Origin: Macrostomum hystrix
Lineage: Eukaryota; Animalia; Platyhelminthes
DNA length: 64,000 nt
Direction of reading: 5' to 3'
NCBI GenBank assembly: GCA_950097015.1
Contig: CATNEN010000039.1
Coordinates: forward strand, 17,546,001 to 17,610,000
Shown: positions 1-64,000 of the stretch, one piece after another
Numbering within the stretch: the stretch's first letter is position 1
Layout of the letters: every line of letters starts with the position of its first letter
Translations under genes and position numbers: made by a program
The notes under the pieces: model-generated
What the model was told of the DNA's origin: nothing
Seen by the model: only the letters and a program-made list of their open reading frames with translations
Database searches by the model: none

Positions 1-185
1 GCATTCAATCTCAACAAAACGCGTATTCTATTTAGACAAGCTGCGTTCAAATTCGTCAGTCTATATTTGGCTTACCGTTCCCGCATTCGCTTTAGTCAAA
101 CTCACATTCAATCTAGCCAGTGAAGCTTATTTTTGGACAACTCTTTACAACTCTTTTCACTAGATTTGGTTTCTCTACCAGCAGA

Positions 186-599
186 GAAGAAGAAGGTCGC
201 CACAGTTTTCCCTCCGGACATAATGCAGTAGCCGAAACCAGAGACCGAGTTGATTTGCGATCCGTCGGTGAAGCAGTGAATTTCACGGGGTTGGCCGTGG
301 TCACGTACTTCCTGGCGAGGCGGAATGCTGGTTTTGAATTTTTGCGGTGGGCACAGCGTCGATGGGATTCCGTCGGAGAGAATTTTGAGACCTCCTGCTG
401 CGTCCAGGTCCCGTAGGCTGAGGTCGCCATGGGGCTGGAGGTTCCGCTTGCTGAAGGCAAGTTGCTTCCGGATGGAGATGCCCGCGTCCAGAAGACGACG
501 AGCCGTCTTCATCGCCTCCCCCTTGATAAAAAGATCTAAAGGGGGAAGGTCCAGGAAGGCATTCATGCCAGCGAAGGGAGTGGAGGGTGCCGCACTCAT
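186..599 (-). mobile_element. Truncated non-LTR retrotransposon ORF2 fragment (connection + start of RNase H; R1/LOA-like)
   Basis: Translation STPFAGMNAFLDLPPLDLFIKGEAMKTARRL followed by the RNase H first-Asp motif IHCFTDGSQINSVSGFGYCI; similarity stops before the RNase H Glu. Confidence 0.75.
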
Positions 600-629
600 G
601 ATGGCTCGACAAGCACGGCCCTGTGCTCA

Positions 630-876
630 GCAGCCAGGAGTGCTCTTCTTGCAGCCAGGAGTGCTCTTCTTGCAGCCAGGAGTGCTCTTCTTGCAGCCAG
701 GAGTGCTCTTCTTGCAGCCAGGAGTGCTCTTCTTGCAGCCAGGAGTGCTCTTCTTGCAGCCAGGAGTGCTCTTCTTGCAGCCAGGAGTGCTCTTCTTGCA
801 GCCAGGAGTGCTCTTCTTGCAGCCAGGAGTGCTCTTCTTGCAGCCAGGAGTGCTCTTCTTGCAGCCAAGAGTGCTT
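630..876. repeat. Minisatellite, 21-bp unit CAGCCAGGAGTGCTCTTCTTG, ~11.5 near-perfect copies
   Basis: Directly visible; explains the repetitive ORFs in all frames. Confidence 0.97.
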
Positions 877-1737
877 ATCATCATCATCATCAGATGAGTG
901 CTCTGTCTCGAGGTGAGAGCTATGATTATTTCTAGACTGGAAAAGTAGCAGCATAAACTGAGACGTAAGAATTCAAATCTGCGTAGCATGAGATATCGTG
1001 GTGATAATGAAAGGCACTCCAAAATATATCTCAAGTGATGAGTTCGAGCTCTATTTAAAAGTTTGAGTACAGCATCAGTTTCTCATAAGAAATCTATATC
1101 TGTCTAAATGTTTGCCGATTTTTTCGAGCCCAGGAAGTTTGAGGCAAAGTTTGAGTCCACCAGATTTACCTGCCTGCTAAGTAGTAATTTTCTGTTTATA
1201 GACTTAGAACGAACTTAAATAAACGCCCAAATCCAGACATCAGATCCATCTATACAATTTCCAATGGACTGCTTAGAGTTTTGCACATGAAAGGAAAAAT
1301 AATAATCATTCCATCTTATATTCTGACACTGAACCATCACCGCTTCGTAAATATATTTATTTCAGTAGTATAGCAAATTAGCTAAGTAAAAAATAAGAAA
1401 CAACCTCGGAAAAACTTTAACAATCGCGCAAATGATCGAGTACGGAATAAAAATACACAACACGCTTGATTAAGGTTGAAGAAATTGCATAAATGAGAAT
1501 AGAAAATCAACATTGGCAGGCATGGGTAAATTGCTAATGTTCTGTCCTTAAAGGCTTCCAAACGACTGATACTAGAGTATAGGAAAAATGGAAGCTACTA
1601 TTTCCATTGAATATTCAGTTGTGCTGATAAAAGATTGCTAGGATTAAGCAAAAAATAAAGACCAAAAAGAAAGCCTTAAATTCCAGCAAGCATAGGCCCA
1701 AAGTTCAAATGAAGCATGCTCTCAGCATCCGAATACA

Positions 1738-2802
1738 TCATAGTGGAATAATTATGATGCGATTGCCCTCAAAAGTAACTGTGTATCCGTTGCCACTAGC
1801 GCTTGGCAGTTGAAAAACAACTCCAGTGGTAGGGAGCGTCAGAAGTGCGGCCTGCTCTGCATCATTTGCACCTTGAATAGCCGTTGCAGGCTCACCTGAA
1901 TAAGCACAAACAGCAGCGTCAGCAGATGTAGCTCCTGCAGAAGCAGCTCCAGCAGAGGCAGCGCCAGCAGAGGCAGCTTCAGAAGAACCGGCGGCACCAG
2001 AAGCAGCTCTAGCAGAGGCAGCGCCACCAGAGGCAGCGCCACCAGAAGCAGCCAAAGTGGCTTCCCCAGGCTCCATCTCATCGCCGCCTTCCTCCAGCAT
2101 CTCCTCGCTGTCCTCTTCCACAATCGCCTGCCACAGATGTAGCTGCTTACAGGCAATCTCCTTGCTGGCTTCCCGGGGCTGGGCCTGTTGATCTGGCTCC
2201 ATTATCCCAGCTTCTGCGAGAACACGCTCGAGAACTCCAAAGCTGACATCCAGACATATATTATCTACACAGGGTTCCACTGAAGCAGCCGAGATGCATG
2301 CTGGAGCAACCGAGTTCGAGGTGCTGATGGCAGTTGCAGTTGCCACCTCCAATGGTGAAGAAAAGGCAGCCGCTGCAGCTGCTGGAGGCTCGCTGTCCGC
2401 CCTCCTCCTCTCAAGTGTGCAGTCAATAACTTGGCTGAGGTGTGCCGAGGGGAGACTACTCGACTTCGGCTGCTGCTGCTTCTGTTGCTGACTTTTCTTC
2501 TTCACCTCAAGCTGCTCTCTTTGCAACTGCCTTTTAGCAGCCCGAATAATCCTCCACCTGTTGGCCTCCTGCTTCTTTTTATCGGAGCTCACGATGGTGT
2601 GGCCGCGGTGGTAGCTTGGAACTCTGCCGCTTGCAATTCTCTCCACGTTGCTGCACTCGTCGCATGCTAGCCAGCAGGAAACGCGGCACAGAGGATTCTC
2701 ATGGTGTCGAGGTGGAATGCCTCCGAGCTGGCAGACTTCGCAAGTCAAACAAATTTCAAAAAGCTCATTGTCTCAGCTTGAAAATATCTTTTTTGTTGTC
2801 AT
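1738..2802 (-). CDS. Uncharacterised protein or pseudogene: Cys/His-rich N-terminus, basic coiled segment, Ala/Ser-rich low-complexity tail
   Basis: Open frame of 336 codons (CEVC..HH..C..C..CDEC..H..H); the in-frame ATG at 2802 is separated from it by one TGA at 2775-2773. Confidence 0.45.
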
Positions 2803-4124
2803 GATAGCGAGTTAAAATGAAAATGCGGAACTATTCTTAGTTGTCTTAAGCAAGAAACGGATTGTGTGGATAGAATGTATGCAAAAATTTTTATTTCGCC
2901 TCCTTAATATACTTGTTTAAAACTCCCCGCGGCCGCCATTTATGGCTACTTATATGAATTTTTGTTGTGCAGCATACCTATTGCGAGCCAACTTAACAAC
3001 AACAACAGTGCCTGCGCACCAGTGCGCCAGCACAGCTATCAACCCCACAACAATCCAGAGCCCTACTCGATCTCGAACCCCAAATTATCAGACTGGCCTC
3101 AATAAAGCGATTGGGAGGGTCACCTTCCAATTAACCAGGGCAGGCGGACCAATTGCAAACAGGTAAACAGGTAGGCACTAGGGAGGCCTACCTGTGATGG
3201 AGCTTAGACTAGATCTGTAGGTAAGTAGGATTAGACACCAAACCCCACGATATAATAATGTCTTGCATCAAATTTTTGAGAGACGATTGCTCAGATTATA
3301 CGTAAGGTGACCGTGTGAGCACGAAAGTCGAACAATCACTGACCTCAATTATCCGTCCCGAATATACCCACATTTTCAGTGGTTGTAATATAATATATCA
3401 TTTACTACCATATTTTGTTTTCTCCATCCCTCAACACCATAATAGAAAAAAATGTATCGTGCCGATGGTAGTAAACAAGTAAACCTAGCACCCAACTGGC
3501 CCGTTAGTTTCCAAAACAAGCCATAGATCAAAGCTTATCCGCCGCTCCAGCATAAGCATAAAGTTACTTGAGCTGTGTTTATAAACAACTTTTATCATTA
3601 CACTTTAATGCGCTTATTTTAATTTTTTTGTACAATATTTTAGTTGCTATCTACAGATTTTATTAGCTTTCTTGTTTTTATAGATAACCTCCTTTTCAGA
3701 AGCTGTGCGGCGAACTCGACGCGGAGTGGGGTGCTCTCAAGTGGACAAAGAGATTGGCCAGCCTCTCCTCCAATCTCTGCTGTGCTAGCTGTACCCAGTG
3801 CAAAGAGATACGAGCGTAGGCTGCAAAGGCAGAGTTATTAATTGTGGGCTTTGCCCCCCACACCCCCATACAAAGGCTGAATGCTCATTGCCCTAGCCTT
3901 TAACACTCTTGTACTGAAGAATTACTCACTGCATTTTTTACGCAATTTCTTTCCCGAGCCTCCCAACTCTGCAGTGTTAGCCTTCCCTAGCGCAAACAGA
4001 TAGGCGCAGCAATCTCAAACATTCCTTTACGCCTCCTATCTAGTTTTTATCACTCAATCACTTCCTTTCTATCCCTCCCCATAGATAATTTTTTCAATCT
4101 ATGTTTTCTGCGTCCCTTATCTCC

Positions 4125-4557
4125 AACTCTAACCCAACACCTCCCGGCCTCTCCTATCCCAGCTGTGTTAACCCCTCCCCAATGCAAAGAGATAGCCGGC
4201 CTCTCCTCCTATCCCAGCTGTGTTAACCCCTCCCCAATGCAAAGAGATAGGCCGGCCTCTCCTCCTATCCCAGCTGTGTTAACCCCTCCCCAATGCAAAG
4301 AGATAGGCCGGCCTCTCCTCCTATCCCAGCTGTGTTAACCCCTCCCCAATGCAAAGAGATAGGCCGGCCTCTCCTCCTATCCCAGCTGTGTTAACCCCTC
4401 CCCAATGCAAAGATATAGCCGGCCTCTCCTCCTATCCCAGCTGTGTTAACCCCTCCCCAATGCAAAGAGATAGCCGGCCTCTCCTCCTATTCCAGCTGTG
4501 TTAACCCCTCCCCAATGCAAAGAGATAGGAGAGGCCGGGAGGTGTTGGGTTAGAGTT
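4125..4557. repeat. 55-56-bp tandem array (~7 copies) enclosed by a perfect 34-bp inverted repeat
   Basis: Unit GCCGGCCTCTCCTCCTATCCCAGCTGTGTTAACCCCTCCCCAATGCAAAGAGATA(G); IR arms at 4125-4158 and 4524-4557. Confidence 0.9.
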
Positions 4558-4661
4558 AGAGTTGGGTTAGAGTTAGAGTAGGCAACCCCTCCCCCATTCA
4601 AATGCATTAGGCCGCCCTCCTATCTCCCCAGTGTCGGCAGGGTTCTGCTAACCCATACTAC

Positions 4662-4986
4662 TCTGTTAGACACCCAATACTGTTAGACACCCAATACTGT
4701 TAGACACCCAATACTGTTAGACACTCAATACTGTTAGACACCCAATACTGTTAGACACCCAATACTGTTAGACACCCAATACTGTTAGACACCCAATACT
4801 GTTAGACACCCAATACTGTTAGACACCCAATACTGTTAGACACCCAATACTGTTAGACACCCAATACTGTTAGACACCCAATACTGTTAGACACCCAATA
4901 CTGTTAGACACCCAATACTGTTAGACACCAAATACTGTTAGACACCCAATACTGTTAGGCACCCAAGACTGTTAGACACCCAAGAC
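4662..4986. repeat. Minisatellite, 17-bp unit CTGTTAGACACCCAATA, ~19 copies
   Basis: Directly visible. Confidence 0.97.
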
Positions 4987-6006
4987 AAGAAATCTTATCT
5001 AAGACGGTGTCACATGTCTCTCAAGTCTCATCAATATATTTTTCCACTCTCATGCCTCTCTCATTTCTCCCCTTTACTTTTATGTCCGTCTCACCTCTCC
5101 CCTGTGTCTTCTAAGCGTGTCTCAATGTCTTGTTGCCAAGGCCTCAATGTCTAATCTTTTTCTTTGTGCCTCTTCAGTCTTGTCAGGCGTTGCTTCCGCA
5201 GCATCGTCTTTGCAAAGTGGTGGTAAGAACAGTGTATAGACAATCCCATGAGCATAACTCATTGTGAGGCCCCACCCAGACACTTCAAAATCCTGTCCCT
5301 CCGCTCTCTATTACTATTCGGGTTGATTGGAACTTAAAAGTGCTTTTTCAATCACGATTCGGAATGTGCGATTCAGGATCTGTGATTTGGGATCTGAGGT
5401 CTGTCGAATGAGATATAGGATCTCGGATGTAGGATCAGCGTATCCCATATTGGATGTATTTTCTGGGATATGGGATCTGTGGCATAGGATGCGGGATCTG
5501 AGGTGCGGAGGAATCTGAGAAAGAACGATTTGGTGTGATTGAAGAAAAGTCACTAGCTTTCGTTAACCTGGCTCTGTCTAAAAAGCCTGTCAAATATGGG
5601 CCCATGGGAAACATACATTCGATGCTTGTAAAGTGCAATGCTTCTTTGTTAGAGAGAAACTCCAATAATATAGAAATATTTCTAATAGTACAACACAAAA
5701 GTTAATCTCAGAATAGTCATGCATGAAAAAAGCAAAGTAGAGCTGAAATTTGCCATAGACAAAAGGCGGGCACCCTGTGTCAGCCAGCGCTGCCATAGAC
5801 CGAGCCGGCTCGGACCTGTACTTTCTGCAGCATATTGAAGGGGCAGCGGCCCGAAACGAAGAATCAAATCCAACAACTGACAACACTCGACTAAGCATTC
5901 TGGCCGATTCTACTCAGCCGTTGCAAACCTGATCAGCAACTCAACTGCCACCTGCCAGCTAATCGACCAAATCTAACTGGGCTATTCGGAATCGAAGCTG
6001 GCAATC

Positions 6007-6758
6007 ATGACGACTATGAAGCTGGTTATTGTTGGCGTGTTTCTTGCACTTGGAGGCATTCAGCTGGCTGATTGTATTAAATGTATCTCGTCGTGGAATC
6101 GTGACGTAACATTTGATGAATATAAGAATGCCGGCCATTCTACTATAGATTGTACTAGAGCTCCTGCCAACGTCACCAAGTGTTACGTGGAATATCAACC
6201 TAATGAAAAAAGGAACCAAGTGGTGAGCGACCGAATGAATTAAACTAATTTAATTAGCATATTAATTCGAAATCATAAAGCAACAGTTTTCCCAATAAAT
6301 TTTGCCCTATGCGGAAACTTTTTTAGTTTCTGAAATATGGTTGCGGCGCCTGTACCTCTACAAAATATTGCAAAGACTGCACGGGTGATAACTGCAATAA
6401 AGCGAGTGTGTTTAACTTGACCAATGATCTAGAACGTGATCTGGTACCATGCATTTTCTACATGGAAGTGTTTAGGGATGTGCCTGGTCAACGCGTAAGA
6501 GTGGATGGTCCATATGAAATGTTTTGCCCTCCATCAGAAAGGTGCTTTAAAACGGTTGCTACAAATTCTCTACCCGAATGGCATATTAAAACCCTCATCG
6601 CCTGTGAAAAGGCGGTTAAAGGCACTCACAGAAATTGGCCTAATAGCCATCTTTTAGAGGGCGACAGCTACGAATGTACACCAAACCCAGAAAAATCTGC
6701 TTGTATCCCAGTTATAGAGCCTTTCTCCTTCTGGGATATATTCAGAATTATTGGATAA
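6007..6758 (+). CDS. Secreted Cys-rich Ly6/uPAR (three-finger)-like protein; exons 6007-6222 and 6327-6758
   Basis: Signal peptide MKLVIVGVFLALGGIQLADC; phase-0 GTGAGC..TTTTAG intron joins the two ORFs in frame; joined sequence has IKC..C..KCY..YGCGAC..CKDCTGDNCN (C-terminal CN motif of three-finger domains), then a second Cys-rich module. Confidence 0.7.
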
Positions 6759-7304
6759 CCGCTACGAATGTAGACCAAACGCGGAAAAATCAGATTGTAT
6801 CCCAGTTATTAGTGATTAGTCTCATCTAAGCTGATTCTGCGACCATTCTGCAAAGTCTCTCTTATTGCGCTTACCGTTTTTTTTTCTATGTCAGCTTATT
6901 TCACTTGTCTCGCTAGAAAATTAATGAGGTCTTAAAAAGCTCGCTGCTTATTTAATGTTTAACTTAACAGACTCCTTCAGCTTTGCTACACTCTAATATT
7001 TCTAACACTAACAGATTATTCAAAAGTAGTGGCACAAAGCCAGACACAACAGCTAATCGATGATTTTTTTACGCAAACCATCCCGTATTAATTTTGCAGC
7101 GCAACTAATGTTTTATGCATGCGTTTTAACTTCAATAGAGCTATTTTTTAGTTGCACAGAGTATAACAATAAAATAGAATGAAAAATCATTTTTGGTTTT
7201 AGTAAATTTCACTAGCAAGTTTTGCCCCTATTCAGGGAGCAGAAAAGTTTTTAATTCGTCTAGTACATACTTTTTAGCAGCTGTATTTTCAGTTTTTTAA
7301 GCTA

Positions 7305-8158
7305 TAATGATGCCCCAGTTGACAATGATCCCCCAGTTGACGACGATCACCCAGTTGATGATGATCACCCAGTTTACAATGATCCCCGGTTGACAATGAT
7401 CCCCCAGTTGATGATGATTTAACCCAGTTGATGATGATCACCCAGTTGAGAATGATCCCCCAGTTGATAATGATCCCCCATTTGATGATGATCCCCAGTT
7501 GACCATGAACACCCATTTGATGATCACTCCAGATTGATGATGATCACCCAGCTGACAATGATCCTCCAGTTGCCAATGATCCCCCATTTGATGATGATCC
7601 CCAGTTGACCATGATCACCCATTTGATGATGACTCCCAATTGATGATGATCACCCAGCTGACAATGATCCCCCAGTTGACAATGATCCCCCAGTTGATAA
7701 TGATCCCCCAGTTGACAACGATCCCCAGTTGACAATGATCACCCAGCTGACAATGATCCCCCAGTTGACAATGATCACCCAGCTGACAATTATCACCCAG
7801 TGGACAATGATTCCCCAGTTGACATTGATCCCCCAGTTGACAATGATCCCCCAGTTGACAATGATCCCCCAGTTGACAATGATCACCCAGCTGACAATTA
7901 TCATCCAGTGGACAATGATTCCCCAGTTGACATTGATCCCCCAGTTGACAATGATCCCCCAGCTGACAATGATCATCCAGTTGACAATGTTCCCTCAGTT
8001 TACAATGATCCCCCAGCTGACAATGATCATCCAGTTGACAATGTTCCCTCAGTTTACAATGATCCCCCAGCTGACATGATCCCCCATTTGATGATGATCC
8101 CCCAGTTGACCATGATCACCCAGTCGACAATGATCGCCCAGCTGACAATGATCACCAG
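7305..8158. repeat. Degenerate minisatellite, 18-bp unit CCCCCAGTTGACAATGAT
   Basis: Directly visible; produces spurious repetitive ORFs. Confidence 0.95.
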
Positions 8159-10079
8159 ATTAAATAGGAATTGCTATAGAGGTTTTATGCTATGTTTGAC
8201 CCACTGCCAAAAGAAAACGAGAGCATATATTAGTGTGCCACAATCGTCAGATGGTACATGCATTATCGCTCTGTCGCCTGGCGCAAGTGGCACCGATCCA
8301 GCTTATCTATAGACATAGCGGCAGCCTTTGAAAGTCACCCCATACAGGCCTATCTCGACAATGAGGAGATTTTGACGCTTTCCAGCGATGCGAGTTCGAC
8401 CACTTCTCTAGCTCCTACTGCGACTAGAATATATCTCCAGACTAAATTTAAATTGTAAATTTAAATCAGTAAATCACTGAATGTGCACACAAATTTTATT
8501 TCCTAGCTCTCACTGATCAGTAAAACAGTAAGTATATGTATTGTAAATATGTTATATCTCAAAACTAAACATTCGATTATACAAACCGAACATTTAACTT
8601 GCTGCACTACTAACGTTTAAATACGAGTAGTATTTCAAGCATGTTAGGTTCTGTACAGTAGATCAAAAAAGGACCTTTGCGGACTGGAATCGGACTGTTG
8701 GAATTACACAATTTTTCAATTTTTAAATGCATAAGTAGCTGAAAAAAGCCTCTTAAGGCGTTTTTAGCAGCTAACTCAGCTAGTTTTTTATGCAACATCG
8801 TCCTCCTCGTCGCCCTATTGAGGACTCAAAACGTGTGACGTATTTGAGTAAGTCAGTAAGTCCAGCGCGGCGGCAGTTCAGAGTTCAATTCCAATTTCCG
8901 TGGCGTAGCGGTAGCACTTTTATTCTGGGTTATTCACTGGGACACACGACAAGCAATGTGGTTAAAGTAAAGGTGCAGGAGCTCAACGATTGCGGCGAAA
9001 ACGAAGACAGCGGAGGATAGCAGAGTGGCAGTACAGAAGTGGTGGTGGATAACAGTAATAGCACGCGAACAGTGATAGTGACGACAGAAAAGTCAGAAAA
9101 GTGTCAGAGCTGGGCCAGGGGACAATGAACAAGGCGAGGTGCGGGACGGCGCGGCACGGGGGCGCGGAAAGGAACGGCGTGGTGGAGCGCGAGCAGGCCT
9201 AAAGCCCTTAGTTAAATAACCTAACAACCTGCAGAACAGGGCGATCGATAAATCTAGAATCTGGCCCCAGCCAATGAGCGTGCAAGCTCACTGGTCTGGG
9301 TCGATGACATTGAGACACTAGCAAAAAACAAGTTGGGGCAGCGCGTTGTACTTTGGCGTTTACATACAGTAGCAATGTAGGAATCATACGAAATTGCAAC
9401 AATAATTGAAAACGTAATTATATTAGTCAAACGGCCCAAATTAGTACCTTATAACATTAAACTTCATTGGAGCGCTTGCAACAAGTGACAACGTCACAAA
9501 CGGACCGCGGACGCGTCGGCCTTTTGCGGACTAAAATCGGACTGTACGAAGTACACATTTTTTCATCTTTTAAATGCATTTATAACTGAAATCAAGACCT
9601 CTTAAGACGTTTTCAGCAGCTAACTCGATTTTTTTAGCTGAGCTGACGAAGGGTAAGATCAGACCTTAGGGCTCGAAAAGACGTCCGGCGGACGATGTTT
9701 TTAACACCGGGTTAGATAGGCTCCTGAATCTTCCACCTTGGACCACTGTAGTATAACTGTAGCTGTGTAGCTGTCTCCTTGTCTTTCATATTAATGTGGA
9801 ATTAATAAGGCCCGCAAATTAAAATTGCATAATTAAATACTCCATGATTATATTTTAATGAGACTTTGATTTCATTTTCGTTGAACTTTTACCTGTAAGA
9901 CTTATATTTCCAGATTCTTGAAGCCACTAGTATCGATTGTGCATTGATAATTAATAATTAAGTTAAATTGGACGAAAAAACAATTTACCATGGCGTGTCA
10001 AGGGTTAAATAGATTAACGTGCTTTAATTAAATTCAGCGCTTAGATTGATGCAGCCATACACTTAATTCTCACGTTGCC

Positions 10080-10250
10080 TTGGTAGTTGGCACTAAATGG
10101 CGCGAATTGCAAGACAGTTACCCCCCAAAGCCTCCTCCTTGCGGCTGCGACACAAATTAATTGTGTGCCGACCTCACCGTGGAATATCGAGCTCAGGGAT
10201 CCTTGTGCGAGAGGTATGCTAAACGCTCCGTTACTCTCCGCGGCTGCTCC
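10080..10250 (-). mobile_element. Degenerate copy of tRNA-derived SINE family B (5' part)
   Basis: Matches GTGGCCTCG..GGAATCGAGCTCAG..TGCGAGAGG of the 21927-22272 copy. Confidence 0.6.
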
Positions 10251-11212
10251 CCAAAAAATTTTGAGATCATTTGAGATTGAGATCCAAGCCACATTAATTG
10301 CTACTATTTTTGTTTCACTTTTTTATTGATTAAAATAGAACCTTTGGTTGCGTCGGACATAGCTGCGACTGTACGCCTAATTTCTATGCATGCTATTCAC
10401 TTGCAAAAAGCGAGAGTATAATAAAACTCCAATGAATCACCAAACCGAAAATTATAGTCGATTAAAAAAAATAACAGTAAATGTTTAAAGTCTCGAAATT
10501 CGATCTAAGCATTCAAATACGAAACTAAGCGATAAAAGTGAAAAAAAACTTGTCACTAAAGCTAAGACGAAACTTATAGAAAGCAACTTGCATCAGCACT
10601 AATAACTGGTAAATGTGTAAAAAGGAGCTAAAAGCACTTTTGTGCTTTCAAAGTGCAGATCAACTAAGGATGAGATAAAAAACAATAAGATGGCAACGAC
10701 TCAACGAAGAAGAGAACTAGCTGCTGGTAAGTGGTTGCTGACTGCGCTCAGCATAGAGAAACTATATTTTAACTGACAGAAAAACACTTTAACTTAGTGA
10801 TCAACAGCAAAAACGACCTAAACTCAAAAAAAAATATTACACAAGCCTTATGAGAAGGTAAAGGTATTTTTAAACAAATGTAGCTTCTTTACTCTAAAAT
10901 GTGGTGGTGGAGAAAAATGAAAGCTCATATACGAAAGGTTCATTTGCACATGCACTGCAAAAGCACAATAGCAAGTAGCATGCATGAGCAAACGGTCAGA
11001 AGTCGAGAGTTCTAGGCCACTAGAAGCTCCTGAAAAATTAAACATACCCAAACGAGGTATGTATTTAAAAATTCCTTGGATAACTGTTGTTACAATTTCC
11101 ACTGTCGCGATATAAAAATTAGCTCGGAAGAATCGTGTGCAAATGGTTAAAATGTCCGAAAAAGAAGTCTTTATGAGCCCCTTTCTTCTTATATCGCCAT
11201 TCTGTGCAGACT

Positions 11213-14200
11213 CTAGGCCTCAGAGTACAGAACCGTCCCCTGGCTGTTCAGGGCATCGGCGGACTCAAAGTCCTCTGCGGCCATTCGTCTGGATCGACGC
11301 AGCAGCTCGTCCAACTTCTTTGACACCGCATCGTTGGCGGATGCGGAAACTCCTCGACTGTTGGCCTGCTTGGTCCGGTCAAACTGGATGCTGGCCCCGC
11401 TCCAGTTAATATCATCGCCCAGAAGCTCCTCCTCGATGTCGTCCTGAATGGTTTCAACTATTCGTGTCTGCATTCGATACCTCATTCTGCGGAATCTGTC
11501 GGCCTGTCTAAGAATGAAACGCTCGTGATTTCTGCCCAGCATCGACAGGCGCTTGCGAGCATCCTCGGGATCGAGTTCGGCATTTGAGTTGCAGGTGCGC
11601 TTGAAGCACTTCTGCAGTGCGGACCATAAAATGCCCAGAATGTTGAGAGGCGGAGGCCACGAACTCAAGCGGCAGTAGTCGATTAGCAGTTCATGCCTCA
11701 GTGCCAGCCATAGCAACTGCCAGCGCTTCTCTGAACGACTGACCGTATTGCTAAGCTTCGCTATGAGCATATTAAACATGACCAAATTGACGGTGAGAAG
11801 AAAAGCGATGAGTACAAATCGCTTATAAAACAGCCTAGCAGATGCAAAGTAGCAGCCGTCGTTAGTGCCATAATGATCGCAGCCTTCTAGAGCGTCGATT
11901 TGAAAGTCGCCAAAAGCGGCCAGTAGCGGTCTGGTGTAGATTTCAAATAGGATGCTGTCATTGCGTCGCTGTATGCTCGAGCCGTCAAACCGATAGCGCC
12001 CAACTGTTAGCAAGGACATAAAGATCGTGCCAAACGATACGATCATCAGGAAAAGAATCGTCACAAATGGCATCAAATCCCTGTAGAATATGTAAGGCAG
12101 CATGACTATGTTGACACCGATCGAGCGGGAAAATCGTAGAATTTTTAGAAAGCGCATACTGACCATGAATAGAGCATGGGACATGAGTATTTTATAACAA
12201 AAGTGTGTGTACGCCGATTCCATGTCTCCTATGGCGGTGGCGTCAGGGTCATCAAGTTCACCCCACTGTCCAAAACGAATCACCGCCTTGTACGACAAGG
12301 CAGCCATGAGGAAACTGATGTTAAGTAGATCGTAAACATTCCAGATATCAAACAGATAGGATCTGAAGCCCTCACTAATGGTTGTCGAACGAATGTAGCA
12401 CTCGTGGCCCTCCTGAATCGCCAGAGTGAATAGAAAACAGATCAGAACAATGTCAGTCCAGTTCCATCTGATAGACGGAAACGTCAGACTCGTGATAAGG
12501 ATCGCAATGTAGAATACAGTCGAAGCCGCGTACAGAATGAGTCTCCTTCTTGGACACTGGAGGTGCCTCTTTAGTCTTTGGACGAGGTTCGGCTTGCCAC
12601 TCTGGCTCCTATCAACTAGGCGAACCGCTGACTCATAGGCGTGGTTGGAGTTGTTGTTGTGATACTCTGGCGGCTCGTGCCACATCTTCTCAACAAGCTG
12701 CTGAATGCATTCTGCGCCGTAGAAATCGACGTATTCGGACTTTCTGATCAGCTCTAGAGTCGACAGGCTCTGGTTCAACTCTTTGCCACGCTTCAACTCC
12801 ATCTTACGGACGAGTCGTTTTGAATGGGGTAGAGCAGACTCGCGACCTGTGCCATCGTGAGTTCCCATTTTGCCTAGCAGGTATTCAAAGACGAGGTCGG
12901 CCTCTCGGTCACGGCAGCCACGAAACAGGATGTCGATTGCGTTAATGGCGACTTTTGCCGAGAATGCCTTGACGCTTCTTAGCTCTGGGTTTGCGTCCCT
13001 GATTGGATAATAATTGATAAGGTGCTCTTCTTGAATGAGTCGATTGCACCGAATGATCGCGCTTACAGCTGTGGGAATCAGGTCGAACTGTCGAGTAATC
13101 AGTAAGGCCTTCGCCATTGTGCATCTGCCAGTGATAATGGCTAGGTCGACCATTGAAAGCAGCCTAAAGTAAGTTGTCGGCTTATCTAATTTGCGTAGGA
13201 ATACTTTGCCGTTGTCACGATAAGAAAATAGAGGTCTTCTGGAAACAGCGTTGCTTTGCCGCCGATCTAGGCTAAGGCCCTCAAAAGTCCACCACATGAA
13301 GTCTACCTTGACTCCGAGGCGCTCTTTGATGGGAACTTCAGCCTCCATTTCCGGCAGTTCCTCCATCACATTAATAAAGAACTTTATAAAGTCTCGGTCG
13401 GGAAGCACTTCGTCTATCGCTTCGCCACTCAGGTGGAATCCGTATAACTTCGGATTTTCAATGGCTCTTTTCCAAAATGTAGAACGAATCAGAGCCCTGT
13501 ACTGCGTTGCGCTATCATTTTCAAAGCACATGTACATTAGCGACTTGACATTCATCTCATCCAGTGACGTGAGACCACGGTACTTTTGTGATTTTTTAAA
13601 CAGACGCCAGGCCTCGTCTAGTTCTGCATCCGCTGCAGATTCCGTTGCGGCTCCCTCGGTGCGCTCGCAGTCGCCCTCGCAATTGTCCAGAGCGCCCCTC
13701 ACAGAGTCAACGCAGGCAGCATATTCCAGAACCCAAGACCTGCCGAGTGGACCAGCTCTACCCTCAGCGCCGTCACTGACGATTTGGAAAGCGCAGAGAA
13801 TGGCTTCCTGTCTGTCAGGCTTGGCAAATACAAGGTCGATGCACGTTGCGCCATTCCGTGTGCAGTCCTGCAGGCTGAAGCCACGCTGCATCAGGTACGC
13901 CATACTTTCTGAATGGCCACCGTTGCAGGCAAAGTGCAACGCAGTCCACAGCCCGTATTTAAATGTTTGAGGCTGCAATTGAATGTGACGCAGAGTTTTC
14001 TCTTTTCTATCCATCTCCTGGTCGTCGATGGGTCCTCCAAGTACCATCTGTGAGTCAAACTCAGCTGGCTCGTTGTGGTAGAGGATTAAGTGCAGCCCAC
14101 TGCCTGGAGCCATCTCTTCAATCTGGTGCTTCATCAGGAACTGAATGCTGTTGCTGCTGGCGCAGATGTGAGCAACATCCATACCGTAAGAATTGACTAG

Positions 14201-14944
14201 CATCTCTTCCCATGGCACCGAAAACGACTCGCTGTACAGCTTCAGCTCTCGAATCAGAAGCTTTTGTCGGCGCAGTTGATCACTGTCTTCGTCATTTTCG
14301 TTCTCGCTTTGAAAGTCTCTATCGGTTGGTAAATCCGCATCTTTGTTACCCCGCTTTAACATGTAGAAAAGCGGTGTGAAGTGCTTGTGGTCCTCCTGTC
14401 TGGGGTCCACGAAGACGGAGCCGGACATCAGGGCTTGCAGGACGTACCTAGCTACACAGAAATCTTCGCAGCTAGGGCAGACCTTTCCAAAAGCAATGTG
14501 CAACAGGTTCTGTCGACGCTCTGTAGTGTTATAAAAGACTGCCGATGAACGGGACTCCCTGAGTGCCAGCTGCAGCAGGTAAATTAGCACCCTGTCTGGT
14601 TGATAGCTCTGCTCGTCTTGCGTGTCGATGCTTGTAGTTGGCGACGCACGCGGATGAACCCCAACTTCCAGGCTCATCGACAGAGCGATGAGTAGCGCGT
14701 TTTCTCGATTCTCGTTTCGATGACTCAGCAGCTCTGTCACTGTTAAATCTGTGTACTCACAATTCTCGCAAACCCCAACTGCATGCAGTGAGTGCTCTGC
14801 AAAGTACTTAACGAGGCTCAGGTCGCCAGTCTTGACGGCCAGAATCAGCGGTGTCTCTTTGCTGCGGTTGGTTTTCACTTCACCGTTTTGCATGACAAGC
14901 CGCAGCAGCTCAGCCGATCGTATCTGCCTGTCGATTGAAGCCAT
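11213..14944 (-). CDS. Ankyrin-repeat TRP-family cation channel, single coding exon (~1243 aa)
   Basis: Ankyrin motifs ETPLILAVKTGDLSLVKYF and WTALHFACNGGHSESMAYLMQRG; pre-S1 CIQQLVEKMW; six hydrophobic segments including YLFDIWNVYD; S6 NLVMFNMLIAKLSNT; TRP-box-like WLALRHELLIDYCRLSSWPPPLNI. The first in-frame ATG at 14944 is in GCCATGG context (ORF track starts at TTG 14995). Confidence 0.88.
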   Translation of the reverse strand: MASIDRQIRSAELLRLVMQNGEVKTNRSKETPLILAVKTGDLSLVKYFAEHSLHAVGVCENCEYTDLTVTELLSHRNENRENALLIALSMSLEVGVHPRASPTTSIDTQDEQSYQPDRVLIYLLQLALRESRSSAVFYNTTERRQNLLHIAFGKVCPSCEDFCVARYVLQALMSGSVFVDPRQEDHKHFTPLFYMLKRGNKDADLPTDRDFQSENENDEDSDQLRRQKLLIRELKLYSESFSVPWEEMLVNSYGMDVAHICASSNSIQFLMKHQIEEMAPGSGLHLILYHNEPAEFDSQMVLGGPIDDQEMDRKEKTLRHIQLQPQTFKYGLWTALHFACNGGHSESMAYLMQRGFSLQDCTRNGATCIDLVFAKPDRQEAILCAFQIVSDGAEGRAGPLGRSWVLEYAACVDSVRGALDNCEGDCERTEGAATESAADAELDEAWRLFKKSQKYRGLTSLDEMNVKSLMYMCFENDSATQYRALIRSTFWKRAIENPKLYGFHLSGEAIDEVLPDRDFIKFFINVMEELPEMEAEVPIKERLGVKVDFMWWTFEGLSLDRRQSNAVSRRPLFSYRDNGKVFLRKLDKPTTYFRLLSMVDLAIITGRCTMAKALLITRQFDLIPTAVSAIIRCNRLIQEEHLINYYPIRDANPELRSVKAFSAKVAINAIDILFRGCRDREADLVFEYLLGKMGTHDGTGRESALPHSKRLVRKMELKRGKELNQSLSTLELIRKSEYVDFYGAECIQQLVEKMWHEPPEYHNNNSNHAYESAVRLVDRSQSGKPNLVQRLKRHLQCPRRRLILYAASTVFYIAILITSLTFPSIRWNWTDIVLICFLFTLAIQEGHECYIRSTTISEGFRSYLFDIWNVYDLLNISFLMAALSYKAVIRFGQWGELDDPDATAIGDMESAYTHFCYKILMSHALFMVSMRFLKILRFSRSIGVNIVMLPYIFYRDLMPFVTILFLMIVSFGTIFMSLLTVGRYRFDGSSIQRRNDSILFEIYTRPLLAAFGDFQIDALEGCDHYGTNDGCYFASARLFYKRFVLIAFLLTVNLVMFNMLIAKLSNTVSRSEKRWQLLWLALRHELLIDYCRLSSWPPPLNILGILWSALQKCFKRTCNSNAELDPEDARKRLSMLGRNHERFILRQADRFRRMRYRMQTRIVETIQDDIEEELLGDDINWSGASIQFDRTKQANSRGVSASANDAVSKKLDELLRRSRRMAAEDFESADALNSQGTVLYSEA

Positions 14945-16413
14945 GGCGTTCGGGTTGCGCTGAAGTCTCCGGGCGTCCTTGATGCGTACCTCCAAAGCGG
15001 CGATGAGAGTTGTTGCAAAAGCTGACCGGTGTCATACAATGAAAGACAGGCTTTTTGTACCACTAATCATTAAGCGCTACACGTATAACTCTAAATTTGC
15101 GCGAGTAGTCAAGGACGTTTTATTACTCCAAGCTATATTTTAAGCTCACCTGAATTGTCAGCTAGAGTTCCGGAAGATTCAAAAAAGCTCATTTTTTGTT
15201 TGTCGATTTATTTGACTTTTGCATGCTTCCGTGCTATTCCAGCAAAAACTCTGCAGTTCTGTCTCTCTCCGATGCCTAATGAATGCCAAATGTGTCAATT
15301 TATATATTTCATTGCTCTCCCAAGCATGCTTTTTCTCAGTTGCTGGTCTCACTCGACAACAGATGAGGCACAATAGCTGCCCCCAGTCTACTCTATTCTT
15401 TGTGTTAAAAAGCAACTTTGACCTCGTAAACAGCTCACAAAAGGTAGGAAATCTAAGTTGAGAAACTTTTTGGCACCCAGACAAATAGCTGTTCTGCCTG
15501 TACAGGTATCGACTCATATTGTTTTATTTTTGGAAAAAAATAAGCATGAGCCCTCGGTGTATTTACCTGATGTCGATACAAAGAAAGATAGCAAATGGCG
15601 CAAGACAAAAAACAGATGAGCATTGCTACACCATAAACTGAACAGCTCTTCAATCTGAGTTAAGCTAAAATATAGTTTTTGAGAAGCCACCCTGTTGTAA
15701 AAGCACCTAAGGCGCGAGGAACTCAATCATCACGCTACTGGCCATAAAAATGAAGAGAATTTTAGTGTCAGACTAGCAAAATTTGTACCCGCTTTCGAGA
15801 GTACAGCTGATCACTTTTGCTTCTTGCGTTCGCTCGTATTTGACAGTCCAAACTTTAGCACCAGTCTCTGTTTCCGTTGCTTCCGTTGCAGGGTGTTATA
15901 AACCCTCATTTACGGTTTGTTGGCAAATTACCCAATAATATCCCCTAAAGCTAGCGATTCCCCAAAACTGGAAAATGCATCTCATCTAAATGCTCAATCT
16001 ATTCTCAAAGCAGCTAGCAATGAGCTTGCAAAAATCTCATACAAGGTTTGTGATGTTTATTTATCAGATTTTTCATCTCACAGCAGTTCATATTAATCTC
16101 ATAGCATCTTACTCATAGTAAATTATCCCTCTCTAGTAACTTACTCCACTGAGTAGGCAAATTCCAACGGTGGAGAATCTTGCACACAAAATCTGAAAAA
16201 GATTGGCATCAGTTGAAAACGAGACACTGAATTGTCCCAGAAAAATACCCAATAACATATGACTTGGAATTCGGCAACCAATCGAGAAGGACAAGGCAAA
16301 AATCTTCACTACCATAAATTTGTCACTGCTGAGTGAGTTAGACCTGAAAATTCACTTCTAGCAGACCAGAACTTAACTAGTTCTCATTTCAGACTTTCTG
16401 CAGCAAAAACACA

Positions 16414-18097
16414 ATGCGCTTCTGCTTTAGCTTAGCCTTGCTCTTGTCGGTTTCACGGCTGACGTCAGCTGAGAGCCGTCAGTCCATGTGGCAACGTGTC
16501 GTCCTTCTGGACAACATTTGCCTGGCGAGCTCCGACACGCAGCCAGCCTCCGTGATCCCGGCGTTCGCTTCGAGAAGCCTGATCGAATGCGCGGCCAGGT
16601 GCGACAAAGTTCAGGGCTGCCTGGCCTGCGGCCAGGAAGCTTACGACAGGCGAATAAGGCTCGTGATGAACTCTACTGTCTCTGCCGCGCTTGACAACTG
16701 CAAAGTCATATCAACCATGGATAGAATAGAAATTTTGGTGACAAGTGCGTGATTACTGTGTGGCTGCTAAAGTTAAAAAATGAGAATTTTTAGTTTAAGA
16801 ACATGTTGCGTAAATATGATTTTCAAATCCTGATAAAACTTTGGCAGCACTCTGTCTTCCTAAACTGAAAGAAGCGGTCTTTCTGGTGGCCGTGAACTCT
16901 TCTGGCGTCTCGAGTAGCCTGGCCGAGTTGCTCTGCTCCCGCTGGTGCGGCCAGCTCGCGTCGGACGGCTCCCAGTTCGCGACCCTCGGTGCCGTCGCCA
17001 GAGCTGCTGGAAGCGGGTCCTCGGTCCTCTGCACACCTCTCTCGGCCTCCGCCTACTTCGCCAGCGCCATCGCCTCCGGAGGCTCCTCAGCGATTGACTT
17101 CTCGCCGATCGCCGTGTCGCTCAACTGGCGTCTCCTGTTCACCAATGAGAGCTGGTGTACTCACACTGCAGTGGGCAATGTCCCGCCTCTGCTCCACCTC
17201 GCATGGTCGCAGCCTCTCCAGCTAGACGTTTGCGCCCAGGCATGCGTGTGGCGTCCGACCTGTGAGTTCTTCGTGTTCAACGCCTCCGGCTGCTTCGAGG
17301 GATCGCTCAGCCTCTACCTGAACAGCCGCCTCCAAGGCTTCACTGGCTGCAGCATCTGGCACAAGGCGCGCACCTGGGCCTCATCAATGCTCGCCTTCTA
17401 CACGTTCAACTCCAGCATGCTGAACCTGGCCAACCCCGCCATCATGCCAGCCGTCAACAACTCGCCCATCGACATCGGTCCAGACGGCTTCCAGGTTCCG
17501 CTCAGCACCTCGCAGTTCGTGAGGCTCAACCTGTCGCACATTGGTTTCGATTTGCTTGTCAGGTGAGCACTACTTTAAACAAGAAGTTATGACGTCGTTC
17601 TTAGCCATATGCCTATTGTTTATTCCAGGAGCGACAAACCGGTCTCCTTTGTGCTTCTTTTTACCCGTACCAGCCTGAAGGCCCGATCTGAGCTGCTGTT
17701 GTTTGCCAGTTGCTCCGGCCCGACCGTTTACAACGGGGCCATCAATGAGCAGTCTTCCAGCGGCAATGTAGCCTGGTTCGTGAACACTCTGACAGGGAAC
17801 TGGCAGGAGGCCGATTCTGTCCTTGCTGGGTCCACCTACTCCTATCCGAGCAGCGCCCCTATTAGCTACGTTGTGTCCATGAACTCAACCACTGGCTACT
17901 ACATTGTGAATGGCAAATTAGTCACCACAAGCTTCAAAAAGTACCACAGCACCTATGGCTCGGACCCAGCGGCCATCGGCTGTTTGTACCTGGGGTTCAA
18001 CCCATTTTACATCGATTCCATCCTGAACGGTCGCATCAAACAGCTTGGAGTATTTTCCAGAATGCTCAGCGTCTCTGAAGCGCAAGAGCTGTTTTAA
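16414..18097 (+). CDS. Secreted PAN/apple-like + ConA/LamG(pentraxin)-like protein, copy 1; exons 16414-16744, 16848-17562, 17629-18097
   Basis: Signal peptide; CAARC..C..C and CAQACVWRPTCEFFVF PAN-like motifs; C-terminal YIVNG..LYLG..LNGRIKQLGVFSRMLSVSEAQELF LamG/pentraxin-like end; GT-AG introns of phase 1 and 2 keep the frame. Confidence 0.8.
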
Positions 18098-19469
18098 GCG
18101 TAGCTGCTCAGCTCATTGAGCTGTCATAGAAAACTGAAAAGACTGAGCAAGAAAAGTGGATTTATTTTTCTTCTAACGTTTCTATGTTAAGTAAAAAAGG
18201 ATTTATGAAAATAAAAAAAACTTAACTGCTACGATCGCTAGCACAGCTGCATAGCATTCCATGTGTCATCCTTTTGTCTTTCTTATTTTAAAATCTTCCT
18301 TGTAGTAATGAGAGTACTGCTTTTGAAAGTGTTTACAGCAGGGGGTAAATAGTTGAGCAATCTAACGCGTTCGCCTCTCGCACAAGGATTATCCCCAAAA
18401 AATCAATCACGCGAAGTTTCAAAGAGCTTTCCCGGTTCCAATGAAGGACCTTCGTACGGATGGAAGTTTTACGTCAAAGTAACAACACACCATAGAAATT
18501 TTAATGAAGGCGATATCCTGTGCATTTAGCGAAGCACTTCAGACTAATTGGTTTGTAACTTGCCAAGTCTGTCCATAACTGCTTGTGACAGTCACTTCAA
18601 CTTTAAAAATGCATCAACGTACGTCTCCTCTATCAAGAACTGACGCGATGACGTCAGAAATCAAGGCGTACTTTTGTGGATCATTGGCTTCTTTTAGACC
18701 ATTACAATGGATCAGGACAGCATATTGCACATACGAATCTATGCAGCAATCTATATGCCCTCGTATTGATGAACTGGCTTTGACACGTCGAGAACTATAA
18801 TAGCGGCATTTCGAAACTGACTGATTTGTACCGGCGTGAAGTGCCAATGAACTCAAGCTTGGAGTGCGAAGAAGCGTAGGCCGTGGCGATTTTTAATTTC
18901 AATAATTTCGAAGAAATCCATCGCACTCAAATTTCGTATTTAGGAATCTTTATTAAGATTGCAAATATCTCGCAATTGCTAGACTCAGAAACAGCTTTAT
19001 TTAGTTTGATTGACAAAGGTCTTCCACGATAGACAAGATCAGCAACGTGTTTACGACATAGAAGCCCGTCTGGCGGGGACGTCAAAAGAGGCAAAATAAT
19101 TCACGTCAGTCACCAAACTGCTAGCGGAGGCGAGGAAGATAAAATTTTATGTTGGGCCGCTAATTTCAGTGATTAAATAAATCAAAGTGTGTTTGCTCCA
19201 AAAAGCTTGGAGGCTTTAGCAACAATAAAAGTGGCTTTTTCTGTTGGACTCAACTGCATACTGAAGGACAAGAGTCATGTGGGCTGCGCGATAGATATTG
19301 AAATCCGCTTCAAACCGGTGGGTCTGTTTTGAAATACAAAAAATATTTATTTCTTTAATATTGCTTGCTTATGAAAAGCTCTTCATTTGTTAAAGTTGCT
19401 GCAACTGCAAAAGCTGCACGTACGATGCACATGGGTGAATGACAATATTGAAAAAGCCAAATGAGTTAG

Positions 19470-19622
19470 TATGCGAGAGGGGCTATCTGGGACAAACGTT
19501 TTCGCGGCCTCTATAATCCACAATCTGTTAACTTTATTACTCCTTTTCCCTGATCTCTTTGGGAATAATGAAGTTAATGTGAGGCTGCGAAAACGTTTGT
19601 CCCAGATAGCCCCTCTCGCATA
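19470..19622. mobile_element. Small MITE-like hairpin element, ~42-bp inverted arms
   Basis: TATGCGAGAGGGGCTATCTGGGACAAACGTTTTCGCGGCCTC ... GAGGCTGCGAAAACGTTTGTCCCAGATAGCCCCTCTCGCATA (1 mismatch). Confidence 0.7.
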
Positions 19623-21039
19623 GTACTCAAATGTAACTTTTGCTGTAAACGAGAAATACGTTACAAGCTAATTACCATAGACAATTTCACGGGACTTCAG
19701 AAGCAAAGCGGCAGCTCTTGCCGTGAATTTGGCGCCCAATATAGGGCCGACTCCCAAGGCACTGTGATCGGTGTGCCCGGCTATGAAAAACTGATACAAA
19801 CACCTGTGTGAGTGACAGCTGATTAACTTAGATCCGCGATCCTATCAGCTGCTTAACAGTAAAAAGGCAACGCTATTTTCTCCCCTGTGGAATGACAACG
19901 GGGGTATTTCAATTACCCAACTGCCTACTCCACGATAGCTACCAAGCATTTCGACCCACCCAGCGCTCAAAATAGACCTGAGCGGTCCAGACCGGCTGAC
20001 CTGACGGCCTGGGAAGCAATGACGCAGAGACCGGGAGCCTGCAGTGCACCCTATCAGCCTGCGAACTCGTGCCAAGAATGCTCGCGGCTGGTGTGTTGGG
20101 TGGGGGACCATGGCAACGCGGGGCAGAGAGATAACTGCTTGTGTGTAAAGCCCTCCGACCCCCCTAATGCTAAACACTGCGCCTAATTACTTGAATATAA
20201 AATACACTGCTTCGTAGATGTGCCCCTGCACTGAGGCTTTGAGATGTGAGTCTCACACTCATAACTGTTGGCCTCTGTGGTCAGTACAAGTTCAAGTCTT
20301 TCGGTTAGTGTCGGCAGAAGGTAGCAGGCGGCAAATAAACCTGCTATAGTGATTATGGAAATTGATTCATCGGATAGAGAGGAAAATTTTAGTCCGCGGT
20401 CTGGATTTTCATGGAGATTGGTTGAATATAATCGGCTAAATTGATTGCAGTTTTGTTGATCTAGACTGTAAAATGGTAAAATTTAAATTTCGGAAATTGC
20501 TTTTCAAATGCATTCAGTGACGAGCTATCTTGTGTACTACATGTACTTCGTAGTTCGCTGTCCTCTCTAGTCAATTTCGTCCGTTGAACTTTCCCTTCTT
20601 CACTGTCAGTTTGTCACCACGCTAAGCTTCTGTACCTATTCCATCGATCTCTCGCCTTACAACACCTTCTGACAGGTCTGCCTCTCACCTTCTAGCTTAT
20701 TTCTCTCACCCCAGTCGCGCACTCTCCGTAAGGCCAGTCAGTCCTATATTAAGAGTATAAATATAGGATCCTAGTCATTTTGTCAACTGGGGATTTACAC
20801 GTACTTTTACAATGATATTAGATTTACAGGTAGCGCATACATTTGTGCATACTGTATAGATTATGCGATGCAATGTCATTATAATTTAACCACTGGAACT
20901 CATATGGACGTAAGCTTAGGCAGCATCCTCCTCGTTTCTCATTCTAGACTTAGGACCAGACACCGGTGGAGTGACACTGCCATAAACATACAGTATAATT
21001 TATAAAAAACAAAAATGAAACGTTTATTAAGCAAGCTAT

Positions 21040-21140
21040 TCCCTAAGCTCGATTCCGCGACAAACCACATTCATTTAGGGCGAAGCCGCGGAGAGAGGGG
21101 CTTGTCGTGAAATTTAAGCCCTTAAAAGACAACCTCCAAG
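21040..21140 (+). mobile_element. SINE family B fragment
   Basis: AGCTCGATTCCGCGACAAACCACATTCATTTAGGG..GCCGCGGAG..CTTGTCGTG matches the other B copies. Confidence 0.6.
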
Positions 21141-21850
21141 TCATCTGCCGTGGAGCCAGTTGGCCAGCTCAGTATGACGGGCCCGGAAGCCATCGCAATT
21201 GAATTGCAGGATGAGCTCTAGGCCTGGCTCCCCGTCAGTCTTGGGGCGACCGTGCTTCGGCGGTTGGCGGCGGCTGTTAGCGTGGTCGCAGCCGCCCCGC
21301 AGGCGAAGGACCTCGTGGATGGGCTAAGATTCGACGCCCTGATGTTTGGCCGATGTCCGCTTCCGTTCATCGTCGCTGATTGTGCTGAAACTTTTGCTCC
21401 AGGTGTAGCATCGCTGATTGGGAAGGCCATTAGCCACCTCTACCCGGTAGCTCAGGTCGGAGGCGTCCGGGGACCCCATAGTGTTAACGTTGAGTGTGCC
21501 TTTTTGTCACCAAAATTGTCATCTGCTGGTTGCAGGGGACTGCTCGCATGAGGGTGCAGTCGAGTACGAGTATAACATTTTTATACCAGTGGCTTTGACG
21601 AATGGAATTCAGCTTGTTGGTCACTTCGTCCACTGCCATATTGTGAGACCAAACATTTTAGTCACGTCGAAAACTATTTGACAAAATCTAGTATAATTTG
21701 TTTCATTCTCTTTTTCTCTTCAATCATAATTAAAAAGAAGAGTTTGACTATTTTAAATCTGAGATTCTACAATCCATTCGGGGCCAATGACCGACGCATA
21801 TTACTCTTAACAGCTTATTAGGGAAATATGGCTCGTTAAACTCGTATAAA

Positions 21851-22478
21851 TCACGACTTGAAGGTCGGGGGTTCGATTCTTGACTTCACGGCTGGAATAA
21901 CTTGTGTACTTTAGCAAGAAACTTAAAATTAATAATAATGATTACAGGAGGGCTGCGGGCAATCGCATATAATTTGGTGACACTAGACCCGCAGCCAGCA
22001 AGTTCGCTGACTCCTGAGCACACACGCACACAAATACCGTACGCAGGGACAGGCTCACACAGGTGTGTACATCTGCCCTGAATTTCTCATCGTCTGGCAG
22101 TGTGTACTTTCATGCTGTGCCTCGAAGGCTAGCTCTGAAGGGCGTAAATTGCACGACAAGCCTTTAAGCCTCCGCGGCAATGCCCCTAAATAAATGTGGC
22201 CTCGTCGTGGAATCGAGCTCGAACATTGGTGCGAGAGGCAAACGCGGTAAACCGCTCTGCCACCGACCTCCCTATCAAGACACTTAACTCTGCATTGCTT
22301 CATTTCACCCAGCTGGTTATCGGGTACCAGCATCAGCTGGGTAATTGAGGGTGGGTATGGCGTCCCCCCAGTCCATGGACTGAACAGTTGTACGCAGCCT
22401 TCAGATGCGCCGCGCAGTTGTGCTGTCGGCTGTGCATATGGCCTGATTGGGGCAGGTGTTATTAATTATTATTATTGT
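21851..22478 (+). mobile_element. tRNA-derived CORE-like SINE family A, interrupted by SINE B
   Basis: 21851-21926 and 22273-22478 align with the intact copy at 59762-60073. Confidence 0.85.
21927..22272 (-). mobile_element. Full-length tRNA-derived SINE family B, nested in SINE A
   Basis: Minus strand reads GGGAGGTCGGTGGCAGAGCGG (A box) .. GAGCTCGATTCC (B box); 3' GCTGCGGG..CCCGCAGC stem and (ATT)n tail; 15-bp TSD TAGCAAGAAACTTAA/TATCAAGACACTTAA. Confidence 0.85.
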
Positions 22479-23005
22479 TCATAAGGACATAACATTTATT
22501 TTTCGTAAACCAAGTAAATTTTGGTTATTGGTTGAGGAAATTTGATTGAAATTCGATAACAAAATATCACAAAAAAGCTTTCTTTTGCTGTTATTAAATG
22601 TGTTTCTACTTCTAGCTTTCGAGTATATTTTAGGTCTCAGCTAAACAAAGGATGTCAAGAGTGCTAGATTGCTCTTCGACTGTTAGAAGCTTAAAGGAAC
22701 AGCTTAAAGCGACTGCTAATTCAGAAGAGAAAAGGAAAATTTGAACAGTTAGGAACAGCATTTTTATTTATTAATTCCATTTTCTTAAAGTGACAATTAA
22801 AGTTTTAGTTTGATTAAAATTGCTTCAATAATTTGGAATTGCCTAATTAATTACGAAATTTTTATGTTTCTGGTGCTAAAAATTCATTTTGTCCGACGAA
22901 CTAAGCGAAACTAATCAACTGAAGTGGGTATCCATTTTTTTATTATCAGGGCAAACACTTATTGTTTCACGCTTCAGTTTAACAAAAAAGTAGTTTGTGC
23001 ATTCT

Positions 23006-24834
23006 TCAAACCAGTTCCATGACTTCAGCTTCGTTTAGCATTTTCGCGAAAATTCCCAGTACCGCAATTCGACCATGTAGCATTTTGGTTGGCGGACTGT
23101 CATAGTTAAAGCCCAGGTAGAGACAGCCCAGCTGTACTGGGTCCGCCCCGTAGCTGCTGCTGGCCGTGTAGAAGGTGCCGTTCAGCTTCACTCCGTTCAC
23201 TATTATGTAGCCGGCGGTTGGGCTCAGGGCAATGGCCACTTGGATTTTAGCGCCACTTGAGTAGTTGTAGCTTGAGCCCTGGTTGGCGGACTTCACCACT
23301 TGCCACTGACCAGTGAGGCTGTTCACATACCAGCCCTCATTGCGCAGAGACTGTTCGTTGATGGCTCCGTTGTAGTTGACGTAGTCGGAGCAGTCAGCAA
23401 ACAGGGCTAGTTCAGAACGAGGCTTCGGGCTGCCACGGCTGTACCCCAACAGAAAAGTGAACGCTGTGCTGGCCCTACAAAGTAAAAAATAGTTAGTGAA
23501 AATCTACAGCGCAAACGGGCTAATGAGTACTTGATCACGAAAACTAAGCATATGTTAAATGAATAGCATCTGCTAGTTAAAACTTGCATGGTCCCTTTAC
23601 AATTCGTTCAGCTAACAATATTTTAGAGCTTAAAATACTCTGCACATCAAAGCTATCACGACATATTATAAAACGAGTATGATCTCGCCTGACGAGCGAG
23701 TCGAAGCCGATGTCTGACAGCCTGAGCTTCACGAACTGCGAGGTGCTGAGCGGAACCTGGAAGCCATCTGGACCGATGTCGATGGGCGAGTTGTTGACGG
23801 CTGGCATGATGGCGGGGTTGGCCAGGTTCAGCATGCTGGAGTTGAACGTGTAGAAGGCGAGCATTGATGAGGCCCAGGTGCGCGCCTTGTGCCAGATGCT
23901 GCAGCCAGTGAAGCCTTGGAGGCGGCTGTTCAGGTAGAGGCTGAGCGATCCCTCGAAGCAGCCGGAGGCGTTGAACACGAAGAACTCGCAGGTCGGACGC
24001 CACACGCATGCCTGGGCGCAAACGTCCAGCTGGAGAGGCTGCGACCATGCGAGGTGGAGCAGAGGCGGGACATTGCCCACTGCAGTGTGAGTACACCAGC
24101 TCTCATTGGTGAACAGGAGACGCCAGTTGAGCGACACGGCGATCGGCGAGAAGTCAATCGCTGAGGAGCCTCCGGAGGCGATGGCGCTGGCGAAGTAGGC
24201 GGAGGCCGAGAGAGGTGTGCAGAGGACCGAGGACCCGCTTCCAGCGGCTCTGGCGACGGCACCGAGGGTCGCGAACTGGGAGCCGTCCGACGCGAGCTGG
24301 CCGCACCAGCGGGAGCAGAGCAGCTCGATGAGCGTTTTCGGATCAACCGTGGTGTTCACCGTCAGAAACGGAGCCCGCAGAGTTTCGTTTGTTGCACAAA
24401 GTTCTGCAATTGTAATTGTAAATTTGGTCACGGAGAATATTGATAGGTTTTCAATGAAGGCGGGGGCAATTATTCAATATTCGTGTGATTAATATGCAAA
24501 TTATTAGTCGCCTTATTTAGCTGCTCTTACCTATCGAAATAGCAGTCTTTACGATAAGTCGGCAGTCTCCGCGAACAAGGCGCAACGAGTAGTTCCGCAT
24601 CAACAGCCACTTGCTTCTCGAGACCGACTCGTCCGAGTTGCAGGCCAGACAGTCGCTGCTCAATGAGCACTCCGCTGCGCACTCGATGGCGCTATTGGCG
24701 GCTGCGACTCGAGTGAGAGGGTCCTGCGTGCCGCAGAGTCCGCGCGTCGATCTAAACTGTTGCGAGACAACAGCACTCGCCGCGGTTTGGTAAACTGGCC
24801 AGCACAGTATGAAGCAGGCGATCCAGATTTGCAT
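23006..24834 (-). CDS. Secreted PAN/apple-like + ConA/LamG-like protein, copy 2; exons 24834-24531, 24403-23689, 23474-23006
   Basis: Same architecture and intron phases as copy 1; the second intron has a GC donor (AG|GCGAGA). Confidence 0.75.
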
Positions 24835-25261
24835 TCTGGCGCTGATTGTTCGCTGAAATTTAGAAATCCACTTTTGCAATGGATTCAGAATTCAATTTTT
24901 AGAGAATTTAAGCACCAGCCGTTAATAGTTTGGGAAGGCATTCGCAGCTTACAATGGTTTTTATCGCTGTGTTTCATTCGCTGCTCCGAGCTCATTCAGG
25001 GTGGCGCGGTGTCTGCACAGCCTGGAGAATGGAACTCAGAATGGAGGCAAAAGACTTACATGTTATTTTTTATGATTATTCAGGAAAAAAATGTACAAAA
25101 AATTCGATTGGTTAAAAATTTATTTTTAATTCATCAAAAACCGTCTTCTTTGGCGCCTGAATGTAGAAATTCGCCAACCAATTAATCAAAGCAGTGGAAC
25201 CATATTGTTCCAACAATAAACTTGGCTCGAGCATCTTCTGTGTCGCAATTGTTTACTAATC

Positions 25262-25460
25262 GTAACAATAATGATGATTGCCTGAGGGCTGCGGGCAATG
25301 GCAGATATTTTGGTGACACTAGACCCGCAGCCAGCGAGTTCGCTGACTCCTGAGCACACACGCACACAAATACCGTGCACAGGCACTCGATCACACAGGT
25401 GTGACCATATGCCCTGACTTTTTTTGTTGTGCACTCTCACTTGTGTCTTATTGAGGTTCA
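25262..25460 (-). mobile_element. SINE family B, 3' part
   Basis: GAGGGCTGCGGGCAAT..TTTGGTGACACTAGACCCGCAGCCAGC..GCTGACTCCTGAGCACACACGCACACAAATACCGT matches the 21927-22272 copy. Confidence 0.8.
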
Positions 25461-25585
25461 GGCACCGTGTAATTTGAATTTATTAAACTTCGGCGTTGTA
25501 AAATTTCGAAGCTGTTGTGAAATTTCGGTTGCATGAAGTTTATATGTTTCGACGATATGAAATTTCGGGTTTGTGAAGCGCCACG

Positions 25586-27923
25586 CTCAGTTTGACTGTC
25601 ATCGCCTCAGTTTGAATATTATCCCCTCAGTTTGACTGTTATCCCCTGAGTTTGACTTCTATCCCCTCGGTCTGACTGTCATCCCCTCAGTTTGACTGTT
25701 ATCCCCTCAGTTTGACTACTATCCCCTCAGTTTGACTGTTATCCCCTCAGTTTGACTGTTATCCCCTCAGTTTGACTGTTATCCCCTCAGTTTGACTGTT
25801 ATCCCCTCAGTTTGACTGGTATCCCCTCAGTTTGACTGTTATCCCCTCAGTTTGACTGTTGTCCCCTCAGTTTGACTGCTGTGCCCTCAGTTTGACTGTT
25901 ATCCCCTCAGTTTGACTGTTATCCCCTCAGTTTGACTGGTATCCCCTCAGTTTGACTGTTATCCCCTCAGTTTGACTGTTGTCCCCTCAGTTTGACTGCT
26001 GTGCCCTCAGTTTGACTGTTATCCCCTCAGTTTGACTGTCATCCCCTCAGTTTGACTGTTATCCCCTCAGTTTGACTGTTATCCCCTCAGTTTGACTACT
26101 ATCCCCTCAGTTTGACTACTATCCCCTCAGTTTGACTTCTATCCCCTCAGTTTGACTGTTATCCCCTCAGTTTGATGGTCACCCCCTCAGTTTAACTGTT
26201 ATTGCCTCAGTTTGACTGTTATCCCCTCAGTTTGACTGGTATCCTTTCAGTTTGACTGTTATCCCCTCAGTTTGACTGTTATCCCCTCAGTTTGACTGTT
26301 ATCCCCTCAGTTTGACTGTCATACCCTCAGTTTGACTGGTATCCCTCAGTTCGACTGTTATCCCCTCAGTTTGACTGTTATCCCCTCAGTTTGACTGTCA
26401 TCCCCTCAGTTTAACTGTTATCCCCTCAGTTTGACTGTTTTCCCTTCAGTTTGACTGTTATCCCCTCAGTTTGACTGTCATCCCCTCAGTTTGACTGTTA
26501 TCCCCTCAGTTTGACTGTTATCCCCTCAGTTTGACTGTCATACCCTCAGTTTGACTGGTATCCCTCAGTTCGACTGTTATCCCCTCAGTTTGACTGTTAT
26601 CCCCTCAGTTTGACTGTCATCCCCTCAGTTTAACTGTTATCCCCTCAGTTTGACTGTTTTCCCTTCAGTTTGACTGTTATCCCCTCAGTTTGACTGTCAT
26701 CCCCTCAGTTTGACTGTTATCCCCTCAGTTTGACTGTTATCCCCTCAGTTTGACTGTCATCCCCTCAGTTTGACTGTTATCCCCTCAGTTTGACTGTTAT
26801 CCCCTCAGTTTAACTGTTGTCCCCTCAGTTTGACTGCTGTGCCCTCAGTTTGACTGTTATCCCCTCAGTTTGACTGTTATCCCCTCAGTTTGACTGGTAT
26901 CCCCTCAGTTTGACTGTTATCCCCTCAGTTTGACTGTTGTCCCCTCAGTTTGACTGCTGTGCCCTCAGTTTGACTGTTATCCCCTCAGTTTGACTGTCAT
27001 CCCCTCAGTTTGACTGTTATCCCCTCAGTTTGACTGTTATCCCCTCAGTTTGACTGTCATCCCCTCAGTTTGACTTCTATCCCCTCAGTTTGACTGTTAT
27101 CCCCTCAGTTTGATGGTCACCCCCTCAGTTTAACTGTTATTGCCTCAGTTTGACTGTTATCCCCTCAGTTTGACTGGTATCCTTTCAGTTTGACTGTTAT
27201 CCCCTCAGTTTGACTGTTATCCCCTCAGTTTGACTGTTATCCCCTCAGTTTGACTGTCATACCCTCAGTTTGACTGGTATCCCTCAGTTCGACTGTTATC
27301 CCCTCAGTTTGACTGTTATCCCCTCAGTTTGACTGTCATCCCCTCAGTTTAACTGTTATCCCCTCAGTTTGACTGTTTTCCCTTCAGTTTGACTGTTATC
27401 CCCTCAGTTTGACTGTCATCCCCTCAGTTTGACTGTTATCCCCTCAGTTTGACTGTTATCCCCTCAGTTTGACTGTCATCCCCTCAGTTTGACTGTTATC
27501 CCCTCAGTTTGACTGTTATCCCCTCAGTTTAACTGTTATTCCCTCAGTTTGACTGTTATCCCCTCAGTTTGACTGTTTTCCCTTCAGTTTGACTGTTATC
27601 CCCTCAGTTTGACTGTCATCCCCTCAGTTTGACTGTTATCCCCTCAGTTTGACTGTTATCCCCTCAGTTTGACTGTCATCCCCTCAGTTTGACTGGTATC
27701 CCCTCAGTTTGACTGTTATCCCCTCAGTTTGACTGTCATCCCCTCAGTTTAACTGTTATCCCCTCAGTTTGACTGTTATCCCCTCAGTTTGACTGTTATC
27801 CCCTCAGTTTATCTGTTATCCCCTCAGTTTGACTGTTATCCCCTCAGTTTGACTGGTATCCCTCAGTTCGACTGTCATCCCCTCAGTTTAACTGTTATCC
27901 CCTCAGTTTGAATGATATCCCCT
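25586..27923. repeat. Satellite/minisatellite array, 20-bp unit ATCCCCTCAGTTTGACTGTT, ~115 copies
   Basis: Directly visible, with recurring variant units. Confidence 0.98.
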
Positions 27924-28729
27924 AATAACTTTTAGAGGACATCTTTGGTTACAGACTGATACACTTGCCATCCGATTTCAACTCTGTGAGCACTTTGCTT
28001 CCATCAGTTCAGGCACAGAAAAGGTTAGGTAGCTTCAGCCGATAGCCTATAATCTAGATTCAACACAATTTGTGAAAGCAGCCGAAAAGAAAAAAACTAG
28101 TGATTCACAAATTTTTGTATTGTCGTTGCCAAAGGCTTCCTTCGCATTGTGTGAGCTGTTTGTCCAGAGGTCAGGACCTACATGCATTTTGTGTGCGCCG
28201 TATTGACTTGCTCTGCTTATGTCAATAGTTTAGGCCATCACTTCCTAGCGCTTAATGCGGAAACCATTGAACGTAGAAAGACCACAAACGTTCTACGTTA
28301 TTGTTGATTAATTATTATATCGTTGAATCAATCCAGATTTGCTATAGAGGTTTTTACAGTGCAATGTTATCTCCAGGGTATTCGACAAGAACCGCTGAAT
28401 ATCTCGACGGTGCTGACGTCGGACGGCTTTGAAAGTTAGTCCATCATAAAAAGGACGAAAATTGTTTAATCCAAATGATGGACTTTTACGAAAATCGGTC
28501 ATTCGGTTTGGGAGCTACAGTAAAGAAGGCAGGGTGTTTGAAATACCCCATGGTCTTTCCCTGTGGGCAAAATAGCTGATCTTTCTACTGTTTAGGGAGG
28601 CCCGGTTACATTTAAGTGTCGACCAAACTACTAAAAGCTTTTCGTTTATCAATTCTGTCTGTTAATTTAACTCATCAATTTAATGAGTGCTTAGACCTTG
28701 CAGCCAGACAGAAGCAATTCTGCCCATTT

Positions 28730-28950
28730 CACTGACTCCTGTTACACTCGCACACAGATACTGTACACAGGCGCACATACAGGTGTGTACCTGACCTAAT
28801 TGTCCGGCAGTGAATGCACTCTCACTTCATGTGCATCGGATGGTTGGCCCTGACGGACTTAAACTGCATGATAAGTCCCCAAAGCTTCGTCACTGCGGAT
28901 GTAACCGAAATTAAACGTGGCCTCGCCGATGATTCGAGCTCAGGTCCATA
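28730..28950 (-). mobile_element. Degenerate SINE family B copy
   Basis: CTGACTCCTG..ACAGGTGTGTAC..GTGGCCTCGCCGATGATTCGAGCTCAG similar to the other B copies. Confidence 0.65.
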
Positions 28951-30660
28951 GTGTGGAGTCAAAGGTGTTAATCTATGTGTTCTATTCACCACCCTTTCAT
29001 TATTTAATTACGGCCTTCAGGGCAGGCCTGCCTCGTGGACTGTCATTGTAGTAACTAAGTTATAGAAACTGTCATTCATTTGTCCCGAGACAGAGCAGAA
29101 CAAATTAACGAGCTAGCGACCATAAAATTACAGTTTTCTTCTCCAAAACTTCTTTCAAGCGCAGCTCACAACATAAAACAGGCACACACACAAGCTTTAG
29201 TTTTAATATAGAGAATTTATTCAATTTCCTTTTGAAACAAAACTTAAATAAAGTCGGTTGGACAAAGTGGAAACTGTCTTTGTACTCTCCAAGGGTCTGT
29301 CAGGAAGTTGTCTCGATGCATTTATGATTCCATGGTTTCAACTGAAGCTAATTAAAACCTTAGTAAATGTGACTGAAAATGACAAAATAAATGAAATGAG
29401 AAAATCAAATTCTCTTGATAATTTGATAGAGTACTTTTATTTATGGTTTTATGTATATGATAGTGGCTGCTTAATTGGCATTCTGTGGTTAGAAAGTCTG
29501 AGGCTGCGTTTAATGGTCCGAGGCGAGCGAAGCGAGCCGAGTACTATTGAGCGTGGCCGAGGACTTTTTAATCATAGACTGCAAATTGAGCAGCCACTAT
29601 TTTATATGAAATTCGATTTGGTTTGGCGCCCATTATATGGTTTAATGGGCCCCGTTTTCGGGACCATTATATGGCACACTGGTTCAAGACTTCGCATTTC
29701 CAACCATAGACGATAGATTCGTGGCTCAGAATGCGCCCATTAAACGTCCATTAACGACGAAATCGGATTTTATATGCTCTTTCGGACTATCTCATAGCTG
29801 TTTTGTAAAGTTATATAAATTGTCTATGGTGGTGGTCGCTCTCCAGTGGCTTCATGGCGTGTCGTTTTACGAGATATGATATTTGTTCACTTTGAAGTCT
29901 AATTTCAGATGAGTGCGTTCGTTTAAAATTCAAACAATGTTATATATTTAAACAAAAAAATCAGAACTAATTAACTGGAACTGCAAAGACCACGGAAGTA
30001 TCATTTTAAGTTTTTAGTCCATCGTTGCTAAGCTGTTATATTGTTAGGCTTCCTTGCACTGAGGAAGGAATTAGTTCCCATCCAACTAGAATAGGTTCGT
30101 TTATTAAGCAGTAAATAATTCCTAATTATCGCAAGATTTTGTGTTAGCATATAATCTTATGCTACTATAAGTAGGCTACCGTAGATTTAGAAAAAATGCT
30201 GCCGTGCACCCTGATCCATTGCGCTGTCACCTCAGATTGGGGGGGCCATGGTCGTGCTGCTTGGCACAATGAAATTTCCTACAGGTTATTAAAAACTGCA
30301 AATAAAAACTGAAATTTTCAGTTTAATTCGTTGCATGCTTTTTGTAGAACTGTTATAACTGCCACTTTTTTATATTAAATGTTGTTTAAAACACACACCT
30401 GATAATTAGTATTTCGGCAATCAATCAGTTAATGCGAGCGCATCATCATGCTGCGACAGCTTGAAAAAAGTAATATGTGATGCAGCACTCCTATTTTTTA
30501 GTGCCTATTTTACATTTTACACGAGCAGACGTGGCTTCACTCGCTCGAATAAATCGAAGGCTAATGTAAAATTTCAATTCCATTGTGACAGTTTTCCAGG
30601 GATGCAGTACTGCAGTTTCTCTTTAGAATTGTTTGCTCGCGAACTTAGGTACACTATAGT

Positions 30661-32451
30661 TCACACGAGCTCGGTTAGTTCTTCAACACTGAGCAGCTTC
30701 GTGAATATGCCGAGGGTTCTCAGCCTGCCATAGAGAATCCTGCTTGGCGGGTTGAAGTTCTGCTGCCCAAGGTAGAGGCAGCTGAGCTGTACTGGGTCCG
30801 ACCCGTAGGTGCTGGAGGCCGTGTAGAAGGTGCCGTTCAGCTTCACTCCGTTCACTACAAAGTACCCGGCTGTTGGGCCCAGGGCCATGGCCACGTGGAT
30901 TGCAGTGCCATTTGGATAGTTAAAAGTTGATCCCTCGTTGGCGGATTTCACCACCCACCAGCGGCCAGTGAGGGTGTTCACAAACCAGCCCTCATTGCGC
31001 AGAGACTGTTCGTTGATGGCTCCGTTGTAGTTGTCCACATTGGAGCATTCCGAAAATAGCGCAAACTCGCTGCGAGCTTTCACATTGCCTCGACTGAGGG
31101 ACAGCACGAATGTAAATGGCGTGTCAGCCCTGAAATATATCAAGTTTCTGTAGTCAGTAGTAGTATTATTATTCAGTAGTAATACTTGTCAAAGTATGGC
31201 AGCCTTAAAATATTTAAACAATTAATAAGAAAATTTATTTCTGTTGAACTTACCTGACGAGCGAGTCGAAACCAATGTGCGACAGGTTGAGCCTCACGAA
31301 CTGCGAGGTGCTGAGCGGAACCTGGAAGCCGTCTGGACCGATGTCGATGGGCGAGTTGTTGACGGCTGGCATGATGGCGGGGTTGGCCAGGTTCAGCATG
31401 CTGGAGTTGAACGTGTAGAAGGCGAGCATTGATGAGGCCCAGGTGCGCGCCTTGTGCCAGATGCTGCAGCCAGTGACGCCTTGGAGGCGGCTGTTCAGGT
31501 AGAGGCTGAGCGATCCCTCGAAGCAGCCGGAGGCGTTGAACACGAAGAACTCACAGGTCGGACGCCACACGCAGGCCTGGGCGCAAACGTCCAGCTGGAG
31601 AGGCTGCGACCATGCGAGGTGGAGCAGAGGCGGGACATTGCCCACTGCAGTGTGAGTACACCAGCTCTCATTGGTGAACAGGAGACGCCAGTTGAGCGAC
31701 ACGGCGATCGGCGAGAAGTCAATCGCTGAGGAGCCTCCGGAGGCGATGGCGCTGGCGAAGTAGGCGGAGGCCGAGAGAGGTGTGCAGAGGACCGAGGACC
31801 CGCTTCCAGCGGCTTTGGCGACGGCACCGAGGGTCGCGAACTGGGAGCCGTCCGACGCGAGCTGGCCGCACCAGCGGGAGCAGAGCAGCTCGATGAGCGT
31901 TTTCGGATCAACCGTGGTGTTCACCGTCAGAAACGGAGCCCACAGAGTTTCGCAAAGTTCTGCAAATCAAGCCGTTGTGGTCGCACAAAATTTGTTGTCT
32001 AATAGACATTTGACTATTAGATTTTCGTTCATTAGAAAGCTTTTAAAACTGTGCGCAAGAGAATCTTTTGAAAAAATTGAAGCTCGTGAACTCCCTGATA
32101 GGTTTTGCAGTTACCGTATTGCATTTGCGTACCATTTGCAACTTCTATCTTCGTGATGATCCTGCAGCCTCCGAAAGCAAGGCGCAATGAGTGGTTGCTC
32201 AGCAGCATCCACTTGTCGCTCGCAGGAGAGTCCGTTGAGCTGCAGGCCAGACAGTCGCGGCTCAATGAGCACTCGGCTGCGCACTCGACGGCAGTATTGG
32301 CGACTGCGACTCTGTTGAGAGAGTCGTCCGTGCTGCATAGTCCGCTTGTGATCCAGAACTTCCATAGGGCCTCACTAAATGAAGCAGTGGCTTCGCGCTG
32401 TGCCCATGGGCTCAACGTAAGAAGCAAAACTAGCAGCTGCCCCTGTTTCAT
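30661..32451 (-). CDS. Secreted PAN/apple-like + ConA/LamG-like protein, copy 3; exons 32451-32133, 31959-31254, 31129-30661
   Basis: Signal peptide MKQGQLLVLLLTLSPWA; canonical GT-AG introns with the same phases as copies 1 and 2. Confidence 0.8.
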
Positions 32452-33229
32452 GTCAATCGTGATTCGCAACAGTTCTGTGTATTTTCGATCACTGACTGTC
32501 CGTATTTAAAAATGGCGGCTTTCACGGAGTCATAATGCCAAGGGTGAAGAATTTATGTCTAATTTATAAAATAATCAAGCAAAACAACTGTCGGAGATTC
32601 AGCAGAAAATAGGTTAGCATAGCTATTGCTGCAGCTTTTTACATAATTTAAGCTGAATTCGTGTCTGCAGTCACTTTGGAAATTAAATTTGTCGTAAAAA
32701 ATCTCAGTTTTCAACAAAAAAACCATCTGGAAAATTACAGCCCTATACAGTTTCGATTGCAAGGCTTGGCTGAATGGCATTTTGTCATATTCTTCCTTGG
32801 TCCTGCGTCTTGTGTGTTTTTAAAATCAAGATTCGTTTTACACACGCTAAAGTACAATTCAAAGTCTCTAATCTCGCGTGATTTTTTTACTCTAGATCGT
32901 AAGTTCTGTGTACGTTATGGTCAACGCAAGTGTTTTGCATACATATATTTACAATGTTTTCCATTATAACTTGGATTATAATTTTGGGTTGTGCTGTCCG
33001 GTAGGTGGCTGGTGTATGACAGCCCTGCCCAGCAGGTTCTGCCTTTCACAATCCTAATTTCACCTTGGTCCCTAGCTAGAATCTTGCATGGAATCTCAGT
33101 CACAATCCAAAGCTACCATATGTACATCAGAGTTGCTAAAAAAACTCTAAAAAACCCGGCCCCTGCCACTACGGTTCCGCCGGGTGGCGACGGGGACCGT
33201 GAGACTCACCAACACCGGGTGCCAGCTGC

Positions 33230-33935
33230 GACAAATCGTGCACTAAAGCTAGCTACGTTTAACTTCCGAACTCATCAACCTGGCGCGCGCAGGGGCATGC
33301 TCGCGCAGCTGGCCACTGACTTGCAGCTGGATCTAGTGATGCTGCAAGAGGTATCAACTTCTGAGCCAGGCCTTCATCGTGAGGATCTGGGGGCTGGCTG
33401 GACGCTGTACTTTACGTCAGCGGACAGCAGAGGTCGCGGCGGAGCTAGAGCGCTTGTCGGACCACGGCTGCGCGAGAGCGTCTGCTGCGTTAGCCTAGCT
33501 CTCTGCCCGGCTATTGCGTGCGTCGTGGACTTGAGACTGCAGTGTCGTCGCAGTGCGCGGCTTTCCTGCGTGTACGCTCCCACCGCAGCAATCAGCAAGA
33601 GGCACAGGATTTTTTCGACTTCCTAGCTGTCGTAGCAGCTTGAGACTTGCGCAGCGTGATACCTGGTAGTGCTGGGCCACCTCAACGCCGTTGTACCTCA
33701 GTCGCAGCGCTCCCGTTTTGTGTCGCCACGCCAGAACGCCAACACCGCTGCGCTAGTCGACCTGATGGCGTGGTTCGACCTGGTGTAGGCCAACACGCGC
33801 GCTTCTGCAAGCCATCGGCTGCAATCGGTCTGCAATCGGCTGGCGACCTACACGTACGCTGGGTGCAAGTTAAGCGTAGGAGACGGAAAGCGCATGGTCG
33901 TTTTGCGACGAACCGCTTTTCGCAACTCGATTAGC
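33230..33935 (+). mobile_element. Degenerate LINE apurinic endonuclease fragment (frameshifted)
   Basis: LKLATFNFRT .. DLVMLQEV .. RGGARALV .. CVYAPTA, and in a shifted frame VLGHLNA (GDFNA-like). Confidence 0.75.
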
Positions 33936-34310
33936 TTGTCTACTGAGATATAAATAAACTGAAACTCAAAGATTGAAGAAGCTGTCTCTGAAGAATTCGT
34001 TTTCGGTTTTGATTATATGAGATTGATAATCTTTTATTTAGTTTCTTGAAGTATTTTTATATTATAACTCTTTGCCTACTCTCAACTTGTATGAATCTCG
34101 GCCCAAGCCGAACGTATATATACTTGGCTGGAGTTGCATAGCATGAGTGTGCTGGTTTGGAAAAACGCTTATAACGCTTATTTAATTTCAACTGTAGTTA
34201 TTTCTTCGAAACGATATATCAACGTGGCAATTTCCCGAACTTAATGAAGTTGATTACGAATTAAGCAGTGTTTTTTGTTGATTGTTTAACCACTCTTAAA
34301 TATATTTGTC

Positions 34311-37300
34311 ATGATTAGCTTTTTTGTAGTAGGCTTTGCTGCTCTCTTTATCGTTCTACTTATCGGTTTTCTTCTGTATGCCTCTCCAGTAAGTAGTTTT
34401 TGAACACTTTTGAGCAACCCAATTCCCAAACAATTTTTTGTCCTCTTTTCAAACGCTATAAAGAAAAGAAAGTATATTAAAAAGTCTCTTTGGTGTTATG
34501 TTAGAAGTCAAGGCGAGTGTGTGCGAGCTACGAAACGCTTAAAGCCAGCGATGGGCAGAGAGCCGATATATATATTATTGTTTAGTCAAGTGCAGTGAGC
34601 AATGTACATTGTACGCGTCAATGGGGGACTGGGGGGCAGGTGCACTGAGAAAGAGAAAGACTACACATCGGCTAGCCAGCAACGATCATTAGGCCTACAC
34701 AACATTTGGCAGCTACTACAACTAATTATGCTTTTGTAACACAGACAATTAAGAATAAAAACTCTTAAACTAGACTTCCTTCATTTTCTATCTTATTTAG
34801 TTAGATAGATAATTCTTCGTCATATGCACATACCTGATATGATATGCCTTGGTTAGCAGTTTCTGATTATTTTAAATAATATTAGGCCTAGAGTAAATAA
34901 AATCGTTAATATGGTATTACAATAAACATGTACACATATCTTTTGTTTTATAATATGTAATAGCCACTAATAGGCCTAGCATAAGGGGGTCTATAGTTTA
35001 TAGGAACCTAGAGGTTCTTGCCTCTTTGTCTTCCGCCATCTCATCTGCCAACAGGCGAGTTAGCTTATTTTTAGGCAAGTGAAATTTATGAGCAGACAAG
35101 TTGGTGAACTTGGCCTTGACTGAATTGAGAAGAAATTAATCACTTGCTATTGCTATCATGCCAGTCTGTGACTGGAAGATCAGCTTACTATTTAGTTTGG
35201 CTATTTCACTAATTTAAACAGATTTGTACATACTTTTTTCTATTTAAAAATGAAAGGAAAGGTCAACTTGCTGCTTCTGTCATATATATGGATATATATA
35301 GATATATATGGATATATATGACAGACTGTCTATGATATATTATAATTCCTTTCATTTCATGCCCCTATGATTTATGATAGTTTTTACTTTTATTTTCTGG
35401 AAATAAAATTCATAGCAGAAAACTTTGTTTTAGTTGTCCTTACAACAGACAAGTCTATACAATGGTTTTTTTAAAAAGTGGTAGCAGACTAAAATACCAC
35501 AAACTGAACCTAGGACTAGGCCTATTATAGGTTGTGACAGTAGTGTAGTAGGGATGCTTTTATTATTTCTTTAAAGTCAAATTCGTGCCTATGCTTTTTG
35601 TTTGAATGCGCAAAATATTTTTTATATGTAAAATATTTAAAATATTTTGTCAAATTCGTTTACTTTAACAAACATTTTCTTTTGTGTATATAAACGAGTG
35701 TAATTCAGTTGAGACAAATCAACGTGCCAGTGTGGCGAAAAGCAAATAAGCTATTACTGAAGAAGAAAAGTGTTGAGTTGGTTATTTGAGGCTGTGACCC
35801 TCTGATCCACAGAAAACGCCCAGCAAAGACTGGAGAATAGTAAGCCAGTGCCTTAGAAGGTTAAACCGGTCGTGCCGAGTGATACGCTACCATTAGAGAG
35901 AAAAGTAGAGAGACAAGCCCTGTTACAACTTTGGTGGCAGCGGAAAGGATCAGAGAAACAGCGAAATAACCCCATTGAGGAGTAACAATGGATCAAGCTC
36001 AAGTACAAGATTTGATGACTGTACTCGCGGAAGAGCTGAGAAATCGGTTGGAGATTGCTCCAACACGCCATGTGAAGATCCAAAAGTTCACACCTAATCA
36101 GGATATTCAGGTGTGGCTCACCGCATTTGATCAAAGATGCGAGACAGAAGGAATTGATGTGGACCATCGAAAGCAGGAATTGCTTGCCAACTTGGACTTG
36201 TCCACAGCATTTGCCTCTGTACAGAGAATGAACCTCCCAGAAAACCTTGACTACGAAGAATTCAAGGAGCGGATAGCAGAAAGATTCGGACGAACTGGAA
36301 GCCCAGCAGAATTCAGAGAAGAGTTTCGAGGAAGAATGCAAGGCAAGAATGAATCGGTAGAAGCCTATTCAGATAGTCTGATTGAACTGGCTGCCAGAGC
36401 CTTCCCAAACATGACAATGGAGCAACGAGAAGATGAACTGGTTGAGCAATACATCAAGGGAGCCAAGATATCCGCTGACATGAGGGAGAAACTAATCTTT
36501 GCTCAGCCTGCCAATCTACAGGAACTAAAGAGAATGCTTAGAAGGTTGGAAGCCGCCTGGAGCATGACACACAAAGGTGCCGGAGTAAGGATTACCAGAA
36601 ATGGTGAAGAGGAAGAGGAGTCTCTAAGGGCAACAATTGTGAAGCAGAAGGAAGAAATTGAAAGACAGCAGAAACTCTTGCAGGAGCTCACCAGCAAAAT
36701 GGCTGAGAAACAGTACGTACCAAGGAAGCCATATGTACCTAAGTTCCTGCAACAGCAGAATACGCAGTACAATGGGCAGCAATTCTTGAACCAGAACCGA
36801 ACCTGCTTCAACTGCGGAAAACTCGGCCATATTGCCAGATTCTGTCCTATGAGGATGGGCAACGGTCAGCAGAACTTCCAGAACCAGGGAAACTAAAATA
36901 CGAGGGACGTAAGTCGAGGCCCCGTTCCTCCGGAAAATCCTTTAACAAATTCCAGGCCTCAGAGTTTGTAAATAGTGCGTATAAAATTGATAACCAACGT
37001 TTTGCTTACAAGAAAAATAATTATTATTTCAACAAGTTTAATCAGCCGCGAGAAATGAGACAGCACCATGCGTATGCACCCAGCACTGCAAAAATGCAAG
37101 CACATTCGAAAGCACCAGTTACACCATGTGAAACAAGTCAGAAAGCCGCTAGCAAAGAAATTAAAAGTGAGTCACCCATTGAGACGATCAGAATCCCAGA
37201 GCCGGTCAAGAAAGGTCAGGAAGCAATTGTGAATGGAAAGATACGAAAGCGAGATATTATGTTTTTGATAGACACAGGAGCCGGAAATAACTTCTTAAGT

Positions 37301-40300
37301 AGGAGTTCATGGAAGAGAGTGGTTTGTGACGACGAGATAGAACCATGCAATTTGAGAGTCACCACGTTTGACGGATCAGTTGTGTCACTTAGAGGTGAAT
37401 CAATGCTTAAAGTGAAGTTCGGAGAAATTGAGATTGAGACAAGATTTCTTCTGTGTGACCACGACTGTGACGATATCCTTGGAATGGACTTTCTCACAGA
37501 CTACTGTGATGGTATCAATTTCAGTAAAGGAGTCTTGGTACTGAAAGATGGGATCTGCATCCCAATTCAGTTCACAAGACTACCTGTTCGAATTCGACGA
37601 GTTTATTGCCAGAATCAGATCACGATACCAGCGAATAGTGCTTTGAAAGTGCCAATCCGATTGGGAGAAAATGCCGAAGCTAATCACGGTACTCCCATGG
37701 TGATTGAGACTAATGACGGCTATATTGCAGCCCAAGGTTATGATCTGGAGCTAGTACCAGCATTAGTAACCTTGAACGAAGGAGTTGGAGTCATAGAACT
37801 AGTCAATAAACAGAACAGAGAAGTCAAAGTGAAAGGAGCAGCTCTTATTGGCTATGCTAAGCCATTAACAGCGAAAAACTTGAATTATTTTGTTAATTCA
37901 ATCAATTCGAGTCAAAATACCGGACAAGTCAATGCTGTAAAGAGAGAGGAAGCCTCAAAGGACATTGATGAATGGATCAAGGAGGTTAACATCGGAGAGA
38001 TGAATTCGGAACAAAAGGAACAAGTTATACAATTGCTGAAAGAGAACAGAGCAGCGTTCTCTCAGACCGAGCAAGATATGGGTCTGACACATTTGGTGAC
38101 GCATGAAATTGCTCTTAAAGATACTACGCCAGTCAGAATACCGACTCGCAGAATTCCACCTCATTTGCAAAAACAGGTGGATGATTTGCTTGATGACATG
38201 CTGGCCAAAAACCTGATTAGGCCATGTTATAGCACCTATTCGACACCCTTGGTCATAGTACCAAAGAAGGATGGTACAATAAGGATCGTGAGTGACTTTC
38301 GAGTACTGAATTCTCGTGTGGAGTACTATCCGTATCCGTTACCTAATATTCAGGAGACATTCTCTCACCTTACTGGAAGTCAGTATTTCAGCAGTTTAGA
38401 CCTTAACTCTGGATACTGGCAAGTCCCAATAAAAGAAGAACACAAACATATGACGGCATTCTCGACATTAACTAGGGGCCAGTTTGAGTACCAAGTAATG
38501 GCTCAAGGCTTGTCAAATGCACCTGGAACCTTCCAGAGGTTGATGAACCTTGTGTTGATCGGCATTCAACACAAGTTCGCGATGTCGTATATCGAAGATA
38601 TCGTTACTTACTCGAAGGAATTCGATGAACATCTGTGTCACCTACGAGAAGTGTTCCGGAGATTATCCGAAGCTGGACTGAAATTGAGACCAAGAAAATG
38701 TAATCTGTTTCAAGAAGAACTGAAATATCTAGGCCACATAGTAGGCCGAAATGGAATTCGAACAGATCCGGCCAAAATCGAAGCCATCCGATCATGGCCT
38801 CCTCCGCAAGACGTCAAGGAATTAAGAAGTTTCTTGGGCCTATGCAACTACTATTGTAGATTCGTTAAGGACTATGCCGAAGCAGCGCATCCGCTGTTTC
38901 AGTTAACCAAAAAGGGTATAACGAACTTTAAGGAGAAATGGAACTCGAAACATGACGAGGCGTTTGCACTTCTAAAGCAGAAAATGATGTCCACCGATGT
39001 GTTGGCTTATCCCGAATTCTCAGAATATGAAAATGTCAAAATGGTGTTAGACACTGATGCATCCGAAGGAAGGATAGGAGCCTGTCTTGGACAAATCCAG
39101 GCAGATGGAGTAGAAAGACCAATCGCCTATTTCAGCAGGGCAATGACGGAATCTGAAAAACGATATCCGATAACACGAAAGGAATTGCTCGCCTTGGTGG
39201 ATGGTATGAAACACTTCCGATTCTATTTGATCGGGAAGAAGTTCTTGGCACGTACCGACCACAAAGCGATCCTGTGGCTACTACGTCAAACAGAAGCCCA
39301 GGGTATTTTAGGAAGGTGGATCGAACGGTTGAGTGAGTTTCAGTACGAGATCCAGCATAGAAGCGGAGCTAAGCATAGCAATGCAGACAGCTTGTCTAGA
39401 AGACCATCGGAAATTAAAGAGGCTTCTGAAGCAAAGATTAACCAAAGTCAAATCACTGGACGAGCCATGATGAGTCAGAGCTGTCAGACAGACAGTGGCA
39501 TCGATACAGATGATGATGATGCGAATGAAATTTTCGTGGACGCAAGAGACTATTTCGAAGATGAGGAATTGGAAGAGACAACGGCATGCCGAAAATTATT
39601 AACAGATTTCCTGTCAGTACCACTGACGAAGGAACAGCTGGTTATTGCACAGAGAGAGGATCAGGACGTTAAAATCCTGATTGAGTGGAAGGAACAAGGA
39701 ATACTGAGGCCAGAATTACCCACAGGGGCTAGCCACGAGCTGAAAAAGATGATCAAATCATACGAGCAGATGAAGATTGAGGATGGAATGTTAACCATCG
39801 TGACTGACGGTACCCGGAAAGTAGTACTTCCGAGTGGAATAGAAAAAGAGGTCCTCCGAGAATTGCATGACAGTCCTTTAGCAGGACATCTTGGACGAGA
39901 TAAAACCGTACAAAAGGTACGAGAGCGATTCTGGAAACCTGGCCTAGTTACTACTGTAGAGAATTATGTGGCCGAGTGCATCCCATGCCTCGAGAGTAAA
40001 GCAGGCAATAAGGTGAAGGCACCGGTGCAAACATTTCCTGTGTGCGAGGCATTCCATCGCCTACACATTGATCTGATTGGGCCGATTTCTAAAGAAAGCC
40101 GACGAGGACACAAGTACGTGCTGACAGTCATCGACAGCACTACTAAGTTCCCGTTTGCATTTCCAATCAGAAATCAAAAGTCGGACACAGTCATAAAACT
40201 CCTACAAGAAAGAATTTTTAGCGAGTATGGTCAGTGCCGTTGGATCCACACTGACAACGGGAAAACTTTTGTGAGCCGTCAGTTCCAGGCGTTTTGTACA

Positions 40301-43300
40301 TTGTATGGTATCAAGCATACCTGCACGACGCCATATCATGCGCAAAGCAACGGCCTTGTAGAAAGATTTAACCGTCAGATAAAGTCCATCATCACCTGTC
40401 TAGTTGAGAAAGACCACTCCGACTGGGACCTGTTGATCCCAGCAGCTTTAGTGGCTGTTCGAACGAGTGTAAATCAGACAACAGGATTCACTCCACATTA
40501 TCTATTGTTCGGACGTGAGGCGGAGTTGCCAATAGACAGTGTTGTCAAAAGGCCCAGATTGTACTACGACTATCCTAGCTATGTAGCTGATCATGCTAAA
40601 AGAATTGAGGAGATGCAGAAGGTGGTTCAGAAGAAATTAGAAAAGGTGCGAGACCGTCGGGAGCAGGCTGCTGAGACAGTGATCACCAAGGCCGTGCCAA
40701 TCGGCGGTCTCGTATTGATAAACAATCCACAGTTGCATGGTGACGAGAGCAATAAATTTCACCGAAAGAAGAGAGCCTCTTACAGAGTGTTGGCTAAGCT
40801 TTCGGACACAGTTTTCAGAGTCCAGAAAGAGGAGAATGGAAAACTAATCGGTGCCATGATGCTGGTACACCGGAATAATCTGACTCCTGTACCGAACTCG
40901 GTCAAAGCCACGGGCATGCCCGAAAGTTCTGACATGGAGAAGAGAGAACCAACAGATAAGGGAAGGCAGGAGACTGCCCAGAAGATCCAGAAAAGAAAGG
41001 AAGTGCAACCTAAGATTCTGAAAAAGGCAGTTCAAGAAATCGAGCAAGAAGAAAGCTCTGACTCAGAAGAGGAAAGAATTCAATGGAGAGCTTGCAAAGA
41101 GACAGACATAAGTGGAAGTGAGATTGAAGAAACTGATGAAGACTCTGACACAGATTCCGGAAGTTCGGCAGAACTTATCGAAGATTCTGAAACGGAAACG
41201 GAGGAAGAGTTAGAAGAGTCGGAAGAAGATAACGAAGAAGAACCTGAAGCTGAACCACCAGACCATGATGTTGTGGAGGAACCAGCCTGTGAGGAGGAGG
41301 CTGAGGACCGAGCGGATGTAGCCAGTGGAACGGCAGCACCACTTCAGTGGCGAGAGGTGCGGTACAACCTGCGGCCAAGAAAGCCTACAGTCATCAATGA
41401 GCCAGCAGGTCCGACACCTGTCGCGAATCGCAGGGAGGCACCGCGTAAGCCTAACAAGTATGGCTTTGTGCCAAGGAAGCGGTACTCCCACTACCAGTGA
41501 CGGCAGCAGCAGCAGCGGCGGCAGTGACAGCGGCGGCAGCAGCAGCGGCGGCAGCAGCATCGGCGAAGAAGCAGAGGCGACGGGACTGAGGACGGTGACC
41601 TGATGCTACATAAAGTAAAATTGACTCATGCGGCTTAAATAATATTATTACTAAAAATATCACTCATGCTTTATTCAATTTTTATTTTAGGGAAGGCAAG
41701 TTGTAGTAGGGATGCTTTTATTATTTCTTTAAAGTCAAATTCGTGCCTATGCTTTTTGTTTGAATGCGCAAAATATTTTTTATATGTAAAATATTTAAAA
41801 TATTTTGTCAAATTCGTTTACTTTAACAAACATTTTCTTTTGTGTATATAAACGAGTGTAATTCAGTTGAGACAAATCAACGTGCCAGTGTGGCGAAAAG
41901 CAAATAAGCTATTACTGAAGAAGAAAAGTGTTGAGTTGGTTATTTGAGGCTGTGACCCTCTGATCCACAGAAAACGCCCAGCAAAGACTGGAGAATAGTA
42001 AGCCAGTGCCTTAGAAGGTTAAACCGGTCGTGCCGAGTGATACGCTACCATTAGAGAGAAAAGTAGAGAGACAAGCCCTGTTACAGTAGTAATAGTTGTA
42101 AAGAAGTAATCCTTTATCCCTCAAAAAATTTTGTGCTTAGGTATAGGCAAGCTCTTGTCATTGGAAAGTTAAATTGATTTTACCTAACTTTTTATTGATA
42201 CAATTTGTTTTTTTACTTAGGTTTAAATAATTATACAAAAATATAATTGTAGGGTGCAAAGAAGAAGACTGACATTCCTGGGCCACCTCCAAGTGACAAA
42301 ATGTAAGTCTCTTGTTCTGTTTTATTTTACTAGCTTGTTTCAGAAAATTACTTGCATAGGCCTATTACATGCACCAAAAATTTTAATTTGCAATAATAGG
42401 GCCTAATCATACTGTCTATACTAAATTAACTTTCATGCTCTCATTAGAATGGAAATTATGTAATTATTTGTAATTTTTAAAGCTGCTGATTTTTTTAATT
42501 TAGCAAATACTTATTTGGTAAATTGAATATTATACAAATATAGGGTAATGTATCATCAACCGAACAGTGTATCTTCAAAACCAAACAAGAATTTTGACTC
42601 CTTCCTTGGTCTCGTGCAAGACAGAAACAAGCTATTGTGTTTCACAGAACAACTAATTTGAAAGTTGAAGAAATTATCTACAAGCTGAGGCATGATGTGC
42701 AATGAAGCATTAAGAGGAAAGAAAGATATAGATGCTTCAGTAGAATTTTTTATTGCAAAAGCATACTTTTTAACAACATTTTTTCAGTATGTACTTTAGA
42801 CAAAGATTGTATGTGGTTGCTTGCCAATTAAATGACCATAAATGTAGTTATTTATAGAGCATGAAAAATGCTTCCAAATGACATAATTCATGATAGTTCA
42901 CTCCTTAAAATAAGATTAAACCATTCACTCAAATTATAAAACCAAACATCAAATTCTCTGTTTGGTTTGATGATACATGAAAATCATTGTTCGGTTTTAG
43001 ATAAAAAGCAGTAATAACTTTTTGTTCTATTTGACAAAATAGCAAACGCAGATACTTTTTAGAAAGATGTAACTGTTTTCTATAACTTGGCTTTTGATTT
43101 ATCATCATATCTTAAATAGAAAATCTGTAGCTTAAGTTTGAAGTTTAAAAAATACACATTCTTGTTTGGTTGATGATACATTACCCTAACAATAGTAAGG
43201 TTAAAATTAAATTCAAATTTGATCGATATTGGTAAGGCATATTAAAAAGCAAGTTTCATTATCTGTATGTGTACATTGAAAACAGGTTTTTTAGTTGCTT

Positions 43301-46300
43301 GATTATTTACTAAAATTCATAATCCTTTCTTCAAACACACAAAACAGCCTGGGCAATCTGCCAGACATCAGCAAGGCAGGCAGCTTGCACGAATTTCTCT
43401 GCCAGTTGCACGCCGATCATGGCCCGATGGCTGGATTCTATTTTGGCCAACAGTTTGTAGTCAGCTTGGCCAGTGCAGAGCTCATGCGGCAAACTGTGAG
43501 ATTGTTTGACAGACCCGCTGAGCTCTACAAACTGTTCGAACCGCTCATTGGTGAGTTTGAACAATGAGACTGACCTGTTTTGTAGAGCTTCTTCTCATGT
43601 GCCCTAATGACTGTACAAACTTATCGAAGCAAATCGACCCTAATTATATTGGCCCGTAGGCAATAGACTCGAAGGATATTGGCCTGAAGGCTATAGACTC
43701 GAAGGATATTTGCCTGAAGGCTATAGACTCGAAGGATATTGGCCTGAAGGCTATAGACTCGAAGGATATTGGACTGAAGGCTATAGACTCGAAGGATATT
43801 TGCCTGAAGGCTATAGACTCGAAGGATATTGGCCTGAAGGCTTTATAGACTCGAAGGATATTGGCCTGAAGGCTATAGACTCGAAGGATATTGGACTGAA
43901 GGCTATAGACTCGAAGGATATTGGCCTGAAGGCTTTATAGACTCGAAGGATATTGGCCTGAAGGCTATAGACTCGAAGGATATTGGACTGAAGGCTATAG
44001 ACTCGAAGGATATTGGCCTGAAGGCTATAGACTCGAAGGATATTGGACTGAAGGCTATAGACTCGAAGGATATTGGCCTGAAGGCTTTATAGACTCGAAG
44101 GATATTTGGCCCGTAGGCTATAGACTCGAAGGATATTGGACTGAAGGCTATAGACTCGAAGGATATTGGCCTGAAGGCTATAGACTCGAAGGATATTGGC
44201 CTGAAGGCTTTATAGACTCGAAGGATATTTGGCCCAAAGGCTATAGACTAGAAGGATTGGCTTGAAGGCTATAGACTCGAAGGATATCGGCCTGAAGGCT
44301 TTATAGACTCGAAGGATATTGGCCTGAAGGCTATAGACTCGAAGGATATTGGACTGAAGGCTATAGACTCGAAGGATATTGGCCTGAAGGCTTTATAGAC
44401 TCGAAGGATATTGGCCTGAAGGCTATAAACTCGAAGGATATTGGCCTGAAGGCTATAGACTCGAAGGATATTGGCCTGAAGGCTATAGACTCGAAGGATA
44501 TTGGCCTGAATGCTTGGATATGGACCTGAAGAATATCAACCTAATAGAATTTTACCACATCTGATATAACATTTACTTAAAGGTTGTTTCCCCGAAAGAT
44601 AATTCCACCAACCGACTTTCAGGCCCCAAGTCGATTCAGTACGCCAACGGAGTGGACGGCAGAACTCGTAGAGCAACCTACGATAAGGCCTTCTCACACG
44701 AAGCCGTTGGCCGGGTGATACCTGTGCTGGACGAGTGCGCAGACGAATTGCTAGCCAAATTGCGCAACATGTCGGGCAAAGGCGAGCGAATTCCATTAGT
44801 TAGATTCTGTGTCGGCCTCGCTATTAAAGCGATTTTGCGCGTCACAGTGGAACCGAATCAAGCCAGCCTGCCAGATGAGCAGGTGAGGCTTTTAATCTTG
44901 CGTTTTGAAATACCACTTGAAAATTATGCATAAACTCGCTACTTAACAGTAGAAAGACCGTGATGGGGATTTCAAATACCCACTGCCTACTTTATGATAG
45001 CTCCCAAACTTTCAAAGCCGTCCGACGCCAGCATCATAGCCGTCGAGATATTCAGCGATAATACTTGTCGAAAACCCTGGTGACAAGGAAAAAATAAACA
45101 AAAAACTTCCGAAATAAAACTCCAGAGGTCTACACTAACTACTACTGTTAGTAGTAGGCAAGTGGCTTGTTTTGATTCCTTAATTGTTTTAAACGTAATC
45201 TTATCTGCGTAGCTACAGACACAGAGTGCCAACGTCTGCCGTAGGCTCCATCGACGAATTTTAAGGATGCGCTTAATAATTAAAATAAATTATCAACATT
45301 TTTTGGTGTTTTCAGGTGGCTAAAATTAAAACTTGGTACGACCTGGCCTGGACCGAAATGGAGGCTCGCCTGACTCGAGGCGAACCAGAGCCAGGCGATC
45401 ACAGGACGCAGGTAAATTAAAAAACAGATTCGATTGCTATGAAACTTGTAAATTTGCTGGATTGCTAGTTCAGTGCTCAAACTATTCAGGCCTTCAACGA
45501 CGCAGTCTCTCAGTTGCACAAGTTTGTCGACTCCACTGTGCGTCGTCGTACCGGTCGGAAATTCGACTCGGATCTAGACAAGACCCTCACAGATCTAGTG
45601 ATTGAGCTGCACGGCTCCAAAGATCCTGACGCTCTGCGCTCTGACGTCATCTCCTACCTGATCGGCGGCTTTCACACCTCCGGCTACCTGCTTGTCTGGG
45701 CTCTGTACTTTGCCATTCGGCATCCGAAACTCGCTGACCGGCTGCGTGCCGAGACTGCCGAGGTTGTCGGACCTTCTGGCGAGGTCAACCTCGCGACAAT
45801 AGGCCAGCTGGCCTACCATCGGGCATTCATCGACGAGACCATGCGGCTGTCCTGCCTGGCTCCATTTTCGTCGCGTATTTTGGACGCCGATAGCGACATT
45901 GGCGGCCACGCGGTAAGTTTTTTTCAAGTTTTGGTCCAACCTTTGTACAGGGACCTAGCTAGCCGGTTAGATGGTACAGGGACCTAGCCAGCTGGATGGA
46001 TGGTACAGGGACCTAGCCAGCTGGATGGATGGTACAGGGACCTAGCCAGCTGGTTGGATGGTACAGGGACCTAGCCAGCTGGTTGGATGGTACAGGGACC
46101 TAGCCAGCTGGTTGGATGGTACAGGGACCTAGCCAGCTGGTTGGATGGTACAGGGACCTAGCTAGCTGGTTGGATGGTACAGGGACCTAGCCAGCTGGAT
46201 GGATGGTACAGGGACCTAGCCAGCTGGTTGGATGGTACAGGGACCTAGCCAGCTGGATGGATGGTACAGGGACCTAGCCAGCTAGATGGATGGTACAGGG

Positions 46301-46704
46301 ACCTAGCCAGCTGGTTGGATGGTACAGGGACCTAGCTAGGTTGATGGTACAGGAACTAACCCATGGCTGTCGTGTGCCCACAGCTACCAGCTGGTACGGT
46401 GTTGCTAAACGCCCTCGGAGCAGCAGGCCTCTGCAGCGACGCCTTCCCTGAGCCGGACGAGTTCGATCCAGACCGATGGACTGCTCAGCAGCAGCAGCAG
46501 CAGCAGCAGTTCGAGCCATTTGGTTGGGGTCGCCGTAAATGTCCAGGTTATAGGCTAGCGTACGCTGAGACAACCCTGTGGCTGTGCCGCCTGTTGAAGG
46601 AATTCCGCTTTCGCCTAGTTGATGACACTTACACGGCTGTGGCGGACTTTGGCCTGGTGTCCCGGCCGAAAGAGGAAGTGTGGGTGCTGGCCGAGGCATT
46701 GTGA
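34311..46704 (+). CDS. CYP20A1: Cytochrome P450, CYP20 family; exons 34311-34388, 42253-42302, 43348-43550, 44623-44882, 45316-45411, 45490-45912, 46384-46704
   Basis: TM anchor MISFFVVGFAALFIVLLIGFLLYASP, hinge IPGPPP, CYP20-type GNLPDISKAGSLHEFLCQLH..GPMAGFYFG..VVSL, I-helix IGGFHTSG, K-helix ETMR, PDRW, heme motif FGWGRRKCPG; all six introns are GT-AG and phase-compatible. Confidence 0.88.
35544..35927 (+). repeat. 5' LTR
   Basis: TGTAGTAGGG..CCCTGTTACA; appears identical to 41702-42085. Confidence 0.97.
35932..35949 (+). promoter_or_regulatory. Primer binding site (TGGTGGCAGCGG.., tRNA-Leu-like)
   Basis: TGG-initiated sequence 4 nt after the 5' LTR; the tRNA identity is recalled from known PBS types, not searched. 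Confidence 0.75.
35988..36896 (+). CDS. gag: Gag with CCHC zinc knuckle
   Basis: CFNCGKLGHIARFC; capsid-like QGKNESVEAYSDSLIELAARAF. Confidence 0.93.
   Translation: MDQAQVQDLMTVLAEELRNRLEIAPTRHVKIQKFTPNQDIQVWLTAFDQRCETEGIDVDHRKQELLANLDLSTAFASVQRMNLPENLDYEEFKERIAERFGRTGSPAEFREEFRGRMQGKNESVEAYSDSLIELAARAFPNMTMEQREDELVEQYIKGAKISADMREKLIFAQPANLQELKRMLRRLEAAWSMTHKGAGVRITRNGEEEEESLRATIVKQKEEIERQQKLLQELTSKMAEKQYVPRKPYVPKFLQQQNTQYNGQQFLNQNRTCFNCGKLGHIARFCPMRMGNGQQNFQNQGN
36887..36960 (+). promoter_or_regulatory. Programmed -1 ribosomal frameshift signal (G GGA AAC + stem/pseudoknot)
   Basis: Slippery heptamer at 36887-36893 just before the gag stop; the -1 frame is open through to pol; stem GAGGGACG/CGTTCCTC lies 8 nt downstream. 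Confidence 0.8.
36893..41500 (+). CDS. pol: Pol polyprotein (protease, RT, RNase H, integrase, acidic C-terminal tail), probably expressed as Gag-Pol
   Basis: FLIDTGA protease; LDLNSGYWQV, QGLSNAPGTFQR and YIED RT; TDAS..ELLA..TDH RNase H; H..GH..CIPC, HIDLIGP, TDNG and VERFNR integrase. Confidence 0.95.
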   Translation, partial: LKYEGRKSRPRSSGKSFNKFQASEFVNSAYKIDNQRFAYKKNNYYFNKFNQPREMRQHHAYAPSTAKMQAHSKAPVTPCETSQKAASKEIKSESPIETIRIPEPVKKGQEAIVNGKIRKRDIMFLIDTGAGNNFLSRSSWKRVVCDDEIEPCNLRVTTFDGSVVSLRGESMLKVKFGEIEIETRFLLCDHDCDDILGMDFLTDYCDGINFSKGVLVLKDGICIPIQFTRLPVRIRRVYCQNQITIPANSALKVPIRLGENAEANHGTPMVIETNDGYIAAQGYDLELVPALVTLNEGVGVIELVNKQNREVKVKGAALIGYAKPLTAKNLNYFVNSINSSQNTGQVNAVKREEASKDIDEWIKEVNIGEMNSEQKEQVIQLLKENRAAFSQTEQDMGLTHLVTHEIALKDTTPVRIPTRRIPPHLQKQVDDLLDDMLAKNLIRPCYSTYSTPLVIVPKKDGTIRIVSDFRVLNSRVEYYPYPLPNIQETFSHLTGSQYFSSLDLNSGYWQVPIKEEHKHMTAFSTLTRGQFEYQVMAQGLSNAPGTFQRLMNLVLIGIQHKFAMSYIEDIVTYSKEFDEHLCHLREVFRRLSEAGLKLRPRKCNLFQEELKYLGHIVGRNGIRTDPAKIEAIRSWPPPQDVKELRSFLGLCNYYCRFVKDYAEAAHPLFQLTKKGITNFKEKWNSKHDEAFALLKQKMMSTDVLAYPEFSEYENVKMVLDTDASEGRIGACLGQIQADGVERPIAYFSRAMTESEKRYPITRKELLALVDGMKHFRFYLIGKKFLARTDHKAILWLLRQTEAQGILGRWIERLSEFQYEIQHRSGAKHSNADSLSRRPSEIKEASEAKINQSQITGRAMMSQSCQTDSGIDTDDDDANEIFVDARDYFEDEELEETTACRKLLTDFLSVPLTKEQLVIAQREDQDVKILIEWKEQGILRPELPTGASHELKKMIKSYEQMKIEDGMLTIVTDGTRKVVLPSGIEKEVLRELHDSPLAGHLGRDKTVQKVRERFWKPGLVTTVENYVAECIPCLESKAGNKVKAPVQTFPVCEAFHRLHIDLIGPISKESRRGHKYVLTVIDSTTKFPFAFPIRNQKSDTVIKLLQERIFSEYGQCRWIHTDNGKTFVSRQFQAFCTLYGIKHTCTTPYHAQSNGLVERFNRQIKSIITCLVEKDHSDWDLLIPAALVAVRTSVNQTTGFTPHYLLFGREAELPIDSVVKRPRLYYDYPSYVADHAKRIEEMQKVVQKKLEKVRDRREQAAETVITKAVPIGGLVLINNPQLHGDESNKFHRKKRASYRVLAKLSDTVFRVQKEENGKLIGAMMLVHRNNLTPVPNSVKATGMPESSDMEKREPTDKGRQETAQKIQKRKEVQPKILKKAVQEIEQEESSDSEEERIQWRACKETDISGSEIEETDEDSDTDSGSSAELIEDSETETEEELEESEEDNEEEPEAEPPDHDVVEEPACEEEAEDRADVASGTAAPLQWREVRYNLRPRKPTVINEPAGPTPVANRREAPRKPNKYGFVPRKRYSHYQ
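41689..41701 (+). promoter_or_regulatory. Polypurine tract
   Basis: AGGGAAGGCAAG immediately 5' of the 3' LTR. Confidence 0.65.
41702..42085 (+). repeat. 3' LTR
   Basis: Direct repeat of 35544-35927. Confidence 0.97.
42543..43186. mobile_element. Non-autonomous DNA transposon (MITE) in CYP20 intron 2
   Basis: TIRs GGGTAATGTATCATCAACCGAACA / TGTTTGGTTGATGATACATTACCC, flanked by TA on both sides; extra internal TIR-like copy near 42960. Confidence 0.8.
43647..44510. repeat. Intronic minisatellite, ~30-bp unit GGCCTGAAGGCTATAGACTCGAAGGATATT
   Basis: Directly visible, in CYP20 intron 3. Confidence 0.96.
45945..46350. repeat. Intronic minisatellite, 29-bp unit GGATGGTACAGGGACCTAGCCAGCTGGTT
   Basis: Directly visible; fills most of CYP20 intron 6. 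Confidence 0.96.
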
Positions 46705-46901
46705 ACCCGGATAGTTAAGCTTGTCAGACACTGCTTACTAATTGAGGCACATTATCTTAAGTCTGAATGGAAATGTGTAATCATTATCGTACTGTTACCA
46801 AATGTATTGATACAAGTCGTAGAGTTATTAATATGTCAATATGGAATCCCGCGTTCAATATTCGAAAATAAACGATCATGTAATCAAAACGCTTAAAAAA
46901 C

Positions 46902-47319
46902 CAGCTGACAGAATTAACTGAGGTCTGATCTCACAGAATTCCCTGAGGTCTCAGCTGACAGAATTAATTGAGGTCTGATCTGACAGAATTCCCTGAGGTC
47001 TCAGCTGACAGAATTCCATGAGGTCTCAGCTGACAGAATTCCATGAGGTCTCAGCTGACAGAATTCAATGAGGTCTCAGCTGACAGAATTCCCTGAGGTC
47101 TCAGCTGACAGAATTTTCTGAGGTCTGATCTGACAGAATTCCATGAGGTCTCAGCTGACAGAATTCCCTGAGGTCTCAGCTGACAGAATTCCCTAAGGTT
47201 TCAGCTGACAGAATTCCATGAAGTCTCAGCTGACAGAATTCCCTGAGGTCTCAGCTGACAGAATTCCCTGAGGTCTTAGCTGACAGAATTCCCTGAGGTC
47301 TTAGCTGACAGAATTCCAT
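46902..47319. repeat. Minisatellite, 25-bp unit CAGCTGACAGAATTCCCTGAGGTCT
   Basis: Directly visible, downstream of CYP20. Confidence 0.95.
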
Positions 47320-47724
47320 TTTCTGATAAATTTTCATTTTCTTAAATAGCATCTGTTGTTCTAGTTTGAAGGTGACCTATGTTGCACTACTATATATCTC
47401 GAGTCTGTGTTTTTAGTATTTATGTTCCTACCTTTCGGACTATTGCGATCTAAAGAAAAAATAAATGGTTCTGGTGAAAGGATTTTTCTGTAATTTTTCA
47501 ATTTTCTGGTGTGGTATTTTCCGTCTAGTTTCCGTTTCTCGTACAGGTGTATAGCTCGCTAACAAATAGAACTCTCATAGTGAAAGTTATTTATGCTAAC
47601 TTGATTTCTCTCATTATCTACTAGAATAGATAACCTTAACCTCTTCCTTAACCGTTTACGGTTACGTTACGGTAAACGGTTTTTTTGTTCTTTATTTTTT
47701 AACTATATGGCGACTTATTGGACG

Positions 47725-47935
47725 GTTAAGATGCGAGCGTCCTAAAGCGCATTTTGCCTCTCGCACCAAGGTCATGAGCTCGATTCCGCGGCGAGGCCAC
47801 AATTCATTTGGTTTCATAGAGTGTGTGCTCAGGAGTCAGCGGAATGGGAACAGTTGCCTCCTCGATGGCTGCGGACGTGATGTCATTAAATAATGTGCCA
47901 TTGCCCCGCAGGCCTACCGCAATCAAATGAAATCA
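47725..47935 (+). mobile_element. Internally deleted SINE family B copy
   Basis: TTTGCCTCTCGCACCAAGG..GAGCTCGATTCCGCGGCGAGGCCAC, then GTGTGCTCAGGAGTCAGCG..CCCCGCAG. Confidence 0.7.
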
Positions 47936-48276
47936 AATTTTGCTATTAAAAGTTAGTTAAATGAATTAGGCAAGATGAAGGCTACAAAAAGCGTCTGGAT
48001 TTACAGAAAATTAACTTGTCTTCAGTTTATTGTTATGCAATCGAACAGTGAAGTACAACAGTAAAAAAAATGCTTAAGGTAGAACCTGTTTAAGTACACG
48101 TATTTACTTACTAATAATCTTGACACAACTAAACAAGAGGACACATTTATGTACAGAAAGCTGTTGTTGTCAATAACAGAATTTTCTTTAATCAGCAGAC
48201 ATATAGACAGTTTGTAGATATACCTAGATCATAGACAAAATTGCTAGTAGTTTTAAGTAGACCATAATCTTACCTT

Positions 48277-48900
48277 CAGTGTATCAGCAGCTATCACCCA
48301 TTGTCGTGTCATTCAGTGTATCAGCACTGCCCTGTCCTTCAGTGCATCAGCAGCTATCACCCATTGTCGTGTCAATCAGTGTATCAGCAGCTATCACCCA
48401 TTGTCGTGTCAATCAGTGTATCAGCAGCTATCACCCATTGTCGTGTCAATCAGTGTATCAGCAGCTATCACCCATTGTCGTGTCCTTCAGTGTTCCAGCA
48501 GCTATCCACCCATTGTCGTGTCCTTCAGTGTTCCAGCAGCTATCCACCCATTGTCGTGTCCTTCCGTGTATCAGCAGCTATCACCCATTGTCGTGTCAAT
48601 CAGTGTATCAGCAGCTATCACCCATTGTCGTGTCCTTCAGTGTATCAGCAGCTATCACCCATTGTCGTGTCAATCAGTGTATCAGCAGCTATCACCCATT
48701 GTCGTGTCATTCAGTGTTCCAGCAGCTATCACCCATTGTCGTGTCATTCAGTGTTCCAGCAGCTATCACCCATTGTCGTGTCCTTCAGTGTATCAGCAGC
48801 TATCACCCATTGTCGTGTCCTTCAGTGTATCAGCAGCTATCACCCATTGTCGTGTCATTCAGTGTATCAGCACTGCCCTGTCCTTCAGTGCATCAGCAGC
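48277..48900. repeat. Minisatellite, 37-bp unit CAGTGTATCAGCAGCTATCACCCATTGTCGTGTCAAT
   Basis: Directly visible, just 3' of the XLF stop codon. Confidence 0.95.
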
Positions 48901-48959
48901 CACAAACACCCAGTCATTCTTCAGCACTCTCGTAAATTGTGTCGCAGAAGCAAGCCAAA

Positions 48960-49889
48960 TCAGAACAGGCCCTTCTTTTTCTTCTTTTTAATATTCTTAA
49001 TCCCAGCCTCGCGATCGGCTTCAATCTTTCTTTTAATCTCTTCGCGACGCTGTCGCTCGCTTGGATCTTCTTCATCTAGCAGCAGCCGCCGCTCCTCTCT
49101 GGCCGGCTTCGCTGGGCCGGACGCCGCAGGGGGAGCTGTGGATGGCGAGCTGGTAGCAGCTCCGGGTTTATCTCCTGCTGCCGCAGCGACGGCTGAGTCT
49201 ACGACTGCAACGCCACGCGCCAAACGCTGACGCCATCGTTCACCAGCCGTGGTGGCAACATCAGCAACACCACGAGATCCAGCCGAAACCGACGGGGCTG
49301 GCGCTAGCTTTTCAGCGTCGGCGATAAGGTCGGTGAGCAGTCGCGGACAGCGCAGGCCATTGTCGCTGGCCAGCTGAACGGCGGCTCGACTCAGACGGGC
49401 CAGACGATCGCGAGCGTCGGTCGCTTCAGCTTCGGCGGCTGCGGCGGCAATAGCCAGTGGTTGAACCAGAAGGGCGTCCAATGCGTCCTGCCGGGCGGGG
49501 CGCAGTTGAAACTGCCAGACGAATTCGGTGTCGGCAATCTGCTCCGACAGTCGGCCGCGAAGTTGCAACAGCTCGGGCGACAGGAGTCGTAGCTCGGCCA
49601 GCGGGTTGGCCAGCGAGGCCAGAATAGCTGCGCGCACCCGAGCAACCGGCGCTTCGATGCGCGGATTGAGGCGAGCAAAGTCAGCAGCCAGCTGGGCATT
49701 AGTTGATCGGCTCAGCCAATAGCTGCCGCTCACCTGACAAAGGTAGACAAGAGCCGGCTGGTTAGACTCATCGTAGTCCGCTAATTTCAGGCGACACTCC
49801 GGATGAACAATCTGAAAGATGGTCTCAGACGGATTATCGCCAAGCTGACGAGTTGAGACCAGGACAGCTGGCGCTGCTTTTGAGTCGGC
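48960..49889 (-). CDS. NHEJ1: XLF/Cernunnos non-homologous end-joining factor, last coding exon (5' exon uncertain)
   Basis: LNPRIEAP, FVWQFQL..LLVQPL followed by coiled coil, and C-terminal KKKKKKGLF matching the XLF Ku-binding motif; the frame stays open upstream to the acceptor CCTTCAG at 49890. Confidence 0.8.
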   Translation of the reverse strand, partial: ADSKAAPAVLVSTRQLGDNPSETIFQIVHPECRLKLADYDESNQPALVYLCQVSGSYWLSRSTNAQLAADFARLNPRIEAPVARVRAAILASLANPLAELRLLSPELLQLRGRLSEQIADTEFVWQFQLRPARQDALDALLVQPLAIAAAAAEAEATDARDRLARLSRAAVQLASDNGLRCPRLLTDLIADAEKLAPAPSVSAGSRGVADVATTAGERWRQRLARGVAVVDSAVAAAAGDKPGAATSSPSTAPPAASGPAKPAREERRLLLDEEDPSERQRREEIKRKIEADREAGIKNIKKKKKKGLF

Positions 49890-50287
49890 CTGAAGGCGAG
49901 GATAAAAATAACATCTTCGAAGCGAAGTCCATAGGAAATTATAATTTACTTTTTTAAAAAATATTCTTCTATCCGAAAAACGCAGTAAAACTATTTAATT
50001 AGGATGTCAAAAATTATTTAAAGCAATGCCAACAAGAATTTTAACAAAACATTTTTATTTTATAAAAAATATGCAATACATTAATTGTAGTATTAAAAAT
50101 CACAGCAAACAGAAAGTTTGCTCGTAGACATTTGGACTGAAAGAAGCAGCGGTAAGCTGGAATACTGGAATAGTCGAGATTTAAAAAAGGGGGCAAAAAT
50201 TACTTGCACCGAACCGGGTCGATTATTCCAATACTGCTAAGTCCAAACACACTTTCACCTCACTCTCAAACAGCATTAAGTCTCAAT

Positions 50288-50872
50288 AGGCCGCATGAAT
50301 AAAGTGAGCAATTGCTCAAAGTCTACGAGATTCTCAATTCAGAATGAATAAAGTGAGTGCTTGCTGATTGCTGATGATTGTCCTAGTGTTAGTGTTAGTG
50401 TTCACCCCTCGAGCAATTGCTCTGTGACTGAGTAGAGACTCGCGTCAGCAAGAATAAACTCTGGCCATAGACAAATGTCTGAAGCATTTGCTGGCGTTTT
50501 CTTGAGTCAAGTCGGCAGCGTGCTCAGCGCCTATTCAGCACCACGCAGCGAACGAAAATCTCATCGTCTTCGTCTTGAGTCAACATTTTTGTCATACAAC
50601 GTAGCAAATCTTGCTTGCGAGGCGAGCCTCGTTCGTTCCATTAAACAGCAAAGAAGAGGGAAGTGATTTTGATCACCATTTTGTCTATGGTACAAATTCG
50701 CTGAGCAACTGCTCGGGTGGCTGGGAACTTGCTCGAAGTTTGAGATAAATCATTATTCATACGAAAAGTGAGCGGTTGCTCAAACTCAGCAATTGCTCAG
50801 CTCTGAGCACTTGCTAAACTCAGAGTAGGACCATTTACTCATGAGCAATTGCTCACTTTATTCATACGGCCT
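50288..50872. mobile_element. MITE with ~30-bp TIRs (AGGCCG(C/T)ATGAATAAAGTGAGCAATTGCTCA)
   Basis: Left arm from 50288, right arm ending 50872; flanks can be read as a 3-bp AAT TSD (PIF/Harbinger-like) or as TA|GGCC..GGCC|TA; internal TGAGCAATTGCTCA subrepeats. Confidence 0.85.
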
Positions 50873-51350
50873 AATGTCTCGTCTCATGATCATTAAAGTT
50901 GTCGCAATATACTAATATTAGCCAGATTGGTTATTAGCAAGGAAAACGCGACTTTATTTAACAGTAAAAAGCTGTTTCTTTCAGTACTAGAATAAAGAAG
51001 TTCAACAGAAATAAACTTGTAAGAAATCTCTTGATCGTACAATCATTCTATAGTTTGTTCTAAAACTGAACAAAACTAACAGCAGAAAATATATAAACAT
51101 GTACGTAGCGCTCACTTTCCTATCTCAGGCAAAATTGTTTAATCATCTTGACACAAAAAGCCTTTTGATCTAACCAAGTCCTCTGAAATCAGTCTGACAG
51201 CTTGAGCTGCTGAACTCGAATTCGAACCCCTGACGTCGTTAGGTTGACTAAGCGCAAAGTATTTGCCAGAGTTTCACTAAGGCACTGTAAAAATCACACG
51301 AACTCAATCATATCTAAGTAGGAAAAGTAGCTAAACTGTCAGGGTGCATT

Positions 51351-52706
51351 TCAAGGCAAGTCACTTAACATTATCATATAAGCCGGCGTAGCAGTGACAA
51401 ACGGGCCGTCGTCGTCGACATCTTCCAGATGACGCTCGCCATTTTGATCGTCAGGCTCAGCAGTGTCTAATTCGAGAATAAGGTCGTGATTGGCGGCATC
51501 TACCAACTCACAAAAGGCACGAGCTAAATCGCTGCTTCGTAGGTCGTTCAACAATGCGCTGTATAGGCTCTCACGAGCGGCTACAACGAGTTGATCAACG
51601 GAGATTCGAGTCAGGTCTTCGCCGAGGTTGAACTTTAGATCGGTCATCAGAAGAAGAATAGCGTCCTCGCAGTATTGAGCACTGACTGCTCTGCCAGTGT
51701 CGGAGGTTAAAGCCTGCCAACAAAAGAGTTTTCTTTAAAGCCAACTAAGAATGCGTTAAGAATTAAATATGGAATCGATGTCTATGGCATTTTTACAGAA
51801 ACTCCCGTACAAACCGAGTAACTAAAGATTACTGTGATGCTGCAAGTCACAATCGGAGTCCGATCTAATACTAGCCCAACAAGATCAATCATAGCCTGCA
51901 ATTCGGCCTACCGAGTCAACTCCTCAGTTGCCGATTCACTCACACAATGGTTTGGAAAGTAGCTTAAGATGAGTATCGGGTGGCTTCCGGCCATTCTGGT
52001 TGCTAGAAGTCGCTTAATCCATATGAGCTTGCCCATATCCTACACACCTTCAATTCCTAGTCATAAGACTGTTGGAAACACAACTGTCTATGGCAGAACC
52101 TTTCATTCATTCCTCCACACAGCCACTAAGAGGGATGGAAGAATCAACATCCATTTGGTTTACACTCGAGCGCGCGAGTCTATGGCAAAAACCTCACCCT
52201 ATGGATTTGTCAATAGAAGCTACCAATAACACTGCTTTATTATTTTCTGTCAGCCTTCGTCACCTCACCTGACGAATGATTCTTAAGTCAGCCAATCGTG
52301 GAAGGTCCACTGTTTTCAGACATTCAGCCAGTTCCATTGCTGGCAGGCCGGAGGCAAAGCCATCCCTCCTATGGCTGCACTGCAGGCGTGCAAGTTGATT
52401 GGGACAATGTGGATTATTCCAACAATTAGGCCTAGAACCCGGAAGTCTAGTCCAACTGCATCGGAGGCTGCAGGCGAAGCAGACGATCTCGTGGCTAGAT
52501 TCGGCAAAAAATCCGAGGCTAGCAAGTTCAGATGAAATCTCTGTGGCATCATCAAACTGGCTGAAGCTTTCAAGACGCTTTCGCTCAAGAAAATAGTATT
52601 TATTAGCAGTCTTTATCCATAGATACATAAATGATATTAAGTAGGGCAGCCGGACATTTCTTGTTTGGAAATATTTCGATATAGTTTTTAAGAATGGCAC
52701 ACGCAT
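51351..52706 (-). CDS. Divergent BIR-domain (IAP-like) protein 1; exons 52706-52269 and 51713-51351
   Basis: ERKRLESF..ELASLGFF..EIVCFACSLRCSW..NNPHCP BIR-like pattern; the phase-0 GTGAGG..TTGGCAG intron links in frame to the 51351-51647 ORF. Confidence 0.62.
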
Positions 52707-53097
52707 TCTGCCGGTGCTATTGATGCCTGATGGATTTTTTGTACTTCAGTCAAAAAAAGCCTTAGCCCTTCCTTTATAGACAAGAGATAGTAGATTCAGT
52801 AGACGGCAGATTGTGTCAATGTGACGACTGCTGCAGTAGCGGTGTAGCTCGAAAACTAGTATACTGATTAGTGCCAATTGAAAGACAAGGTATTTCTCTG
52901 TATCATTGTCTTCCTCCATCAAACTTTCGATCTAAATATCTCTTTTTTGCTGCCTATAAAACAATCCTGAAACGAGTGTAAAGTAAAATAATTATACTAG
53001 ATGCATAAACACTCTTCATATAAACTAATGCTTATTACACTAACCTGAGTGATGCTCATTAAATTAATCATGCTCATGCTCATAGTGATGCATAGAG

Positions 53098-54630
53098 ACT
53101 GATACTCAATGCACTAACCTGAGAGAGTGATACTCAATACACTAACCTGAGAGAGTGATACACAATACACTAACCTGTGAGAGTAATACTCAATACACTA
53201 ACCTGAGAGAGTGATACTCAATACACTAACCTGAGAGAGTGATACTCAATACACTAACCTGAGAGAGTGATACTCAATACACTAACCTGAGAGAGTGATA
53301 CTCAATACACTAACCTGAGAGAGTGATACTCAATACACTAACCTGAGAGAGTGATACTCAATACACTAACCTGAGAGAGTGATACTCAATACACTAACCT
53401 GAGAGTGATACTCAATACACTAACCTGAGAGAGTGGTACTCAATACACTAACCTGAGAGAGTGATACTCAATACACTAACCTGAGAGAGTGATACTCAAT
53501 ACACTAACCTGAGAGAGTGATACTCAATACACTAACCTGAGAGAGTGATACTCAATACACTAACCTGTGAGAGTAATACTCAATACAAAATCCTGAGAGT
53601 GATACTCAATACACTAACCTGAGAGAGTGATACTCAATACACTAACCTGTGAGAGTGATACTCAATACACTAACCTGAGAGAGTGATACTCAATACACTA
53701 ACCTGAGAGAGTGATACTCAATACACTAACCTGAGAGAGTGGTACTCAATACACTAACCTGAGAGAGTGATACTCAATACACTAACCTGAGAGAGTGATA
53801 CTCAATACACTAACCTGAGAGAGTGATACTCAATACACTAACCTGAGAGAGTGATACTCAATACACTAACCTGTGAGAGTAATACTCAATACAAAATCCT
53901 GAGAGTGATACTCAATACACTAACCTGAGAGAGTGATACTCAATACACTAACCTGTGAGAGTGATACTCAATACACTAACCTGAGAGAGTGATACTCAAT
54001 ACACTAACCTGAGAGAGTGATACTCAATACACTAACCTGAGAGAGTGATACTCAATACACTAACCTGAGAGAGTGATACTCAATACACTAACCTGTGAGA
54101 GTGATACTCAATACACTAACCTGAGAGAGTGATACTCAATACACTAACCTGTGAGAGTGATACTCAATACACTAACCTGAGAGAGTGATACTCAATACAC
54201 TAACCTGAGTGTGATACTCAATACACTAACCTGAGAGAGTGATACTCAATACACTAACCTGAGATAGTGATACTCAATACACTAACCTGAGAGAGTGATA
54301 CTCAATACACTAACCTGAGAGAGTGATACTCAATACACTAACCTGAGAGAGTGATACTCAATACACTAACCTGAGAGAGTGATACTCAATACACTAACCT
54401 GAGAGAGTGATACTCAATACACTAACCTGAGAGAGTGATACTCAATACACTAACCTGAGAGTGATACTCAATACACTAACCTGAGAGAGTGATACTCAAT
54501 ACACTAACCTGAGAGAGTGATACTCAATACACTAACCTGAGAGAGTGATACTCAATACACTAACCTGAGAGAGTGATACTCAATACACTAACCTGAGAGA
54601 GTGATACTCAATACACTAACCTGAGAGAGT
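53098..54630. repeat. Minisatellite, 28-bp unit GAGAGTGATACTCAATACACTAACCTGA, ~55 copies
   Basis: Directly visible. Confidence 0.98.
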
Positions 54631-55445
54631 AAAAAATATAGAAAAAGTTGATTTGTAATGAACAAAACCTACAGCTGATTGGCTCACAAAATGTGTGTTC
54701 AGGTATTTCGCTATTTAATCGGTCTTGACACTTACAGAACAGTTATCTACGAATTTAAATATTCGCAGGTATTCCAAACTTAAAGCAAAACAACTGAAAA
54801 AAGACAGAAAAATGTTACACTTGAGTGAATTCTGAATAAACACATTCTAATGTCTAAAATATTTCAAAAAAAGGAAACAAACCAGCAGGAGGAATAAAAA
54901 TAGCTACATAAACAGAGCAGCAAGCGTTGCAAATATTATCGATGTGTAATATCGATGCATTCAAAGCGAAAAATATTCTCTGATTATTTTTGGCGTCGGT
55001 TGATTAAGATACTTGTACAGAACCAAAAAACTTTTAATTTAATAACTATTTAAAAAACATTCCATAGCGAAACATCTAGCTCTCGCACGGCTTCCAAAGC
55101 ACTAAGGAGATCATGGAAATTGGTTTAGGTTTAGGAAAACGTAATGCTAGTGAAACGCATTGTGTACATACGAGTACATTCTGCTAATTTCCGATCTTGT
55201 CTCGTCTTTTATTTTTTTTAAATCCTTGAGTAGCAAGGGAATAATATACGCAGAAGAAGCTAATAAAATACAAATGAAAAGTGGGGTGCAAAAAGCAGAT
55301 GCATTTGCAGTGCTTGTACTTTTAAACTGAGCTATTCGGATGGGCATTTTAAAGGTGAGTTAGACAAAATTCTTGAATAAAATAGTTTTTTTAGGAAAAT
55401 AGCTCTGTCACCTTAGCATTATGGATATATAAAGGCGATTTCAAG

Positions 55446-56162
55446 TTAGCTAGCTTGCACAGCTAAATTAGCCAGCTGTGAAATGTTCAGCGGAGGCCCG
55501 GCCGGTGGCAAAGAAGAGGTCGGACCGGCACGCACTAGCTGGCGAAACTCGCTGGCAAATGTTGATGCCTCATCTAGCGCCGGAAATAAAAACAGCGACC
55601 CAGCACTGAGGTCATCGGCTAGCAAGCGCCTGGAAACAGTATCGACACTGAGACTGCGAAGAGACTGGCCCTCTTTTACTAGGATCCAGTCAAGGCAGAA
55701 GATCACAGAATCCCCAGGAAATAGCGCCATCAGCACTTGTCCGGGAATGCTGTTCAAATAGGATAAAATGTCATCTAACTGCTGCGGCGTTGGCAACTCG
55801 CTGTCTCGCTGTTCCAAATGTTCATGCCACATTGGAGTTTCAATTGAACGGCGAGCCGCCTGCAGAGGACAATTTGGCCTATTAAAAGCGCCGTCGATGC
55901 TGCATCCGATGCGTTCAGGCCTGCATTTGAAGCCGCAGCTAAAGCAGGCTACATCGCCGCCTGGTAGGGGAAAGAAACCCAGGCGAGCTATCTGCAATGC
56001 TTCGGGACCAACCAGACCCACTTGCTCAAAGGCGGCAGTGCGATCAGCTTGGAGGAGCTTGTCACGATATTTGGCATTACGACAGATGTCCAGAATGTTC
56101 ATGCACGATTTGTATGTAGCTCCATGGGGTGCTAGTTCGTCCGAAATTAGTGAGGCTGACAT
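55446..56162 (-). CDS. Divergent BIR-domain (IAP-like) protein 2
   Basis: DRTAAF..QIARLGFFP..DVACFSCGFKC..NRPNCP BIR-like pattern; paralogous layout to 51351-52706. Confidence 0.62.
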   Translation of the reverse strand: MSASLISDELAPHGATYKSCMNILDICRNAKYRDKLLQADRTAAFEQVGLVGPEALQIARLGFFPLPGGDVACFSCGFKCRPERIGCSIDGAFNRPNCPLQAARRSIETPMWHEHLEQRDSELPTPQQLDDILSYLNSIPGQVLMALFPGDSVIFCLDWILVKEGQSLRSLSVDTVSRRLLADDLSAGSLFLFPALDEASTFASEFRQLVRAGPTSSLPPAGPPLNISQLANLAVQAS

Positions 56163-56921
56163 ATTTTAGTTTGTATTGAACTTCGTGCAAGTCAGTTTTT
56201 CTTCTTTTTTTGTCAGTTTTTATTGATGTAAGTATACAGTGGGCCAATCACACTGATTGGTTTAAATTTTAGGAAATTCGAATCAAACACTTGTGTAAAG
56301 TAGCAGTCAATGTGGCGCCAAGAGCAGTATCTGTGCAAGTCAAACTTTAACAGAGACATATTTATTATTGAAATATGTAGCGCTTGTTTCATTAACAACA
56401 CTCTAATATTTTTATATAATTCATAATAGGACTTTGATTGAATTTTTTTATAGAATCTGATAATCAAATGACGACTTGGACACTAACTTTAAAGCTGTTC
56501 TTCTATGTGGAGAGCTGCAAACAGTTTGTAAACTTTTTAAACCTCACAATCAAGCTTTAGTCCTGAATTGTACCTTGATTTCTTAAATATGCCTTGATTT
56601 TTGTTGTTGGCAGTGTAGAACCTGAAATCAATATAGGGCAAAAGGTAATTGTTGATAGACTCAATTTTTAATTGAATAATTCACTCATAAAACTATTTAG
56701 TCCAAATATGAATATGGACATGGATATGGATATAAGAGACACTTGGCAGTTACAATGTACCAATGTGAATATACCAGTCATGGCCTATGGCAAACTTGCA
56801 ATTGTTAAGCACTGTTTTGGCACTTTTGACAAAATTTATATAAGTCATAGCTAAATTATCATATAAAATGTGGCATAACTGGCAAACCTAAAGTAACTAT
56901 GCCAAGTGGCTCTTATGATCG

Positions 56922-57304
56922 TGTATTAGGCCAATTAGGGATGCTTCTATGTAAATCAAATCGGTACCATTATTTTGTTTGAATTTTTAACTTGTCAAAT
57001 AGTATTTACATGTAAAATATTATGCATATTCTATATAATATATTTGTTTTAACAAAATAGATTTTTGCATATAAGTGGTTGCAATTTCTGTACAACGAAA
57101 CAACATGTGCTAGTGTGGTAAAAAGCAAAAAGAAGCTTTAACTGTGTAGGCCTAACATGTTGAAAATAAGTGTTAAAGTGTTAAGTTGGTTATTTGTGGC
57201 TAAGACCCTCTAATCTGCAAAAAACACCCAGCCAAGAGTGGTGTTCAAAGGGCCTTAGTGAGACCACTCTTGCCAAGTGATACACTACCAACATAGTTGC
57301 CACA
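56922..57304 (+). mobile_element. Old, degenerate solo LTR related to the Gypsy LTR at 35544
   Basis: Colinear matches: TAGGGATGCTT, GTTGGTTATTTG(T/A)GGCT..GACCCTCT, CCCAGC, AGTGATAC(A/G)CTACCA. Confidence 0.75.
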
Positions 57305-59761
57305 GGTTGTGAAGAAATTAGTAGCGCAGAAAGGTAAAAATAGCGCAGGTTCACCCAAATGACAAAACGTGCGATATATATGACCCCCTTTGCTGCCCAG
57401 CCCCCCGCCCACGCCCAACTGCTTCTTTCTCTCCCTCTTACTGACTGTCATCCAGACAATGACAGCAAAAGGCAGCATAAATTAATGTGCACTGAATAAG
57501 AAACCTGTTTATTTTTTAGCAAAAAATTGATTTGTCTCAGAAGGGTTTTAAGTATAAAGGGAGGGGGAAGAAATCCAGACAGAAGACATCCATGGGGTGG
57601 GCCTTAATCCTTTTTAGTCTTTGGGTAGAAAAGTGGACGAGGGAGAGATTCACAGCCCAGCCAATAGCAAGTGAGCTGTGGCGTTTGACTTTAAAGTTGG
57701 GGTAAGAGAAGCGTCGAAATAAACATGGGGTTACACCAGGGGTCGGCAATCTAACTGCAACCCCTCCTCCAGAGACTTCTAGAAATAACGACTAGACCCG
57801 CAAGCCGCAAGGCACAGTGATGACTAATGTTTTCCTTGCAAGTTGAGGCTGGCATTTTTAGGGGCAGATGGAAGTGCACAAACTTGTTTACTGAAGCCAG
57901 AGACTTCTAGAAGTAACAGCTTTGTTATTTCTAGAAGTCTCTGCCCCTCCTCCAATGTACAGTATCAGTCTGGCGAGAGAAAAACAATTGCATAAAGCTT
58001 AACTTGTGACAGAAATCACACTTCAGCGCAGAATTGGTCATGTTTTGCAAATAGTAGCGCAATAGTGCAGGCAATTGAGAATAGCACAGCTGCGCTAAAA
58101 TAGCGCAGCAGTGGCAACTATGACTACCAATAGCAAGAAAGATAAAGTGAAAAGCCATGCTACAATTGTGTTTGACTGTTGGTAATTTGGTAATATTGTT
58201 GCATAGTTGCACTACTGAGCCTGGTTGGCCACACCTGCTAGTAGAGATATAGCATTCAAAGGCAACGGTTAACTACCTGGCTAGAATTGACATTAGGCCC
58301 CCCTACAACCAGTCTAAAAGCTGTTGAATCATAATCACTATAAGTTAAAGGGATAGTCCAGATTGGTCCAGACATTTTTCTGTTACAAAACATCAACAAG
58401 GTACACCTCCTTGTGTCATTGACACTGACAACCAATGCATCCTGCAAGGACTAACCAATACATATTGCTTACAGCATAACTAATTTTTTTGGCCTCTAGA
58501 AGACTAATCTTGGTCTGTTTCCTTTATGTCTATAGGGTTTTCCCTCTGCTCCTTCCTATATAGAGCAACCAAATATACTATTATGGTCCGTTCCAAGGTC
58601 ATAAAATAGACTAGCACAATAAAGTCTAAACATAACAGATACATTCACAACAACTTTTATAATAGAGTTCATTTTCATTGCCATATTTCTTTTCTACTTA
58701 TTATTGTGTCCCATTTGCTGTTTTTCTATTAAACTTTTTTCTATCTCAAGCAAATGTATATATGCAACATTTCCATTGTTTTCATTTCTTTATGTTCCAA
58801 TTTGAGATTACTTAAAAGTTTGATTCGATTATGATTGTGATTAATTGGCAACTTTTTACAATTTGTTTTGCTCCTTTTAAATTGTGTTTTGTACAAAATG
58901 TATGTACAAACACAAAGTGTACCAGAGAGGCTCAAATTCAGACCCAAATAGGATAGAAGTGAAATAATTCAGTTTGAGATTGATTTTCTGTTAATGTTTC
59001 CAAAATTGAAGGTCAATGTGACAAAGTCGTAGGCTTACCTTAGCTTACCTGTTAGATTGAATAAGAAGGAAAGATAAATAATAGGGCCTAATAATGAAAT
59101 AAGGGGTCATTTACCAAATGAGAAGAAAGGAAACTCTAAACAAAAGTTTTTAATGTGTGTGGAGACTAGGCACTTTTAATCCATTGGAAGCCTATAGAGA
59201 CTGGGTAAATTACCTATAGTTAGAGATTTATAGTTGGGTGTCTTGCCACTCTGACAGCCATTATACACCACCTGAAGGAAGCTGAAAGCTAATTTATTCA
59301 GGCAAATGGCATAAATCATTTGAATAGATTACATGTATGATAAATACATAAAATTTGTATCATTTGAACTAAGCATTTTGTGCAAAGGTTGGCCCTAAGG
59401 AAATACATTCATATATATATGTATACAAATTAAATGATTATCCAAAAAATTGTTAGAAAGTTTCTAATAGGCCTAGCTGACAGAGGTCTACCAAATCTTA
59501 AAATATCATAGCCGCCCTGCCGCCTAAACCAAAAGTCAAGTATGTTTATATAAATCCGAAATTTAACAAAACGAGAATCTTGGAAAACTCGAAATTCAAC
59601 AATATGCATTATAACAATACGGCATGCGAAATATTAGCCACTATACTTTATTCTTAGTTCTATTCAGTATTTACTTTGCATATTTATTTATTTTTGCACT
59701 AATATATTGTATTCTGAAATAACAAAGTAGAACCTTGCTTTTAACTCTAGTCTTGACACTT

Positions 59762-60073
59762 GAAGAGGTTAAGTAGCCTAGTAGTTAGGGCGTCGGACTC
59801 ACGACTTGAAGGTTGGGGGTTCGATTCCCAACTCCACTGGAACAATTTGTGTCCTTTAGCAAGACTTAACTCTGCATTGCTTCAGTTCACCCAAGCTGTT
59901 AAATGGGTACCAGCATTAGCTGAGATAATTGAAGGTGGGTGTGGCGTCCCCCCAGTCAATGGACTGAACACAGCTGTACGCAGCCTTCAGATGCGCCACG
60001 CATTAGCTGCGGCTGTGCTGTCGGCTGCACATCGGACCCAATTGGGGCAGGCGTAATCAATTATTAATTATTA
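59762..60073 (+). mobile_element. Full-length tRNA-derived CORE-like SINE family A
   Basis: A box TAGCCTAGTAG, B box GGTTCGATTCC, CORE-like TGTGTCCTTTAGCAAGACTTAACTCTGCATTGCTTCAGTTCACCCAAGCTGTTAAATGGGTACC, (ATT)n tail, 9-bp TSD TTGACACTT. Confidence 0.88.
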
Positions 60074-61739
60074 TTGACACTTTAATTTGATTGGTTAGTT
60101 CTGTATGCGTACACCTGTGTATTATTTACTATATTTATCTAACACACTGTCGAACCGATTTGTTATTATACTAAAAATGTTTTCAGCAGAGCCTTGCCGC
60201 TGCCCATCCCTTACCAGGAGTTTAAAAGTGCAGCCGATAGAACCCATAAATAACATTGAATAACTAAACCCGATTAAAACCTGATCAGATCCTAAGTCGC
60301 CAAACAATTTAATAAATTGTCGTCTAATTACTAAATAAGGAAAATAAATAAGAAAATCGGAATAAAGCAAGTCATTTCTCGGTAAGTCGAAACTTCTTGG
60401 AATAACATTTAATTTATTTTCAGTAACAACTAAAAAAGTGCTCTTAACAGTTTTATGAATAAAATAAAAAAAATAATTTTTATCAAACACATTGACATAT
60501 ACAGGGCTCTAAACTAAAAAACTGTAAAAAAGTTGATAGTTTTGTTTTACCTAAAAAGCGTTATTAACGATATCCAAAAATTACTATTTTAAGCTTAAGC
60601 TTAAGAAAGACACTTAAAGTACTCCTGCTAAATGGTATATATTAGACGAATATTAATTATTTCTGCTCCCCGAAGGGGGGCAAAACTTGCTAGTCATTAT
60701 TCTAATTTCCACACAACTTCGTCACAATTAGGCAACTAATTCAGAAAATAATTTCTTTTCGTCGTGCAATCATACGAGTTTCCCTAAATCGTAGTTCCCA
60801 TTTAGTGTGATCGTTAACGGTCGACTTAGAGTATGCTTACTAACTCACAAGAGTAAGGTTCAGAATAGCTAGGGCCTAATTCACAAGCTTCTATATGCGA
60901 ATGCGTGTAAATAAATAATTTGCTGACAGTATAATGTCAGGAATTCGATCGAATGTACCTAAAATTGAATAAAATGGCAGGAAGACGTATTTACCTAAAA
61001 ATAGAATAAAATAGCAGTAATTAAGACGTATGCGTACCTAAAAAAGAACGGGGCGTCCGATGAGGCAAATTAAAAAAAGACGTCATATTTGTCAAAATTG
61101 GAATTTAGTTTAGTGAAAAGGTTATTAGCCTAAAAATAAAAATAAAGAAAAATGAAAGAGCGAAGTTTTTGAAGCCATCAGCAAGCAATATAAAAACGGC
61201 GTGAGAGCAATGCAGACAAAAGAGTAATTAAAGTGCGCTAATTAATTAAGGTAATAAAATAAAAGAAGCGTACATTTTATCAGTGGATGGAGCCAAAACT
61301 AAACGACTGCGATACGAGCGCAAAAACTGAAAAAAGGGGGCAGTTAAAAAACTACGAAAAGAAAAATAAAGAATTTGTCACGCGGACAGACCAGGAGAGA
61401 CAAAGAAAGCAGCTAGATAGAGAGCAAAAAGCTGGACTGCACGGCATCGGGCGGCCAGCAGATATAGACACAGAATTGTGCGGAAGTTGCCTAGAAAGGC
61501 TTCGACTCAGGCCCCAACAGCGATTCCCGATTCCGTGATTGATCAATTAGCTAACAACAGCGGTCTGGCTTGATACAATAATAGCAGACACAACCCTTTA
61601 TATTCAGCATTACACGGCAGCAATTACATTTAATTACTAATGTGGATTGTGAATTGGTAAAAACAATTTTTACTGTTTATAGTCATTTTTACCACTGGTG
61701 TGCATGGCCCTTTTGCGCGATTCTTCCCGTCGTATCCCT

Positions 61740-62340
61740 CCTGATTGAAGCCGGAGCTTGAGCTCGATACAGCTGGGACTGCTGGAGGCGCCGACTTCGG
61801 TGATTTGCTGCCCTTCAACCAGCGACAGCACCCACCTCTCTTTCAGAGACGCCTGAAGTCGGCGGCCGCCAACTGGGACTTGTTCTGTGCCACCCTGGAG
61901 CAGTCCCTGCAAAACAAAGCTTCATTGTCGACGATGATTCTCAGGTAGCCAAAGAGCAGTTTCGGCGGAGTCATCCTGGAAGCCGTCAAGATCGTCATCC
62001 CGACAGGAATCTGCAAGGCCAAACAACACTTCTGTCCGCCCGAAACCAGGGCGTCGTGACAGCGCCCCGGACGACGCGGAGATTGTCATTTTCGACGCCA
62101 TCGACCGGACGTGTTTTTGGACTGCAAATGGAGACGCTGACTTGACTTCATTGAAAAAAACTCGGTCCGAAATGCCATCAGCTGCTCTCGACTTTGGAAA
62201 ATGGTCAAATGCTTACGGGTGTTGAAAGCCCAGCTCAACGCCCGGCTCCGTTTCAGCAGCCGCTTCACTAAGTCCGACAAAAAAAGCTGCTCTATGCTCA
62301 ATAAAATGTTTGCCTGCCCACGCGCTTGCCGATCGCATGG
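61740..62340 (+). mobile_element. Highly degenerate LINE ORF2 fragment (region between endonuclease and RT)
   Basis: AANWDLFCATLEQ..FGGVILEAVKIVIPTG resembles the ADW..F..L ..F..IL.AA..IP.G linker; contains stops and frameshifts. Confidence 0.5.
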
Positions 62341-62679
62341 AGCTTCTTTCACAGCGTCAATAGAAACGCCAGAAAAATCTCATTGTACGGGGCTCAGTTC
62401 TGCAGTTCTCCTCAGTCGACGTCGCCACGGTGGATGGTGATGGAGAAAATTAGGAACAAAGGAAGTTAAGATAAGGGGTGCGATGTAAAAATTGAGGATT
62501 TGGGTAGAAGAGATAGATGTGGGAAAGTGGCTGATATCTCGGCCGGTATAACCCTCTGCACATTAGAAGCGACAATTGAAAATTGGACGATGCATGAACT
62601 GTCGTCAGTAATCGTGGGGACAATTGTCTCCCATGCATTCACATATAAATCCATGGTTGCCGTAATCTTTATTAAAAAT

Positions 62680-62954
62680 TATAAAATTGCAGGAGGGCTG
62701 CGGGCTCATCATTTGGTGACACTATCGATCCGCAGCCAGCGAGGAGGCCCTGACTTTCTAATCTACAGGCAGTGTACACTTTCACTGTGCCTTGGAGGTT
62801 GGCCCTCAAGGGCGTATATTGCACGACAAGCCCCCAAGCCATCTCTTTAAGGCTGCGGTTCGGATATGGCCTCGCCACGGAATCGAAGCTCAGGGACATT
62901 TACGCGACAGGCGACGACAGGCAAACGCGTTAGCCGCTCTGCCAGTGACCCCCC
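62680..62954 (-). mobile_element. SINE family B copy
   Basis: AGGAGGGCTGCGGG..TTTGGTGACACTA..TGGCCTCGCCACGGAATCGAAGCTCAG..GCAAACGCGTTAGCCGCTCTGCCA. Confidence 0.8.
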
Positions 62955-64000
62955 TGCCATGATCTTTGGGACTGCTTTAAAATCTAATTGGCTTTTGAAG
63001 TTCATATTGCTCAAATAATTTTTATAGCAAATATGAAATAATCAATGAAGCCTATTATTTTATTTCATGTCGCTACTGCTTTTAAAAGGGGCAGTTGAAG
63101 TTGCTGTTTTTACTGTTCATTTCCTCGAATGTTTTTTCTTTTCTCAATTGGCTTTTAATTAAAAGATTCCTAGCATTTCCATTTTCCACTGAGATACGGG
63201 TTCACATGATCGATGACCTTTCGCACGGTGTAGATTTAATGAACTTTTTATCACTGCAGATACCTGACAGGCTAGAGCTCGCATGCACGCGGCCAAGTGC
63301 ATTACGGCAGCATAAGCTGAATTATTACTCGTATAATGCTATACTAGCTAGTCAAAAACGCAACCTCGCACGTTCCAATACCTCGTTTGCACATTTTTTG
63401 TCTAGATAAAAAACTTTAGCTTAAAGAAGACTGACTGTATGGAGACAGCCGAGATCGTAAACAAACCCTGGTATATTTGCATGTCGGGGTCGATATCAAT
63501 TATCGATTGTTTCGATATGATTTCGTTTAATTTTTGCCTTTTTTATTAAATCGTTATCAATGTTCCCTCTGCTTTTTTTAGGACTATGAAATTTTATTTT
63601 AGGCTGAATATGCTTGACTAGACATGGCAGAAGTAAGACGTTTGATTAGGCTGGCCCGTCTAATTTTGGTCCAGGTGCGGTTACGTCATATGAAGCTAGC
63701 GCACATTTTATTTAGAAGACGAGTCTTTCCTGTACGCCTGTCCTAGGCCACAAGTGACACGCGCAAGTGACGATTTCGTGCAGGCCAACAAACACGAGGG
63801 CCGGCCGGTCAAAACAACCGAAGCCGATCACGCTTTCTGCGCGTGCTCGTCTGAGGGCTTGGCCTCAGATTGTGGCCTCATGTACAGCGAGTTTATCGAT
63901 CGCCAGGGGTCCGCCCCGCACACGCTCGACCCGAATTCCAGTCTAAACAGGTTTTGTGCTTTACATGCCGCTCCACTGTTTTCTCACTCACCAACTCGGC

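Follow-up and report, generated by a model that had tools for sequence, protein, structure and literature searches.

Three genes in a window of 64,000 nucleotides of the Macrostomum hystrix genome raise the question of how a stretch of about 600 bp within one exon can be almost identical between paralogues whose remaining parts are strongly diverged. Models of these genes (c1, c2, and c3; Table 1), based on open frames and splice motifs, uphold the coordinates and the common three-exon structure given in an initial annotation of the window, as well as the inversion of c1 relative to c2 and c3. The exon lengths of c1 add up to a multiple of three and its N-terminus is hydrophobic, and the intron phases are 1 and 2. 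The donor of intron 2 in c2 is GC instead of GT. Three paralogues had been described as carriers of the near-identical cassette; all three do carry it, but a search of the 220-Mb genome added a fourth gene (c4), located on the same contig about 116 kb upstream of c1 and with the same three-exon structure. The four models are all in frame, and only these four cassette copies were found genome-wide, each inside a complete three-exon model. The product of c1-c4 is best explained as a small secreted protein with a signal peptide, two apple-like modules and a ConA/LamG-like jelly roll.

Table 1. Gene models, copies of the homogenised tract and shared extensions at its edges (window positions except for c4, which is given as contig positions).
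Feature	Position	Strand	Details
Gene c1	16414-18097	+	exons 16414-16744, 16848-17562, 17629-18097; 504 codons
Gene c2	23006-24834	-	exons 24834-24531, 24403-23689, 23474-23006; 495 codons
Gene c3	30661-32451	-	exons 32451-32133, 31959-31254, 31129-30661; 497 codons
Tract copy in c1	16928-17522	+	MAFFT alignment; dS 0.028-0.039 to the other three copies
Tract copy in c2	24323-23729	-	MAFFT alignment
Tract copy in c3	31888-31294	-	MAFFT alignment
Tract copy in c4	G000:C39:17446362-17446956		
5' extension of c1	16877-16927	+	common to c4 only (49/52); about 50% identical to c2 and c3
5' extension of c3	31889-31946	-	common to c2 (24324-24381); 57/58 identical
3' end of exon 2 of c1	17523-17562	+	matches c3 at 37/40; c2 at 30/40

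Alignment of the oriented loci with MAFFT delimits a gap-free tract of 595 bp in exon 2, which spans the second apple-like module together with the initial 45-50 residues of the jelly roll and agrees within 3 bp with the coordinates proposed before. Identity over the tract is 98.7-99.2% in all six pairs of c1-c4 (587-590 of 595 positions matching), and dS among the four copies is 0.017-0.039. The earlier impression of a segment with few and mostly synonymous differences between c1, c2, and c3 was accurate: there are five between c1 and c2 (all synonymous), six between c1 and c3 (four synonymous, two nonsynonymous) and five between c2 and c3 (three synonymous, two nonsynonymous). A repeat search recovered 681-nt inverted arms at 16887-17567 and 31249-31929 with 96% identity, an inverted match of the arm 16887-17567 to 23684-24364 with 95% identity, and a direct pair at 23680-23979 and 31245-31544.

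Outside the tract, identity between copies is 42-66% in exon 1 and 55-72% in exon 3, and dS in these exons ranges from 0.84 to saturated, corresponding to a 30- to 100-fold fall of dS in the tract relative to the flanks. Variable sites make up 10 of 595 positions in the tract vs. 513 of 740 in exons 1 and 3 together (Fisher p 2e-169). The introns, 33-55% identical with many gaps, are not alignable, as previously noted. The strong divergence ascribed to exons 1 and 3 holds in full only for c1 and c4 against the rest; in these exons c2 and c3 clearly resemble one another more than they resemble c1. The tree of the flanks is ((c1,c4),(c2,c3)), with the backing of 31 out of 46 informative sites for exon 1 and 27 out of 48 for exon 3, although the six pairs do not differ in closeness within the tract; c1 and c4 are 46% identical in exon 1. 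Between c2 and c3, patches of low pS occur within exons 1 and 3, outside the cassette, and this sequence pattern indicates that older, patchy conversion between these two genes occurs beyond the cassette.

The edges of the tract had been described as lying inside the exon and differing between pairs, with c2 and c3 sharing a 5' extension and c1 and c3 sharing the 3' end, and all of this is seen in the alignment (Table 1), the 3'-end partition of c1 and c3 against c2 and c4 (13|24) falling at alignment columns 1317-1331. The edges also fall inside the jelly-roll domain. With edges inside both the exon and the domain, exon shuffling is therefore excluded. The informative sites of exon 2 start with the partition 14|23 (25 sites in the 5' extension), continue with 12|34, 13|24, 12|34, and 13|24, and end with 13|24 at the 3' end; all three possible two-by-two groupings of c1-c4 thus occur along this exon. 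Both types of 5' edge are combined with both types of 3' edge, and all four combinations are present in c1-c4. Site-density and compatibility tests took the place of a GENECONV-style run test: homogenisation across all four copies leaves few polymorphic sites in the tract, so that runs of such sites are uninformative for the majority of pairs. The Hudson-Kaplan minimum is four exchanges, and at least two without the CpG site at 17263. For the four two-by-two sites with conflicting partitions, the probability of parallel mutation is about 5e-8.

Repeated short-tract interlocus gene conversion among c1-c4 is the best explanation of these patterns, and very probably the correct one. The initial annotation had invoked ectopic conversion, which the drop in dS, the edges in the exon and the groupings against the flank tree support, and had called it ongoing, which is in line with the conflicting two-by-two sites. 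Regarding the mechanism itself, which we infer together with the GC bias and the reason for the stopping points, c1-c4 would be anciently duplicated paralogues between which the exon 2 stretch of about 600 bp has been exchanged repeatedly, irrespective of orientation and across distances of 6 to 116 kb. Short conversion tracts with varying endpoints would produce the pairwise mosaic edges, and the divergence of the flanks (or the difference in their constraint) may be too great for heteroduplex to spread beyond the tract; the island of identity would be self-sustaining because heteroduplex would stop at the diverged flanks.

Regarding base composition, the tract is GC3-rich as claimed, with a GC3 of 0.83-0.84 vs. 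0.61-0.69 in exons 1 and 3, and the GC3 of a neighbouring ORF is 0.59. The minority allele is the weak base (A/T) in four of four weak/strong singleton sites, which are unpolarised; the fifth singleton site is an A/T change. The GC3 of 0.84 fits the proposed GC bias of conversion, but a GC3 excess was sought and not found in the converted tracts of two other clusters. The GC3 of the tract is thus compatible with GC-biased conversion and is not proof of it.

An unlikely alternative accepts that conversion occurs and adds selection, which would keep the central module identical but maintain differences in the N-terminal apple module and over most of the jelly roll; in its full form, which is unlikely to the same degree, a shared partner or oligomerisation via the core would make the genes a constant-plus-variable recognition family. 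The related genes L042-L044, in which the front or core is homogenised, the signal peptides are private and the C-terminal half varies, are in keeping with such a role, as is the size of the apparently lineage-restricted family, for which the genome contains at least 108 matches. However, the position of the tract varies by cluster, with L033-L035 being homogenised over the C-terminal half, patchy conversion is found outside the cassette too, and similarity-dependent conversion without selection gives the same pattern. The variable parts also have dN/dS below 1, with values of 0.25-0.3 in exon 3 and 0.4-0.75 in exon 1, and no window along the genes had a dN/dS convincingly above 1. The gene ends are read as constrained because of these values; they are old and constrained and not actively diversified, contrary to the suggestion that the ends diversify.

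A single recent homogenisation, from one donor into all genes and followed by independent decay, would agree with the five of ten variable tract sites that are private to one copy, but is very unlikely, as the four two-by-two sites with conflicting partitions and the differently paired edges need several events. An origin of the identity in the assembly, by mis-mapping of reads that homogenised diverged tracts during Arrow/Pilon polishing, is conceivable in that the published M. hystrix assembly was polished with these programs and its short reads were mapped by bwa. Polishing would be unable to turn sequences of about 55% identity into sequences of 99% identity, since reads from one such copy would not map to another; variants and edges particular to each copy are retained, a PacBio read is far longer than 600 bp, the assembly consists of 42 contigs with low k-mer multiplicity, and other clusters show the same pattern, all of which makes an artefact highly improbable. 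The true identity of the tracts is perhaps slightly below 99%, because Pilon polishing can erase a few differences between near-identical repeats. Constraint at the nucleotide level, due to an overlapping frame, an antisense gene or a structured RNA that suppresses synonymous change, has almost no probability: c2-c4 do have long open frames besides the coding one, as expected at 64% GC, but these are broken in c1, Rfam gave no match, the RNA folding z-score is +0.6, and such constraint could not alone yield conflicting partitions.

Region-limited interlocus conversion is known from the human fetal gamma-globin genes HBG1/HBG2, from RHD/RHCE and from the red/green opsins, which resemble c1-c4 in having a short tract of near-zero dS in diverged paralogues, mosaic edges and conflicting trees. 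In comparison, c1-c4 comprise four genes in both orientations and over up to 116 kb, and their saturated flanks provide a much older background than in these textbook cases. In Siglec-5/Siglec-14, the N-terminal domains are near-identical by conversion while the remainder is different, so that, as in c1-c4, one module is kept identical and other modules differ; in the Siglec pair, conversion homogenises the ligand-binding domain, for which a functional rationale is known, whereas the homogenised part of c1-c4 is internal and cuts through a domain. Unlike VLR-, FREP-, and Sp185/333-like systems, c1-c4 display neither diversifying selection on variable parts nor silent donors or many genes with the constant part; silent donor cassettes were sought across the 220-Mb genome and none was found, the tract copies all belonging to complete gene models. 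The genes are thus an ordinary case of gene conversion and no new kind of system, and the proposal of an undescribed system fails on the lack of silent donor cassettes and on the fact that region-limited conversion is already known. It is unlikely that the superfamily as a whole is a modular recognition repertoire, in which selection-shaped conversion keeps the core of a cluster and reshuffles N-terminal and jelly-roll modules; if true, secreted lectin-like proteins would be diversified in the germline by a combinatorial scheme. As a very clean natural case of similarity-limited short-tract conversion, with about 99% identity within a saturated background, the cluster is useful for studying how long conversion tracts are, how their edges behave and whether conversion is GC-biased, and M. 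hystrix is a selfing flatworm with an inbred reference line.

Regarding the protein domains, searches were run exon by exon. The PAN/apple domain PF00024 scored 16.1 bits on the exon 2 module (cut-off 21.4, E 0.01) and 15.8 bits on exon 1 of c2, below the same cut-off, and a conserved Cys pattern of the apple-like module is visible in alignment A3. For exon 3, Laminin_G_3 (PF13385) scored 27.1 bits in c1 (cut-off 27.6, E 5e-6) and 20.4 bits in c3, with no match in c2, and atlas feature matches to Laminin_G_3 clusters were 0.95-0.97. An atlas search with exon 2 gave no usable match, and PDB profile searches with alignments A1 and A3 gave no significant match, the best being to kringle and apple domains with E 0.02-0.3. 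The PAN and LamG assignments of the initial annotation are therefore weakened by Pfam scores below or just at threshold. A jelly-roll fold is seen in L043, a proxy for the family, whose model (pLDDT 82) matches this fold with Z 17.4 and rmsd 3.0 over 182 residues. Residues 126-351 of the L043 model have Z 14-17 to AbnA domain 4, CBM40, and PTX3, with a Foldseek E of 1e-7. Its fold is like that of ConA-like jelly rolls, including Laminin_G_3, CBM40, pentraxins, TSP-N/LamG, and the lectin-like subdomain in the binding domains of clostridial neurotoxins, at the level of the fold only, with sequence identities of 6-17%. Through this superfamily proxy, linked to c1-c4 by hhalign (E 1e-4 and 0.0016), a jelly-roll fold is predicted for c1-c4.

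The four genes form a divergent branch of their family, the architecture of which is an apple-like module with a ConA/LamG-like jelly roll. A full HMMER search of 1.84 billion representative proteins gave two matches (P0001 and P0002), a homologue search with the 298-aa exon 2 frame of c2 found none, a search with P0002 found only P0002 itself and P0001, and a metagenome scan with alignment A5 was blank; the AF2 model of P0002 (pLDDT 44.5) is too poor for use. Judged from these searches, the family appears to be almost absent from public protein sets and restricted to its lineage. Other clusters of PAN-like and LamG-like genes (L031-L044) belong to the same superfamily, as indicated by the collinear hhalign matches, and likewise have mosaic homogenised tracts, but differently placed; in two of the superfamily clusters the mosaic tracts are 97-100% identical. 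Genes L031-L044 are intronless and have one apple-like module, whereas c1-c4 contain two introns, one more module at the N-terminus and the GC3-rich tract, and thus add a three-exon branch with two apple modules to a large, unstudied family of secreted lectin-like proteins.

Regarding the distribution of the 595-bp near-identical tract of exon 2, DNA and protein searches of the Macrostomum hystrix genome (220,453,370 bases, 42 contigs) revealed a fourth complete paralogue, c4, located ~116 kb upstream of c1 on the same contig, and no tract copies beyond c1-c4 were found in these 220 Mb. The initial annotation had described three near-identical copies in the window, all of which are present; the genome-wide search for further carriers that it had suggested adds this one gene, which it had not noticed and which is located beyond the window. 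A repeat search of the window recovered the repeats noted there as 681-nt arms, with 16887-17567 inverted relative to both 31249-31929 (96%) and 23684-24364 (95%), together with the direct pair c2/c3. The three oriented loci were aligned first, followed by a four-way alignment including the fetched stretch carrying c4 (L015).

The three-exon structure previously attributed to c1-c3 also holds for c4, every model being in frame (4/4 genes), with exon 1 encoding an N-terminus that is hydrophobic, together with a Cys-containing module, followed by a phase 1 intron of 86-173 nt, an exon 2 of 703-715 nt, a phase 2 intron of 66-214 nt and an exon 3 of 469 nt. The donor of intron 2 in c2 (window 23687-23688) is GC (CAG/GCGAGA), the other three copies having GT, which would make this a GC-AG intron unless its splicing is defective, as read from the sequence. 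A frameshifted remnant of exon 3, lacking exon 1 or 2 upstream, lies ~1 kb downstream of c4 (L015:7537-8018; best DNA match L015 7647-7915); it is 94% identical to exon 3 of c3 over 269 bp and 83% identical to c2, and represents a fifth copy that has broken down or else a fragment that was converted in part.

Location of the c1-c4 paralogues, their tracts and related features (window positions unless prefixed by L015 or by contig, C, of the genome, G000)
Feature	Position	Strand	Description
c1 exons	16414-16744 / 16848-17562 / 17629-18097	+	predicted model
c2 exons	24834-24531 / 24403-23689 / 23474-23006	-	predicted model
c3 exons	32451-32133 / 31959-31254 / 31129-30661	-	predicted model
c4 exons	L015 4857-5208 / 5295-5997 / 6081-6549		predicted model
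c4 gene	G000:C39:17445856-17447548 = L015:4857-6549		complete paralogue
c1 tract	16928-17522		595 ungapped columns, four-way alignment
c2 tract	24323-23729		as c1
c3 tract	31888-31294		as c1
c4 tract	L015 5363-5957		as c1
c4 tract match	G000:C39:17446359-17446954		genome search
c2/c3 low-pS middle of exon 3	23110-23250 and 30770-30910 (approx.)		
L031-L044	G000:C1:25.156-25.169 Mb and 26.398-26.455 Mb		intronless PAN-like/LamG-like paralogues

Within the tract, 587-590 of 595 positions are identical in the six pairs (98.7-99.2%), versus nucleotide identities of 42-66% in exon 1, 55-72% in exon 3 and 33-55%, with many gaps, in the introns. Synonymous divergence along the genes, a check suggested in the initial annotation, is not uniform: dS (Nei-Gojobori) is 0.017-0.039 in the tract (dN 0-0.006) compared with 0.94 to saturated in exon 1 and 0.84 to saturated in exon 3 (dN 0.24-0.49), and variable sites number 10/595 in the tract versus 513/740 in exons 1 and 3 (Fisher p 2e-169). 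Purifying selection on the protein is ruled out as the cause of this contrast, because the synonymous sites of the tract are frozen too.

The flanks favour the tree ((c1,c4),(c2,c3)), with 31/46 informative sites in exon 1 and 27/48 in exon 3, while no pair stands closer than another in the tract. In the ~50-bp 5' extension of the tract, 25 sites pair c1 with c4 and c2 with c3 (c1=c4 49/52, c2=c3 57/58), although c1 and c4 share just 46% identity in exon 1; the last 40 bp of exon 2 pair c1 with c3 and c2 with c4 (37/40 each). As these edge pairings differ, the four genes hold all four combinations of two 5' and two 3' types. Between the edges, the two-by-two sites alternate between c1+c2 versus c3+c4 (17242 and 17339) and c1+c3 versus c2+c4 (17263 and 17485), with P ~5e-8 for parallel mutation as the source of these four shared sites. 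At least four exchanges are required along exon 2, or at least two if the CpG site 17263 is treated as possibly recurrent. Outside the tract, c2-c3 synonymous divergence is patchy (pS 0.11-0.12 in the middle of exon 3 versus 0.88 at its ends; 0.23-0.31 versus 0.95 in exon 1), which indicates older exchanges between these two more similar genes. Thus, the homogenised tract was very probably produced by repeated short-tract interlocus gene conversion.

A single homogenisation event is improbable, being contradicted by the conflicting partitions in exon 2. Regarding the assembly, which was generated from the inbred line SR1 (~220 Mb, 42 contigs) using canu on PacBio reads with subsequent Arrow and Pilon polishing (Wiberg et al., 2023; PMC10468722), short-read polishing could remove a few true differences between near-identical repeats, but it cannot generate the contrast between tract and flanks, and each copy retains private variants and its own edges; an artefact homogenising truly diverged tracts is therefore very improbable. 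Constraint at the nucleotide level is hardly credible, given that alternative frames are broken in c1, the tract has no Rfam match and its RNA folding z-score is +0.6.

Maintenance of a constant module by selection is unlikely, though less so than these. Nothing demands selection, as similarity-dependent conversion would keep slowly evolving parts homogenised and accounts for the pattern; silent donor cassettes were absent in the whole-genome search (220 Mb), and the variable parts have dN/dS values of 0.25-0.75 without any convincing peak, which also speaks against the actively diversifying ends proposed in the initial annotation.

Domain searches of c1-c4 were carried out exon by exon. Pfam matches fell below cut-off, with PAN_1 weakly matching the module in exon 2 (E 0.01, 16.1 bits versus 21.4) as well as exon 1 of c2, and Laminin_G_3 on exon 3 of c1 (E 5e-6, 27.1 bits versus 27.6) and c3 (20.4 bits versus 27.6), with no Pfam match to the latter on exon 3 of c2; exon 3 adjoins Laminin_G_3 clusters in Atlas (0.95-0.97). 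Alignment A3 places the jelly-roll start within the tract, at '...AFYTFNSSMLNLANP...', so that the tract comprises an Ala/Ser/Gly-rich Cys-containing segment, then the second apple-like module, and finally 45-50 residues from the beginning of the jelly roll. Its 3' edge thus falls within a domain, which speaks for a recombinational and against a modular origin. The AlphaFold model of the L043 ORF, an intronless family member (18-sequence alignment, pLDDT 82.4, Foldseek E 1e-7), has a ConA-like jelly roll at residues 126-351 resembling the AbnA carbohydrate-binding domain (Z 17.4), CBM40, pentraxins and the lectin-like subdomain of clostridial neurotoxin binding domains (Z 14-16) and neurexin LNS domains (Z ~10); with 6-17% sequence identity, the likeness is at fold level only. 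The products of c1-c4 are putative secreted lectin-like proteins.

A word-indexed search of public proteins with the c2 exon 2 open frame (298 aa) gave no match, and full HMMER against 1.84 billion representatives returned only P0001 and P0002, both JGI 'hypothetical proteins', which match the second apple-like module and jelly-roll start at 38-43% identity. Within the genome, P0002 links c1-c4 to a set of intronless genes (C34, C38 and C1) whose profile has at least 108 matches clustered on C1, C34, C3, C38, C7, C9 and elsewhere; exons 2 and 3 of c1-c4 are collinear with this family (profile-profile E 0.0016 and 1e-4). Among fourteen of its genes in two C1 clusters (L031-L044) there are mosaic pairs, sharing tracts that are 97-100% identical and vary in position. 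The identity of L042 and L044 is 99-100% over the apple module and onwards to the middle of the jelly roll, versus 38% for the signal peptide and 73-85% for the C-terminal half, while L033, L034 and L035 are 97-100% identical in the C-terminal half, and L032 shares ~360 bp and the final 90 bp with them. Homogenised tracts have no one fixed protein position, and the pattern is not special to the c1-c4 cluster; the observation is real and striking, though the mechanism is ordinary, in a lineage-restricted, unstudied gene family.

The tract is GC3-rich, as initially noted (0.83-0.84, 64% GC, versus 0.61-0.69 in flanking exons), GC3 of a neighbouring intronless ORF being 0.59. Eight of nine variable tract positions are weak (A/T) versus strong (G/C), the weak base always being the minority at such singletons. 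This composition fits the GC-biased conversion suggested earlier, but the changes are unpolarised, and the GC3 excess was not seen in converted tracts of two other clusters of the family.

Regarding the neighbourhood, c2 is bracketed by a 155-nt direct repeat (21931-22085 and 25267-25421, 88% identical, 3.3 kb spacing), possibly left over from the duplication by which the cluster arose. A 20-bp minisatellite between c2 and c3 (25586-27923; unit CTCAGTTTGACTGTTATCCC, ~117 copies, 91% matches) coincides with strong strand asymmetry at 26-28 kb (GC skew -0.33, AT skew -0.42). Adjoining the cluster, an uninterrupted ORF of 1260 aa (11213-14995, -) looks like a TRP-like channel on account of its ankyrin repeats and ion-transport domain. 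In a Ty3/gypsy-type retroelement (35988-41500, +), the frames of both gag, with a zinc knuckle, and pol, with protease, RT, RNase H and integrase, are open.
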